Assembly: GCA_964022435.1 (NCBI GenBank)
Contig: CAXIAL010000009.1
Location: 5,659-69,658, forward strand
Source: an uncultured Roseobacteraceae bacterium
GTDB taxonomy: Bacteria > Pseudomonadota > Alphaproteobacteria > Rhodobacterales > Rhodobacteraceae
Direction of reading: 5' to 3'
Length of the DNA: 64,000 nucleotides
Part shown: one piece after another, positions 1-64,000 of the stretch
How the letters are laid out: each line of letters begins with the position of its first letter
How positions within the stretch are numbered: position 1 is the first letter of the stretch
Translations under genes and position numbers: made by a program
Notes under the pieces: generated by a model
Databases searched by the model: none
What the model saw: only the letters and a program-made list of their open reading frames with translations
What the model was told of the DNA's origin: nothing

Positions 1-26
1 GATCACATCATTAAGGAGCCGACCTA

Positions 27-1073
27 ATGTTCTTCGCATCCGACAACGCAGGCCCCGCGCATCCATCCGTCATGCAAGCCCTAATGGACGCCAACACGGG
101 ATACCAATCCGGCTATGGCGCGGACACGTTAATGGACGACGTGCGCGGCATGGTGCGCGACATGTTTGAGGCCCCAGAGGCCGCCGTTTTCCTGACCGCC
201 ACAGGCACCGCTGCGAACGCGATCCTTTTGGCAACCATGGCAAATCCATGGGACACGATCTTTTGCTCCCCCATGGCCCATATCCACGAAGATGAATGCA
301 ACGCGCCCGAATTCTATACTGGTGCAAAGCTGACTTTGGTGCCTGCTGAAAACGCCAAAATGACACCAGCCACTCTCAAATCCGCAATTGAGGCCGAAGA
401 GTCCCGCGGCGTGCACGGCCCGCAACGCGGCCCCGTTTCCATCACGCAAGTGACCGAAAAAGGCACAGTTCACAGCCTCAACGAATTGCGTGCCCTCACC
501 AAAACAGCCCATGATTTCGGCTGCAGAACCCACCTCGATGGGGCTCGGTTCAGCAATGCGCTGGTTTCCTTGGGCTGCTCGGCCGCCGACATGACGTGGA
601 AATCCGGCATTGATACGGTTAGCTTCGGCGGCACGAAAAACGGCCTGATGGGCGTAGAGGCCTGCGTGATTTTTGATCCCGACCTTGCGTGGGAATTTGA
701 ACTGCGGCGCAAACGCGGCGGGCACCTGTTTTCCAAACACCGCTACCTGTCGGCCCAAATGAAAGCCTACCTCACCGACAACCTCTGGCACGATCTGGCG
801 ACTGCGGCCAACAGCAACTGCAAACGGCTCGCCGACGGGCTTCGTGCCCATGCACCCGCAAAATTCCTGTTCGAGCCCGACGCCAACATGATTTTCGTCG
901 ACCTTCCGCGCCGCGATCACAAGCGGCTACTCGACGCAGGTGCAAATTACTACGTTTGGAACGGCGACCCACAGACTGGCGATCCCGCCGAGTTGCTGAC
1001 AGCCCGCCTTGTCACCGATTGGGCGCAAACCGACGCGGCGATCGACCAATTCATCGACGTCCTGCACGGCTAA
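27..1073 (+). CDS. ltaE: Low-specificity L-threonine aldolase (PLP-dependent)
   Basis: 348 aa; N-terminal FASDN, HLDGARF and SFGGTKNG (PLP lysine) motifs; AAGGAG RBS upstream. Confidence 0.9.
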   Translation: MFFASDNAGPAHPSVMQALMDANTGYQSGYGADTLMDDVRGMVRDMFEAPEAAVFLTATGTAANAILLATMANPWDTIFCSPMAHIHEDECNAPEFYTGAKLTLVPAENAKMTPATLKSAIEAEESRGVHGPQRGPVSITQVTEKGTVHSLNELRALTKTAHDFGCRTHLDGARFSNALVSLGCSAADMTWKSGIDTVSFGGTKNGLMGVEACVIFDPDLAWEFELRRKRGGHLFSKHRYLSAQMKAYLTDNLWHDLATAANSNCKRLADGLRAHAPAKFLFEPDANMIFVDLPRRDHKRLLDAGANYYVWNGDPQTGDPAELLTARLVTDWAQTDAAIDQFIDVLHG

Positions 1074-1118
1074 CTTCTTCTGGCCCTAAATACCTCGGGG
1101 GTCAGGGGGCTGGCCCCC
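1074..1118 (+). repeat. REP-like intergenic element, copy A
   Basis: CTTCTTCTGGCCCTAAATACCTCGGGGGTCAGGGGGCTGGCCCCC; the core AAATAY-YYC-GGGG(G)-TC-N-GGGG(G)-CTG(G)-CCCC recurs at 55719-55763 (-) and 61197-61242 (+); fills the gap between two convergent stop codons. Confidence 0.8.
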
Positions 1119-1718
1119 TTAAACTTGCCCGCCAAGCACGGCATCCAAATCGTCGAGGCGATCTTGTCCCCACAAACGCTCATCCTGATCGGTGATAAAG
1201 AACGGCGCGCCAAACACACCGCGCCGCACTGCTTCCTCTAAATTGGACGCAAAGGTTTCAGCGCCGGTCAGCAGACCACTATCAGCAAGCGCAGGGTCGA
1301 AACCGGCGCCCTCCAGACAGGCACGGATCACATCGTCTTGGGCGATATCACGGTCCTCAGCCCAGCACGCGGCGCCAAAGCTATGCACAAGCTTTCCTAA
1401 ATCACCGCCGCCCGCATTCTGCGCGGCAATCACGGCATAGCCCGCAGGCGCGCTATTGGTCGGCCAATGGGCAGGGCTCAGGTTCAGTGGCAAATCCGCA
1501 ATCGCGGCACGGCGGCGCATGTCTTGCAGGCGGTATTCCTGACGGTTCGGGTGGCGATCCTTCGGGGGTACTCCGCCCGTCCGCGCAAACAGTGCCATGA
1601 TGTCGAACGGCTTATATGTGATCGTCGCGTCATGCTTTACCGCGATCTCTTCGACGCGTGTGCCGTTCAAATAGGTGAATGGGGAAAGCGAGGAAAAGAA
1701 ATAGTCGATATGAGGCAT
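1119..1718 (-). CDS. 2-hydroxychromene-2-carboxylate isomerase / DsbA-like kappa GST family protein
   Basis: 199 aa; IDYFFSSLSPFTY N-terminus and GVFGAPFF...LWGQDRLD C-terminus. Confidence 0.85.
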   Translation of the reverse strand: MPHIDYFFSSLSPFTYLNGTRVEEIAVKHDATITYKPFDIMALFARTGGVPPKDRHPNRQEYRLQDMRRRAAIADLPLNLSPAHWPTNSAPAGYAVIAAQNAGGGDLGKLVHSFGAACWAEDRDIAQDDVIRACLEGAGFDPALADSGLLTGAETFASNLEEAVRRGVFGAPFFITDQDERLWGQDRLDDLDAVLGGQV

Positions 1719-1822
1719 TTTCGGGCTCCGTCATGGTGCTGTTTGTTTGCCAGACCGTAGCGGTGTGTTAACCCATGTCAACGTCGCGATTCTCTGCACC
1801 TTCTGCCAAAGGACCACTCCCC

Positions 1823-2839
1823 ATGCCAAATCTGAACGAGCCCAAGCTGATCTCTGGGAACGCCAACCAACCACTGGCAACCGCCGTCGCCCGCCGCATG
1901 TCGATGCACCGCGGGTTGGACCTTGGGCTTGTCGATGCGCGTGTAGAACGGTTTAACGATGGCGAGATTTTCGTCGAGGTTTATGAAAACGTCCGCGGCG
2001 AAGACATGTACATCATGCAGCCAACATCCAATCCTGCCAACGACAACTTGATGGAACTGCTGATCATCGCCGATGCGTTGCGCCGGTCATCCGCGGCCCG
2101 TATCACCGCCGTGATCCCCTATTTCGGCTATGCCCGCCAAGACCGCCGGTCCAAGGCCCGCACGCCGATCACTGCCAAGCTGGTTGCGAACATGATGGTC
2201 GAGGCTGGTATTGAACGCATCCTGACACTCGACTTGCACGCGACCCAGATCCAAGGCTTTTTCGACATTCCAGTGGATAACCTTTATGCCTCCCCAGTGT
2301 TCGCGCTCGACGTGATGCACCACTTTAAGGGCAACATGGAAGACGTGATGGTTGTGTCCCCTGACGTGGGCGGCGTGGCCCGCGCGCGTGACTTGGCGCA
2401 GCGGATCGGCGCACCATTGTCCATCGTCGACAAACGCCGCGGCAAGCCCGGTGAAGTCGCTGAAATGACCGTGATCGGCGATGTGAAAGACCGCGTTTGC
2501 CTGATCGTGGATGACATCGTCGACACGGCTGGCACGCTGTGTAAGGCGGCAGAGGTCCTAATGGAACATGGTGCCAAGGAAGTGCATTCCTACATTACCC
2601 ACGGCGTGTTGTCCGGCCCTGCGATTGAACGGGTCAGCAATTCTGTAATGAAGAACCTTGTGATCACCGACACGATCCAAGCGACAGATGCGGTCACCGC
2701 TTGCCCGAACATCCGCATCGTGCCAACCGCGCCGATGTTCGCCCAAGCGATCCTGAACACTTGGAACGGCACATCCGTGTCATCCCTGTTCGATCATAAA
2801 ACGCTCGGCCCGATCTACGAAGGCATGTATCAGTCTTAA
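1823..2839 (+). CDS. prs: Ribose-phosphate pyrophosphokinase
   Basis: [23 protein letters not shown] and DDIVDTAGT motifs; start moved to ATG 1823 (AAAGGA RBS). Confidence 0.95.
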
Positions 2840-3183
2840 AGTTCCCAGATATCATCGGCCTGCACAGGGCCGATGGACTGCCATGCAACACGGCAGCGGG
2901 CGACTTGGATGTCGCCCCAAGTGCGAAACACAATTTCGAAACCCTCAGGCGTAATGTTTTCGGCCTGCACATCAACACGTGTATTTACGTTGTTGGACAT
3001 ATCCAGCATGGACACAGACACATAAACACTCGGTGCTGATTTGTAATGTTCTGAATAGCTTACTGGAACGCGAGATTGGCGGGGGCCTTCGCCGGTCCAC
3101 ATTTGTCCATCGTGCTAAAAATCTGAAAACAGGACCACATCGCCTTGGTCGATCCCGATGACATTATTATCTAAAGTGCGCAT
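2836..3183 (-). pseudogene. H-type lectin domain protein interrupted by an in-frame TAG
   Basis: Frame reads MRTLDNNVIGIDQGDVVLFSDF*HDGQMWTGEGPRQ...FRTWGD...WQSIG; TAG is codon 23 (3115-3117); the ORF track gives only the 88-aa fragment from ATG 3102. Confidence 0.75.
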
Positions 3184-3253
3184 TCTGACTGCTCGGTTCT
3201 TCAAATTCGGATTCGCTCTAGCATGGATAGGCCAAAAATTGCCGTAAGGTAAG

Positions 3254-3298
3254 AAAAAAGGGCCCTGCATTTCTGCAGAGCCCCTTCTATCTTTTTTT
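3254..3298 (-). terminator. Intrinsic terminator of the atp operon (possibly bidirectional)
   Basis: Stem GGGC(C)CTGCA-TTTC-TGCAG(A)GCCC flanked by an A6 tract (3254-3259) and a T7 tract (3292-3298). Confidence 0.7.
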
Positions 3299-3310
3299 GC
3301 GAATTGACGC

Positions 3311-3733
3311 TTAGTCGTCGCTTAGACCAATGTGACCACCCATGGCGACCATATCGGAAATCAGCTTGGCTGCGTCATCAACAGGACCTGGTTCGTTTTC
3401 GAACACTTCCTTTGCGTTGTTCATCGCAGCACGCGCTTCAGCGATCATCTTGGAATAGACTTCTTGCGTCATCTCTGCGCGTGGCAGCGCCTGTTCAGCA
3501 AGAACAGAAACGCCAGTTGCAGTGATTTCAGCAAAGCCACCAGACACGACATATTCATCGGTCCCGCCGCTGTGCACGACCCGCAGCAGACCTGGGCGCA
3601 ATGTGGTGATGGTTGGCGCGTGGCCTTCCATTGCCGTCATGTCGCCGTCGGCGCCAGGGATTTGCACTTCGCTCGCCTCTACCGACGCCAGACGGCGTTC
3701 GGGAGAGACCAGATCGAATTGAACGTTTGCCAT
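3311..3733 (-). CDS. atpC: F1 ATP synthase epsilon subunit
   Basis: 140 aa; [20 protein letters not shown]; last gene of the atp operon. Confidence 0.95.
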
Positions 3734-3746
3734 GTGTTAGGCCTCC

Positions 3747-6063
<2,317 letters not shown>

Positions 6064-6093
6064 TAGCTAAGTCTCCTTCTCTTAGGAAAGGGT

Positions 6094-7629
6094 TCAGGCG
6101 AAATCTTTTGCGAATGCGTCGATCGCAGCTTTGATTTTGTCTTCTGCCTCACCTTTGATCTTTGGATCGTCCTTGGTGATCATGTCGAGCACGTCTTTTG
6201 CGTTTGTGCGCAGGTGCTTGAGCAGGCCAGCTTCGAAACGGCCAACGTCTTTGACGTCAACTGCATCCAAGTAACCTTTTGTACCAGCGTAGATCACGCA
6301 GACGATTTCGGCGTTGGTCAGTGGTGAATACTGTGGCTGTTTCATCAGCTCAGTCAAACGTGCACCACGGTTCAGCAATGCTTGGGTAGATGCATCAAGA
6401 TCGGAACCGAACTGCGCAAACGCAGCCATTTCACGATACTGAGCAAGCTCAAGTTTAACTGGACCAGCAACAGATTTCATCGCGTTTGTTTGCGCAGCAG
6501 AACCAACGCGGGAAACGGACAGACCTGTGTTCACAGCTGGGCGGATACCTTGGAAGAACAATTCTGTTTCCAAGAAGATCTGACCATCGGTGATCGAAAT
6601 CACGTTTGTTGGAATAAACGCAGAAACGTCGCCACCTTGTGTTTCAATGATCGGCAGCGCCGTCAAAGAACCGGAACCGTTGTCTTCGTTCAGTTTCGCA
6701 GAACGCTCGAGCAGACGGGAGTGAAGGTAGAAAACGTCACCTGGATAAGCTTCACGTCCTGGTGGGCGACGCAGAAGCAAGGACATCTGACGATAAGAAA
6801 CCGCTTGCTTGGAAAGGTCATCATAGATGATCAGCGCGTGGCGGCCGTTGTCGCGGAAGTGTTCAGCCATCGCAGTCGCAGCATATGGTGCGAGGAACTG
6901 CATTGGAGCTGGATCAGAAGCAGTCGCAGCAACCACGATTGAATATTCAATCGCGCCGGACTCTTCGAGTTTCTTAACCAACTGCGCAACTGTGGAACGC
7001 TTTTGGCCGATCGCAACGTAAACACAGTAAAGCTTTTCGCCTTCTGTCTTCGCAGCATCGTTATAGGATTTCTGGTTCAGGATCGTGTCGAGCGCGATCG
7101 CTGTTTTACCAGTCTGACGGTCACCAATGATCAATTCGCGCTGACCACGGCCAACTGGGATCATGGAGTCAACGGACTTCAGGCCAGTCGCCATTGGTTC
7201 GTGAACAGATTTGCGTGGGATAATGCCAGGCGCCTTAGAGTCAGCAACAGCACGTGTCTTTGTTTTGATCGGGCCTTTGCCGTCCAGCGGGTTACCCAGA
7301 CCGTCAACAACGCGACCAAGCAGTTCATCACCAACAGGAACGTCCACGATAGAGTTGGTGCGCTTAACAACGTCACCTTCTTTAATGTCACGGTCGGAAC
7401 CAAAGATAACAACACCAACGTTGTCAGCTTCGAGGTTCAAGGCCATGCCGCGGATACCACCGGGGAATTCAACCATTTCACCGGCTTGGACATTGTCCAG
7501 CCCGTAAACACGCGCAATACCGTCACCGACGGACAATACGCGGCCAACTTCGGCCACTTCGGCTTCTTGGCCAAAGTTTTTGATCTGGTCCTTCAGGATC
7601 GCAGAAATTTCAGACGCTTGGATCGCCAT
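6094..7629 (-). CDS. atpA: F1 ATP synthase alpha subunit
   Basis: GDRQTGKT Walker [22 protein letters not shown]. Confidence 0.98.
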
Positions 7630-7630
7630 G

Positions 7631-8197
7631 TTATCCGACCTCTTTCATTGTGTTCTGGAGTGCGTTGAGCTTGGATTTGATCGACGTGTCGATCATCTTC
7701 GAGCCCACTTTTACAATAAGACCGCCGATGATTGTCTCATCCACGGTCGCTTTGATCTTCACATCGGCGCCAACTTGCGCCTTGAGTGTCGTTGCCAGCT
7801 TGTCAGACTGCGCCTTTGTCAGCGCCTTGGCAGATGTCACTTCGGCGGTTACTTCGCCTTTGTGTTCTGCAATCTGTGCCCGCAGCGTGGACACCAGCTG
7901 TGGCAAAACAAACAAACGACGCTTGGACGCCATAAGCGCCAATACATTGCTTGTCGTCTCGGACAGCTTCATTTTCTTTGCAACAGCGCCAATCGCTACA
8001 CCTTGTTCTTCACGGCTATAGAGCGGTGAAGTCAAAAGCGTTTGCAGCTCAGCGCTATCCGCCATTACGGCGTCGAGTGCATCTACGTCTTTTTCAAGAC
8101 CAGCAATCGCCTTACCTTCTTTGGCAAGGTCAAACACAGCTGACGCATAACGTGCAGCGATGCCTGTGGAAATTCCTATTGTTTCGGACACGTCCAC
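7631..8197 (-). CDS. atpH: F1 ATP synthase delta subunit
   Basis: [25 protein letters not shown]; GTG start at 8197 or 8191. Confidence 0.95.
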
Positions 8198-8431
8198 CCT
8201 TCCGATGTCTAGGGCCCGCCTCGACCGCCGGACTATCCGACGAAAGATGGGCTAGCTTACACACACCTATGCAGTACGCGTAGGCGGCAAAATCAGCGCC
8301 GATGTAACAGAGCATTTCAGCTGTCGCAACCGCCTTGCGCCCTCAAATTGATGCCTTTTGTCGCATGTCTGAAAGATGGAATTGCCAGAACCGTCGGCCT
8401 GACCCAGTCCTTCACCCGCACAAGCCAATCA

Positions 8432-8446
8432 TTAAAGCCGTGTTAA
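8432..8446. promoter_or_regulatory. CtrA-like binding site (TTAA-N7-TTAA)
   Basis: TTAA-AGCCGTG-TTAA, exact match to the alphaproteobacterial CtrA consensus, in an AT-rich intergenic region. Confidence 0.45.
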
Positions 8447-8624
8447 TGTGTTTTGTTTGTTGCAGATTCCTGCATGTGGCGCGTCAATTCCAGTCATCAT
8501 TTGCAAAAATACCACCAGCAGTTGCTGACACGCAAATGACTGTAAATTTCCTTACAATTCATGGCTGAATTTTCTGACTACACGGATTCTGTCGCGATTC
8601 CGGCGAATCTGCTCCCAATGGCGG

Positions 8625-9377
8625 TCAGCTGCGGCTTGCTGTCTCTGGTGATGCCGTGATCCCCTCAAGCGCGCGCAGCGGCCGCTTTACCATAGAGGTT
8701 AGCCCCGGCCGCGTTGGGGCCACCATCCGCTTGGTTGCCTCTACCATCAACACCCCGCCCGCGACGACAACCGGCAGGTTGTGACCCACCTTTTCCATCA
8801 GCCCCGCAGTTTTCCGCCAAAACCGATTGTGCGATGGTGGTTGGTAAAGCGTGGACAGCGATTTTTCTGTGACAAACTGGTGCTTGCGCAACTGCGTTTC
8901 GAGCTGCCCGACCGAATAGGGGCGGCCAAAGCCAAACGGCGTCTTATCCGACCGCGACCAAAGCCCCGCGCGATTGGGCACAATAAACATCACGCGCCCG
9001 CCGGGCCCTAAGACGCGCCAAATTTCATCCAGCAAGGCCGAGGGATTGTCAGAAGTTTCCAACCCATGCATGACAACCAGCTTATCCACCTGCCCTGTTT
9101 CCACAGGCCAAATCGTTTCTTCGCATAAGACACTGACATTCGACTGGCCCGCAGGCCACGGCATCACGCCTTGCGGACCGGGCATCAATCCCATCACCCG
9201 CCGCGCTGATCCCAAATAGGGCCGTAACAAGGGCACCGCAAAGCCGAACCCTGCAACAGTCTGCCCCTTGGCTTCTGGCCACATCTGAACCAGCTCGTCA
9301 CGGATCACCTTTTGGGCGGCCCGCCCAAGCGCACTGCGATAATAGAAATTGCGCAAATCTAGAACATCAAGATGCAT
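8625..9377 (-). CDS. Class I SAM-dependent methyltransferase (type 11), divergent from gloB
   Basis: 250 aa; [19 protein letters not shown]; usual gloB-adjacent arrangement. Confidence 0.8.
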
Positions 9378-9439
9378 TGCAGTCGGCTCTCCTTTGGGCG
9401 AAGCTTGGGGTCACCTTAGCAAGACAGGACCGAAATGCC

Positions 9440-10207
9440 ATGACCCTTACGCTCACAACTGTGCTCTGCCTTGTCGATAACTATGCGTTCATCATTGGGA
9501 ACCCTGAAACCCGCGAGGCCGCGGTAATCGACGTGCCAGAAGCCGCGCCGATCAACGCTGCCCTCGCCGCCGACAATTGGACACTAACCACAGTAATCTT
9601 GACCCACCACCATCACGACCATGTGCAAGGTCTGGACGGTCTGACAGGCCGCGAAAGCCTGCATGTGATCGGTGCCAAAGCCGACGCAGGCCGCCTGCCC
9701 CCGCTCGACACCGCCGTGACCGAGGGTGACAACATCACAGTCTGCGGCGAGGACGCCACGATCTTTGACGTCTCCGGCCATACGATCAACCACATCGCAA
9801 TCCATTTCGCCACCAGCGGCTATGCGTTCACCGCCGACAGCCTGATGGCGCTGGGATGTGGCCGCCTGTTCGAAGGCACGCCAGACCAGATGTGGGACAG
9901 CATGTTGAAATTACGCGCCCTGCCGCCTGAAACCATCATTTGTTCCGGCCACGAATACACGCAAAGCAACGCTGCATTTGCGGCAACCATTGAACCCGAC
10001 AACGCGGACCTTACCTCCAGGATAGCTGCCATCACGGCGGCCCGTGCAGCAGGGGAACCCACAGTGCCATCATCCCTTGATCTGGAAATGCGCACCAACC
10101 CGTTCCTGCGCGCCGACGATCCGGCGCTCAAGGCGGCAATCGGCATGACAGGTGCCAGCAACGCCGCCGTTTTCGCCGAAATCAGGGGTCGCAAAGACAG
10201 ATTTTGA
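9440..10207 (+). CDS. gloB: Hydroxyacylglutathione hydrolase (glyoxalase II)
   Basis: DNY, THHHHDH, GHT, GCGRLFEG, GHEYT, TNPFLR motifs. Confidence 0.93.
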   Translation: MTLTLTTVLCLVDNYAFIIGNPETREAAVIDVPEAAPINAALAADNWTLTTVILTHHHHDHVQGLDGLTGRESLHVIGAKADAGRLPPLDTAVTEGDNITVCGEDATIFDVSGHTINHIAIHFATSGYAFTADSLMALGCGRLFEGTPDQMWDSMLKLRALPPETIICSGHEYTQSNAAFAATIEPDNADLTSRIAAITAARAAGEPTVPSSLDLEMRTNPFLRADDPALKAAIGMTGASNAAVFAEIRGRKDRF

Positions 10208-10279
10208 TGCGCCCGTCCGGCAAAACACAAAATAACTACCGATTTCACGCGAAAAGTGATCGGAAATGACAAAAAAGTC

Positions 10280-10308
10280 CTTGAAGCTTGGGCAATAAAA
10301 CCAAACTT
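10280..10308 (+). promoter_or_regulatory. Possible RpoH-type promoter of clpA
   Basis: CTTG at 10280, 17-nt spacer, then CCAAACT; partial match to the alphaproteobacterial RpoH consensus CTTG-N17-CCTATNT. Confidence 0.3.
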
Positions 10309-10382
10309 TAAGAGGTAAGAGGCCACAGTTGGACGTGATGCCCTGCGCAGCACCCAACCCGATCTGTAAAGGAGCACACAAA

Positions 10383-12701
10383 GTGCCATCTTTTTCGACC
10401 ACACTCGAGCAAGCCATCCACGGTGCATTGGCGCTCGCCAACGCGCGCAAGCATGAATTGGCCACGCTTGAACATCTTCTCCTCTCGCTCATTGATGAAC
10501 CGGATGCCGCCCGCGTGATGCAGGCTTGTTCCGTCAATCTGGACGAGTTGCGCAAAGACTTGGATGATTTCATCGAAGAAGAGCTGTCCACATTGGTAAC
10601 CGATGTCGAAGGGTCCGAAGCCGTGCCAACGGCCGCCTTCCAACGCGTGATCCAACGTGCGGCGATCCACGTGCAATCCTCTGGCCGGACAGAAGTGACC
10701 GGTGCCAATGTGCTTGTCGCCATTTTCGCCGAACGCGAAAGCAACGCGGCCTTCTTTTTGCAAGAACAAGACATGACCCGCTATGACGCGGTGAACTTCA
10801 TCGCGCACGGTGTTGCCAAAGACCCCGCATTCGGTGAAAGCCGCCCAGTGACCGGATCATCCGATGAAGCTGAAGAATTCACCAATACAGAAGGCGAAGT
10901 CAAAGAAAGCGCGCTGGCCAAATATTGCGTTGATCTGAACGTCAAAGCCAAAGAAGGCGACGTTGATCCATTGATCGGGCGCGCCCACGAGGTGGAACGC
11001 TGCATTCAGGTGCTTTGCCGCCGCCGCAAGAACAACCCACTTTTGGTGGGTGATCCGGGCGTAGGTAAAACCGCCATCGCCGAAGGTCTCGCCTTCAAAA
11101 TCGTGAACGGCGACACGCCAGAGGTATTGTCCGAAACCACAATCTTTAGCCTCGACATGGGTGCGCTGCTGGCTGGCACACGCTACCGCGGTGATTTTGA
11201 GGAACGCCTGAAGGCAGTGATGACCGAAATGGAAGATCACGACAATGCTGTGCTTTTCATCGACGAAATCCACACAGTCATCGGCGCTGGTGCCACATCT
11301 GGCGGCGCGATGGATGCATCCAACCTGCTGAAACCTGCGTTGCAGGGCGGCAAATTGCGTTGCATGGGGTCCACGACTTATAAAGAATTCCGTCAGCATT
11401 TTGAAAAAGACCGCGCCTTGGCCCGTCGTTTTCAGAAAATCGACGTGAACGAACCATCCGTCGAAGATGCGGTGAAGATCCTGCGCGGGTTGAAGCCATA
11501 TTTCGAAGAACACCACGGCATCAAATACACCGCCGACGCTGTGCGCACGGCCGTGGAATTGTCCGCGCGCTATATCAACGACCGCAAATTGCCCGATAAG
11601 GCGATTGATGTGATCGACGAGGCGGGCGCGGCCCAACATCTGGTCCCAGAATCCAAACGCCGCAAAACCATCGGCGTCAAAGAGATCGAGGCCGTCGTCG
11701 CCAAAATCGCGCGCATCCCGCCAAAAAATGTGACGAAAGACGATGCAGAGGTGCTCAAGGATCTGGAAACCTCGCTCAAACGCGTGGTCTTTGGTCAGGA
11801 CACCGCGATCGAGGCATTGTCATCCGCCATCAAACTGGCCCGTGCGGGCCTGCGCGAACCGGAAAAGCCGATTGGCAACTACCTGTTCGCCGGCCCAACC
11901 GGTGTAGGTAAAACAGAGGTCGCAAAACAGCTCGCCGATACGCTTGGTGTTGAACTGATGCGTTTTGATATGTCCGAATACATGGAAAAACACGCGGTCA
12001 GCCGTTTGATCGGCGCGCCTCCGGGCTACGTCGGGTTTGATCAGGGCGGCATGCTGACCGATGGGATCGACCAGAACCCGCATTGCGTGCTGCTGCTTGA
12101 TGAAATGGAAAAGGCACATCCGGATGTTTACAACATTCTGTTGCAGGTCATGGACCACGGTAAATTGACCGACCACAACGGCCGGACAACCGATTTCCGC
12201 AATGTCATCATCATCATGACGTCGAACGCTGGTGCGTCCGAGCTTGGTAAAAACGCCATGGGCTTTGGCCGTGAAACACGCGAAGGCGAAGACATCGCCG
12301 CGATTGAGCGCACGTTCACCCCCGAATTCCGCAACCGTCTGGATGCGATCATCAGCTTTGGTGCACTGCCGAAACCTGTGATCCGTCAAGTTGTCGAAAA
12401 ATTCGTGCTTCAGCTAGAGGCGCAGCTGATCGACCGCAACGTGCATATCGAAATCACCACCAAAGCCGCCGAATGGCTGGGTGACAAAGGCTATGATGCG
12501 AAAATGGGCGCGCGTCCGTTGGGACGCGTGATCCAAGAACACATTAAAAAGCCATTGGCCGAAGAACTGTTGTTCGGCAAACTGGTCAAAGGTGGTTTGG
12601 TCAAGGTCGGCGTCAAAAATGGCGAGCTGCATCTGACCTATGAAGAGCCCGCGCAAGCCCGCATTAGCGGTGACAAGCCGCCCCTTCTGACGGCGGAATA
12701 A
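10383..12701 (+). CDS. clpA: ATP-dependent Clp protease ATP-binding subunit ClpA
   Basis: Two AAA+ modules ([16 protein letters not shown]), [19 protein letters not shown]; GTG start at 10383 after AAAGGAG. Confidence 0.95.
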
Positions 12702-13657
12702 TGCGCGCCGCAGTTTTAATAGCATCCCTCGCTGCGACACCCGCGGCGGGGGATTTTTCGTTGGTGCAGCCTGTTGATTGCGTGTTGGATCAGGATTGCT
12801 ACATCCAGCAATATATGGACCATGACCCATCGGATGCCGCCCATGATTTTGCATGCGGGTCGCTGACCTACGACACGCATAAGGGCACCGACTTCGCCCT
12901 GCCAACCTTGGCAGCCCAAGCGGCGGGAGTGAATGTACTAGCCGCGGCCGCTGGCACGGTGGTCGGTGTGCGAAATGATATGGTCGATGCCCTGCAAGTC
13001 GGACCAGACGCACCTGACGTCTCGGACAGATTTTGCGGCAATGGCCTCGTGATCCGGCATACGGGCGGCTTCGAAACCCAATACTGCCACATGGCCCAAG
13101 GATCGGTCATCGTCACAGCGGGCCAATCGGTAGAAGCAGGCGACGTATTGGGGCAAATCGCCCTGTCAGGACAAACTCAGTTCCCGCACCTACACCTGTC
13201 GGTGCGCCGTTTTGGCAAGCCCATTGACCCGTTCAACGCGGACGGCGTGCAAAGCTGCCCTGACACCACGCAACCCTCACTTTGGGCCGATGACATCGCG
13301 ACACCTGCGGGCGGGATCGTCGAAATTGGCTTATCGGACAAAGTGCCCGACTTCGACGATGTCAAAGCCGGGACAGCTTCGGTTGAGATTGCGCGCGACA
13401 GCCCGGCCCTGGTTGGGTGGAGCCACGTTTTTGGCATACGTGATGGTGACCAACTGTTGTCCCGTTTCACGCGCCCTGATGGCACATCATTTGACCATAC
13501 AGATGACTTCACCCGCACGCAGGCCCGCATTTTCCGCGCCTTTGGAAAACGCACCCCGCGTGGTGGGTGGCCGCGCGGCGCCTATGTTTTAGAGGTGGTT
13601 CATCTGCGGGACGCGGTTGAGCTTGATCGCGCAACTTTGAATTTTGAAATCGACTAG
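12701..13657 (+). CDS. M23 family metallopeptidase (secreted)
   Basis: Signal peptide; HKGTD (HxxxD), YCHM and PHLHL (HxH) zinc motifs; TAATG overlap with the clpA stop. Confidence 0.85.
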   Translation: MRAAVLIASLAATPAAGDFSLVQPVDCVLDQDCYIQQYMDHDPSDAAHDFACGSLTYDTHKGTDFALPTLAAQAAGVNVLAAAAGTVVGVRNDMVDALQVGPDAPDVSDRFCGNGLVIRHTGGFETQYCHMAQGSVIVTAGQSVEAGDVLGQIALSGQTQFPHLHLSVRRFGKPIDPFNADGVQSCPDTTQPSLWADDIATPAGGIVEIGLSDKVPDFDDVKAGTASVEIARDSPALVGWSHVFGIRDGDQLLSRFTRPDGTSFDHTDDFTRTQARIFRAFGKRTPRGGWPRGAYVLEVVHLRDAVELDRATLNFEID

Positions 13658-15801
13658 CGTTCCGTCAGCTTCAGCTCGATCCGACGATTTTGTGCACGTG
13701 CGTCGCTCGTGTCCGCAGGATTAAGCGGCTGGTATTGCCCAAAGCCATTTGCGGCCAAGCGCCCCGGCGGAATGCCCAAGAAATTCACCATATACAGAAC
13801 AACCGACAAAGCACGCGCTTGCGACAATTCCCAGTTATTGGCGTATTGTCCGGTCCCCGACAGCGGGATGTTGTCGGTATGGCCATCGACGCGAATGACC
13901 CAATCAATCCCTGCGGGAATATCATCAGCAATATCGCGCAGAATGCCTGCGACATTGGCTATTTCACCACGCCCAAGGTTCGACAATTCGGCGCGCCCCG
14001 GCTCGAACAGCACCTCGGACGAAAACACGAAACGGTCGCCTTCAATACGTACACGGTCCTGACCTTCAAGCACATCGCGCAGCTGCCCAAAGAAATCGGA
14101 TTTAAACCGCTCTAGGTCCTGCGCTTCCGCCGCCAGTTTTTTAGCCTCTTCTTCCAGCCGTTTTCGTTCGGCAGTTTCCAAGGCAAGGCGCCTGCGCTCT
14201 TCGGCTGCGACACGGGCCAATGCGGTGTTCAGTTGCGTTCCCAAGGCTTGGATCTGGACTTGGGCATCAGCGTCAGTGTCATTCGCGATGTTCAAAAGCT
14301 CTTGCAATGTGCCGACCTGATTGCGCAGTTCTGCCACTTGTGCATTCAGCGCCGCCACCTGCCGTTGGCTTTCGGCTGATAGTGCCTTTTCATCTGACAG
14401 CGCTTCATTGGCTGCGGAAAGCAAAGCATCTTTGCGCTCTTGCTCTGTCATTTGTTCGGCAGCATCGGATTGCGCTGCTGCCATCGCAGCCAGTGCGGCG
14501 GCCAATTGTGCCTGCAACGCGCTCCGCTCTTGTCCTGCGCCAGCGGCCAGTGCCGACGCCTCTTCTTGTAACGTTTCATTTGCGAGCAAAGCCGAAGCCA
14601 AACGATCTTCGAGCGATTTGCGCTGCTCTTCGGTCGCGGCACCGCTAGCGGCAACCGCTTCCATTTCGGCTTGCAGGGCTTGTTTCGCCAAAAGTGCCGC
14701 GGCAAGTTGTTCTTGGATTTCGCGCTCTGTCCGGTCACCTTCCGCGAGCGCTTCTGCCAATGCCGTCCTTGCATCTTCGAGCGCATTTTCGCTTTGATTT
14801 CCCGTAGCCAATGCGGCGGCCAAACGTGCTGTCAAATCGGCTTCGTTCTGGGCTGCGACATCCAAACGCTCTTGCGCATTTTGCAATTCCGCTGCCGTTG
14901 TTTCCTGTAGCCCCAAGGCCGCCAACAACCGCGCATCCAAGTCTTGCCCTTCGGCCAATGCCTGCGTCAGTTCGTTTTGTGCGTTTTGCTGGGCCAACAG
15001 CGCAGTAGCCAGTTTAACGTCAAGATCCGCGCTCGCAGCTTCTGCTGCAGCCAAAAGGGTTAGGGTATCCTCGGCCTTTTGCCGCTGTTCTTCGAGCGAC
15101 AGGGTCATCGCAGTCAATTCCGCGTCGGCATTTTCTAACCGTTCGCGCATCGCCTGTGCAGCGGCGGCATCAACCAGTTTTTGGGCCTCTAGTTCTGAAA
15201 TTGCAGCCGCGTTTTCGTCGCGCACGCCTTCAAGATCGGCAATCATTGCCTCTAACGCTTCGCGGCGGGCTGCCGCCAAACGTGCGGCTTCTGCACCTTC
15301 ATCAATTTCATTGCGCGCTTGGGCCAAGGCAAGGTTCAATGCCTCTTGCTCTGACAGAAGTTGAGTCTGCGCAGCCTCCAGATCGGTAATCGCAGCGCGG
15401 GCCTCGGTGCGTTCTGCCAATAGCCCCGCGACCTGCGCCTCAAATCCTGTGATTTGGTTTTGTGCGGCCAATAGTGCTGCATCGCTGGCATCGCGTTGCT
15501 GGGTCAGTTGCGCAATCAGGGTCGCTTGCTCGTTGGCGGCGGCGGTCACATCAGCCAAGTTTGATGCCAAATTTGTCGTACGGTCTTGTTCCAGACCCAA
15601 TGCAGCGGCCAGCGATGAAACCTCGGCGGCCAGTTCATCAAGCCGCGACGCCTGGCCCGTGATCGTTTCACGCAGCACAAATTGGATCACCATGAAAATG
15701 GTCAAGACGAACATCAAGACCAGCAACAGACCCGTCATGGCGTCCACAAAACCCGGCCAGATGGCGTTTTGCATACGCCCTGTTCGCCGACTAAGCGCCA
15801 T
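13654..15801 (-). CDS. MotB/OmpA-family peptidoglycan-binding membrane protein with long coiled coil
   Basis: N-terminal WPGFVD followed by a TM helix; ~500 aa Ala/Leu/Glu/Gln heptad region; C-terminal OmpA domain (VDGHTD, NWELSQARA, NRRIEL). Confidence 0.85.
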   Translation of the reverse strand: MALSRRTGRMQNAIWPGFVDAMTGLLLVLMFVLTIFMVIQFVLRETITGQASRLDELAAEVSSLAAALGLEQDRTTNLASNLADVTAAANEQATLIAQLTQQRDASDAALLAAQNQITGFEAQVAGLLAERTEARAAITDLEAAQTQLLSEQEALNLALAQARNEIDEGAEAARLAAARREALEAMIADLEGVRDENAAAISELEAQKLVDAAAAQAMRERLENADAELTAMTLSLEEQRQKAEDTLTLLAAAEAASADLDVKLATALLAQQNAQNELTQALAEGQDLDARLLAALGLQETTAAELQNAQERLDVAAQNEADLTARLAAALATGNQSENALEDARTALAEALAEGDRTEREIQEQLAAALLAKQALQAEMEAVAASGAATEEQRKSLEDRLASALLANETLQEEASALAAGAGQERSALQAQLAAALAAMAAAQSDAAEQMTEQERKDALLSAANEALSDEKALSAESQRQVAALNAQVAELRNQVGTLQELLNIANDTDADAQVQIQALGTQLNTALARVAAEERRRLALETAERKRLEEEAKKLAAEAQDLERFKSDFFGQLRDVLEGQDRVRIEGDRFVFSSEVLFEPGRAELSNLGRGEIANVAGILRDIADDIPAGIDWVIRVDGHTDNIPLSGTGQYANNWELSQARALSVVLYMVNFLGIPPGRLAANGFGQYQPLNPADTSDARAQNRRIELKLTER

Positions 15802-15803
15802 GA

Positions 15804-16943
15804 TTAGCCCCCGTCTTTGCCCGGGCGACCACGACCAGAGCGCACAGCCCGTGTCAGAGCGGCGATATCTGCGCGCAGATCAGCCACGGTTTCTTGGCGA
15901 CCTGCGGACATTTCTTCCAGAATGCGCAGCATCTGCACGTCAATCGACCGCAACCGCATCCGGCTTTCGGCGTCAATGCCGTCAACACCACTATCGCGTA
16001 GCTTTTCGATCAACCGTTCTTGGCCTTCTGCGACGCGGGCCAACAATTCATCCGTCGATCCATTCGACCCGCCGCCCGATCCTGTCATCGCTTGGGTCAA
16101 GGCCGTCAGGTGACGGTCAAGGCTGGCTTGCTGGGCTTCCATTTGTTGGGCCATGTGGTCCATAAATTCCACCATAACACCCGTTTCGCCGCCGCCATCT
16201 TCGCCGGTAGAAAACCCGAGGCGGGTGATCGTGGACAGCCATTCTTCAAGCTCACGGTAGAACCGGTTTTGCCCGTGGGACGCAAAAAGTTCGAGCAAGC
16301 CCACAACCAGTGACCCCGCAAGCCCCAGCAAGGACGACGAAAACGCCGTGCCCATGCCACCCAGCTGGCTTTCAAGACCTGCTTGCAACCGCCCAAAAAT
16401 ATCCGCGCCGTTTTCACCGCCAGAGGGATTAAGCGAGCGGATCGTTTCAACAAGTGCAGGAACAGTCGTGGCCAGCCCGTAAAACGTGCCCAAAAGCCCC
16501 AGAAAAATTAGGGTGTTGCCGATGTAACGTGTGATTTCACGGTCTTCGTCGATCCGCTGCGCTACGGAATCCAAGATCGAACGCCCCGACGATGACGACA
16601 ATTGCATTCGCGCCCCGCGTGACCGCAAAAGCGTGGCCAATGGCGCCAGCAATCCGGGCGCGACGTCGGCCTCTGATCCGGTTTTATGCTTGGTGAATCC
16701 TTCGATCCAGCCAACAGACCGCATGAGCTGATAGACCTGCCCGAAGCACGACAAGACGCCCGAGACAAAGACGAATAAAATCGCTCCGTTCAGATAGGGG
16801 TTCGACCAAAAGATCGCGTTCAGTTGTTCAAATCCGAGGTATATGCCAGCACCGACCAGCCCAAGCACGATCAACATCGAAATGATCTGTCGCACGGGTT
16901 GTGTAAACTGCGGCTCGGCCTCGGGTTCCCTTGTTTCAGTCAC
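15804..16943 (-). CDS. MotA/TolQ/ExbB-like membrane protein
   Basis: About four hydrophobic segments; FLGLLGTFYGL and GMGTAFSSSLLG motifs; 2 nt upstream of the MotB-like gene. Confidence 0.8.
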   Translation of the reverse strand: MTETREPEAEPQFTQPVRQIISMLIVLGLVGAGIYLGFEQLNAIFWSNPYLNGAILFVFVSGVLSCFGQVYQLMRSVGWIEGFTKHKTGSEADVAPGLLAPLATLLRSRGARMQLSSSSGRSILDSVAQRIDEDREITRYIGNTLIFLGLLGTFYGLATTVPALVETIRSLNPSGGENGADIFGRLQAGLESQLGGMGTAFSSSLLGLAGSLVVGLLELFASHGQNRFYRELEEWLSTITRLGFSTGEDGGGETGVMVEFMDHMAQQMEAQQASLDRHLTALTQAMTGSGGGSNGSTDELLARVAEGQERLIEKLRDSGVDGIDAESRMRLRSIDVQMLRILEEMSAGRQETVADLRADIAALTRAVRSGRGRPGKDGG

Positions 16944-16968
16944 GACAAAGGGGTCCTTGTGATTGTTG

Positions 16969-16983
16969 TTAAGCGTAGCTTAC
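16969..16983 (-). promoter_or_regulatory. CtrA-like site upstream of the motA-like gene
   Basis: Minus strand GTAA-GCTACGC-TTAAC (one mismatch to TTAA-N7-TTAAC), ~26 bp before the GTG start. Confidence 0.45.
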
Positions 16984-17027
16984 TGAATATGCGCGCAATA
17001 CCCAAATAAAATCGGCCCACAGCTCCG

Positions 17028-17555
17028 TTACCCCGCCGCAATCGCCTGTACGCGAGTCACAAGCCACGCCATATCATCATCGCGAATATCCATTTTGGTC
17101 AGATGGGCGGCGGTATTATACAGGTATTCCGTATTCGGGCCGCGGCCACCAACGGCCCGCGCAATCATCTGGGCTTGGGTTTCCAGATCGTAATTGCAGT
17201 ATTGCACGTGGTCGGGGTCTATCACATATGCCAGCGCGGTGATCGGCCCATCCTCCGCGTGTAATGTCACCTGTTCTTCGACATATGCTGATGAAATCAG
17301 CTCGCGCGCGCGCAAGGCGGCAAGAACTTCGGTTTCCTCTTCGGGTTTCACCTGAAAGGCCACGCCCGTGCATTGCGCACCCACTTGCGCATCTAACGCC
17401 AGAACCAACCCAGGGTCGTCATCTGTCCCACGATGGTGGATCGACAGCATGCAAAAACTGCGCGCGTAGTCATGCAGCACGGCGGTTTTCACCTGTGCCG
17501 GTTCAAACCCCGGATTCCACAACAGCGATCCATACCCGAATACCCATAAACCCAT
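17028..17555 (-). CDS. ChaC-family gamma-glutamylcyclotransferase
   Basis: WVFGYGSLLWNPGF, HRGT..DPGLVLALD, GPNTEYL. Confidence 0.9.
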   Translation of the reverse strand: MGLWVFGYGSLLWNPGFEPAQVKTAVLHDYARSFCMLSIHHRGTDDDPGLVLALDAQVGAQCTGVAFQVKPEEETEVLAALRARELISSAYVEEQVTLHAEDGPITALAYVIDPDHVQYCNYDLETQAQMIARAVGGRGPNTEYLYNTAAHLTKMDIRDDDMAWLVTRVQAIAAG

Positions 17556-17619
17556 GATACTGGTCCTTTTCTTCTGCCCCCTATAAACACTGCGCAACAG
17601 ATGACGCCAAGGGGAAACC

Positions 17620-18588
17620 ATGCGCAGACTGACATTCATCGTGATCGCCTTGGCGGTATTATATAGCGGCTATTGGTTTGTCGGCGCGACCGCGACTGAA
17701 AAGGCGGCGACGACGCGGTTGGCTGACTTAAATGCGGCGGGCTGGAACATTAGCTATGACGATCTATCCACCGCCGGTTACCCATCTCGGTTCGATACAA
17801 CGCTTACGAATTTGCAGGCGACCAGCGGCGATGGTCGGGTCGCGTGGGCGATCCCCATGATCCAAGCCTTGTCGTTATCCTATCAACCTAACCAAGTGAT
17901 CTTGGCCCTTGCCGATAGCCAGCAGATCACGCTGAACGAGACTCTTATGGATGTTGCGTCCGACGGTCTTCGTGCGAGTGTTACCGTGGCCCCATCAACC
18001 AACTTGAACCCCACGGATGTCACATTTGAGACCGGCCCATTGGACGTAACCGTTGACGACGATCCGCTGTTAACCATGACCAAAGGCATTGCAGCCATGC
18101 GTCTGGCAGGCCCCGCGCCGCATCATTATGACACTTATTTGGATTTGGACGGGCTGGCCTTACCCCCTGCGTTACGCCGATTAATCGATCCCAATGGCAC
18201 ATTGCCCGCGACCTTTGATCAAGTCACGATTGACGGCGCTGTGACCCTTGATGGTGATCTTTCCGCGTCCCCACGCCCGACGGCGTTGTCACTGAACGGG
18301 ATGACGATCACGCTTGGTGTGCTGCAACTTCGCGGCAAGGGCGCGCTCACGGTGGACAGTTCTGGCATTCCATCCGGCAAAATCGACTTAACCGCACAAA
18401 ACTGGCGACAGATGTTGGATTTGGCGGCAGGCGCGGGCCTTGTTGACTTGGGCATCGCCAATACCATCAAAAACATGGGTGGCCTGCTGGGCGGTGGCGG
18501 CACGGATATTTCCATTCCGCTGACCTTCCAAAACGGAATGATGTCTGCCGGTCCGCTGCCCTTAGGCCAAGCGCCACGGTTGTTTTAA
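17620..18588 (+). CDS. DUF2125-like periplasmic protein
   Basis: N-terminal anchor with YSGYWF; GYPSRFD motif; C-terminal GPLPLG. Confidence 0.7.
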   Translation: MRRLTFIVIALAVLYSGYWFVGATATEKAATTRLADLNAAGWNISYDDLSTAGYPSRFDTTLTNLQATSGDGRVAWAIPMIQALSLSYQPNQVILALADSQQITLNETLMDVASDGLRASVTVAPSTNLNPTDVTFETGPLDVTVDDDPLLTMTKGIAAMRLAGPAPHHYDTYLDLDGLALPPALRRLIDPNGTLPATFDQVTIDGAVTLDGDLSASPRPTALSLNGMTITLGVLQLRGKGALTVDSSGIPSGKIDLTAQNWRQMLDLAAGAGLVDLGIANTIKNMGGLLGGGGTDISIPLTFQNGMMSAGPLPLGQAPRLF

Positions 18589-19577
18589 CCCTGACCGAAT
18601 AAACCTGTCATGGACCGGCGCACCAGCGACGTGACCGATGGCCGTTTGACGGCGTGAAATGGCAGTGGGCGGCAAACTTCGATTGCGGCCACGCCGACCC
18701 GTGCGGTCAAGGCGCCGTTGACCACGCCCTCGCCGAACCTGCGCGACACTTTGGACAGCACACCGCCGCCCGCGATGGATCCGATCAGGTCGTCACCCAC
18801 GGCCACCGCGCCCGTTGCCACAAGATGGGTCAGAACCGTGCGGGTCAACCGCCAGCTGCCGAATGTGCCAGACCGCCCCCCGTAAATTTCCGCGATCCGC
18901 CGGATCATACGCAGGTTTGCGGTCAACGCCGTGAACACATCGGCCAAGGCGAGAGGCACGATGGCTGTGACCGTGGCGACTTGACGCGCTGCGGCTTCAA
19001 CCTCGCGCATCGCAGCCGCGTCGAGCGGTGCGAGCACCGTGTTTTCAGCTAAGCCAAGCAGGCCATCGGCGTCCAATACGTCGCCCGCCTGTTCGGCCAG
19101 CCGTTCACGGCCCCATGCGGTATCGTCGCGTGATTTATACAAACGGTTCAGCTGGGTGATGACCCCGCGTGCGGCGGGTAAGTCGTTGTGTGTCAACGCA
19201 TTTGTCGCATCCTGATGGACCCTGTCCAGTCGGCGCAGGCGCGAAAACGCCGCGAGCTCGCGCAGTGCCATGATCGCTAAAACGATGCAAAACAGGCCTA
19301 ACAAGCCAAGCGCAATAAGTCCCAAGATCGGCGACCGCGCCAGCAATCCAGTGATGTAGTCATAAGCCGCAAGCGACACCACGAAGCCCAAGAGCGTAAC
19401 GAGCAGCGACCAAAACCACCGCGCCAACCGCGACGGTTTGCGCGCCGCGATCATGGCCACGGTTTGCATCGATGTCGCGGGGCCAACCGCGTCGGGCACG
19501 GCGGGGGCGGCATCGGGTGAAGCGGCGTCTTGGCTATCGAGATCGATCAGAATTGGTCCGCGTGGTCCGTCGGTCAT
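18585..19577 (-). CDS. ycjF: YcjF family membrane protein (TIGR01620-like)
   Basis: Two TM segments; TAIVPLALAD, FGEGVVNGALTARVG, CRPLPF. Confidence 0.88.
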   Translation of the reverse strand: MTDGPRGPILIDLDSQDAASPDAAPAVPDAVGPATSMQTVAMIAARKPSRLARWFWSLLVTLLGFVVSLAAYDYITGLLARSPILGLIALGLLGLFCIVLAIMALRELAAFSRLRRLDRVHQDATNALTHNDLPAARGVITQLNRLYKSRDDTAWGRERLAEQAGDVLDADGLLGLAENTVLAPLDAAAMREVEAAARQVATVTAIVPLALADVFTALTANLRMIRRIAEIYGGRSGTFGSWRLTRTVLTHLVATGAVAVGDDLIGSIAGGGVLSKVSRRFGEGVVNGALTARVGVAAIEVCRPLPFHAVKRPSVTSLVRRSMTGLFGQG

Positions 19578-20986
19578 AGCTTATCTCCGATCAGGAATTG
19601 CGTGGCCTTATCCAACCGAATATGCGGCGGCCCGTCCCCTGGTTTCAGGTCGAGCGGCGCGGGGGCGAACCGCATGACAACGTATCCATCGCCGTCCCAA
19701 TCCGTGGCCCCAGCCCGCGCGGGGCCGAGCAAATGCGCCGGATCAGTTGGTAGTTTTCCGGGGTAGAATGCGGCTTGCTTCCCGCTATCAAGCAGACGCC
19801 CGCGCACGACGTTCAACGGCCCGTCGCGGTGATCCACAGTTTCCTCTACCGTGGTGCGCAAGGCGGCGATGGACATCGCGCCCGTCGTGGCCCCCGCGAA
19901 ATCGGCGCGGTCCTTGGCATCGCGAACAAGCGCCTCGGTAATCGCGGTCAATTGCGCATGTTGCGTGTGGTGTAAATGGTCGGCCTTGGTCGCGGCGAAA
20001 AGGATTTTTTCGACCCTGCGCCCTTGGAAAATGCGCGTCAGGAAGGCGTTGCGACCGGGCCGGAACGCACCCAGAATGTCAGCCATCGCATTGCGCAAAT
20101 CATTGACCGCAGGTGGCCCCGCATGGATCGCGCCCAGCACATCGACAAGCACGACTTGGCGGTCGATCTTGGCGAAATGATCGCGGAAGAATGGTTTCAC
20201 GACATTGCGTTTGTAGCTTTCAAACCGCCGCGCAAATTCGCGCCCCAATGTACCACGCTTGCCTGACGCCCCCTTTAGCGGGGCGAACGTCAGAACCGGC
20301 GATCCGGCCATGTCACCGGACAAAAGGAACCGGCCCGGGCTACAATCGGAAAACCCAGCCTCGCGGGATGCTTGCAGATGCGAGGTGAAGACGGCGGAAA
20401 AGGCTTTGGCTGCAGGCTCGTCCAGTTTCATGTCTGGGTCGATGTCCGACAGCGCGTTCAGGAATGCGTCCCCTTCTGGCCGCCCGTCCGCACGCGCAAT
20501 CGCAGCGGCAGACCAATCCTCATAGCTTTGATCCAGCAGCCCGAGATCAAGCAGCCATTCACCCGGATAATCCACAATATCAATGTGGATCGTGCGCGGG
20601 CCAGACAGGCCAGACAGCAGCCCCGTTGGCTGCACCTTCAATGACAATCGCAGTTCGCTGATTTGGCGAGTACCGTCAGGCCAGCTTGGGTCTTGCGCCG
20701 TAATCTGGCCCAGATAAGTTTCATAGTCGAAACGTGGCAGCGTATCATCGGGCTGCGGTTGTAAATACGCGGTCTGAATGCTGCCATTGGCCGCGGACAC
20801 CAGTTGTGGCATCCGCCCGCGGTTTGTCAGATTGGCCACAAGCGACGTGATAAACACGGTTTTGCCAGCGCGGCTAAGTCCCGTGACACCCAAACGGATC
20901 ACCGGATCGGCAAACGGCGCAGCGACGGTATCGGCCACGGCATCGACGCCACGCAGGATTTGATCGGCAATTGCGGCAATAACCAC
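19574..20986 (-). CDS. ycjX: YcjX family P-loop ATPase/GTPase
   Basis: GVTGLSRAGKTVFITSL, DYPGEWLLDL, ATKADH, HIRLD. Confidence 0.9.
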   Translation of the reverse strand: MVIAAIADQILRGVDAVADTVAAPFADPVIRLGVTGLSRAGKTVFITSLVANLTNRGRMPQLVSAANGSIQTAYLQPQPDDTLPRFDYETYLGQITAQDPSWPDGTRQISELRLSLKVQPTGLLSGLSGPRTIHIDIVDYPGEWLLDLGLLDQSYEDWSAAAIARADGRPEGDAFLNALSDIDPDMKLDEPAAKAFSAVFTSHLQASREAGFSDCSPGRFLLSGDMAGSPVLTFAPLKGASGKRGTLGREFARRFESYKRNVVKPFFRDHFAKIDRQVVLVDVLGAIHAGPPAVNDLRNAMADILGAFRPGRNAFLTRIFQGRRVEKILFAATKADHLHHTQHAQLTAITEALVRDAKDRADFAGATTGAMSIAALRTTVEETVDHRDGPLNVVRGRLLDSGKQAAFYPGKLPTDPAHLLGPARAGATDWDGDGYVVMRFAPAPLDLKPGDGPPHIRLDKATQFLIGDKL

Positions 20987-21087
20987 GTGGCATTCCTTTG
21001 GTTCAATCGGTTTTGTTTAAGATAAGGACGCGCGACCACCTTGTGTAGGGATTGATTTCGAAACTTTCCCCGCATAAGCCCGTGGTC

Positions 21088-21858
21088 ATGCCACGTTACG
21101 CCCTTTCAGTCGAATATAACGGTGCGCCATTTTCGGGATGGCAGCGCCAGAATGATCAGCCTTCGGTGCAGGGCGCGATCGAGGATGCATTGGCCAAACT
21201 CGAACCCGGCCCCCACACGATTGGCGCGGCGGGGCGCACGGATGCGGGCGTGCATGCGACGGCGCAGGTGGCCCATTGCGATTTGACCCGCGATTGGACC
21301 CCGTTCCGGCTGTCAGAGGCGTTGAATTTCCATCTGAAACCCCTGCCCGTGTCGATCACCCGTTGTGCGTTGGTCGATGCTGAATGGCATGCGCGGTTTG
21401 GCGCGTTGGAACGCCGCTATATTTACAGGATCGTCAGCCGCCGCGCGCCCCTGACGTTTAAACGGGGACAGTTGTGGCGGGTGAACTATCCGCTCGATTT
21501 GGGCGCGATGCAGGCAGGTGCGGCCCATCTGATCGGCTTGCATGATTTCACGACTTTCCGGTCGACCATGTGTCAGGCGCAAAGCCCTGTGAAGACGCTG
21601 GATGAGTTACGTATCGAACAGATTGACCAGCCCAATGGCACCGAATTTCGGTTCCAGGTGCGGGCCAAATCGTTCTTGCATAACCAAGTGCGCAGCTTTG
21701 TCGGCACCTTGGAACGCGTCGGGTCCGGCGCGTGGCAACCCGAAGATGTGAAAACCGCGTTAGAGGCTTGCGACCGTGCCGCCTGTGGCCCTGTAAGCCC
21801 ATCGGACGGCTTGTATTTGGCTGGCGTGAAATACCCAGAAGACCCGTTCGCGGCTTAA
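21088..21858 (+). CDS. truA: tRNA pseudouridine(38-40) synthase
   Basis: [29 protein letters not shown]. Confidence 0.95.
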
Positions 21859-22379
21859 TCGTTATCGGTCAGTCCAGCCCCTGCCCCCGCAAGTCGAGAG
21901 GCTTCTGTCGCGGGCACATAGGTTTTTGCGGCCAAAGTGTTCAACTGGTCCCAGAGCAGGTCGGAAACCGTGACAGAGGTCGCGACGGGCATTCTGAGAT
22001 CCCCATATTTCTGTTTTAAAATCAAAGCGTTACTTTCGTTTCGATGATCGACATTAGCGCCCCTTGACGCACACATGGCCAAGACAAGGCGCGGCGCGTC
22101 GATGTCTTCTAACGTAACCTCTGCGGTCCCAGCCAAGACCGCATCAACCGCAATCGGCCCCGCCATCGCGGCGCGTGCGTTGCGAAACACCAACCCGTCC
22201 ATATCGACGGGCAGATGCGGCCCGTTTAAGGCCCCGATGACGCAGTCCAATCGCACCGGATCGGTTGCCGCTAAATAGGCGGCAGCGGCCCCGAGGTCTT
22301 CACAATGGCCCAAGGGAACACCTGCCCCACGCGCGGCTTTCACTACCATCCCGCTAATTTCGTTCAAGGATCGCTTCAT
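21855..22379 (-). CDS. Hypothetical protein, DUF3726-like
   Basis: 174 aa; SLNEI...[14 protein letters not shown]-terminus and C-terminal [20 protein letters not shown] recalled as DUF3726; ATGA overlap with the upstream gene. Confidence 0.6.
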
Positions 22380-24025
22380 AGATTTGCCACCGGCAGCCAC
22401 CAATCATCCGCGTTGTCCAGTTCGCCCCACAATGGCGCGCCTTGGGCCAATGTGATGCGCGTCCAGCGGTCCGATTTGGGGTCAAACTTCGCGGCCCCAA
22501 AGAACGACAATTTGCAGCGCAGCATATCAATCGGCAGGCAATCGCGGCCAATCAGATTGTCGCGGATTTCGCTATAGGGATGCCGGTCGAGGGTCTGCAC
22601 GCGTTTCACTGCTGCGCGATGTTCGGGGTGGCGCGCAAGGAAACCAGCGACCGTGCCGGATTGTCCTGTTAGTGCGTGATGCAAGATTTTGACCTGCCGT
22701 GAAATATCCAGCGGGCTTTCAAGATGCGCTCCATCTTCGGCATGGCGGTCACCGAGGCGTGGTTCCAGCTTTTCCTCTGACACATACCAAAATTTCGCGC
22801 AATTTTCGGGCGATTCATAGTCGATATCGCAGGCCCAATCCCAATCCCGCGCGATTAAATCTGCAAGCGCGTCACAGGACATCATCGGGTCGACCTGCGG
22901 CGCAAACGGCGTGGCCATGCAGTCGGCCAGCCCGTCAATCAGGTCGCCGAACGGTTCGAGAACCATAGCCGCGATCAGCTCTTGGGTATCGATTGACCAT
23001 TTACTGCTGAGCGTCAGAAGCAAATCAATCGGATGTCGGCCGGACATTGCGGCGGGGGTCATTGCCGCGATCACCTTGGGCCATTCGGCGCGAAGCGTAT
23101 CGATCCGATCCGCTGCTATCTGATCAGGTACATTCCATTGATTCAGATGATCAGTGACCCGCGCCGCAAGATCCATCAGTCGCGCGACCTGCGCCGCACC
23201 CAATTCCGGCAATGCCCGCACCCGCGCAATCGCCGTTTCGCGGACCTGCATCCATGAATCCAACAACACTGGGTGGTTCACCAAAAACGGCGCCATCCCA
23301 AGGCCCGTGGAATTGCCGATGCCCAAATGACGTTTCATCTCGCGGCTCAGCTTTGCACCACCAACATGTTCGGCAAGATCATGGGTAAAGCCGCGGATCA
23401 GCAGCACGATCAGCATTTCGGCCATGAACGGCCCACCCATGCCGGGCCTGTCGGCGATGCGCCCGCGATCCGCGATGCCGAATTTCCCGTTGCCGTAAAC
23501 GGCGGTGGTTCGCATCAAATAGCCCGTGGATTTCACCAAATCAGCATCCGGCTGCTGCCCCTCGCGCAATGCAGTCGTGACGTGATCGAACAGGCGCACG
23601 GATTTATTTGCGCGGCTAAGCACCAGATCACGCTCGGTAAAGCGCCCTGCCTCTTGCAGCGGGGCCGATGCAACGATGCGGTCAATTTCGGACTGTGACG
23701 GGATGCCATCATATAAAACATAGGCCGTGTCCCACGCCGTCGCGATCACGCGGTCGGTGCGCATTTCGGGCGGCAAATCCGTGGACACCGCGACCAAGGC
23801 GTAATCGAACCCGCCAAAGCGAAGCTGATAAACCGCATGACCGAACCCATTGGCACACATTTGCCAAACGGTGCGATCAACGCGCACATTTTCCGCAGTT
23901 AAAGCCCGTAGAAGAGTCCGCATAAACGACAAACGATGCGGGAATGACGCCCCCATACGCCGCAAGCGCATCACATCTTGTGGTGCGCGCAACGGCATTT
24001 GCGCGGGGGCAATTGCGTCCTTCAT
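22376..24025 (-). CDS. Uncharacterised 549-aa protein
   Basis: Long open frame with conserved-looking blocks (RTTAVYGNGKFG, GIGNSTGLGMAPFL, KLSFFGAAKFDPKSDRW); no family I can name. Confidence 0.75.
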   Translation of the reverse strand: MKDAIAPAQMPLRAPQDVMRLRRMGASFPHRLSFMRTLLRALTAENVRVDRTVWQMCANGFGHAVYQLRFGGFDYALVAVSTDLPPEMRTDRVIATAWDTAYVLYDGIPSQSEIDRIVASAPLQEAGRFTERDLVLSRANKSVRLFDHVTTALREGQQPDADLVKSTGYLMRTTAVYGNGKFGIADRGRIADRPGMGGPFMAEMLIVLLIRGFTHDLAEHVGGAKLSREMKRHLGIGNSTGLGMAPFLVNHPVLLDSWMQVRETAIARVRALPELGAAQVARLMDLAARVTDHLNQWNVPDQIAADRIDTLRAEWPKVIAAMTPAAMSGRHPIDLLLTLSSKWSIDTQELIAAMVLEPFGDLIDGLADCMATPFAPQVDPMMSCDALADLIARDWDWACDIDYESPENCAKFWYVSEEKLEPRLGDRHAEDGAHLESPLDISRQVKILHHALTGQSGTVAGFLARHPEHRAAVKRVQTLDRHPYSEIRDNLIGRDCLPIDMLRCKLSFFGAAKFDPKSDRWTRITLAQGAPLWGELDNADDWWLPVANL

Positions 24026-24242
24026 CGCAGGTCTCGCATCATTTGAAAAATCTCCCTCACAAAAATGCTATCACATCACCCATATTCTCCCTGTCAAAAA
24101 TGGACATTTCGGATTCGGTTTGCGGCGTCTTGATCGCCATCCATTTCTTTGCCGATGCCCGAAATTGTGAGGTTGCAGACCTTTGAACTCTGGTGAGAGC
24201 AGGGTAATGTGCTGCAATCCCACGGCCGCAAAGGTGCCTTAA

Positions 24243-26036
24243 ATGCTTAACCTCAAACGGATCATCACAGCCATGGTCCTTTGGCCCGCTGCGGTTGTTG
24301 CGCAAGACATCTCGTTTGACGTTAAAGGGGAAAGCAGCGATTTGGCTGCGGCATTGCGATCGGCGTCGTTGGTGTTAGCGACCTCAGCAGATAAAAACCC
24401 TGATCCACAAGACTATATCGCGGCTGCGCGGGCGGATTACAGGCGGCTTTTGACCGCGCTTTACGGGCGCGGTTATTACAGCGGTGTCATTTCGATTTCC
24501 GTCGACGGGCGCGAAGCGTCCAGTATCGCACCACTTGCAGCCCCTGCTCGGATCAACGCCATCACGCTACGCGTTGATCCAGGTCCTGTATTTCGATTTG
24601 GCGACACCGACATCAGCCCAACCGCATCTGGCACCCTGCTGCCCGAAAGTTTTGCGCGCGGTCAAACTGCTGCGGCGAATGTTGTCGGGCAAGCCGTCAC
24701 TGCCGCCGTTGATGCATGGCGCGACACGGGTCACGCCAAAGCCGCCCGTATCGGTCAAAGCATCACAGCGCAGCACGCTGCGCAAGAATTGAACGTACGT
24801 GTCGCCATCGCGCCCGGCCCGCAACTGACATTCGGTGACGTGAGCGTGACCGGCAATGCCGCCGTGCGCACCGATCGGATCGTTGCGATTGCTGGTCTGC
24901 CTGTTGGAGAAACATTTTCGCCTGCGGCACTGAAAAAGGCAGAGCAACGCCTGCGCGAAACAGGTGCCTTCGACAGTGTCACCACGACCGAGGCAAAGGT
25001 GATCGGACCTAACGACACCTTACCAATCGTTTTGAATGTCGCCGAAAGGAAACCGCGGCGCTTTGGCTTTGGGCTGGAACTGTCATCCATCGAAGGGATC
25101 AAAGTTTCGTCGTTCTGGCTGCACCGAAACTTCCTCGGCGGGGCGGAACGGTTTCGCGTGGATGGTGAAATTTCTGGGATCGGTGGCGAAACCGGCGGCG
25201 TCGACTATACGATTGGCCTAAATTTAGAACGCCCGGCTGTTTATGGCCCCGATACCGATGGTTTCATTCGGTCCCAGTTAAGCCGCGAAGACGAGCCCGA
25301 CTACCGCGTCGATCAATTCGCGATTGAGGCAGGTCTGACACGCGTGATCGCCGATGATCTGGTGGCTGAAATTGGTGTTGGCTTTCTGACCGCCCGCGAC
25401 GTCACTGACCTTGGCACACGCGATTACACGTTGGTCACCTTTCCAATTTCAGCGACTTTGGACCGGCGTGATGTTCCAACGAATGCAACGGATGGCTATT
25501 ATCTCGATCTCGAAACGACCCCGTTTTTCGACACTGCCAATGACGTTGTTGGGGCGCGGATGTTTGCAGATGCACGTGCCTATCGTAGCGTAGGGGCGGA
25601 CGAACAACTAACGCTCGCAGGCCGATTGCAAGTCGGCAGCCTGCTGGGGACAAGCATTCAAAATGCCCCCGCCGATTTCCTGTTCTATTCTGGCGGTGGC
25701 GGCACCGTGCGGGGCCAACCTTATAAATCGCTGGCTATTGACGATCTCGTGGGTGGGCAAGCCGTGCGAACAGGCGGCCAATCTTTCGTTGGCGCCCAAT
25801 TCGAAGCACGTTATGCAGTAAACGACACAATCGGGCTTGTCGGGTTTTACGATGTGGGTCAGGTCAGCGCCGACGCGGGCTTTGACAACAACACGGGCTG
25901 GCATGCGGGCGCGGGTGTTGGCATCCGGTATAACACCGGCATCGGCCCAATTCGGTTAGACATCAGCACCCCTGCCAGCGGCGCAAACATCGCGAAATCC
26001 GTTCAGGTATACATCGGGATCGGGCAATCGTTTTGA
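24243..26036 (+). CDS. tamA: Translocation and assembly module TamA (Omp85 family)
   Basis: Signal peptide, POTRA-like region, GGGGTVRGQPY loop, GIRYNTGIGPIRLD, C-terminal YIGIGQSF. Confidence 0.9.
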   Translation: MLNLKRIITAMVLWPAAVVAQDISFDVKGESSDLAAALRSASLVLATSADKNPDPQDYIAAARADYRRLLTALYGRGYYSGVISISVDGREASSIAPLAAPARINAITLRVDPGPVFRFGDTDISPTASGTLLPESFARGQTAAANVVGQAVTAAVDAWRDTGHAKAARIGQSITAQHAAQELNVRVAIAPGPQLTFGDVSVTGNAAVRTDRIVAIAGLPVGETFSPAALKKAEQRLRETGAFDSVTTTEAKVIGPNDTLPIVLNVAERKPRRFGFGLELSSIEGIKVSSFWLHRNFLGGAERFRVDGEISGIGGETGGVDYTIGLNLERPAVYGPDTDGFIRSQLSREDEPDYRVDQFAIEAGLTRVIADDLVAEIGVGFLTARDVTDLGTRDYTLVTFPISATLDRRDVPTNATDGYYLDLETTPFFDTANDVVGARMFADARAYRSVGADEQLTLAGRLQVGSLLGTSIQNAPADFLFYSGGGGTVRGQPYKSLAIDDLVGGQAVRTGGQSFVGAQFEARYAVNDTIGLVGFYDVGQVSADAGFDNNTGWHAGAGVGIRYNTGIGPIRLDISTPASGANIAKSVQVYIGIGQSF

Positions 26037-29000
26037 AACAGCTTATTCTCGCCAGCACGCTTGCCTGCGCGCCATTGATGGCATCGGGACAAACCCAAGA
26101 AGACATCGACAAAGGGTTTCTGGTCGACTTGATCGAAAGCAATCTATCGAGCAGCACGCGCGACGTGAGCATCACTGGCTTCAAAGGCGCGCTTAGCTCG
26201 GCAGCATCCTTGGATGTGATGACAATTGCCGATGCGGATGGCGTTTGGCTGACATTGGAAGATGTGGTTCTCGATTGGAACCGAAGCGCTGTGCTGCGCG
26301 GGCAGATCGACGTTGAAGAACTCAGCGCCGCGCGCATCATTATCACCCGTCCCCCCGCCTCGGAACCGTCAGCCCCCAGCCCAGAAGCCGTTGGGTTTTC
26401 ATTGCCCAGCCTGCCGGTTGGCATTGCATTGGGGAAATTGGCGATTGCAGAAATAGTCTTGGGCGAGGCGTTTTTGGGCGAGGAAATTTCGCTGAGCTTG
26501 ACCGGAAATGCGGCCCTGTCGGGCGGCGAAGGCAATGCAATGGTGACCGCCAAGCGTCTAGGGAACAAGGCTGGCATTTTCTCTATCGACGGTAGTTATA
26601 GCAACGAAAGCCGCATTCTGGCGCTGGACCTCTCGGTCGCAGAAGACGCGGACGGCATCGCCGCGTCGATTTTGAATTTACCAGACCGCCCATCAGCCGA
26701 ATTGTCCGTTTCTGGCACCGCACCGATTGACAACTACACAGCCGAACTGACGCTGGCGACCAACGGACAGGACCGGATCACTGGCGATTTCAGCTATGAG
26801 ACCGATGATCTAGGACACCTGATCAATCTCGATATTGGCGGTGATATTTCGCCCCTGTTTGATCCTGCATATCAGGCCTTCTTTGGCGACGATGTTAGTC
26901 TTGTTGTATCGCTACGCAACGGCAACAGCGGCCGTGTCGACTTGCAAAACTTGACGCTGACATCCGACAGCTTGAACCTATCGGGCACCGCGCAGATCGG
27001 TGCGCAAGGATGGCCAGAACGGGTCGACCTGCGCGGGCAAATCGCGAATGATGACGGTGATCCCGTTTTACTGCCGCTGGCAGGGCCGAAAACCTTTCTC
27101 GACACCGCGCAATTTGATCTGCAATTCGACCAAAAGGTTTCACCGGACTGGACGATTGATCTGGACGTAACTGACTTTGAGCGCCCCGGCGTATTCATTG
27201 ACGAAATCAACCTGATTGGCACCGGTATTCTCGTTGGCGGGCAGGATGATGTGAATGGAGAAGCCACCGCCAATCTGACATATACGGTGGCAGGGTTACA
27301 GTTGGATGATGTGGGTGCAGCGCAAGCATTGGGCGACACGATCAATGGCGTTTTGACAGCAAAGCGCACAGAAGGAAGCCCGACACAGATCACCGCATTC
27401 ACACTGTCCGGCCCAGGTCTAGAGGCACGTGCGACAGCCACCATCGCCGGCCCTGAAACCGGACTAAGAACGCAAAGCACTGTCGCCCTGACCGTCGATA
27501 CGCTTGAGCGGTTTTCAACACTGGCCGGTCGCCCGTTGGCGGGGTCTAGTGCTGTGTTGATCTCCAGCACGGTTGCCCCGCTTGACGGCACTTTTGACAT
27601 CGATGTGACGGGCACGACCCATGATCTTTTGGTCGGCATCCCGCAACTTGACGCCGTTCTATCGGGGCGCGGCACAATCGCGGCCACAGCGGAACGAGAC
27701 ACCGACGGCACGCGACTAACCGACCTACGTATCCAGACATCTGCGGCCAAGCTGACCGGTTCAGCCGATTTAGCAAGCACTGGCAGCGATGCCACGATCG
27801 ACATCTCGGTCCAAGACATCGCGCGGATTGAACCTCGATTGACTGGCGCATTGACAGCAACCATTGATGCGGCCCGCGACGTATCCGATCAAACCAAAGT
27901 CACGTTGCGCGTCGATGGTCTTGGCACGGATATCGACGTGCTGGCAGACATCAGCCCGACCCAAGAAATTTCGGGCACGGTAGATGCCGTCGTAGACAAT
28001 CTCGCAACATTTCAACGGCTGATCGGCCAGTCAGTATCAGGTGGTCTATCCGCGCAGATAGCGGGCACGGCTATGTCAGATTTTTCGGCCTTTGTTGGTA
28101 CCGCCGACATGCAAACCAGCAATTTAGGCGTGGGCAACGCCATTGCCGATTTGCTGCTAGCAGGCAACGGACGCCTAAGCGCATCCGCGAATTTGGCAAA
28201 TGGAACCCTGCAAATTGACAGGCTAACAGCAGAGACACCGCAAATGTCGATTACGGGCAATCTCGGGGGCAGTAACGGCACGGGAACAGGGGCATTCAAC
28301 GCCCGCCTGCGCGATGTTGGCATACTGACAGATCAATTGAGCGGACCAGTCACGGCCTCTGGTACCGCGGCACGCCCAAGCTTTGGCAACTGGCAAATCG
28401 ACGCGACCGCCAATGGCCCGGGCGGTATTAATCTGCGCGCAGACGGACAAGTCGCGCAATCTGGAAATTTGAACATCGATGTGCGAGGCACTGCACCGCT
28501 AGGTTTAGCAAACCGCGTCTTGGAACCGCGCCGCATCACCGGCGATGCGGTGTTTGATTTGGCGTTAAACGGATCGCCAACCGTGGATGCATTATCGGGG
28601 CGGATCGACCTGCGAAACGCACGCGTGACTGCGCCCACATTGGCGCAGGGTTTGTCGAATATTGTGGGCGGCATCGGCTTTGCAAATGGCACTGCGCGAT
28701 TGGGTATCACCGGAGATGTGCAATCCGGCGGGTCCGTTTCCGTGACTGGTCCTGTGGGCCTGAATGCCCCGCAAACGGCGGACATTGCAGTCGCCCTAAG
28801 CAATGTCATCCTGAAAGATCCGACGCTTTACAGCACCAGCATTGGCGGCACCCTGACGGTCAAAGGGCCACTTTCTGGTGGCGCAGAAATCGCCGGTCAG
28901 CTTAGCCTTGGGCAAACCGAATTGCAGGTGCCTTCTTCTGGTGTTGGGGCATTAGGCGATTTGCCGGATGTCACCCACATCGGTGCATCAAACGCAGTGC

Positions 29001-29764
29001 GCACGACCTTGGCCCGCGCAGGTGTCACCAACGAAACCAACGTTGAAACCGCTGGCAGTATTCGCCCTTTCCCGCTGGATATCGCAATCAATGCCCCTTC
29101 GCGGATCTTCATTCGTGGGCGCGGTTTGGACGCTGAATTGGGTGGCACATTGCGGATCGGCGGCACCACCGCTGATGTGCAGCCCATTGGATTGTTTGAA
29201 CTTGTGCGCGGGCGCATCGACATTTTGCAGCAACGGTTCGAACTCGCCGAGGGCAGTGCGTCGCTTCAAGGCGACTTTGAGCCCTACATCCGGCTGGTCG
29301 CTCGGACCGAGGCCCGCACGGGCACTGCAATTTCGATCATCGTTGAGGGCCCTGCAAGCGAGCCGGTGGTCAGTTTTATTTCGACGCCCTCCCTGCCCCA
29401 AGACGACGTCTTAGCGCAGCTGATTTTCGGGCGTGATCTGCAAAATATCAGCCCACTGCAAGCCGTGCAGCTTGCGGCGGCTGTAGGCACTTTGGCAGGG
29501 CGCGGCGGCGGCGGATTGATCGATACTTTCCGCCAAAATATCGGGCTGGATGATTTTGACGTAACCACAGACGAGGACGGAAATGCCGCCGTTCGCGCGG
29601 GCAAATACCTATCGGAAAACGTCTATACGGATGTGATTGTGTCCAGCGATGGAACCACCGAAGTGAACATTAATCTCGACATCACCGATGATTTTACCGC
29701 CAAAGGGTCCGTAGACGGAGACGGTGAAACAAGCATCGGGATATTCTTTGAAAAAGACTACTGA
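26033..29764 (+). CDS. tamB: Translocation and assembly module TamB
   Basis: 1243 aa beta-rich protein; C-terminal RGRGLDAELGG and GKYLSENVY...FFEKDY; TTGA overlap with tamA. Confidence 0.88.
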   Translation: MKQLILASTLACAPLMASGQTQEDIDKGFLVDLIESNLSSSTRDVSITGFKGALSSAASLDVMTIADADGVWLTLEDVVLDWNRSAVLRGQIDVEELSAARIIITRPPASEPSAPSPEAVGFSLPSLPVGIALGKLAIAEIVLGEAFLGEEISLSLTGNAALSGGEGNAMVTAKRLGNKAGIFSIDGSYSNESRILALDLSVAEDADGIAASILNLPDRPSAELSVSGTAPIDNYTAELTLATNGQDRITGDFSYETDDLGHLINLDIGGDISPLFDPAYQAFFGDDVSLVVSLRNGNSGRVDLQNLTLTSDSLNLSGTAQIGAQGWPERVDLRGQIANDDGDPVLLPLAGPKTFLDTAQFDLQFDQKVSPDWTIDLDVTDFERPGVFIDEINLIGTGILVGGQDDVNGEATANLTYTVAGLQLDDVGAAQALGDTINGVLTAKRTEGSPTQITAFTLSGPGLEARATATIAGPETGLRTQSTVALTVDTLERFSTLAGRPLAGSSAVLISSTVAPLDGTFDIDVTGTTHDLLVGIPQLDAVLSGRGTIAATAERDTDGTRLTDLRIQTSAAKLTGSADLASTGSDATIDISVQDIARIEPRLTGALTATIDAARDVSDQTKVTLRVDGLGTDIDVLADISPTQEISGTVDAVVDNLATFQRLIGQSVSGGLSAQIAGTAMSDFSAFVGTADMQTSNLGVGNAIADLLLAGNGRLSASANLANGTLQIDRLTAETPQMSITGNLGGSNGTGTGAFNARLRDVGILTDQLSGPVTASGTAARPSFGNWQIDATANGPGGINLRADGQVAQSGNLNIDVRGTAPLGLANRVLEPRRITGDAVFDLALNGSPTVDALSGRIDLRNARVTAPTLAQGLSNIVGGIGFANGTARLGITGDVQSGGSVSVTGPVGLNAPQTADIAVALSNVILKDPTLYSTSIGGTLTVKGPLSGGAEIAGQLSLGQTELQVPSSGVGALGDLPDVTHIGASNAVRTTLARAGVTNETNVETAGSIRPFPLDIAINAPSRIFIRGRGLDAELGGTLRIGGTTADVQPIGLFELVRGRIDILQQRFELAEGSASLQGDFEPYIRLVARTEARTGTAISIIVEGPASEPVVSFISTPSLPQDDVLAQLIFGRDLQNISPLQAVQLAAAVGTLAGRGGGGLIDTFRQNIGLDDFDVTTDEDGNAAVRAGKYLSENVYTDVIVSSDGTTEVNINLDITDDFTAKGSVDGDGETSIGIFFEKDY

Positions 29765-30549
29765 TCCGCGAGGAATTGCAGGATTGGCGTCGTGAACGCG
29801 CTAGAGGTTTCCATCAGGCCAAGGTGCTGCAACGCGGGCACGATGATAGTCTGGGCGCCCGCGATTTCAGACGCGATATCATGGCTCATATCGGGCGTGC
29901 TGCCGCTGTCGTTTTCGCAGGTCATCACCAACGTCGGCGTGGTGATTTCACCCTCGCGTCCCGTCAATTCCACGACCCCGTTCGCCAGCACCCACGCCGC
30001 TTGGGCGTAGCTGTCGTCATCGACCATTTCGCGCCAATTGCGAACCAACGCTGGGCCGTCGCCAGCCCCTAAATAAGCGGGTGTGAACCAGCGCTTTAGC
30101 GCCGCATCAAAAGTTGCAAAAGCACCTTGATCACGGGCGGCCAGCGCGCGAGCCTCGACCTGTGCTTGTGCATCAGTCCCGCGATCATGTGGGGAGTTCA
30201 GGATCGTCAGCGATGCAACGCGCTCGGGGTAGTCCAACGCGAAACGTCGATTGATCATCCCCCCGATAGAGAATCCTACAACATGAACCTTGGCGACCCC
30301 GAGGTGATCCGACAGCCCTGCGAGTTGACCAGCATAAACTGACAGACTGGCCGTCGCCGCCGACTTTTCCGACGCCCCATGCCCATACAGATCATAGGTC
30401 AATACGCGATAGCCCGCAAAGGCAGGCAGCATCCCCGCAAAAACATCGCGGCACAGGCCCAGCCCGTGGATGAAAACCACGACGGGTGCATCCACAGGGC
30501 CGGTTAGCGTGTAAGACGTGCCGTTAAACGCCGGCGGGGTTGTCGACAT
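29758..30549 (-). CDS. Alpha/beta hydrolase (TgnD-like position in the operon)
   Basis: HGLG oxyanion motif, GFSIG nucleophile elbow, C-terminal His (ALQHLG). Confidence 0.85.
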   Translation of the reverse strand: MSTTPPAFNGTSYTLTGPVDAPVVVFIHGLGLCRDVFAGMLPAFAGYRVLTYDLYGHGASEKSAATASLSVYAGQLAGLSDHLGVAKVHVVGFSIGGMINRRFALDYPERVASLTILNSPHDRGTDAQAQVEARALAARDQGAFATFDAALKRWFTPAYLGAGDGPALVRNWREMVDDDSYAQAAWVLANGVVELTGREGEITTPTLVMTCENDSGSTPDMSHDIASEIAGAQTIIVPALQHLGLMETSSAFTTPILQFLADQ

Positions 30550-31120
30550 CGTGGCCCATTTCCTCAAGATCTTCGTAACGGTTGCCAATGCGGTGGTTCG
30601 GATGCCCGCCGATGGATGCGCCAAGTGCAACGATCAGCTCGTCATCCGCTGGCGCATCGGGCACACAGGTGTGGATCGTCTGGTAATGGCTGCGCGCGCC
30701 GCCGTCATCTTTGTGCATCAACGGAATGATCACAGGGGTGCCTGCCGACCCGCGCGTGTTCGCAAATACAAGGTAAGATTTTGCCTCCACCGCATCCCGA
30801 TATTGGTTCCCAAACCACAGCGTGTGGGTCAGCCCTTGGGCGTGTTCCAGCTCTCCGCCCATGCCGACAACGGATGATTTACCGTAGCCTTCCACGGTGC
30901 CGCCCGTTTCCTTGAGGATCATGTCGGTCAGCAATTTGCCCAATACCGGCCCATGATCGCGGATCGCAGGGCGCAGGTTTTCGACGTATCCCATGCCCGC
31001 CCAAGGGTTCTTAATAATCGCCATGGCCGCGACCAAAAGGGTTGGCGTGTCCACGGTCTTGCCGCCTTCGACAAAAGTGGTTTGCACGGTCGTCAGGGTG
31101 CGGCGAATTTCAACAGTCAT
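30524..31120 (-). CDS. 'Amino acid synthesis' family protein (DUF1185; TgnF-like)
   Basis: IIKNPWAG, GYGKS.VVG..GELEHA, IPLMHKDD...RSHY, DAP.DDEL.VALG. Confidence 0.8.
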   Translation of the reverse strand: MTVEIRRTLTTVQTTFVEGGKTVDTPTLLVAAMAIIKNPWAGMGYVENLRPAIRDHGPVLGKLLTDMILKETGGTVEGYGKSSVVGMGGELEHAQGLTHTLWFGNQYRDAVEAKSYLVFANTRGSAGTPVIIPLMHKDDGGARSHYQTIHTCVPDAPADDELIVALGASIGGHPNHRIGNRYEDLEEMGHDVDNPAGV

Positions 31121-31132
31121 TGTGGTTTTCCT

Positions 31133-32164
31133 TTAGGCAAATGCAGGCATGACGCGGTCGATAAACAGCTGGAGCGACCGCTTTTGCAGGTCCATATCCA
31201 GCCCCATCGAGGCGTAGTAGATAAAGGCGTCGACGCCAAGGTCTTCGTATCCGCGCAGCTTTCCGATGACCGTATCAGGGTCGCCGAACATCAGGTTTTC
31301 TTCGAGCATATCAAGGTCGACGCGCACGTTGCCCTCTAGCTCTTCCAAGGGCACGATTTCAGGGAAGCCGTTGATGACATCGCCCTTCTTCATCATAACA
31401 TTGCCGAACCGGCCCAATGTGCCGCGAATGGTGGTCAGCGCCTCTTGGCGGTCATCCTCGTTTTCATAAAGTGCGGTGTGCCGCATCAGTGCGAATGTGC
31501 CGTCCCAACCGCCCGCTTTGGCGATGCTTTCATCCAGCTGGCCCTTGTATTTCTCGGCCTCTGCCATGGGCAAGGTGAACGGCCAACACATGACGTTGCA
31601 GTCATTTGCAACGGCATAATCGAACGTCGCAGGTGACCGCGCGGCGACCCACATCGGCACGGTGTCTTGCACAGGTTTCGGGCAGGATGTGGCCGCAGGG
31701 AACCGCCAGTGGTCGCCGTTATGTTCCACGTCGCCCTTCCACAATTCGCGGACCAAGGGCAGCATTTCTTGCATGTATTTATGCCCGTCCTTTTGATCGA
31801 GCCCGGGACGCATCCGGTCAAATTCACGCTGATAGGCACCGGACCCGAGGCCCAAATTCAACCGCCCATCCGACAGCAAATCGACCATCGCCGCCTCGCC
31901 CGCCAGATTGATCGGATGCCAATAGGACGCGTTCGCGACACCACAGCCAAGCTGGATGTTCGTCGTATGATTGGCCCACCAAGTCATGATCTGAAACGGG
32001 TTGGGCGCGATGGTCATTTCAAGCGCGTGATGTTCAGCAGCCCAAGCGATCTCAAAACCCGCGTCATCGGCCATTTTGACCATCTCCAACACGTGGTCGC
32101 GCACGGCGATCATGTCGGTCGTTTCGTCCATACGCTCGAGGTTAATTGCGATGTGGAATTTCAT
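31133..32164 (-). CDS. LLM-class (luciferase-like) flavin-dependent monooxygenase, TgnB-like
   Basis: W.AEHH, TIAPNPF, WHPINLAGEAAM.D..S.GRL, LWKGD.EHNG, WVAARSP. Confidence 0.88.
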   Translation of the reverse strand: MKFHIAINLERMDETTDMIAVRDHVLEMVKMADDAGFEIAWAAEHHALEMTIAPNPFQIMTWWANHTTNIQLGCGVANASYWHPINLAGEAAMVDLLSDGRLNLGLGSGAYQREFDRMRPGLDQKDGHKYMQEMLPLVRELWKGDVEHNGDHWRFPAATSCPKPVQDTVPMWVAARSPATFDYAVANDCNVMCWPFTLPMAEAEKYKGQLDESIAKAGGWDGTFALMRHTALYENEDDRQEALTTIRGTLGRFGNVMMKKGDVINGFPEIVPLEELEGNVRVDLDMLEENLMFGDPDTVIGKLRGYEDLGVDAFIYYASMGLDMDLQKRSLQLFIDRVMPAFA

Positions 32165-32177
32165 GGCTCTCTCCTGA

Positions 32178-33650
32178 TCAGCGCATTTTGAATGGGTTGG
32201 CGACGGGGTCGTCGGACATGTTCATCCAGACGGTTTTGGGGCGGGTATAAGCGTACAAAGCTTGGAACCCGCTTTCTCGCCCATAGCCGCTGTTTTTCAC
32301 GCCACCAAAGGCAGCAATCGGGCTGATCGCGCGGTAGGTATTCACCCACACGATGCCCGCCTTGACCCGTTTGGACATGCGGAGGGATCGCGCGCTGTCG
32401 CGGGTGAAAATGCCCGCCGCCAGCCCGTGTTGGCTATCATTTGCCAGTGCCAGCGCCTCGTCTTCGGTGCGGAACCGCTGCATGGCGAGCACGGGGCCGA
32501 ACAGTTCGGTATCCACGATGCTCATGTCTTGGCGCGGGCAGTCGATGATCGTCGGCTCATAGTAAAGCCCGCCTAGATCAGGTTGCTTGCCGCCACACAG
32601 AATGGTGCCACCTTCAGACTGGGCCAAGGCGACTTGGGTCTGGATATGATCGAGTTGTGCTTGCGTGCAAAGCGGGCCCATCTCAGTCGCTTCATCTTGC
32701 GGATCACCAATACGGATGTTCCCCGCGATGGCGACCATACGGGTCAGAAATTCATCCGCGATGTCTTCGTGCAGATACAGCCGTGAACCCGCGACACAGG
32801 ATTGCCCAGTCGCCCCGAAAATCCCAGCGATTGACCCATTCACGGCGCTTTCGATATTTGCGTCATCGAAGACGATGAACGGGGATTTCCCACCAAGTTC
32901 GAGCGAAACTTCTGCGAAGTTTTCCGCCGCGTTGCGCATGATATGGCGCGCCGCGTTGGGACCACCGGTAAAGGCAACCTTGGCCACGAGCGGATGCGAC
33001 GTCAGGTGTTTGCCGCAATCCGCGTGACCCGTCACGATGTTAACGACACCGTCGGGAATGCCCGCCTGCGCGACCAGTTTCCCTAATTCTAGGAGCGGTG
33101 CCGCCGCATGTTCGGACCCTTTCATCACGATGGTGTTGCCCGCCGCCAAAGCAGGGCCGATCTTGACTGCGCTCAGGAACATTTGGCTGTTCCACGGAAC
33201 GACAGCGGCGATCACGCCAAGCGGTTCGCGGTCGGTGAAAACGAACATATCGGGCTTGTCGATGGGCAGGGTTTCACCGTGCAGTTTGTCGGCGGATCCA
33301 GCGTAAAAATGCAAGAACTCGGCGATGTATTTCGATTGCCACGCGGTTTCGGAATACATCTTGCCGGTGTCGGTTGTTTCAATCCGTCCGATGGCTTCAG
33401 AATTGGCAGCAAGCAGGTCAGCCAAACGGCCAAGCGCGCGGCCCCGTTCGGTCGCGGTCATCTGCCCCCATGGGCCGTCAAGGGCGGCATCGGCGGCACG
33501 CACGGCGGCGTCGACATCGGCGGCGGTAGCTTCGGGAATGGTTGCCCAAACTACTCCGGTTGCAGGGTTCACGCTGTCGAACCGCGCGCCATTCGTGGCA
33601 TCGATCCACGCGCCGTTGATGAGCATTTGATAGTTTACGGTGTCTGACAT
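32178..33650 (-). CDS. Aldehyde dehydrogenase family protein, TgnC-like
   Basis: VPWNSQ, FTGG, LELGGKSP, GQSCVAGSRL (catalytic Cys), ELFGPV; C-terminal MSDDPVANPFKMR. Confidence 0.92.
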   Translation of the reverse strand: MSDTVNYQMLINGAWIDATNGARFDSVNPATGVVWATIPEATAADVDAAVRAADAALDGPWGQMTATERGRALGRLADLLAANSEAIGRIETTDTGKMYSETAWQSKYIAEFLHFYAGSADKLHGETLPIDKPDMFVFTDREPLGVIAAVVPWNSQMFLSAVKIGPALAAGNTIVMKGSEHAAAPLLELGKLVAQAGIPDGVVNIVTGHADCGKHLTSHPLVAKVAFTGGPNAARHIMRNAAENFAEVSLELGGKSPFIVFDDANIESAVNGSIAGIFGATGQSCVAGSRLYLHEDIADEFLTRMVAIAGNIRIGDPQDEATEMGPLCTQAQLDHIQTQVALAQSEGGTILCGGKQPDLGGLYYEPTIIDCPRQDMSIVDTELFGPVLAMQRFRTEDEALALANDSQHGLAAGIFTRDSARSLRMSKRVKAGIVWVNTYRAISPIAAFGGVKNSGYGRESGFQALYAYTRPKTVWMNMSDDPVANPFKMR

Positions 33651-33726
33651 CTGCCGCCTCCTTTGATCGTGACAGAGGTTAGCGCGGAAAATTGATTTGA
33701 AAAAACGAATGTTTTTGCATAATAAG

Positions 33727-33741
33727 TTCGAAAAAGGCGAA
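33727..33741. promoter_or_regulatory. LysR-type recognition site
   Basis: Inverted repeat TTCG-AAAAAGG-CGAA containing T-N11-A, between the divergent ALDH and lysR starts. Confidence 0.55.
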
Positions 33742-33746
33742 CCGTT

Positions 33747-34580
33747 ATGAACTTGTCTGAACTGCGTACATTCCTGACGATCATCGAAACCGGCAGTCTT
33801 GTGCGGGCGTCAGAGGCGTTGAATGTGACCCAATCGACGGTCACCGCACGGCTGAAGGCGTTAGAGGATGAACTGGGTCAGCGGCTCATGCACAGGCAAA
33901 AATCAGGCATCGTTCTGACGGCAGCAGGTAATCGGCTGCAACGATATGCGTCTACAATCAGTGACTTATGGCAACAGGCCCGCCACGAAACCGCCCTGCC
34001 CGATGGGATGCAGTCGATTTGCAACCTTGCCTGTCACCCCGATCTTTGGCCCGATCTGGGTGAAAAACTATTCGCGCATATTCGCGACACACAGCCCAAT
34101 GTCGCGCTGTCGATCTGGACGGGCGGGCAATACGATTTGGCAAGCTGGCTTGATCAGGGGTTGGTGGACGTGGCGCTGACATATTGGCCAAGCACGCGGG
34201 CGACGGTGCTGACAGAGCCGTTGATCCAAGACCGGTTAATCCAAGTGTCCACCGATCCGACGCGATTCGACGCGACGCAGGGCGGATATGTGTTCGTCGA
34301 AGCAGGCGACAATTTCAGTCGTGCCCATGCAAGCGCATTCCCGCAAACGGATGCGGCAAGGTTGAGCTTTGGGGCAGCGACTTTGGGCCGTGACTACATC
34401 CTGCGCAACGGCGGCGCGGCCTATTTGCCCGCGCGGATTGCCCACCCGAACATTGGATCAGAATTGCAGGAAATTGCGGGCGCACCGCAGTTTACGCGCC
34501 AAATCTATGCCGTATCGCGCACAACAGCTTGCGCTGGTTGGCCGTGGTTGGGCAGCGCATTAGATACGCTTCGTTCGTAG
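33747..34580 (+). CDS. LysR family transcriptional regulator
   Basis: N-terminal HTH (LRTFLTIIETGSLVRASEALNVTQSTVTARLKALE); divergent from the ALDH operon. Confidence 0.93.
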   Translation: MNLSELRTFLTIIETGSLVRASEALNVTQSTVTARLKALEDELGQRLMHRQKSGIVLTAAGNRLQRYASTISDLWQQARHETALPDGMQSICNLACHPDLWPDLGEKLFAHIRDTQPNVALSIWTGGQYDLASWLDQGLVDVALTYWPSTRATVLTEPLIQDRLIQVSTDPTRFDATQGGYVFVEAGDNFSRAHASAFPQTDAARLSFGAATLGRDYILRNGGAAYLPARIAHPNIGSELQEIAGAPQFTRQIYAVSRTTACAGWPWLGSALDTLRS

Positions 34581-34581
34581 C

Positions 34582-34609
34582 CCCGCGACGATGGTGACAC
34601 CGTCGCGGG
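34582..34609. terminator. Hairpin between convergent lysR and acs
   Basis: CCCGCGACG-N10-CGTCGCGGG, 9-bp stem. Confidence 0.45.
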
Positions 34610-34616
34610 ATTTGAT

Positions 34617-36572
34617 TTAGGCTTTGTTCATCCGGTTTTCGATGAGATCGTCAACCACGGATGGATCGGCCAATGTGGACGTGTCGCCCAATGCACCAAA
34701 ATCGTCCTCGGCAATCTTGCGCAGGATACGGCGCATGATTTTTCCCGAACGTGTTTTCGGCAGGCCTGGTGCCCATTGAATTAGGTCAGGTTTGGCAATC
34801 GGGCCGATTTCGGCGCGGACCCAAGTTTCCAATTCTTTGCGCAATCCCTCTGATGGTTCTTCGCCGCCCATCAAGGTGACATAGGCGTAAATGCCTTGGC
34901 CCTTGATGTCGTGCGGGTAGCCAACGACTGCGGATTCCGCGACCTTCGGGTGGGCGACCAAGGCGCTTTCGACCTCTGCCGTGCCCATGCGGTGGCCAGA
35001 TACGTTGATAACATCATCGACCCGGCCCGTAATCCAGTAATACCCGTCCGCATCACGGCGACAGCCGTCACCGGTGAAGTAGTAGCCTTTGTAGTCGCTG
35101 AAATAGGTCTTCTCGAACCGCTCGTGATCGCCCCAAACACTGCGCATTTGGCCCGGCCAGCTGTCTTTGATACACAGCACGCCTTCGGCTGCGGTATCGT
35201 GAATTTCTTCGCCCGTTGTCGGCTCCAAAATCACAGGCTGAATGCCGAAGAACGGCAAGGTGCAAGACCCCGGTTTTGTCGCTGTTGCACCGGGCAGCGG
35301 AGTCATCAAATGACCGCCAGTTTCGGTCTGCCACCATGTATCAACAATCGGGCATTTGCCCTTGCCGACAACGTCGTTGTACCAGTTCCATGCCTCTGGG
35401 TTGATCGGCTCGCCGACGGTGCCCAAGAGCTTCAGATCGGACAGATCGTGCTTTTCGACAAAGCTATTCCCTTGCCCCATCAGTGCGCGAATTGCGGTGG
35501 GGGCGGTGTAGAATTGGTTGACCTTATGCTTGGCGCAAACCTCCCAGAAACGACCAGCGTCGGGGAAAGTTGGCACGCCTTCAAACATCACGGTCGTCGC
35601 GCCATTTGCCAGCGGGCCGTAGACGATATAGCTGTGGCCTGTGACCCAACCCACGTCAGCCGTACACCAGAAAATGTCGCCGTCATGATAATCAAACGTG
35701 TATTGATGGGTCATGGACGCGTAAACGAGATAGCCGCCTGTTGAGTGGACAACGCCCTTTGGCATGCCCGTCGAACCAGATGTGTAAAGAATAAACAGCG
35801 GATCTTCGGCGTTCATTTCCGTAGGCGGGCAATCGGCAGACACATTCGCCTGCATCTCGTGCAGCCAGAAATCGCGACCCTCGACCATGGCGACATCACC
35901 GCCTGTGCGCTGAACAACTAGCATCTTGGACGGCGCATCGATCTTTTCAAACGCGGCATCTGCGTTAACCTTTAACGGGGTGTTGCGGCCGCCGCGTGGG
36001 GCTTCGTCTGCCGTAATCACAACCTTGGCTTCGGATCCATTGACCCGAGCAGCCAGTGCATCAGAAGAAAAACCAGCAAAGACAATTGAATGGATCGCGC
36101 CAATCCGCGCAGAGGCAAGCATCGCATAGGCGGCTTCGGGGATCATTGGCATATAGATAACAACGCGGTCACCTTTGCCCACACCCATGTCTTTAAGAAC
36201 ATTTGCAAACTTGCTGACGTTTGCGTGCAGCTGATTGTATGTGATGTGCAGCGCTTCGTCAGTGGGGCTGTCGGGCTCCCAAATGATCGCCGTCTGATCG
36301 CCACGCGTGGCAAGATGACGGTCAATACAGTTGGCGGCGACGTTCAGCGTGCCGTCCTCGAACCACTTAATATCCACTTGGCCAAGCGTGTAGTCCGACG
36401 ACTTAACTTTGGTATAGGGTGTCATCCAATCGACGCGCTTGCCATGCTCGGCCCAAAATGCCGTAGGGTCGGCGATAGACGCAGCATACATGGCCTCGTA
36501 TTTCGCCTTGTCAGCATGTGCGCCCGCAGCCATTTCAGCCGACGGTGGATAGGTTACATTTGCGTCAGACAT
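34617..36572 (-). CDS. acs: Acetyl-CoA synthetase
   Basis: [44 protein letters not shown]. Confidence 0.96.
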
Positions 36573-36756
36573 CGTCTGTCCCCCCAGATTAATTCAATTA
36601 GGGCATAAAATGCCCTGTCCTCTCGTTGATGCGCACGACGCGCACCGTTTCCCTGACGCACACCATGAAACTAATCGCTCCAACTTCCAAGCGGCCCTTC
36701 ACCGCTCAGTAGTTGTTTTTGTGAATTTATTTACATTCAATTTGACAACTCAAGCA

Positions 36757-36800
36757 TTAATCAAAATTAACGCCCCATTAACGCTTGTTTACCATCTTAA
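36757..36800 (+). promoter_or_regulatory. Cluster of CtrA-like sites
   Basis: TTAA-N6-TTAA-N7-TTAAC-N6-TTAC-N4-TTAA; perfect TTAA-CGCCCCA-TTAAC at 36767-36782. Confidence 0.6.
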
Positions 36801-36819
36801 CCGCGGGGGGAGGGCATCA

Positions 36820-37488
36820 ATGGCACGCGGCGTATTTCACTTCATCATCATTTTTTTCTACGCGACGATGGCACACTCTGGCGCATGGCCGCGCGACGAA
36901 GGCCGGTATTTCATCGCAGCTGGCGGCAATTTTTTGTTGTCCGACGGTGCACAACTGCCCGTCCACTACGACCCGACGATTTATCTTGAATACGGACTTT
37001 CCGACGAAATCACCCTAGGGGTTGATATGCATCTGGCCGATGCCGGACGTATCGGAACCGCGTTTTTCTTCATCAGCACCCCACTTAGCGCAAAACACTC
37101 CCAGCAAAAAGTGTCGGCAAACCTCGCCTTCGGCATCCGGTCAAATGGCTTAAGCGAAACCGAAACCCTGATGCGTGCCGGTCTGTCTTGGGGGATGGGG
37201 TTTGACAATGGATGGCTCGCCGTTGACGGCTATGCCACATTGTCGAATGCAGACGATAAGCTCCGACCCAAACTGGATCTCACAGGGGGGTATCGCTGGT
37301 CTGACACCGTAGAGCTGTCCGTGCAGCTGCAAACGGGTCAAGGCACAACTGACGATTTTTATGCCAAACTAGTGCCATCAATTTCCTACCAGCTCAACGA
37401 AACAATTGGGCTGCACCTTGGCGCAGCCCAAGCCCTAACGGGCGATCGTGGGGCGGGCCTGAAATTCGAAACCCGACTAACGTTTTAG
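36820..37488 (+). CDS. Hypothetical exported protein, probable outer-membrane beta-barrel
   Basis: 222 aa from ATG 36820 (GGGAGG RBS); signal peptide (..MAHSG-A), amphipathic strands, C-terminal Phe. Confidence 0.65.
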   Translation: MARGVFHFIIIFFYATMAHSGAWPRDEGRYFIAAGGNFLLSDGAQLPVHYDPTIYLEYGLSDEITLGVDMHLADAGRIGTAFFFISTPLSAKHSQQKVSANLAFGIRSNGLSETETLMRAGLSWGMGFDNGWLAVDGYATLSNADDKLRPKLDLTGGYRWSDTVELSVQLQTGQGTTDDFYAKLVPSISYQLNETIGLHLGAAQALTGDRGAGLKFETRLTF

Positions 37489-37512
37489 AACCGTTTCGCA
37501 ATCACAAAAGCA

Positions 37513-39801
37513 CTACAACGGATTGTCCATGCGGACCGTAAACCGAACCTCGCCTTTAACTGGCGTGCCCCAACCCAATTCAACATTCCGAAAATCGGCT
37601 CCCTGACTCGCATCAACAGACGGGGCCAAATAGACTGGCGTATTAGACCCATTGCGCAAAGTTCCCCGCGCGGTAACCGCATCAACAAATCGCGCGCGTC
37701 CTTCAAACGGCAGATAGGGTTCGGTGTCCAACGTCCAAGTGGAAGCAGCCGTTGATTGGACATGTGACAATGTTGCAGGGTTGAATACTTCGTTACGGAT
37801 CCCGTGAAACGCATTGCCTGAAAACTCCACCGTTCGCATACGAATGAATTCCAAATCGGCAAATGTTGTGTCCACCTTCTCCACACCGTCAATGTATCCA
37901 TTAACGGTCCAGAATGTATTTCCCACTACCGAAAAACCGTGGATAAAATGGCCCGGGCCGAACGGCTTGATGACGATGACCTTGAATGAATCTGCGACAT
38001 TTGAAGCAAAGAACATGTTACTCGTTATCGTCATTCCACCAAACGAGAACTGGTTGCCGAGCGCTGGTTCGGCAGAGTGTTCATTTGTCCACTCTACAAA
38101 GTTGTTTTCGATGTAATTGTGATTGATCACCGTCGATGGATTTGGCGTCGTAATCACCACGCCACCCATGCGCACACCATCTTGTTGCAGGTCGCCTTGG
38201 AACCAATGATTACCCGTCAGCGTCGTCGTCGAGCCACCAAGAATTGCGAAATGTTTGAACATCATGATGCGATTGTCGCGAATTTTGACGTCGTTGGCAT
38301 TGGTGTTCAATGCAATAGAAACACGTTGCTGCACATTCAACGCGGTCTCATTGGAATTAAACTGACAACGGTCCACCATCATGCCCTGGCAACCCGTGCC
38401 AATTGACGTCAAACCTCGGTCTTTGGGCTTGGTGAAAAAACAATCTCGGACATGAAACGTCAGCCCGTCGGGGGCCAGCATAACACCACTGGCAATGCCA
38501 TTACCTTGGAATTCAATGTCATCCATGACGAATTGGCTCAGACTACTGAACCCAGAAAAGTCCAATAGATATTTGAACCGCTTGAACGTATAGCTTTGCG
38601 TCCCAACTGCGTCATAAAGTGGCTGACTGATGTAAACGATCTTGGCACCGACATTTACGCTCGTGACATAAATTTCACGCCCAACGCCTGTTCCCTCAAC
38701 CAAAGACCCAACCTGAACATTCGCCACATTGGTTACATTCGTCAAACGGGTTGGATTGGCGACGGCATAAGTGCCATTGGATGCCACGCTTTCCGTATCC
38801 CAACCTGTTGCGCCAACAGCTTGAAACTGTCCATTTCGGATAACACGGCGCGTCGCAAAAACTGTGCGATTTGGATCAGCAGCCTGCATATCCATCGGCT
38901 CTGTCAGATCAATACGACGCCCACACAAATCAAGAGATTCATGATCCGAAAAATTCAACAGCGCCTGAAACGCTTTGCGAAATGCCAACTGTTCGTCGCC
39001 AAATGCACTAAGATAAAGTTCATAGTTGAACTCTTGCTGCAAAATGAACCGTTTATCTGCTGGTTGCGTTACGGTGCCTTCGAATTTTACACGGCTTTCA
39101 ATCGTAACATCTTTGTCGATCTGAAACACACCGCTTGATACTAAAACCGTGCGCCCGTGCGCTGCCGCATCAGCTGCCTCGAATGCGGCACTATCGTCTG
39201 TGGTGCCATCACCTTTTGCCCCATAATCGCGCACATCGACAACAGACAAAATATCACGCGTGAAAAAGCTGGTGACGTCTTCGATCACCAAATCATCGAC
39301 ACGTACCAAGCCCCCGCTTGCGCCCGTCAGGTCAATACCGAAATGGCCGTATGACGCGGAATCCCAAACCATGTCGACACCAGTCCGGTCGGCAATGGCA
39401 ATGATCGCGGAGATTTCGACCACTTCGCCATAAGTGGTCAATTGCGTCGCTGGGCCAACGGTGGTCAAACCATTGGCTTGACCTCCTCCTGCACGACCTG
39501 CCCAGCCCGAAATGCGCACCGATGGCATTGGGCCAGCGACAGCCTTGACCGACGCACGCACCTGCAAAAAACATCCCGGCAAAATGGGTGTTTCACCCAT
39601 ATATCGCACACGGTTCGTTGTCGCATCTTTGACGACTTCAAGACAGCCACCAAAATCCTGATCCGCCGCGACAAACACGCCATTACCACTAACCGCATAA
39701 GTGTCAGAACCAGGCGTCCCATCGCCGCTTGACCAAACCCCAAGACCTGCCGCAAACGGCAGCGGCATCAGCACAAGCCCATCGGTAATCGCTTTATTCA
39801 T
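37513..39801 (-). CDS. Right-handed beta-helix protein (pectate lyase 3 / GH28-like / tailspike-like)
   Basis: 762 aa; VDVRDYGAKGDGTTDDSAAF motif followed by Asn/Gly-rich beta-helix coils; no signal peptide. Confidence 0.75.
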   Translation of the reverse strand: MNKAITDGLVLMPLPFAAGLGVWSSGDGTPGSDTYAVSGNGVFVAADQDFGGCLEVVKDATTNRVRYMGETPILPGCFLQVRASVKAVAGPMPSVRISGWAGRAGGGQANGLTTVGPATQLTTYGEVVEISAIIAIADRTGVDMVWDSASYGHFGIDLTGASGGLVRVDDLVIEDVTSFFTRDILSVVDVRDYGAKGDGTTDDSAAFEAADAAAHGRTVLVSSGVFQIDKDVTIESRVKFEGTVTQPADKRFILQQEFNYELYLSAFGDEQLAFRKAFQALLNFSDHESLDLCGRRIDLTEPMDMQAADPNRTVFATRRVIRNGQFQAVGATGWDTESVASNGTYAVANPTRLTNVTNVANVQVGSLVEGTGVGREIYVTSVNVGAKIVYISQPLYDAVGTQSYTFKRFKYLLDFSGFSSLSQFVMDDIEFQGNGIASGVMLAPDGLTFHVRDCFFTKPKDRGLTSIGTGCQGMMVDRCQFNSNETALNVQQRVSIALNTNANDVKIRDNRIMMFKHFAILGGSTTTLTGNHWFQGDLQQDGVRMGGVVITTPNPSTVINHNYIENNFVEWTNEHSAEPALGNQFSFGGMTITSNMFFASNVADSFKVIVIKPFGPGHFIHGFSVVGNTFWTVNGYIDGVEKVDTTFADLEFIRMRTVEFSGNAFHGIRNEVFNPATLSHVQSTAASTWTLDTEPYLPFEGRARFVDAVTARGTLRNGSNTPVYLAPSVDASQGADFRNVELGWGTPVKGEVRFTVRMDNPL

Positions 39802-39912
39802 GAATAACCCTTTCCGGAAAATCTCTGCAAAGGCACCGGATCAAGGCCAGCGCGCCAGTAAAAATTTAGCTTCCAAGGGTGAACTAGGGCCTAGACCACC
39901 GTGACGGTGGGA

Positions 39913-40305
39913 TTAAGCACCAACAGCAGGCGGCAACAACTGAACACCATCAATCTGCCATGTATCGCCTTCGCGGATCATTTTATAATCGATGATATGC
40001 ACGGCTCCGTTCGGGTCACGCATCATCACACGTTGGAAGAAAAACGGACCTTCTTCGCGTGGTTCTAAAAATCGCACATCGCTATTGTCCCAAACCATGG
40101 GATAACCGCGCGCAACCATTGTGCCGAAATTCAACGGATTTCCAAACAGCCGCTTGATCATCGGACTTGCGTACCCAAACGCCTTGGGCACATCGCGATC
40201 GTTAAATGCCTGTAACTGTGCGCCAATGACGTCTTGCATCGTATCGGCCAAAGCCCCCGATGCACTCAGCCCCAACACCAAAACGCCTGCAATCAAATGT
40301 CTCAT
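39913..40305 (-). CDS. DUF4864-like exported protein
   Basis: Signal peptide; VIGAQLQAF..D...AFGYASP.I...FG....F..MV..GYP motif. Confidence 0.75.
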   Translation of the reverse strand: MRHLIAGVLVLGLSASGALADTMQDVIGAQLQAFNDRDVPKAFGYASPMIKRLFGNPLNFGTMVARGYPMVWDNSDVRFLEPREEGPFFFQRVMMRDPNGAVHIIDYKMIREGDTWQIDGVQLLPPAVGA

Positions 40306-40362
40306 TCATGCCTCCGATCATCCTAAAGCTAGTTTAGTAACGATCAAAGGCACGAATTAGTT

Positions 40363-41940
40363 TCAATTTGGGGACGATGCGGCCAGCTGGGTTTCGATCA
40401 AGGCGATGGTTTCATCGACACCGTAAAGCGCAATGAACCCGCCAAAACGAGGGCCTTGGGACGCGCCTAGCAGCACTTCGTAAAGGGCCGTGAACCAGCC
40501 ACGTAGCGGATCAAACGCGTGGTCCTTGCCAACAGCGAACACCATGGATTGCAGCTCTTCTGCATCCAAACCGCCATCCCATGCTTTTAAGCGCACCACG
40601 AGGTTTTCCATCGCAGCGCGTTCCTGATCGGTCGGGGCGCGGAACACTTTGGTCGGCTTCACAAAGTCGTTGTAATAACGCACTGCAAAACCCGCAGCCT
40701 GATCCATTTGCGGATTGGTTTCTGCAGAGGCGTCAGGCGCGTAGCGTTTGATGAAGCCCCACAGCGTATCCTTATCCTCTGCGCCGGAAACAGATGCGAG
40801 ATTCAGCAACATCGCGAATGGCACGACCATGTCAGAGGCCGGCACATTGTGACCATGAATATGGAAAACTGGGTTGTTCAACTTGGCCGCATCATCTTGA
40901 CCCGCATAGGCCCGCAACTGCTGGTGATATTCATCAACTGCCTTAGGGATCACATCGAAATGCATGCGCTTGGCCGTCTTCGGCTTCAAATACATGAAAT
41001 ACGACAGGGATTCCGTCGACGCATATGTCAGCCATTCGTCGATTGTCAGGCCGTTGCCCGAGGTCTTGGAAATCTTATGACCCTCGGAATCAAGGAACAA
41101 TTCGTAGGTGAAATGCTCTGGCGCCTTGCCACCCAACACACGACAGATGTTGTCATAGATCGGCGTATTGGTCGCGTGATCCTTGCCATACATCTCAAAA
41201 TCAACGCCCAATGCTGCCCAGCGCGCGCCAAAGTCGGGCTTCCATTGCAGCTTACAATTGCCACCGGTTACAGGCATCGTCACTTCTGTGCCGTCCACAT
41301 CGTCAAACGTGATCATACCGTCCTTGGTGACGTTCTTCATCGGCACATACAGCACCTGACCCGTCGAAGGGCTGATCGGTAAGAATATCGAATAGGTCGC
41401 AGCACGTTCTTCGCGCAGGGACTTGAGCATGATCGCCATAACGTCGTCATACTTTTCCGCAGCCGTGAGCAGGATTTCGTCCATCTTGCCGGACTTGTAA
41501 TAATCCGTCGCAGAAATGAACTCATACTCAAACCCAAAGGTATCGAGAAAACTGTTCAGCTTGGCATTCATATGCGCACCAAAACTGTCATGGGTGCCAA
41601 ACGGATCAGGCACCGCCGTCAGCGGTTGTTGCATATACGCCTCGAGGGCTGCTGGATCAGGCACATTGCCCGGAATCTTGCGCATTCCGTCCATGTCGTC
41701 AGAAAAACACACCAGTTTGGTGGGGATATCAGAAATAACTTCAAACGCGCGGCGCACCATCGTTGTGCGGCCGACCTCGCCAAATGTTCCGATATGGGGC
41801 AAACCCGAAGGACCATAACCTGTTTCAAACAAGACATAGCCCTTCTCGGGTGCCTTATTTGCATAGCGTTTGAGCAGACGGCGGGCTTCTTCAAAGGGCC
41901 AAGCCTTGGAATTCATCGCAGCGTCACGCAAATTGGTCAT
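40363..41940 (-). CDS. lysS: Lysine--tRNA ligase, class I
   Basis: [15 protein letters not shown] (HIGH), [23 protein letters not shown]. Confidence 0.95.
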
Positions 41941-42054
41941 AGTATCTCTCACGGGTTGAACGGGGGTCCCAATGACGCCCCAACGCGCACTCCCTATTGC
42001 GCAAGCGCATTGGCGTCAATAAATCGGTAGGGTAACAAGTCAAAAGGAACGGAC

Positions 42055-42474
42055 ATGACACCAGATGCACCCATGACAGCCCAAGACGCGCTCGTCGCGA
42101 TTATGGTCGCCGTTTCCGCCAGTGACGAAGAAATTCGCACGGCAGAACTTGTAAAAATGTCTAACCAAATCAACAATCTGCCTGTGTTCGCTGGCTATGA
42201 TGCCGAACGGCTGCCTCGGGTGTCAAAAATGGTCTACGAAATTTTCGAGCAAGAAGATGGTTTAGATGCCATTTTTGGGCTCATCCGCGATGCATTGCCC
42301 GAGCGTCTGTTTGAAACCGCTTATGCGCTGGCCTGCGACGTCGCCGCCGCTGACGGGGCTATCGACGAGGCCGAGGGCCGGATGCTTGAAGAGATTCGCT
42401 ACGAGCTTGAAATCGACCGTCTACATGCCGCCGCTATCGAACGCGGATCGCGTGCGCGACACATGACGCTTTAA
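42055..42474 (+). CDS. TerB-family protein
   Basis: 139 aa; SASDEEI...E N-terminus; AYALACDVAAADG...E...L..IR..LEI. Confidence 0.75.
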   Translation: MTPDAPMTAQDALVAIMVAVSASDEEIRTAELVKMSNQINNLPVFAGYDAERLPRVSKMVYEIFEQEDGLDAIFGLIRDALPERLFETAYALACDVAAADGAIDEAEGRMLEEIRYELEIDRLHAAAIERGSRARHMTL

Positions 42475-43971
42475 TCAGACGTCGTTCAACGCAGCCCAAC
42501 GGCGCAGCAAAGTCTGCTGCAGCTTCTTGGCCTTGGTGTTGAACGTGACCGACCCGCGCGGCTGTTCGTCATTGGACGCCTTGCCAATTTCCCGCGCCTC
42601 CAAATCGGCTGCAAAAATCGCAAACGTCAAATTTCGCCCACCGCGCGTGCGGATATAGCCCGCCAGCGACGACACGAAATTCAACGTGCCGGTTTTGGCC
42701 ACAACTGTCGCAGGATGGTCCTTAATCACGCGCTTTTTATCATCGCGGAACGGGATATCCTTGAGAATCGGAAACAAGACGTCGTCCACGCCATCCGCAT
42801 TCAACAGCGTGACCATATCCGCCGCGGTGATCCGCGTTGTATCACCAAGCCCCGAATGATCGGCAAAGCTCGGTGCAATCCCCGCCCGTTCCTTCGCCCA
42901 GCGTGTCATACCCAGCGCCGAGGTTCGTAATCCGCGCTGCTGACCGCTCAAACGCTGGGTCGCCGTCATCCCCGCAGCCTCTGCCGTAATATTGGTCGAA
43001 AACCGCAACATCGCACGCATCATGCCACGCAGATCATCGCTTTCATGCACGGCCAACACGTCGCCAGTCGGCGCGTCCGGCACCTCTACAGGCGGTGACA
43101 GCACAATCCCCTGTCCCCGCGCAAAGCTCGCAAAAACCTCGCCCGCATAGATCGCGGGATAGCGCACAGGCAACCAGCGTGACCCGCCACTGCCCAGGGC
43201 CCCACGCGCGACGGTCCACTCGTCCAAACCGCCACCATCGCGATAAGTATAAACCGGCACTTCGCGATCCACGATCCGCATTTTGGCAACGGTCACAGTT
43301 GGGCGGTACAACTCACTCCGCGCATCCATTGTGACGGAATAGGCACCATTGGCCCGCTTCCATTCAAAATGCACACGGTTGAAATTTAGGTTCAGCCCCG
43401 TGATCGCCGGATTATAACCAAGATGGTCTAGCTGGCTGGCGTCAATCTCGTCCAAATTCTTCAGCGCACCGTCATAAACATAAAATTTACCGCGCACCTC
43501 GGTCAGCCCACTGTCTTTCAGGCCTTGCGCCAAAGCAGCCATATCATCTGTTACAAGGTTCGGGTTGCCGCCCCCCACCAAGATCAAATTCCCGTCCAAA
43601 ACACTGTCAACGACCGGCCCATCTGCAAGCACTTGTGTCAAAAACCGATGATCGGGACCTAGACTTTCAATCGTATACAACGCGGTGACAGCCTTCGTGA
43701 CACTTGCCGGCGGTAGCGGCACATCAGCATCATGGGCGTCAATGACTTCACCGGTATCCGCATCTGCCAGCACAATGCCGACACGGCCTGTCACCCCAGA
43801 TGCGGCAATCACATCAGGCAAGCTGCGGCGCATTTCAGGGGTGATTTCACCGGCCATTGCGGGTCGACCTGTCGGGCGAAGCGACGTCAGCGGCGCATCG
43901 GCCAATGCCCCTGTCGCGGCTGATCCCAATAATGCGGCAACCACCGCCCGTCGTGAAAATTTCTGTATCAT
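42475..43971 (-). CDS. dacB: D-alanyl-D-alanine carboxypeptidase/endopeptidase (PBP4, S13 family)
   Basis: PASVTK (SxxK), FSTN (SxN) and AKTGT (KTG) motifs; Tat-like SRR signal. Confidence 0.9.
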   Translation of the reverse strand: MIQKFSRRAVVAALLGSAATGALADAPLTSLRPTGRPAMAGEITPEMRRSLPDVIAASGVTGRVGIVLADADTGEVIDAHDADVPLPPASVTKAVTALYTIESLGPDHRFLTQVLADGPVVDSVLDGNLILVGGGNPNLVTDDMAALAQGLKDSGLTEVRGKFYVYDGALKNLDEIDASQLDHLGYNPAITGLNLNFNRVHFEWKRANGAYSVTMDARSELYRPTVTVAKMRIVDREVPVYTYRDGGGLDEWTVARGALGSGGSRWLPVRYPAIYAGEVFASFARGQGIVLSPPVEVPDAPTGDVLAVHESDDLRGMMRAMLRFSTNITAEAAGMTATQRLSGQQRGLRTSALGMTRWAKERAGIAPSFADHSGLGDTTRITAADMVTLLNADGVDDVLFPILKDIPFRDDKKRVIKDHPATVVAKTGTLNFVSSLAGYIRTRGGRNLTFAIFAADLEAREIGKASNDEQPRGSVTFNTKAKKLQQTLLRRWAALNDV

Positions 43972-44008
43972 TCAAATATCTTAACGTTAGTTAGCATTGG
44001 CGCAACGC

Positions 44009-44605
44009 CTAACCCCATGCACCTTGTGCGCGGATAGCCGTGGATGATTGGGTCGACATTGGCAAATTAATAAAACACCATTTCGGCGCAGCCCCACGCC
44101 CCAGAACTTGCGACGCGCGCGCCGGTAACATGGTATGACGATACACCTTCGCCGCCTTGGACAAACGTGCCGAAATTCGATCGCCTGGGCGGGCAATCAC
44201 GCCAACAGGTACATTTTGCATAATCCACTGCCAGTCCTGCCATCGATGAAACTGTGCCAAATTATCCGCCCCCATCAGCCAGACAAACCGCACACCGGGG
44301 TATTGATCCTGCAACGCAGAAATCGTCTCGGCCGTGAACCGCGTGCCCAAACGTTCTTCGATATTTGTCACCGTCACACGTGGATGATCCATCACCGCGC
44401 GGGCCTTGGACAATCGTTGTTCTATCGGCGCAGGACCGCGATCTTTTAGTGGATTACCTGGCGATACGAGCCACCAAACATGGTCCAGCCCGAAACGTTT
44501 CAATGCAGTTTGCGTAATATGTACGTGACCGGCATGCGCCGGATCAAATGAACCACCCAAAAGGCCAATGACTTGCCCTGCTTTTGCAATCGGATCGCCC
44601 TGCAT
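44009..44605 (-). CDS. nadD: Nicotinate-nucleotide adenylyltransferase
   Basis: [11 protein letters not shown] (HxGH), SPGNPLK, WLMGADN, SSTAIR. Confidence 0.92.
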
Positions 44606-44807
44606 CGTTCCCACCTTCCGCGTTTGGCCCGTGATAGCGCGAAAAACCCTATGAAAGCAAAGCATTCAACCGAAACACTTCTACAAATCACCTGACACTG
44701 CGCCTGCGCCCCACAGCGACACAAATTCCGGACAACAACAGGGCGTTGAACATGGCTTCATCCCCAGCTATCTAAGGCGCAAACCTGAACCCATCGGAGC
44801 GTCGAAA

Positions 44808-46463
44808 ATGGCCAGCAATCAATTCGTTTATTTCATGGACGGCGTGTCAAAAACCTATCCCGGTGGGAAAAAAGTATTTGAAAACATTCGCCTCAACTTC
44901 TTGCCTGGTGTAAAAATCGGCGTTGTCGGTGTGAACGGCACCGGTAAATCCACGCTGATGCGCATCATGGCGGGCCAAGACAAAGACTTCGCTGGTGAAG
45001 CATGGGCGGCCGAAGGCGCCCGCGTGGGCTACCTGCCACAAGAACCGCATCTGGACGATACACTGACCGTACGTGAAAACGTGATGTTGGGCGTAGCCGA
45101 CAAAAAGGCAATTTTGGACCGCTACAACGAAGTGGCAATGAACTATTCCGAAGAAACCGCCGATGAAATGGCGCGGCTTCAGGATGAAATCGATAGCCAA
45201 AACCTCTGGGATCTGGATGCGCAAATCGACGTGTCGATGGAGGCGCTGCGCTGCCCGCCAGACGACGCCGACGTGTCCACTCTGTCGGGCGGTGAAAAAC
45301 GCCGCGTAGCCCTGTGCAAACTTCTGCTCGAAGCACCAGACATGCTGCTGCTTGACGAACCGACCAACCACCTTGACGCCGAAACAATCGCTTGGCTGCA
45401 GCAGCACCTGATTGATTACAAAGGCACAATCCTGATCGTCACCCACGACCGCTACTTTCTTGATGCGATCACAGGCTGGATTTTGGAACTGGACCGCGGG
45501 TCAGGCATCCCGCATGAAGGCAACTATTCTTCATGGTTGGAAGCCAAGGCAAAACGTCTGGAACGCGAGGCCAAGGACGACAAATCCAAGCAGCGCACGC
45601 TGGAACGCGAACTTGAATGGATGCGCCAAGGCGCCAAGGCCCGTCAGGCGAAATCCAAGGCCCGCATCAGCGCCTATAACGATCTGGCCAACCAGTCGGA
45701 AAAAGAGAAAATGGGCCGCGCCCAGATCATCATTCCCAATGGCCCGCGTCTTGGGTCCAAGGTGATCGAGGTCGAAAACCTGAAAAAGGCGATGGGTGAC
45801 AAACTACTCGTCGAAGACCTGTCATTTGATCTGCCACCCGGTGGCATCGTCGGTGTAATCGGGCCGAACGGCGCGGGTAAATCAACGCTGTTTTCCATGC
45901 TCACAGGTCAGCTCGCACCTGATGAAGGTTCTGTGACGTTCGGCGACACGGTACAGCTGTCCTACGTTGATCAGTCGCGCGACGCGCTCGACCCAGAAAC
46001 CACTGTTTGGGAAGAAATCACTGGGGGCGCAGAAATCATCGAACTTGGCGATGCATCCATGAACTCACGTGCTTATTGCTCTGCGTTCAACTTCAAAGGC
46101 GGCGATCAACAGAAAAAGGTCGGGCTGCTGTCCGGCGGCGAACGCAACCGCGTGCATATGGCGAAACTGCTCAAATCAGGCGGCAACGTGCTGCTGCTTG
46201 ACGAACCGACCAACGATCTGGACGTCGAAACTCTGCGTGCGCTCGAAGACGCGCTGGAATCCTTCGCAGGCTGCGCCGTGGTCATTTCCCACGACCGCTT
46301 CTTCCTTGACCGGATCTGCACACACATGCTCGCCTTTGAAGGCGACGCGCATGTGGAATGGTTCCAGGGCAATTTTGAAGACTATGAAGAAGACAAGAAA
46401 AAGCGCCTTGGCGCAGATGCGATGGAACCCAAGCGCATGAAGCACAAAAAATTCACACGCTAA
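44808..46463 (+). CDS. ettA: Energy-dependent translational throttle ABC-F protein
   Basis: Two ABC domains (GVNGTGKS, LSGGEKRR, GPNGAGKS, LSGGERNR), no TM segments. Confidence 0.93.
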   Translation: MASNQFVYFMDGVSKTYPGGKKVFENIRLNFLPGVKIGVVGVNGTGKSTLMRIMAGQDKDFAGEAWAAEGARVGYLPQEPHLDDTLTVRENVMLGVADKKAILDRYNEVAMNYSEETADEMARLQDEIDSQNLWDLDAQIDVSMEALRCPPDDADVSTLSGGEKRRVALCKLLLEAPDMLLLDEPTNHLDAETIAWLQQHLIDYKGTILIVTHDRYFLDAITGWILELDRGSGIPHEGNYSSWLEAKAKRLEREAKDDKSKQRTLERELEWMRQGAKARQAKSKARISAYNDLANQSEKEKMGRAQIIIPNGPRLGSKVIEVENLKKAMGDKLLVEDLSFDLPPGGIVGVIGPNGAGKSTLFSMLTGQLAPDEGSVTFGDTVQLSYVDQSRDALDPETTVWEEITGGAEIIELGDASMNSRAYCSAFNFKGGDQQKKVGLLSGGERNRVHMAKLLKSGGNVLLLDEPTNDLDVETLRALEDALESFAGCAVVISHDRFFLDRICTHMLAFEGDAHVEWFQGNFEDYEEDKKKRLGADAMEPKRMKHKKFTR

Positions 46464-46470
46464 CGAAATC

Positions 46471-46496
46471 GGGCGGCCCTTGGGGCCGCCCTTTTT
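46471..46496 (+). terminator. Intrinsic terminator after ettA
   Basis: GGGCGGCCC-TTG-GGGCCGCCC followed by TTTT. Confidence 0.8.
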
Positions 46497-46498
46497 AC

Positions 46499-46753
46499 TT
46501 ATGCCGCGTCTTTTTCGACTACTGGCTCTTCGACTTCAGGCTCTGGCGCGGGCAAGGCCAGCGCTTCATCCGGCATCTGATCCGGCAGGCCCAAAGAAAC
46601 AGTGCCCGTTTCAGGATCAATCGTCACATTTGGCTTCACTGCCATCAAGGCCAGCACTTCGTTCACTTCGCCCAAGGCACGCTCTACCGTTTGGCGCTGC
46701 GTTTCGACGGCAGGCTTCAGCCCACCCATACGTGATTTCAAAAACTTGAACAT
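46499..46753 (-). CDS. Small hypothetical protein
   Basis: 84 aa from MFKFLKSR; protein-like composition with acidic Pro-rich tail; fills the gap between genes. Confidence 0.6.
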   Translation of the reverse strand: MFKFLKSRMGGLKPAVETQRQTVERALGEVNEVLALMAVKPNVTIDPETGTVSLGLPDQMPDEALALPAPEPEVEEPVVEKDAA

Positions 46754-46853
46754 CTTGGTTCCCCTCATGAAACTGTTGTCCTTAGCCTAGAACAGGCCCC
46801 CACCAACAGTCAGGGGAAACCCCACACGCAAGTCCCCCGCAGACGAGGGTTGC

Positions 46854-47381
46854 CTATTTTCGCTTCACAAATTCGGTCAAAATGACAATCCGTTGGCCTT
46901 CGACGCGTCCCTCAATGTGACCAGCATTGTCTTGGACCAGTGATATGTTGCGCACAGCCGTACCGCGCTTGGCCGTGAAACCGGCACCTTTCACAGGCAA
47001 ATCCTTGACCAACACAACCGTGTCGCCATGGACAAGTACCATGCCAAGACTATCCTTATGCACAATCTCCGGCTGATCGGCGGCAACCAGACGCGCCATC
47101 GCATCGGGATCAACCTGCATCATGTCGCGGGTATCAACGGCCCATCCCTCTTCCAGTTCGCCCAGCTTTTTCCAAACGGCGATCTGCACGGCGGGTTCTG
47201 GCGACCAAGCAGACCCTTCGAGGCAATGCCAATGTCCGACAGGCGCATCCGCTTCGCCGCGACACACTGGACACAACAACACTTGATCCTCTGGCGTAAC
47301 GTCCTGCGCGGTCAACTCACCTTGCGCACCACAAAACTCGCAGCGTTCTTCGGCCCGTGTCATCAATTCATCCCAGCGCAT
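46854..47381 (-). CDS. PhnA/YjdM family zinc-ribbon protein
   Basis: CEFC...CPVC, HWHCL...WS..PAVQ, C-terminal GDTVVLVKDLPVKG...KRGT.V.NI. Confidence 0.85.
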   Translation of the reverse strand: MRWDELMTRAEERCEFCGAQGELTAQDVTPEDQVLLCPVCRGEADAPVGHWHCLEGSAWSPEPAVQIAVWKKLGELEEGWAVDTRDMMQVDPDAMARLVAADQPEIVHKDSLGMVLVHGDTVVLVKDLPVKGAGFTAKRGTAVRNISLVQDNAGHIEGRVEGQRIVILTEFVKRK

Positions 47382-47526
47382 CGCATTTCCTTTGCCATTC
47401 TTTGCCCGCATCCGATACGCCAATTGGTGCAAAAGGAAAGAGCGGCATTCAGCTTATACACTAATTTCCCTTGCATTTTGTTCCGACAACCCCCAGATGA
47501 GACGGGCAGACGTTATCTTTCTCGAC

Positions 47527-47624
47527 CCACTGTTTTCCATACCGGCTACAGTCTTTCGATTTTGCACTGACTACGCCGCGCTGTCGCATTTCGTGGACAG
47601 CCCTGAAAACAAAGGAATATTTCC
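47527..47624 (+). promoter_or_regulatory. Structured 5' leader of csp copy 1
   Basis: CGGC/GCCG stem and CTGTC-GCATTTCGTG-GACAG hairpin; homologous to the leader of csp copy 2. Confidence 0.55.
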
Positions 47625-47831
47625 ATGGCTACTGGTACAGTAAAATGGTTCAACGCAACTAAAGGCTTCGGCTTTATCGCTCCTGATGGCGGCTCCAAGG
47701 ACGTGTTCGTACACATCTCTGCTGTTGAGCGTTCCGGCCTCACAGGCCTGAAAGATGACCAAAAGGTTACTTTCGACATCGAAGCTGGCCGTGACGGCCG
47801 CGAATCTGCGGTGAACCTGGCTCTGGCCTAA
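47625..47831 (+). CDS. cspA: Cold-shock protein (copy 1)
   Basis: KWFN, RNP1 KGFGFI, RNP2 VFVH; AAAGGA RBS. Confidence 0.95.
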
Positions 47832-47957
47832 ATCACGCATTCGGGGCGTCCGCATTTGCGGGCGCTCCATTCCGCCCAAATTGGGCAATCCCCCAAAAAT
47901 TCTTGATTTTGTTACATTGCACGCACATGGTGGCGGTGCGACGTCGCATAATATCGA

Positions 47958-48046
47958 CCACTGACCCCATAACGGCCCAGTTCTTCGATCCATCAGACGA
48001 GCCGGTCCGCTGCATTTCCGCGAGCGGTAAACATGGAGGAAGCACA
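47958..48046 (+). promoter_or_regulatory. Structured 5' leader of csp copy 2
   Basis: CGGC/GCCG stem and CCGCT-GCATTTCCGCG-AGCGG hairpin. Confidence 0.55.
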
Positions 48047-48256
48047 ATGGCTTCAGGTACAGTGAAGTGGTTCAACACCACAAAAGGTTTCGGATTTATC
48101 GCCCCTGACGGCGGAACAAAGGACGTGTTCGTTCACATTTCCGCAGTAGAGCGTTCTGGTCTGACAGGTCTGAAAGACGATCAAAAGATCACTTTCGACA
48201 TTGAAGCAGGCCGCGATGGCCGCGAGAGCGCCGTGAACTTGGCGCTGGTCGACTAA
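48047..48256 (+). CDS. cspA: Cold-shock protein (copy 2)
   Basis: 69 aa from ATG 48047 (GGAGG RBS); five substitutions plus one extra residue relative to copy 1. Confidence 0.95.
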   Translation: MASGTVKWFNTTKGFGFIAPDGGTKDVFVHISAVERSGLTGLKDDQKITFDIEAGRDGRESAVNLALVD

Positions 48257-48271
48257 ACCGCCAATAGATTG

Positions 48272-48305
48272 AAAAGAGGGGCTTCCGTTATCGGGCGCCC
48301 CTTTT
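48272..48305. terminator. Bidirectional terminator between csp copy 2 and the dodecin gene
   Basis: AAAAGAGGGGC...GCCCCTTTT. Confidence 0.75.
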
Positions 48306-48310
48306 GTGTT

Positions 48311-48514
48311 TTAGTCTTCCAGAACGAAGGTGATCTTCAGAACAACGCGGTATTCGTCGATCTTGCCGTCTTTGACAGTGACTTTCTGGTCCGCAACCCA
48401 AGCACTTGTGATGCCCTTCAGGGTCTTGACCGCACGTTCCACGCCGTTTTCAACAGCATCGTCGAATGACTTTTTGGAAGAAGAGATTACCTCGGTGACT
48501 TTTGCGATAGACAT
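48311..48514 (-). CDS. Dodecin family protein
   Basis: 67 aa; KVTEVISSS..SFDDAV..GV.RA.KTL, YRV.LKITF.L. Confidence 0.9.
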   Translation of the reverse strand: MSIAKVTEVISSSKKSFDDAVENGVERAVKTLKGITSAWVADQKVTVKDGKIDEYRVVLKITFVLED

Positions 48515-48606
48515 GAGGATTTCCTTTATTGGGTGGCCAAACTGGCCGTTGTGATACTCGTATTTAACATAGCACATGAAGGGGTAAGAACGGGAATGCC
48601 CGCGCT

Positions 48607-49296
48607 TTATTCCCCCTGTGGCGCGTCTTCGATCAATGCAAGCACCGCAGGCCCCATGGCCGCCACGATCAACGCGACGCCATCTTGGTTGGGGTGAATG
48701 CCGTCCGGTTGCATGTAATTGGCCACTTCATCTTGGCTTTCAGCCTCGGCCAGAATGCCCGCGAAAAACGTGGGGTATAGCGGCAGGTCATAACTGCCAG
48801 CCAAATCCACATACATGCCATTAAATGCGGTCTGATAATCCGCCCCGTAATTCGCCCCCGCCGTGATCCCGACCAAAAGTGCATCGACCCCCGCTTCTGC
48901 GGCCTTCGCCAAAATCCCGTCCAAATTCGCGCGGCTCACCACCGGATCAATGCCGCGCAGATAATCATTGCCGCCCAAAGCCACGATCATCGCGTCCACA
49001 TCCGGTGTAAGCGTCCAGTCCGTCCGCGACAAACCACCCGCCGTGGTATCCCCAGACACGCCCGCGTTAACCAACCTGACATCAGCACCCTGCGCATCCA
49101 GCCATGCCTGCATTTGCGGCACAAACCCATCCCCGTTGGGCAATCCGTATCCTGCGGTCAGGCTGTCACCAAGGGCTGCGATTGTCACTGTGTCCGCATG
49201 CACAGCCCCTGTGCTAACCACGAACGCCAAGCCCGCCTTGCACAACAGCCCCCGCGCCCCATATCCAAGGGATATCACAGCAGAAAGCCATCCCAT
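48607..49296 (-). CDS. tesA: Arylesterase / acyl-CoA thioesterase I (GDSL/SGNH)
   Basis: GDSLTAGYG, NAGVSGDTT, LGGND, DGIHPN; start position uncertain. Confidence 0.88.
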   Translation of the reverse strand: MGWLSAVISLGYGARGLLCKAGLAFVVSTGAVHADTVTIAALGDSLTAGYGLPNGDGFVPQMQAWLDAQGADVRLVNAGVSGDTTAGGLSRTDWTLTPDVDAMIVALGGNDYLRGIDPVVSRANLDGILAKAAEAGVDALLVGITAGANYGADYQTAFNGMYVDLAGSYDLPLYPTFFAGILAEAESQDEVANYMQPDGIHPNQDGVALIVAAMGPAVLALIEDAPQGE

Positions 49297-49963
49297 GCCC
49301 GATCCCATCATGTCGCTATCCAACGCCGCGCTTTCACTGGATGGCAACGCGGGCAAGGTCGACATTCTGCACGACATTTCACTGGATGTGGCGGCGGGGG
49401 AAACCTTGGGGCTGGTCGGGCCAAGCGGCTCTGGCAAATCATCTCTCCTGATGTTGATGGGCGGGCTGGAACAAGCCACCGCTGGCACGATCACCGCCTT
49501 GGGCGAAAACTTGACAGCCATGACTGAAGACGGCCTTGCCCTCTTTCGTAGACATCATATGGGGGTGGTGTTTCAATCTTTCCACCTGATCCCCACCATG
49601 ACAGCACTGGAAAATGTCGCAACCCCGTTGGAATTGGCGGGCGTGGCGGATGCATTTGACCGCGCAGCGGCGGAACTGGACGCCGTGGGCCTCGGTGCCC
49701 GCGCCGATCACTACCCCAGCCAAATGTCAGGCGGCGAACAACAGCGCGTGGCGCTGGCCCGCGCATCCGCCCCGCGCCCGCGCATCCTGTTGGCCGACGA
49801 GCCCACCGGCAATCTGGACGCGACCAATGGCTCTGCGATTATGGATTTGCTGTTCGATCTGCGTGACAAACACGGTGCGACCCTGATCATGGTCACCCAT
49901 TCCGCTGACCTCGCCGCCCGCTGCGACCGCGTGATTACCCTAACAGACGGGCGCATTTCATGA
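49295..49963 (+). CDS. ybbA: ABC transporter ATP-binding protein (YbbA-like)
   Basis: GPSGSGKS, MSGGEQQR, LLADEPTGNLD; start overlaps the divergent tesA start. Confidence 0.85.
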   Translation: MPDPIMSLSNAALSLDGNAGKVDILHDISLDVAAGETLGLVGPSGSGKSSLLMLMGGLEQATAGTITALGENLTAMTEDGLALFRRHHMGVVFQSFHLIPTMTALENVATPLELAGVADAFDRAAAELDAVGLGARADHYPSQMSGGEQQRVALARASAPRPRILLADEPTGNLDATNGSAIMDLLFDLRDKHGATLIMVTHSADLAARCDRVITLTDGRIS

Positions 49964-52476
49964 GCCTCGTTATCGCCTCCCGCTTTGCCCGCCGCGAATT
50001 GCGCGGGGGTCTGCACGGCTTTCGCGTTTTCCTCGCCTGCCTCGCCCTTGGCGTCGCGGCTATCGCCGCCGTCGGCACAGTGCGCGCCGGGATCGAGGCC
50101 GGATTGGAAAGCGAAGGCGCTGCCCTTTTGGGTGGCGATGCAGAGGTCGAATTCACCTACCGTTTTGCCCGCGATGCAGAACTGGCGTTCCTCAACGAAA
50201 TTGCAACAGAGATTTCCGAAACCGTCGATTTCCGCTCCATGGCCGTGGTCGATGGACCGTTGGGCGTGGAACGCGGGCTGACCCAAGTCCGCGCCGTTGA
50301 CAGCGCATACCCACTTGTGGGGAGCGTGACACTGGCCCCCAACATCCCACTCGACACCGCACTTGCCAACAACGGCGGCGTGATGGAACGGGTTTTAGTG
50401 GACCGTTTGGGGTTGAGCGTCGGCGACACATTCCGCTTGGGAGAGGCCACATTCACCCTACGCGCCGTGCTCGAGCGCTACCCCGACAATTCATCCGGCG
50501 GCTTTGGTCTTGGCCCGCGCACAGTGGTGCTGACCGATGATCTGGCGAGTTCCGGCTTGCTCGCCGAAGGCACGCTTTACTCGACACAATACCGGATGCT
50601 CTTGCCCGCAGGCGCTGACCTCGCCGCACTGGAAACCCGCGCCGAAGACCAGTTCCGCGACACAGGCCTGCGCTGGCGCGATAGCCGCAATGGCGCAGGT
50701 GGCACAGCGCGGTTTGTTGAACGCATCGGCGCGTTCCTGATCCTTATGGGCTTATCTGGCTTGGCCGTTGGCGGCGTCGGTGTTTCCGCCGCTGTGCGTT
50801 CTTACCTCGCGGGCAAAACCGGCGTCATCGCGACATTGAAAACACTGGGCGCCACCCGCCGCACGATTTTCCTCACCTATTTCCTGCAAATCGGCGCGCT
50901 CACCCTGTTAGGCATCGCAATCGGGCTGGTACTGGGCGGCGGCATCCCTGTCCTTCTCGCCCCCGTGATCGAAGCACAACTGCCGATCCCCGCCGATTTC
51001 ACCTTCACCATGGCACCCCTGATAGAGGCTGCACTCTACGGCCTGCTTGCGGCCCTGATCTTCACGCTTTGGCCGCTGGCGCGCACCGAACAAATCCGCC
51101 CAGCGACACTGTTCCGTGATGCATTTGGCTCCGACAGCGGCTTGCCCGCCTGGCCATATCTGGCCGCCACGGCGGCACTTGTCGCCATGCTACTTGGTGC
51201 TGCAATCTGGTTTTCGGGCACAGTTTTCCTAACGCTTTGGACCGCCGGCGGGATCATCGGCGCGTTGCTGATCCTCGTGGCCGCAGCATGGATCGCCCGC
51301 CTGATATCTCGCAAACTTGGCCGCCGTGCACGTGGCCGCCCTGCCCTGCGCCTCGCCCTTGGGTCCATCGGCGCGCGCGGTGGCGAAGCGACGTCTGTCG
51401 TACTCTCCCTTGGTCTCGGCTTGACTGTGCTGGCATCCGTCGGGCAAATCGACGGCAACCTGCGGGCAGCATTCTCAGACGAGCTGCCCGAAGTCGCCCC
51501 CAGCTATTTCTTCGTCGACATCCAGCCCGACCAAATCGACGGCTTCCGCGCAAGGCTCGACACCGACCCCGCTGTCAGCAAGGTCGACACGGCCCCAATG
51601 CTGCGCGGGATAATCACGAAGATTAACGGACAATCAGCGGAAGAGTTCTCAGACGGCCATTGGGTCACACGCGGCGACCGCGGCGTGACCTACACGGCAG
51701 AGGCCCCCGATCCGTCAGAAATCACCGATGGCACATGGTGGCCCACTGATTACACGGGCCCACCGCTCATGAGTTTTTCAACCGAAGAAGCGCTAGAAAT
51801 CGGCCTTTCCTTGGGCGACACCGTCACAGTCAACATTCTGGGCCGCGACATCACCGCGACCATCAGCAACTTTCGGACAGTCAGCTGGGAAAACGCTGGC
51901 ATCGGCTTCGTCATGGCGTTGAACCCATCCGCATTGGCGGGCGCACCACACAGCTGGATTTCGACGGTCTATGCCGAACCGCAGGCAGAGGCCGCGATCC
52001 TGCGCGATCTTGCGAACCAATACCCCAACATTACCGCCATCCGGATCAGGGACGCGATTGATCAGGTCGTGGACCTCGTCGGCGGGATTGCCGCTGCCAC
52101 ACGCTACGCCGCATTGGCGACGCTTGTGACCGGATTCCTCGTGTTGATCGGCGCGGCCGCAGCAGGTGAACGGGCGCGGACATTCGAGGCTGCCGTGCTG
52201 AAAACGCTCGGGGCCACCCGCGCGCGCATCTTGTTCAGCTTCGCCCTACGTGCCGCCATTCTGGGGCTTGCCGCAGGCATCGTCGCGCTGATCGCGGGCA
52301 TTCTGGGCGGCTGGGCCGTGACCACATTCGTCATGGAAGGTGATTATCAGGTGATCTGGACCAATGCATTGCTGATCATCGGCGGTGGGGTCATGGCGTC
52401 ACTCGTCGCGGGCCTCGCCTTTGCGTTCCGCCCGCTGAATGCAAGCCCGGCACAGGTGCTCCGCGCGCGGGAATGA
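49960..52476 (+). CDS. ybbP: ABC transporter permease (YbbP / FtsX-like)
   Basis: 838 aa; two FtsX-like halves; LLGGD, PSYFFVDIQPDQ, KTLGATR repeated. Confidence 0.85.
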   Translation: MSLVIASRFARRELRGGLHGFRVFLACLALGVAAIAAVGTVRAGIEAGLESEGAALLGGDAEVEFTYRFARDAELAFLNEIATEISETVDFRSMAVVDGPLGVERGLTQVRAVDSAYPLVGSVTLAPNIPLDTALANNGGVMERVLVDRLGLSVGDTFRLGEATFTLRAVLERYPDNSSGGFGLGPRTVVLTDDLASSGLLAEGTLYSTQYRMLLPAGADLAALETRAEDQFRDTGLRWRDSRNGAGGTARFVERIGAFLILMGLSGLAVGGVGVSAAVRSYLAGKTGVIATLKTLGATRRTIFLTYFLQIGALTLLGIAIGLVLGGGIPVLLAPVIEAQLPIPADFTFTMAPLIEAALYGLLAALIFTLWPLARTEQIRPATLFRDAFGSDSGLPAWPYLAATAALVAMLLGAAIWFSGTVFLTLWTAGGIIGALLILVAAAWIARLISRKLGRRARGRPALRLALGSIGARGGEATSVVLSLGLGLTVLASVGQIDGNLRAAFSDELPEVAPSYFFVDIQPDQIDGFRARLDTDPAVSKVDTAPMLRGIITKINGQSAEEFSDGHWVTRGDRGVTYTAEAPDPSEITDGTWWPTDYTGPPLMSFSTEEALEIGLSLGDTVTVNILGRDITATISNFRTVSWENAGIGFVMALNPSALAGAPHSWISTVYAEPQAEAAILRDLANQYPNITAIRIRDAIDQVVDLVGGIAAATRYAALATLVTGFLVLIGAAAAGERARTFEAAVLKTLGATRARILFSFALRAAILGLAAGIVALIAGILGGWAVTTFVMEGDYQVIWTNALLIIGGGVMASLVAGLAFAFRPLNASPAQVLRARE

Positions 52477-53862
52477 TCAGCGACGTAAGTGTAGGAGTTG
52501 CAGCAAACGGCTTTGCCGCGCGAATGGCGCATCCTCTGGCGCCTTGGGTTCGGCGATCACCTTGCTCGCCAAAACCCATGCGATCACAGCAAACACCGCG
52601 CCGCCAAGGAACTGCCCTACAAGCACGCCAACAGCGCCGAACCACATGGATCCAAGCAACACAAACGGGATCATCCCGACGGTGTTCCTACCCCAGTTAA
52701 TGATCGTGGAATAATACGGATGCCCAAGGTTGTTGAACGCCGCGTTCGACACAAAGATCACGCCGTTGAAAAAGAACATCAGCGATAGCGGCCCCGCGAA
52801 CATGAACACAATCGTCTGGCTGATCCCATCAAGCGCGAATAGCGACGCAAGGAACGGGCGCAGCAGGAACAAAATGCCCGATACGAGCACAACCACGGCG
52901 GCGGTAAAAATCAGACCGTCACGGAACGCGCCGCGCACGCGGTCTTGCTGGCCCGCCCCAAAATTCTGCCCCATGATCGGACCAATCGCGCCTGACAGGG
53001 CAAAGATCACGCCAAAGGCCACGGGCATAATCCGCGATACAATCGCCATGCCTGCAACGGCGGCCTCGCCGAATTCGGCCATTGACCGTGTCACATAGGC
53101 CTGCCCGATCGGGGTCGCCAATTGGGTTAGGATCGCGGGGAATGCAATGGCGGCAATCGGGGCGAAGTCTTTTCGTAATTCCGCCCCTGTGGGATGGCTG
53201 AACCCGTTATAATACCGGACAATCGGAATGACCGCGGCGACACCCATCGCGACACGCGCAGCCACACTGGCATAGGCCGCACCCGTCAATTCCAGATCAA
53301 GACCAAAGATCAGGATCGGATCCAAAATGGCGTTCACAATGCCGCCCATCACAGTTGCCATCATCGCACGCCGCGCATCGCCGTGTGCGCGCAAAATCGC
53401 CCCGCCGACCATGCCGACCAACAAAAACGGCAAGGACGGAATAATGATCTGGAGGTAGCTGACCGCAAGGGTAAGGGTCTCGCCGGTGGCCCCCATGAGA
53501 CCAGCGAGGAATGCAAGGTTCATCCAGACGAGCGCCGCGAAAACGATCCCAAAAGCCACGCCGTATATCAGCGCATTGGTGGCTTTGGCGCGGGCCAGCT
53601 CTTCATCGCCTTCGCCCAATGCGCGGGCCACAAGCGCGCCTGCAGCAATCGCCATGCCGATCCCGAATGACGATGTGAAAAACAAGATCGCACCAGCGTA
53701 GCCGATGGCCGCGGCCAATTCCGCCTTGCCCAGCATCGCGATGAAAATCATGTCGACGAAGTCGACAAGGAACACCGCCATCAGCCCCACCGTTGACGTC
53801 AACGACATCACAGTGATGTGGCGCAGCAAGCTGCCTTTTAGAAAAACAGCTTGCTCTGACAT
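52477..53862 (-). CDS. MATE family efflux transporter
   Basis: ~12 hydrophobic segments; NAILDPILIFG..L..GAA.A, GQNFGA motifs. Confidence 0.88.
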   Translation of the reverse strand: MSEQAVFLKGSLLRHITVMSLTSTVGLMAVFLVDFVDMIFIAMLGKAELAAAIGYAGAILFFTSSFGIGMAIAAGALVARALGEGDEELARAKATNALIYGVAFGIVFAALVWMNLAFLAGLMGATGETLTLAVSYLQIIIPSLPFLLVGMVGGAILRAHGDARRAMMATVMGGIVNAILDPILIFGLDLELTGAAYASVAARVAMGVAAVIPIVRYYNGFSHPTGAELRKDFAPIAAIAFPAILTQLATPIGQAYVTRSMAEFGEAAVAGMAIVSRIMPVAFGVIFALSGAIGPIMGQNFGAGQQDRVRGAFRDGLIFTAAVVVLVSGILFLLRPFLASLFALDGISQTIVFMFAGPLSLMFFFNGVIFVSNAAFNNLGHPYYSTIINWGRNTVGMIPFVLLGSMWFGAVGVLVGQFLGGAVFAVIAWVLASKVIAEPKAPEDAPFARQSRLLQLLHLRR

Positions 53863-53865
53863 GGG

Positions 53866-55182
53866 CTAAACCTTTGGTTTTGTTTGCAACAGCGGCATGA
53901 CCTCGGCCATTTCCGGCCCGCGTTGCATGCCTGTGACTGCTTTGCGCAGTGGCATGAACAATGTCTTGCCCTTGCGGCCCGTGGCCTCTTTGACGGCGGC
54001 GGTCCATGTAGACCACGTATCATCAGCGTAGGGCGGTGCTCCGAGCATGTCAAAAGCCTGCGCGATGAAGTCTTTGTCTTCGTCCTCGACCAACGGTGCG
54101 TCAGGGCCATTTTGGAAAAATGACCACCAGCCAGCCACGTCGTCAAGCGTCGCGATGTTACCCTTAATAGCGTGCCAAAACGCGTCGCGCTTGTCGGCGG
54201 GCACATCGGCAAGCGTGTCGGCAACATCGGCCACGTCGAGCGTCGCGAGATAGCGCGCAGTCAGCGGCCCGAGGTCTTCGGCGTCGAATTTCGTCGGCGC
54301 AGAGCCGAATTTTGACACATCGAAATTGTCCACGATTTCACGTACATTTGCACGCAGCTCGACAGGATCAGACGAGCCCAAGCGCGCCATCAGCGACAAG
54401 ATCGCCAAGGGGGCGATGCCTTGGGCACGCAGATCGCGCAGCGCCAAGGTGCCCAGACGTTTCGACAGCGCCTCGCCCTGCGGCCCCGTAAGCAGGGAGT
54501 GGTGCGCAAAAGATGGCACAGTGCCTCCCAGCGCCTGCATGATTTGGATTTGCGTCGCGGTGTTTGTGATATGGTCAGACCCGCGCACAACAGTCGTCAT
54601 GCCCATTTCCGTGTCATCCACAACCGACGCCAGCGTGTACAAAATCTGCCCGTCGTTTTTGAACAAAACCGGATCGGACACAGAGGCCGCGTCGATCGAA
54701 ATCGTGCCGACGATCTGGTCGTCCCATTCGATACGTTCGTGGTCCAGCTTGAACCGCCAATGCGACCCGCGTTCCGCGCGCAGTGTGTTTTTCTCGTCCT
54801 CTGACAAGTCCAATGCAGCGCGGTCATAGACCGGCGGCTTGCCCATGTTCAGCTGTTTTTTACGCTTTAGGTCAAGCTCCACGGGCGTCTCGAAACATTC
54901 GTACAGACGGCCCATGTCGATCAGCTTTTGCTTGGCCTCCAGATATTTATCCATGCGCTTGGACTGATGTTCCACGCGGTCCCATTCAAGGCCGAGCCAA
55001 GTCAGATCATCTTTGATCCCTTGCATATATTTGTCCTTGGACCGCTCCTGATCAGTGTCATCAATCCGCAGCACAAATTCGCCGCCATTCTGGCGCGCAA
55101 TCGCATAGTTGAACAAGGCAGCACGCAGGTTGCCGATGTGAATATAGCCGGTGGGCGACGGGGCGAAACGAGTCGTGGTCAT
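53866..55182 (-). CDS. gltX: Glutamate--tRNA ligase (short alphaproteobacterial paralog)
   Basis: RFAPSPTGYIHIGN, LRIDDTD, RGSDHITNT, LSKR, GPEM. Confidence 0.93.
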   Translation of the reverse strand: MTTTRFAPSPTGYIHIGNLRAALFNYAIARQNGGEFVLRIDDTDQERSKDKYMQGIKDDLTWLGLEWDRVEHQSKRMDKYLEAKQKLIDMGRLYECFETPVELDLKRKKQLNMGKPPVYDRAALDLSEDEKNTLRAERGSHWRFKLDHERIEWDDQIVGTISIDAASVSDPVLFKNDGQILYTLASVVDDTEMGMTTVVRGSDHITNTATQIQIMQALGGTVPSFAHHSLLTGPQGEALSKRLGTLALRDLRAQGIAPLAILSLMARLGSSDPVELRANVREIVDNFDVSKFGSAPTKFDAEDLGPLTARYLATLDVADVADTLADVPADKRDAFWHAIKGNIATLDDVAGWWSFFQNGPDAPLVEDEDKDFIAQAFDMLGAPPYADDTWSTWTAAVKEATGRKGKTLFMPLRKAVTGMQRGPEMAEVMPLLQTKPKV

Positions 55183-55236
55183 GGGAACATCCTTTGGTTG
55201 CCCCCGATGTTTCATGATCGTCCTGATTTGTCTAGA

Positions 55237-55662
55237 TTAGGCGGTCACGGGCCATTTCTTGTTCAGATCATGCAGACCCTTGCGGATCAGTTCCTCGAGC
55301 ACGTCCAGATCAATATCGGCCAGCTTGTTTACATATAGACAGGCCTTGCCAATCTTATGTTTGCCCAAACGCCCAAGAATGTCGGAATAATCTTCGTAAC
55401 CCGGCAAAATATAGATAGACAGGTTCGTTTTGCGCGGGCTGAACCCAGTCGCGCAGCAATCTCCCTCGCGACCACTGTCATAAACGTAGTGATACTGGCC
55501 GTACCCGATGATCGTTGGGCCCCACATTTTGGGTTCATAGCCCGTGATCCGACGGAACATTTCGTCCAAAACGCGCGCATCGGCTTGGCGGGTTGGATGG
55601 GGCACATCTGTAATGAATTCGACGGGGTCAGCGACTGTCGCTTGGGTTTTGTTTTCGGCCAT
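55237..55662 (-). CDS. DUF1801-like protein
   Basis: MWGPTIIGYG.YHY.Y.SGREG, GFSPRK, LG.HK.GK.CLY. Confidence 0.8.
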   Translation of the reverse strand: MAENKTQATVADPVEFITDVPHPTRQADARVLDEMFRRITGYEPKMWGPTIIGYGQYHYVYDSGREGDCCATGFSPRKTNLSIYILPGYEDYSDILGRLGKHKIGKACLYVNKLADIDLDVLEELIRKGLHDLNKKWPVTA

Positions 55663-55718
55663 GGGCTTTCTCCATTGGGATCAAGCCTAACAGAGCCGTC
55701 GCATTTTTCAAATGTTGC

Positions 55719-55763
55719 CCGGGGCCAGCCCCGGACCCCGGAGTATTTCGAAAAATGCGAGGG
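55719..55763 (-). repeat. REP-like intergenic element, copy B
   Basis: Minus strand CCCTCGCATTTTTCGAAATACTCCGGGGTCCGGGGCTGGCCCCGG, directly after the nadE stop codon. Confidence 0.75.
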
Positions 55764-55764
55764 C

Positions 55765-57426
55765 TTAGGTCATGTCCCGAAAACGATTCACAATCGGGTA
55801 GCGTCGATCGAGCCAAAAGGCATGACGCGAAAGCCGCGTGCCGGGAGCGGATTGGAAGCGCTTGTATTCACTGATGTAAAGCAGGTGCTCCACCCGTTTG
55901 ACCACGTCACGGTCATAGCCGCCCGCCACGCAATCAGCGACTGACGCCTCGTCATCGACGAGCATTTCAAGGATGCCGTCCAGAATATCGTAGGGCGGCA
56001 AGCTGTCGCTGTCTTTTTGATCGGGGCGCAGTTCAGCCGTTGGCGGCTTGTCGATGATCGCCACGGGGATCATTTCGCCCGCCGGTGCCATCATCCATGG
56101 GCGGTGGTTTGCATTGCGCCAGCGGCAGGTTTCAAACACGCGGGTTTTATACATATCTTTGATCGGGTTATAGCCGCCCGCCATATCGCCATAAATCGTG
56201 GCATAGCCCACGGCGACTTCGGATTTATTGCCCGTGGTCAGTAGCATTTCCCCGAATTTATTCGATTGCGCCATGAGCAGCAGCCCACGCATGCGCGACT
56301 GGATGTTTTCTTCGGTCAGGCCTTCTTCCATGCCTTCGAACAATGGCGCGAGCGCTTCGGTCACGGCGGCGCGGGGGCCTGCGATGTTTACAGTGTCGTA
56401 TTTACAGCCCAGCGCATCAACAACGGCTTGGGCGTCATCCAAAGACGCTTGGCTGGTATATTCGGACGGCAACATTACGCAGCGCACGTTTTGCGGGCCA
56501 AGCGCGTCGGCGGCGATGGTCGCAACAATTGCGCTGTCGATGCCGCCGGACAATCCGAGCAGACATTTTGTGAAACCAGTTTTGCCGAAATAGTCGCGCA
56601 GGCTTTCGACCATGGCGCGGTAGTCTTGTTCATATTCGGACGGCAGCGGGGCCTTGTCGCCCGCGACAGCGACCCAGCCTTCGGCTTCGCGCGTGAAATC
56701 AACATGCGCGATGGCCGTGTCGAACAGCGGTAATTGCAACGCCAATTCACCGCCTCGGTTCAGCACGAATGACCCGCCGTCAAAGGCTTGGTCATCTTGG
56801 CCACCAACCATGTTCAGATAGACCAACGGCACGTCGTTTTCCACGACGCGGGCGACCATATTGTTCATGCGGTATTCGAATTTGCCACGGAAATATGGCG
56901 ACCCATTGGGCACCACCAAAATCTCTGCGCCGGATTCGACCATGGCCTCGGCCACATCTTCATACCATGCGTCTTCGCAAATCGGGCTGCCGATGCGGGG
57001 GCCGTTTAGAATAGCATAAGGCCCTTGGATGTCGCCGCGATTGAATTGGCGGACCTCGTCGAACACATTGTAATTGGGCAGAAAATGTTTGAGCTGGCGC
57101 GATACAACCTTGCCACCACGGCAAATGTGATAGGCATTATAAAGCCGCCCGTTTTCAGTATAGGGCCCACCAATCGCCAGCGTCGGACCATCAGCGCAGT
57201 CAACCGCCAAAGCCTCTACTGCCGCCATTGCCGCCAAATGAAACGCAGGTTTGTTCACCAAGTCTTGCGTCGAATAACCAGTCATGAACATTTCCGGCAA
57301 GGCCACCATATCGGCCCCTGCGGCCTTGGCCTGTTCCCAAGCATCACGCGCCAGCGCGGCATTGCCCGCCAAATCCCCAACAGTCGGGTTCAATTGTGCA
57401 ATTGTCAGCCGGAATTGATCGGTCAT
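55765..57426 (-). CDS. nadE: Glutamine-dependent NAD+ synthetase
   Basis: N-terminal nitrilase domain (LPEMF, ICEDAW); GLSGGIDS, ENIQSR, TGNKSE, PPTAEL. Confidence 0.95.
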   Translation of the reverse strand: MTDQFRLTIAQLNPTVGDLAGNAALARDAWEQAKAAGADMVALPEMFMTGYSTQDLVNKPAFHLAAMAAVEALAVDCADGPTLAIGGPYTENGRLYNAYHICRGGKVVSRQLKHFLPNYNVFDEVRQFNRGDIQGPYAILNGPRIGSPICEDAWYEDVAEAMVESGAEILVVPNGSPYFRGKFEYRMNNMVARVVENDVPLVYLNMVGGQDDQAFDGGSFVLNRGGELALQLPLFDTAIAHVDFTREAEGWVAVAGDKAPLPSEYEQDYRAMVESLRDYFGKTGFTKCLLGLSGGIDSAIVATIAADALGPQNVRCVMLPSEYTSQASLDDAQAVVDALGCKYDTVNIAGPRAAVTEALAPLFEGMEEGLTEENIQSRMRGLLLMAQSNKFGEMLLTTGNKSEVAVGYATIYGDMAGGYNPIKDMYKTRVFETCRWRNANHRPWMMAPAGEMIPVAIIDKPPTAELRPDQKDSDSLPPYDILDGILEMLVDDEASVADCVAGGYDRDVVKRVEHLLYISEYKRFQSAPGTRLSRHAFWLDRRYPIVNRFRDMT

Positions 57427-57560
57427 GGGCGCATCCTTTGTCGTTCTCCCTGATGTAGCATATTAGTGAGCAAGGGAAAGCCGATTGCACGCCCTTCCCC
57501 GTTGTCAGCCCGCGAACCTTGCACTAGGGTTTGGTCCAAACACAGGCCGTGGAGAAAAAA

Positions 57561-59009
57561 ATGGCGCATTGGGCATTGAATGGAACAGCGGTTGCTGTCG
57601 CACTCGCTTTGGCAACAACAGCGACAGCACAAACTGTGCAGACCAAACAATACGACGATGGCGGCGTATATGAAGGCGAGTTCCTGAACGGCAAACAGCA
57701 CGGTCAAGGCGACTACCGCCTGCCTAACGGCTATGAATATTCTGGCGAATGGGTCGAAGGCGAAATTCGCGGTCAAGGCGTGGCCCGCTTCCCCAATGGG
57801 TCCATCTACGAAGGTAGCTTTGTCGCGGGCAAACCCTCTGGCACAGGCAAAATCGTCTTTGCCGATGGCGGAACCTATGAAGGTGACTGGCTCGACGGCA
57901 ACATCACAGGGCGCGGCATCGCGGAATACGCCAACCAAGTTGTTTATGAAGGCGAATTCCGGAACGCGATGCATCACGGCACTGGCACAATGAAATCGCC
58001 AGGCGGCTACGTCTACTCCGGTCCTTGGATCAATGGCGTAAAAGAAGGGATTGGCGAAATCACCTATCCCGACGGCGCGGTCTACAAAGGCGGCCTGCGC
58101 GCAGGCGAGCGCGATGGTGACGGGACGCTGACAATGGCTGACGGCCTGATTTATCAAGGCACGTGGGTGAACGGCCAAATCGAAGGCATTGGCCGCCTAG
58201 AACAACCCAATGGTGATGTATTCGAGGGTGATCTTGTCGCGGGGCGCCGTCAGGGCCAAGGCACCGTGACCTACGCCAATGGCGACACATACACTGGCAG
58301 CTTCGCTGATGATAAGCGGGACGGCACCGGCACCTTCATTGGAGCTGACGGTTATAAATACATCGGCGACTGGAAAGCTGGCCAAATTGAAGGCACCGGC
58401 GAGGTCACCTACCCTGACGGTTCTGTTTATTCGGGCACTTTCACTGCAGATTTGGCCGACGGCATGGGCAAGATCGTTTATCCGGACGGGTCTAGCTATG
58501 ATGGCGCGTGGGAAAACGGCGTAATCAATGGCGCAGGCGTTGCCACCTATGCCAACGGACTGGTCTACGAAGGCGAATTCCTAAACGCGAAAAATCACGG
58601 CACTGGTAAAATGACCTATGCCGACGGCTACACCTATGAAGGTGAATGGGCTGACGGACAACGCAACGGGACGGGCCGTGCAGTCTATGCCGATGGCACG
58701 ATCTATGAGGGCACCTTCAAAGATGGCCAGCGCGACGGCACCGGCAAAATCACCCTTGCAGACGGATTTGTTTACGCAGGCGACTGGGTCAACGGCGAAA
58801 TCAGTGGCCAAGGCGTTGCAACCTATGCAAATGGCGACATTTACACAGGCACATTCGTGCGCGGCCGTCGCCAAGGTGAGGGCACGATGGCCTATGCCAC
58901 GGGCGAGCAAGCGTCTGGGAATTGGGTCGACGGTGCTTTGCCTACAGCCGAAGCTGCACCGGTGGCCGAAGCTGTTCCTGCGACCGAAGAAGCCCCTGCC
59001 GCAAACTAA
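57561..59009 (+). CDS. Secreted MORN-repeat protein
   Basis: Signal peptide, 18 complete 23-aa repeats (Y.G.W..G...G.G) plus a partial one, Ala/Glu/Pro tail. Confidence 0.9.
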   Translation: MAHWALNGTAVAVALALATTATAQTVQTKQYDDGGVYEGEFLNGKQHGQGDYRLPNGYEYSGEWVEGEIRGQGVARFPNGSIYEGSFVAGKPSGTGKIVFADGGTYEGDWLDGNITGRGIAEYANQVVYEGEFRNAMHHGTGTMKSPGGYVYSGPWINGVKEGIGEITYPDGAVYKGGLRAGERDGDGTLTMADGLIYQGTWVNGQIEGIGRLEQPNGDVFEGDLVAGRRQGQGTVTYANGDTYTGSFADDKRDGTGTFIGADGYKYIGDWKAGQIEGTGEVTYPDGSVYSGTFTADLADGMGKIVYPDGSSYDGAWENGVINGAGVATYANGLVYEGEFLNAKNHGTGKMTYADGYTYEGEWADGQRNGTGRAVYADGTIYEGTFKDGQRDGTGKITLADGFVYAGDWVNGEISGQGVATYANGDIYTGTFVRGRRQGEGTMAYATGEQASGNWVDGALPTAEAAPVAEAVPATEEAPAAN

Positions 59010-60520
59010 ACCGGTTCGCCCGCGTCAAGTTTCGCCAGCCAAGCCTCTGCCAGAGACAAAACGGTCGCGCGTTTGTCCGCGTCCATCCGGTCCCAGACAC
59101 GAAACATATTGCCCATGCGCGGGTTGCCCGCGAACCTATCGCGGTGCCGGTCAAGAAAATGCCAATACAGCAGGTTAAACGGGCACGCATCCGCCCCGAC
59201 TTTATCCTGCACGCGGTAAGAACACGACCCGCAGTAATTCGACATTTTGTGAATGTAATTTCCACTGGAAATATAAGGCTTCGACGCAACAATCCCGCCA
59301 TCGGCAAACTGCGACATGCCAATGACATTGGGCGCCTCGACCCATTCATAAGCATCGGCATAAACCGCCAGATACCATTCATGCACCTGCGCCGGATCGA
59401 CCCCCGCCAGCAGCGCGAAATTGCCCGTGACCATCAGCCGTTGGATGTGATGAGCATAGGCTTCGGCCTTGGTCTGCCCCACAGCCTGATCCATGCAATG
59501 CATCTTGGTCGGCTTGCCCCAAAACAATGGCGGCAGATCGCGCTGATGATCCAATTCATTGCGCGCCGTATAGTCGCGCCCTTCGCGAAAATAGATGCCG
59601 CGCACATATTCGCGCCAGCCAATGATCTGGCGGATGAAACCTTCGACGGCATTCAGTGGGGCATGGCCGCTGTGGTAGGCCGCCTCCACCTGCTGGCAAA
59701 CCTTCAACGGGTCCAATAATCCTGCGTTCAAATACAGCCCAATAATCGCGTGATACATGAACGGCTGATCGGTGATCATCGCATCCTGATAATCGCCGAA
59801 ATGCGGCAATCCATGGGTGACCCAATGATCCAACGACGCCTGTGCATCGCGCTCTGTGGTCGCAAACCAGAACGGCGTCAAATCACCGAAAGTATCTCCG
59901 TATCGGGCGGCAACGAAATCAAGCACCTCTTGATCAGGTTCAAACCGCAACGGACCGTCATGCTTTATGTCGTCCGGCGCAGGCTTGCGATTGTCATGAT
60001 CATAATTCCACTTGCCGCCCGTGGGCTTATCCCCCCCCATCAACAACCCCGTCTTGCGGCGCATCTCGCGATAAAAATACTCCATCCGCAACTGCTTGCG
60101 CCCCTCGGCCCAACTATCGAAGTCAGCATGGGATGCAATAAACCGGTCGTCCGACAACATATGCATTTTCAAGTGCAGATCGGTCAGGGCATCAATTAAG
60201 CGCCACTCGCCCGGTTCGGTCACAACGACGCCAACAGCACCCGTCTGGCTTGCGCGGCGGATCAGCTCCCCCGTGATGGACTGCGTATTCTCAGGATCCT
60301 CCAATTTGGTGTAATGTACGGTCCAACCATCATCACGCAGCTTTTGGGCGAAATTGCGCATCGCCATGAATGTAAACGCAATTTTCTTGGGATGATGGGG
60401 TATATATGTCGCCTCTGCATCCACCTCGGCCATGACAATATGATCGCGGGTTTTGTCGGCCTTTCGCAACCCGTGCAAGCCTATCGACAGTTGATCGCCC
60501 AAAACCAGAATTAGCCTCAC
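59006..60520 (-). CDS. FeS-containing bacterial cryptochrome / (6-4) photolyase (PhrB/CryB type)
   Basis: LVLGDQL, HHIQRLM, WVEAPNV.GM, Cys ligands MHC / NYCGSC / ACPF; GTG start overlapping the upstream TGA. Confidence 0.9.
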   Translation of the reverse strand: MRLILVLGDQLSIGLHGLRKADKTRDHIVMAEVDAEATYIPHHPKKIAFTFMAMRNFAQKLRDDGWTVHYTKLEDPENTQSITGELIRRASQTGAVGVVVTEPGEWRLIDALTDLHLKMHMLSDDRFIASHADFDSWAEGRKQLRMEYFYREMRRKTGLLMGGDKPTGGKWNYDHDNRKPAPDDIKHDGPLRFEPDQEVLDFVAARYGDTFGDLTPFWFATTERDAQASLDHWVTHGLPHFGDYQDAMITDQPFMYHAIIGLYLNAGLLDPLKVCQQVEAAYHSGHAPLNAVEGFIRQIIGWREYVRGIYFREGRDYTARNELDHQRDLPPLFWGKPTKMHCMDQAVGQTKAEAYAHHIQRLMVTGNFALLAGVDPAQVHEWYLAVYADAYEWVEAPNVIGMSQFADGGIVASKPYISSGNYIHKMSNYCGSCSYRVQDKVGADACPFNLLYWHFLDRHRDRFAGNPRMGNMFRVWDRMDADKRATVLSLAEAWLAKLDAGEPV

Positions 60521-61155
60521 CACGGCACCACCTCGCCGGCATAGTCGAAAAATCCGCCTGTCTGATCCGGCGACAGCGCCTCGATCACACGCCACAAATT
60601 TGCGGCCGCTTCATCCGCCGATACCGTGCGATGGTGACCCGCATATTTGGCCGTAAACGGTGTGGCCACTGTGCCCGGATGCAAGGCAACACAAATCGAC
60701 CCCTTGTGGGTGCGCGACAACTCAATCGCCGCCCCGCGGACGATCTGGTTCAGCGCCGCCTTGGACGCGCGGTAGCTATGCCACCCGCCAATCTGGTTAT
60801 CACCAATCGATCCGACACGCGCCGACAATACCGCAACACGGCCAGCGGGGGCCAACAATCGCGGCACCTCGCGCAGCACCATCGCAGGACCAATGGCATT
60901 TACGGCAAACACATCCGCCATCGCCACTGAATCCATGGCCACCAATGATTTTTCTGGAACACCCAAGGCACCCGTCGCAATCACAATGCGATCAAATACC
61001 CCGTCAACACCGCCCAAAACGCGCCTGATAGACGCCTCATCCATCAGGTCCAGCTCATCCACACTGCGCGACAAACCGACCACGTCACCTGCTGCTGACG
61101 CGACCAGCGCCGCACCAATCCCGCCAGAGGCCCCAATGATCAAACTTCGTTCCAT
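60517..61155 (-). CDS. Short-chain dehydrogenase (C-factor/CsgA-like)
   Basis: GASGGIG, SARVGSIGDN..GGWHSYRASKAALN, LHPGTV.T. Confidence 0.88.
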   Translation of the reverse strand: MERSLIIGASGGIGAALVASAAGDVVGLSRSVDELDLMDEASIRRVLGGVDGVFDRIVIATGALGVPEKSLVAMDSVAMADVFAVNAIGPAMVLREVPRLLAPAGRVAVLSARVGSIGDNQIGGWHSYRASKAALNQIVRGAAIELSRTHKGSICVALHPGTVATPFTAKYAGHHRTVSADEAAANLWRVIEALSPDQTGGFFDYAGEVVPW

Positions 61156-61196
61156 TCCGCAGATTTAGCGCCACATCGGACTGCGACCACCCCTGC

Positions 61197-61242
61197 CCCT
61201 CTTTGGTTTTCAAATATCCCGGGGGTCTGGGGGCTGCCCCCC
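61197..61242 (+). repeat. REP-like intergenic element, copy C
   Basis: CCCCTCTTTGGTTTTCAAATATCCCGGGGGTCTGGGGGCTGCCCCCC. Confidence 0.75.
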
Positions 61243-61289
61243 ATAAAACGGGGGTTTTCATTCATTTCCATCTGCGTATAGTGCGACCC

Positions 61290-61370
61290 ATGAACGCAAA
61301 CGCACATATCACACCTGCCGCCTCTTTCGGGCTCGGCCTATCTGCGCTGCTTCTCCTTAGCTGCCTCTGA
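61290..61370 (+). CDS. leuA leader peptide
   Basis: MNANAHITPAASFGLGLSALLLLSCL*: 26 aa with 7 Leu codons, 4 consecutive, 74 nt upstream of leuA. Confidence 0.75.
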   Translation: MNANAHITPAASFGLGLSALLLLSCL

Positions 61371-61400
61371 GCGTGCCATATCGGTGCGACCGCTCAGAGG
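61364..61400 (+). promoter_or_regulatory. Attenuator-like hairpin of the leuA leader
   Basis: Perfect 10-bp stem CCTCTGAGCG (61364-61373) / CGCTCAGAGG (61391-61400) covering the leader stop codon; no U tract. Confidence 0.65.
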
Positions 61401-61444
61401 GGACCAGCACCAAGACAGCTTAAGGACTAAAAGGAATATCCAAA

Positions 61445-63001
61445 ATGACAACGAATGAAGTGTTGATTTTCGACACCACGCTGCGCGACGGCGAACAATC
61501 CCCTGGCGCCACAATGACCCACACTGAAAAGCTGGAAATCGCCGAGCTGCTGGACGACATGGGCGTCAATATCATCGAGGCCGGTTTCCCCATCGCATCA
61601 GAGGGCGATTTTAAGGCTGTGTCCGAAATTTCGGCACGCTCTAAATCGGCGACCATCTGTGGCTTGGCTCGTGCGAACTACAAAGACATCGACCGCTGCT
61701 GGGAGGCGGTGAAACACGCGAAATCCCCTCGCATTCACACATTTATCGGCACATCTGAATTGCACCGCGCCATTCCGAACCTGACAATGGACGAAATGGC
61801 AGAGCGTATCCACGACACGGTCACCCATGCGCGCAATCTGTGCGACAACGTGCAATGGTCACCGATGGATGCAACCCGCACCGAATGGGATTACCTGTGC
61901 CGTGTGGTAGAGATCGCGATCAAGGCCGGTGCGACCACGATCAACATCCCTGATACGGTCGGCTACACCGCCCCAGTCGAATCCGCTGATCTGATCCGCA
62001 ACCTGATCAAAACCGTGCCGGGCGCGGATGACATCATCTTTGCGACCCACTGCCACAACGACCTTGGCATGGCGACGGCAAACTCGCTGGCCGCTGTTGA
62101 AGGCGGTGCGCGCCAGATTGAATGCACAATCAACGGACTTGGCGAACGTGCGGGCAACACTGCATTGGAAGAGGTCGTCATGGCACTGAAGGTCCGGTCG
62201 GACATCATGCCCTATACGACCAAGATCGACACAACCAAGATCATGAACATCTCGCGCCGCGTGGCCACTGTGTCAGGCTTTGCCGTGCAGTTTAACAAAG
62301 CGATTGTGGGCAAAAACGCATTTGCCCATGAATCAGGCATCCACCAAGACGGCATGCTGAAAAACAAAGAAACGTTCGAGATTATGCGCCCCGAAGATGT
62401 AGGCTTGGCAGGCACATCGCTGCCGCTGGGCAAACATTCGGGCCGCGCGGCCTTGCGCGTCAAGCTGACCGAACTGGGCTATGATATGGCCGATAATCAG
62501 CTCAAAGACGTGTTCGTCCGGTTCAAAGAATTGGCCGACCGCAAAAAAGAAGTGTTCGACGACGATCTGATCGCGCTGATGCGCCAAACAGACGGGGTAG
62601 AGGACAGCATTCGCCTGAAATCCCTGCGCGTTGTCTGTGGCACCGATGGTCCACAATCCGCAGATATGGCGCTGGAAATTGACGGGGCCTTCGTCGAAAC
62701 AATGGCGACGGGGGATGGGCCTGTTGATGCGACGTTCAACGCCGTGAAGGCGCTCGTGGAACACAGCGCGCGCCTGCAGTTGTATCAAGTCAGCGCCGTC
62801 ACCGAAGGTACAGACGCCCAAGCCACCGTGACCGTGCGTTTGGAAGAAGACGGGCGCATTGCGACCGGCCAGTCAGCCGACACCGATACCGTTGTCGCAA
62901 GCGCAAAGGCCTATATTAACGCGCTGAACCGCCTGATCGTGCGCCGCGAGCAATCGCAGCCCGGTTACGACACCAAAGGCGTCAGCTACAAAGATAGCTA
63001 A
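61445..63001 (+). CDS. leuA: 2-isopropylmalate synthase
   Basis: DTTLRDGEQ, HCHNDLG, GLGERAGN, HESGIHQDG, GKHSGR, G.GPVDA regulatory domain. Confidence 0.97.
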   Translation: MTTNEVLIFDTTLRDGEQSPGATMTHTEKLEIAELLDDMGVNIIEAGFPIASEGDFKAVSEISARSKSATICGLARANYKDIDRCWEAVKHAKSPRIHTFIGTSELHRAIPNLTMDEMAERIHDTVTHARNLCDNVQWSPMDATRTEWDYLCRVVEIAIKAGATTINIPDTVGYTAPVESADLIRNLIKTVPGADDIIFATHCHNDLGMATANSLAAVEGGARQIECTINGLGERAGNTALEEVVMALKVRSDIMPYTTKIDTTKIMNISRRVATVSGFAVQFNKAIVGKNAFAHESGIHQDGMLKNKETFEIMRPEDVGLAGTSLPLGKHSGRAALRVKLTELGYDMADNQLKDVFVRFKELADRKKEVFDDDLIALMRQTDGVEDSIRLKSLRVVCGTDGPQSADMALEIDGAFVETMATGDGPVDATFNAVKALVEHSARLQLYQVSAVTEGTDAQATVTVRLEEDGRIATGQSADTDTVVASAKAYINALNRLIVRREQSQPGYDTKGVSYKDS

Positions 63002-63007
63002 GCCATC

Positions 63008-63031
63008 GGGGCGGCATGATCTCGCCGCCCC
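63008..63031 (+). terminator. Hairpin after leuA
   Basis: GGGGCGGC-N8-GCCGCCCC; weak U tail. Confidence 0.5.
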
Positions 63032-63105
63032 CTTCGCGCTTTGCCCCTTTCGCATGGCGCTGCCCTTACATATAAAGGCGACGCGACGAACGTCGCGATT
63101 CATGA

Positions 63106-64000
<895 letters not shown>

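Follow-up and report, generated by a model that had tools for sequence, protein, structure and literature searches.

A tgn-type operon of a distinct marine lineage in a Roseobacteraceae bacterium: a candidate for oxidative N-methylpyridinium ring opening

Described pathways for N-methylpyridinium and pyridine catabolism

Among phytoplankton, trigonelline and related compounds are common osmolytes, from whose turnover marine bacteria obtain carbon and methylamine nitrogen. The canonical trigonelline cluster, tgnFDABC(-P-E), was reportedly characterised in Acinetobacter baylyi ADP1. A further system, pyrABCDE of Arthrobacter sp. 68b, is said to open the unactivated pyridine ring by means of a two-component monooxygenase of the luciferase-like (LLM) type. 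Compared by its description, pyrABCDE resembles the locus considered here in LLM ring opening followed by a dehydrogenase, an amidohydrolase and a succinate semialdehyde dehydrogenase (SSADH), but differs in its actinobacterial plasmid setting, its neither methylated nor carboxylated substrate, its other accessory enzymes and its lack of a DUF1185 protein.

As the yardstick for canonical tgn, and as a proxy for the ADP1 proteins, we used the pSymA cluster of S. meliloti, in which tgnF-D-A-B-C lie with an SBP/ABC transporter and a second aldehyde dehydrogenase (ALDH) beside nifB/nifA, with a single LLM of the TgnB family; the divergent upstream ORF matches no Pfam family. Growth of S. meliloti on trigonelline requires pSymA (PMC4207669; bioRxiv 10.1101/296483), and the roseobacter R. 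pomeroyi grows on trigonelline (PMC8269262). Homarine, likewise an N-methylpyridinium carboxylate, has a genetically proven operon, homABCDER, found in marine Rhodobacterales, SAR116 and Gammaproteobacteria, in which an FAD-binding HomA is paired with HomB, together with a peptidase-like HomC and an ALDH-like HomD, the product being N-methylglutamate; the homD profile is non-specific according to its authors (Ferrer-Gonzalez et al. 2026; PMC13236597). By its published description, homABCDER likewise includes an ALDH-like enzyme and a dedicated regulator but is without an LLM, a DUF1185 protein and an alpha/beta hydrolase; conversely, Pfam finds no FAD-binding or peptidase domain of the HomA/HomC kind in the five proteins of our locus.

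Organization of the operon and affinities of its enzymes

The window, i.e., the whole 64-kb stretch of DNA that was analysed, carries the following features:

33747-34580, plus strand: LysR-type transcriptional regulator (Pfam HTH_1 and LysR_substrate), transcribed divergently from the operon
33651-33746, no strand assigned: divergent control region of 96 nt, with a LysR-box palindrome, TTCG-N7-CGAA, at 33727-33741 and a second half-site at 33703-33709
32178-33650, minus strand: ALDH, TgnC-like (PF00171, 537 bits)
31133-32164, minus strand: FMN-dependent LLM of the marine type I clade of the TgnB family (PF00296, 179 bits)
30524-31120, minus strand: DUF1185/AA_synth protein, TgnF-like (PF06684, 194 bits)
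29758-30552, minus strand: alpha/beta-fold hydrolase in the TgnD position, of a different clade (Abhydrolase_1/6)

The ORFs and Pfam domains agree with the original prediction of a LysR gene divergent from a tightly packed ALDH, LLM, DUF1185 and hydrolase series: successive genes are separated by gaps of 13 and 12 nt and then overlap by 29 nt, taking the ATG at 30552 as the hydrolase start (the longest ORF begins at the TTG at 30630), and the stop codon of the hydrolase overlaps that of the convergent tamB. The predicted match to the TgnC/TgnB/TgnF/TgnD enzyme set likewise holds, in that all four enzymes are clustered as in canonical tgn and each has a pairwise match to its pSymA counterpart. 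However, the gene order is C-B-F-D on the minus strand as against the F-D-A-B-C of S. meliloti and Rhodobacteraceae, and within the 64-kb window the TgnA-type flavin reductase, the transporter and the SSADH are all absent from the operon.

Two of the four enzymes lie close to their canonical counterparts. The ALDH shows 56% identity to the S. meliloti pSymA TgnC in pairwise comparison, as against 34% to TgnE and 33-40% to the SSADH and other ALDHs of its own genome, and retains the ELGGKS and catalytic Cys motifs. Among the segments that had been proposed as TgnC-specific, PIDK.DM and FTGGP..ARHI.RN.AEN are indeed common to the window ALDH and S. meliloti TgnC and missing from the genome's other ALDHs, whereas ETTDTGK and the C-terminal motif were seen in the window protein only. 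The DUF1185 protein is 62% identical to S. meliloti TgnF, and in the tree of its family the type I clade joins canonical Rhodobacteraceae TgnF (SH-aLRT 92), not type II; its PDB relatives, 2qtp and 3byq, are both of unknown function. Judged by sequence, the ALDH is specifically TgnC-like rather than a generic ALDH or SSADH, and the DUF1185 protein is specifically TgnF-like.

The LLM and hydrolase each fall in a separate deep clade. The LLM, the sole member of its family in the genome, shows 36% identity with S. meliloti TgnB, 35-38% with the canonical TgnB proteins of Rhodobacteraceae and 66-85% with the LLMs of type I loci. In phylogenetic analysis it belongs to a clade of 42 rows with 100/100 support, nested in a marine clade of 94 rows, outside the canonical TgnB clade and separated from it by long, well-supported branches; the monooxygenase is indeed divergent, as had been anticipated. 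The motifs TI[AS]PNPF and W[HND]PI.LAGE, general forms of two that the original prediction had named as common to the LLM and TgnB, are found in both, as is the EHH region, whose E44-H45-H46 are invariant in every clade aligned. The PF00296 TIM-barrel with this conserved His pair region is as expected of two-component FMN-dependent LLMs, and the closest matches among PDB chains belong to LuxA-type and other LLMs. The divergence peaks at residues ~230-285 (18% identity), which we take to align with the active-site lid loop of LuxA; the N-terminal sixth, at 38%, proves ordinary.

The hydrolase, with a GFSIG nucleophile motif in its translation, shows 31% identity to S. meliloti TgnD and 46-76% to its equivalents in type I loci; its best NCBIfam matches are PcaD-type enol-lactonases with scores under the cutoffs, and in its tree branches of 1.56 and 1.57 lie between the type I/II/Agrobacterium-type group and canonical TgnD. 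Since canonical TgnB is conserved at 63-71% identity between S. meliloti and Rhodobacteraceae, the divergence of the LLM and hydrolase is disproportionate and fits a changed substrate.

The LysR regulator and its control region

LysR orthologues (41-70% identity) occupy the equivalent position at 34 of the 46 loci whose LLM is at least 66% identical to that of the window; no NCBIfam equivalog is matched at cutoff by the window LysR. The predicted TTCG-N7-CGAA operator is present 6 nt upstream of the lysR ATG and has the T-N11-A palindrome form of LysR-regulated divergent operons. Although by itself the motif is no rarer in the window than chance (2 found vs 2.3 expected), its position is conserved across related loci: among 28 homologous LysR-operon intergenic regions the palindrome is exact in 11 and has at most one mismatch in 18. 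The half-site, AAACGAA on the plus strand and TTCGTTT on the minus, lies 32 nt from the palindrome, and 16 of the 28 regions have a TTYGWTT half-site at exactly this spacing. Rfam yields no family match in the control region.

The type I lineage: distribution, gene content and probable substrate

The deep clade into which the LLM and hydrolase fall occurs commonly among marine Rhodobacteraceae, SAR116 and Gammaproteobacteria; the operon has a layout here called type I: LysR, [flavin reductase]-ALDH-LLM-DUF1185-hydrolase-[ThDP enzyme]. Of the 46 loci whose LLM matches the window's at 66% identity or more, 19 carry a short reductase. Full type I loci differ from canonical tgn in that they often also encode a ThDP enzyme and a small protein (CMD-like or 107 aa), for neither of which we know of a role in the published tgn pathway. 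In Roseovarius-type loci the cluster has as neighbours an ABC importer of the OpuAC betaine type and genes similar to the N-methylglutamate-synthase genes of methylamine assimilation. The syntenic relative L009 and the same-genus locus L119 have the reductase, ThDP and 107-aa genes, all three of which are lacking in the window, and loci L008 and L010 are reduced in the same manner; the window operon is a reduced version of the type I layout, without reductase and ThDP gene. Elsewhere in the genome, which is streamlined at 2.4 Mb, only two PF01613 reductase genes occur, on C20 (in an LLM/aldo-keto-reductase operon) and on C2, in unrelated contexts. As in canonical tgn there is an SSADH partner, here encoded away from the cluster: a gabD-type enzyme on contig C1 with 63% identity to S. 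meliloti TgnE. N-methylglutamate-pathway genes for methylamine use were not found in the genome.

A canonical TgnB occurs in none of the 27 genomes with a type I LLM, which represent only 17 genera. Among Rhodobacterales, canonical-type matches are present in ~96/401 genomes (~24%) and type I in ~5% of those sampled; the hypergeometric P for 0/21 co-occurrence is 0.0027, a statistic that ignores phylogenetic non-independence. Canonical clusters in the FD(A)BC order were found in 15 Rhodobacteraceae genomes, and within the window's own genus four species have canonical FD(A)BC, and the window genome and one other species have type I. This either-or distribution suggests that type I and canonical tgn do the same job, namely trigonelline catabolism, the former by a non-canonical enzyme set.

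The type II clusters behave differently. Exemplified by Parasedimentitalea marina pW43B, Aminobacter pSR3 and Ruegeria spp. (tgn-like/carnitine-like islands), they fall in the same marine clade as the window (LLM 59-66%, ALDH ~72%, hydrolase ~44%) and also encode a DUF1185 protein. Their own features are: (i) a GlxA-type regulator; (ii) RidA, a CoA-transferase, often fused to a TgnA-like reductase, and an enoyl-CoA hydratase; (iii) a carnitine-dehydrogenase-like HADH, BKACE and an ABC importer. They co-occur freely with both canonical tgn and type I and hence serve another substrate; none of the carnitine-type genes is linked to type I loci.

Taken together, we lean modestly towards placing the operon, as a pared-down member under LysR control, in a distinct marine lineage of the tgn-type oxidative ring-opening pathway, with trigonelline as its most probable substrate. 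We infer both that substrate and every chemical step of the following scheme. Inducer-bound LysR would act at the TTCG-N7-CGAA box and the half-site to switch on the operon. The LLM, with O2 and FMNH2 from an unlinked flavin reductase, would cleave the ring of its substrate, an N-methylpyridinium carboxylate and most probably trigonelline. The ALDH would then oxidise the resulting aldehyde or lactol to an acid, from which the alpha/beta hydrolase would release methylamine, formate and CO2, leaving succinate semialdehyde. This would be converted to succinate by the gabD-type SSADH, with the TgnF-like DUF1185 protein assisting. Beyond the enzyme set and the distribution, this reading is favoured by the trigonelline-monooxygenase name given to an LLM homologue, the importer and N-methylglutamate-synthase-like neighbours of Roseovarius-type loci, the SSADH on C1 and the growth of R. 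pomeroyi on trigonelline. Counting against it are the low identities of the LLM and hydrolase to TgnB and TgnD, the operon's lack of a linked reductase, transporter and SSADH, the additional genes of full type I loci and the missing N-methylglutamate-pathway genes.

It is possible, though we hold it only tentatively, that the same pathway logic is applied to a different substrate, with the diverged LLM and hydrolase setting specificity: homarine by an oxygenolytic route, N-methylnicotinamide, another pyridinium or another N-methylated heteroaromatic or betaine-type metabolite. Type I would then be the route for another abundant marine N-methylated compound, e.g., homarine, converted oxygenolytically to methylamine and a 2-oxo acid, on which the frequently linked ThDP enzyme would act. 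The placement of the LLM and hydrolase in deep separate clades while the ALDH and DUF1185 protein stay near canonical, and the peak of LLM divergence at residues ~230-285, are in keeping with such a change, as are the additional conserved ThDP enzyme and CMD-like/107-aa protein, foreign to the published tgn pathway, and the sister type II clusters, which, wired to carnitine-like genes, clearly serve something else. Against this, type I and canonical tgn never meet in one genome though both are common in the same genera, whereas pathways for unlike substrates would be expected to co-occur at the background rate, as type II does. As for homarine, which the original prediction had offered beside trigonelline, it already has a genetically proven operon built from other enzyme families, and nothing here favours it over trigonelline; the mutual exclusion of type I and canonical tgn clusters speaks for trigonelline itself, and we regard homarine as quite unlikely.

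The tgn-type ring-opening reading must also be weighed against an unlikely one without ring opening, in which the LLM is a C-N-cleaving (N-dealkylating) monooxygenase acting on an aliphatic quaternary or methylated amine and the ALDH oxidises the freed aldehyde. LLM-family NTA and EDTA monooxygenases do cleave C-N bonds, the type II relatives are accompanied by genes of the carnitine/butyrobetaine type and by GlxA-type regulators, and a Rieske oxygenase adjoins the LLM in some loci; however, such carnitine-type genes are unlinked to type I, and all four enzyme types, including TgnF and a hydrolase in the N-formyl/enamide-type position, are common to the operon and ring-opening tgn. That a streamlined genome here retains only the decaying remains of an operon, its pathway no longer supported after loss of the reductase, ThDP enzyme and small partner gene that L009 and L119 have, is highly improbable, given five intact, tightly coupled genes, 67-88% identical to their nearest relatives and with catalytic motifs kept, the same reduced set in L008 and L010, and an unlinked flavin reductase encoded in the genome, supply in trans being commonplace for these enzymes.

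As the operon shows, a tgn-like module other than the canonical one is carried by a sizeable fraction of the genomes of marine Rhodobacteraceae, SAR116 and Gammaproteobacteria. KO-style naming appears to lump both modules: a single JGI TgnB name is borne by one protein of either clade, and a homologue with 84% identity to the window LLM is named 'flavin-dependent trigonelline monooxygenase, oxygenase component'. If the two modules are functionally equivalent, two substrate-handling enzymes would have been replaced by deep paralogues with the helper enzymes kept; if they are not, type I would be a widespread pathway awaiting its substrate, and, should that substrate differ, an undescribed pathway in Roseobacters, SAR116 and several marine gammaproteobacterial groups. 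Either outcome alters how tgnB-like reads in metagenomes and metatranscriptomes are to be interpreted.

The operon and its control region

As originally predicted, four tightly packed enzyme genes on the minus strand lie divergent from a LysR-type regulator. The first three are 13 and 12 nt apart, the last two overlap by 29 nt, and a 96-nt intergenic region separates the operon from the regulator gene:

33747-34580, plus strand: LysR-type regulator
32178-33650, minus strand: aldehyde dehydrogenase (ALDH; PF00171, 537 bits)
31133-32164, minus strand: luciferase-like monooxygenase (LLM; PF00296)
30524-31120, minus strand: DUF1185/AA_synth protein (PF06684)
29758-30552, minus strand: alpha/beta-fold hydrolase (ATG start taken; the longest ORF begins at TTG 30630)

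Unrelated genes flank the locus, tamA/tamB at one end, where the tamB and hydrolase stops overlap, and an acetyl-CoA-synthetase-like gene at the opposite end; no transporter is linked to the operon. A PDB search found no TgnB-like structure, the closest chains being generic LLMs, and the PDB structures of DUF1185 proteins lack an assigned function. None of the five proteins has an NCBIfam equivalog, all matches being far under their curated cutoffs; on this ground and that of the Tgn-specific operon partners, we rejected a generic alkanesulfonate or F420 LLM.

Elsewhere in the window, a 549-aa ORF without a Pfam match (22376-24025, minus strand) is found a short way upstream of tamA/tamB (24243-29764). 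The stretch 36000-42000, with a G+C of 0.50-0.53 versus ~0.57, may be acquired DNA; it holds a 292-aa ORF without any Pfam match (36610-37488) and encodes, at 37513-39801, a 762-aa protein containing a pectate-lyase-like fold domain.

The proposed TTCG-N7-CGAA operator box is indeed present in the intergenic region (33727-33741), 6 nt upstream of the lysR start codon; the motif is itself no rarer in the window than chance (2 matches versus 2.3 expected). Its position is kept across 28 homologous LysR-operon intergenic regions, where it is exact in 11 and has at most one mismatch in 18; a second half-site, TTYGWTT, occurs exactly 32 nt operon-ward of the box in 16 of the 28 (33703-33709 in the window). 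A recognition site paired with an activation site is the usual layout for LysR-type regulators, and box and half-site would, by motif and spacing, constitute such a pair with a putative regulatory function. Sigma-70 promoter and terminator scans performed no better than on shuffled sequence, an Rfam search of the leader returned no family, and none of the RNA sequencing runs searched for the locus holds it.

Divergence from the canonical trigonelline cluster

The known pathway comprises TgnA (flavin reductase), TgnB (LLM oxygenase), TgnC (ALDH), TgnD (hydrolase), TgnE (SSADH) and TgnF (DUF1185), abbreviated A-F in gene orders. As reference we used the Sinorhizobium meliloti pSymA cluster, standing in for the Acinetobacter baylyi ADP1 proteins: growth on trigonelline needs pSymA (PMC4207669) and the catabolic genes are said to reside on it (bioRxiv 10.1101/296483). 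This replicon encodes a single LLM of the family, within a cluster of DUF1185, hydrolase, flavin reductase, LLM, ALDH, SBP/ABC transporter and second ALDH genes that directly adjoins nifB and nifA. Its order is F-D-A-B-C-P-E, which we take to be likewise that of ADP1.

The window ALDH is 56% identical to pSymA TgnC, as against 34-40% to TgnE and the other ALDHs of its own genome, and the DUF1185 protein is 62% identical to TgnF; the LLM and hydrolase reach 36% to TgnB and 31% to TgnD, respectively, the LLM being least conserved at residues ~230-285 (18% identity). The prediction of a tgn-like operon with a divergent monooxygenase is thus upheld. Further, since canonical (FDABC-type) clusters of Rhodobacteraceae are much closer to S. 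meliloti (B 63-71%, C 55-76%, F 68-77% and D 40-54% identity), the window oxygenase and hydrolase are disproportionately diverged. The window operon departs from the canonical cluster in the clades of its oxygenase and hydrolase, in having no reductase gene and in its gene order (C-B-F-D).

A marine family of variant modules

At 50% clustering the LLM family is small, with 95 representatives (E<=1e-30), the distant ones having member names from Mesorhizobium only. Near relatives of the window LLM number thousands in marine metagenomes. A genome-contig search with a 6-sequence alignment, which recovers relatives of at least 59% identity only and in which Acinetobacter is absent, yielded 80 genome loci with an LLM 59-85% identical. 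Their hosts include Rhodobacteraceae (Yoonia, Sulfitobacter, Roseovarius, Amylibacter, HTCC2150, IMCC1909 and Nioella), SAR116/Puniceispirillaceae, Granulosicoccaceae, Thiotrichaceae, Arenicellales and others. A relative from the window's clade, P0050 (84% identical), carries the JGI name 'flavin-dependent trigonelline monooxygenase, oxygenase component'. The same name is borne by P0284, a fragment in a canonical-clade Mesorhizobium cluster; hence, this automated naming apparently does not distinguish between the clades.

Several layouts can be distinguished. In type I, that of the window, LysR is divergent from [short flavin reductase]-ALDH-LLM-DUF1185-hydrolase-[ThDP enzyme]-[CMD-like or 107-aa protein]; the complete LysR/C-B-F-D order occurs in 21 loci including the window, with the ThDP gene in 15 and the reductase in 12 of these. 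Type II, found on Parasedimentitalea and Aminobacter plasmids, combines a GlxA-type regulator, RidA, a CoA-transferase (often reductase-fused), an enoyl-CoA hydratase, a carnitine-dehydrogenase-like enzyme, BKACE and an ABC importer. Two more are a Rieske-linked type and an Agrobacterium pAt type. In two type I-clade loci, L024 and L038, from Roseovarius and an unclassified MAG, the usual ALDH slot between LysR and the LLM is occupied by a Rieske-type oxygenase gene, and a different, well conserved Rieske gene adjoins the LLM in four others (L046, L048, L053 and L061); further uncharacterised variants of the module appear to exist among these Rieske-bearing loci.

The LLM tree places the window in a 42-row type I clade (support 100/100) nested in a 94-row marine clade (100/99), with long branches between the latter and the canonical TgnB clade (S. 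meliloti, nine FDABC and two D-B-C loci). The hydrolase tree recovers the same split; unlike both, the DUF1185 tree groups type I with canonical Rhodobacteraceae TgnF. Two Rhodobacteraceae loci, L092 (genome G097) and L093 (G149), are minimal D-B-C clusters with an LLM 66% identical to S. meliloti TgnB and no DUF1185 or reductase gene found nearby.

A locus syntenic with the window (L009; acetyl-CoA synthetase 90% and TamB 73% identical) has the ThDP and 107-aa genes, and the window operon is therefore a reduced form. Its own genome, only 2.4 Mb and 92% complete, encodes orthologues of neither the type I ThDP enzyme nor the small partner proteins. The operon also lacks a flavin reductase; the genome encodes one on contig C2 and one on C20, in an unrelated LLM/aldo-keto-reductase operon, and the C20 enzyme is the likeliest in-trans supplier of reduced flavin to the window LLM. 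An SSADH on contig C1 is 63% identical to S. meliloti TgnE. At the C20 locus (L003:2441-8458), a GntR-type regulator is accompanied by the best flavin reductase of the genome, a 433-aa LLM and an aldo-keto reductase, and a GFO/IDH/MocA oxidoreductase and an ALDH adjoin them; the trio of LLM, aldo-keto reductase and flavin reductase is reminiscent of the sulfoquinovose monooxygenase (smo) cluster.

Across 151 genera of the family, the marine-clade LLM was present in 17 genomes, a canonical-level match (35-43% identity) in 22 and both in none; among 401 genomes of the order, the figures are 21 (type I-level, at least 66%), ~96 and none. Under a hypergeometric model, zero overlap has P = 0.0027, though the genomes are not phylogenetically independent. 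Likewise, S. meliloti TgnB searched against all 27 type I genomes, spread over 17 genera, found nothing above 45% identity. Cultured representatives with type I alone include Nioella ostreopsis Z7-4, Roseovarius sp. TE539, HTCC2150, IMCC1909 and Algirhabdus cladophorae. Within the window's own genus, four species have the canonical FD(A)BC and the window genome and one other species have type I. Type II does not follow this pattern: it co-occurs with canonical tgn (in G183, where both loci were read, and in G492) and with type I (G043, G096, G304 and G486). The distribution of the window-type operon suggests that it replaces canonical tgn.

Substrate and biological role

Functional equivalence predicts the either/or pattern of type I and canonical tgn, and this is the main reason why trigonelline is favoured; on balance, we lean slightly towards it, or a very close analogue, as the substrate. 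R. pomeroyi has been shown to grow on trigonelline (PMC8269262).

In Roseovarius-type type I loci (L022, L025, L031 and L111), an OpuAC/ProW betaine-type ABC importer precedes the cluster, and directly after it come an XRE-cupin regulator and genes encoding the GATase and glutamate-synthase domains found in N-methylglutamate synthase. These flanks, essentially of one lineage, fit an N-methyl betaine releasing methylamine. Across type I loci, the adjacent transporters are mixed (SBP_bac_5, SBP_bac_1/8 and OpuAC) and provide no consistent substrate clue, nor does the ThDP enzyme of full loci, generic by NCBIfam and PDB (Xsc/ALS-like, under cutoffs); N-methylglutamate-pathway genes were not found in the window's own genome.

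Homarine, also envisaged in the original prediction, is unsupported. A 2026 paper (PMC13236597) used transcriptomics and gene knockouts, in Cobetia and in R. pomeroyi, to define the homABCDER operon and describes an FAD-binding HomA pairing with HomB, a peptidase-like HomC and an ALDH-like HomD, with N-methylglutamate as product. Compared by this published description, it has no match to the LLM, DUF1185 and hydrolase set of the window; this mismatch and an opinion argued earlier, that TgnAB is unlikely to accept homarine (PMC8269262), underlie our assessment. A hom-like operon sought around the genome's other ALDH genes gave only a betIBA/betC-like cluster and a fused ALDH. An oxygenolytic homarine route is a possible alternative.

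On contig C2 (90928-96153), four ORFs of 189, 502, 483 and 552 aa look like a betI-betC-betB-betA run, which would convert choline and choline sulfate to glycine betaine, judging from the arrangement of the ORFs and from tblastn searches with sulfatase and ALDH queries; the source organism may handle other quaternary amines.

Most likely, the window operon works like the trigonelline pathway. The four Roseovarius-type loci would physically tie the module to methylamine assimilation.
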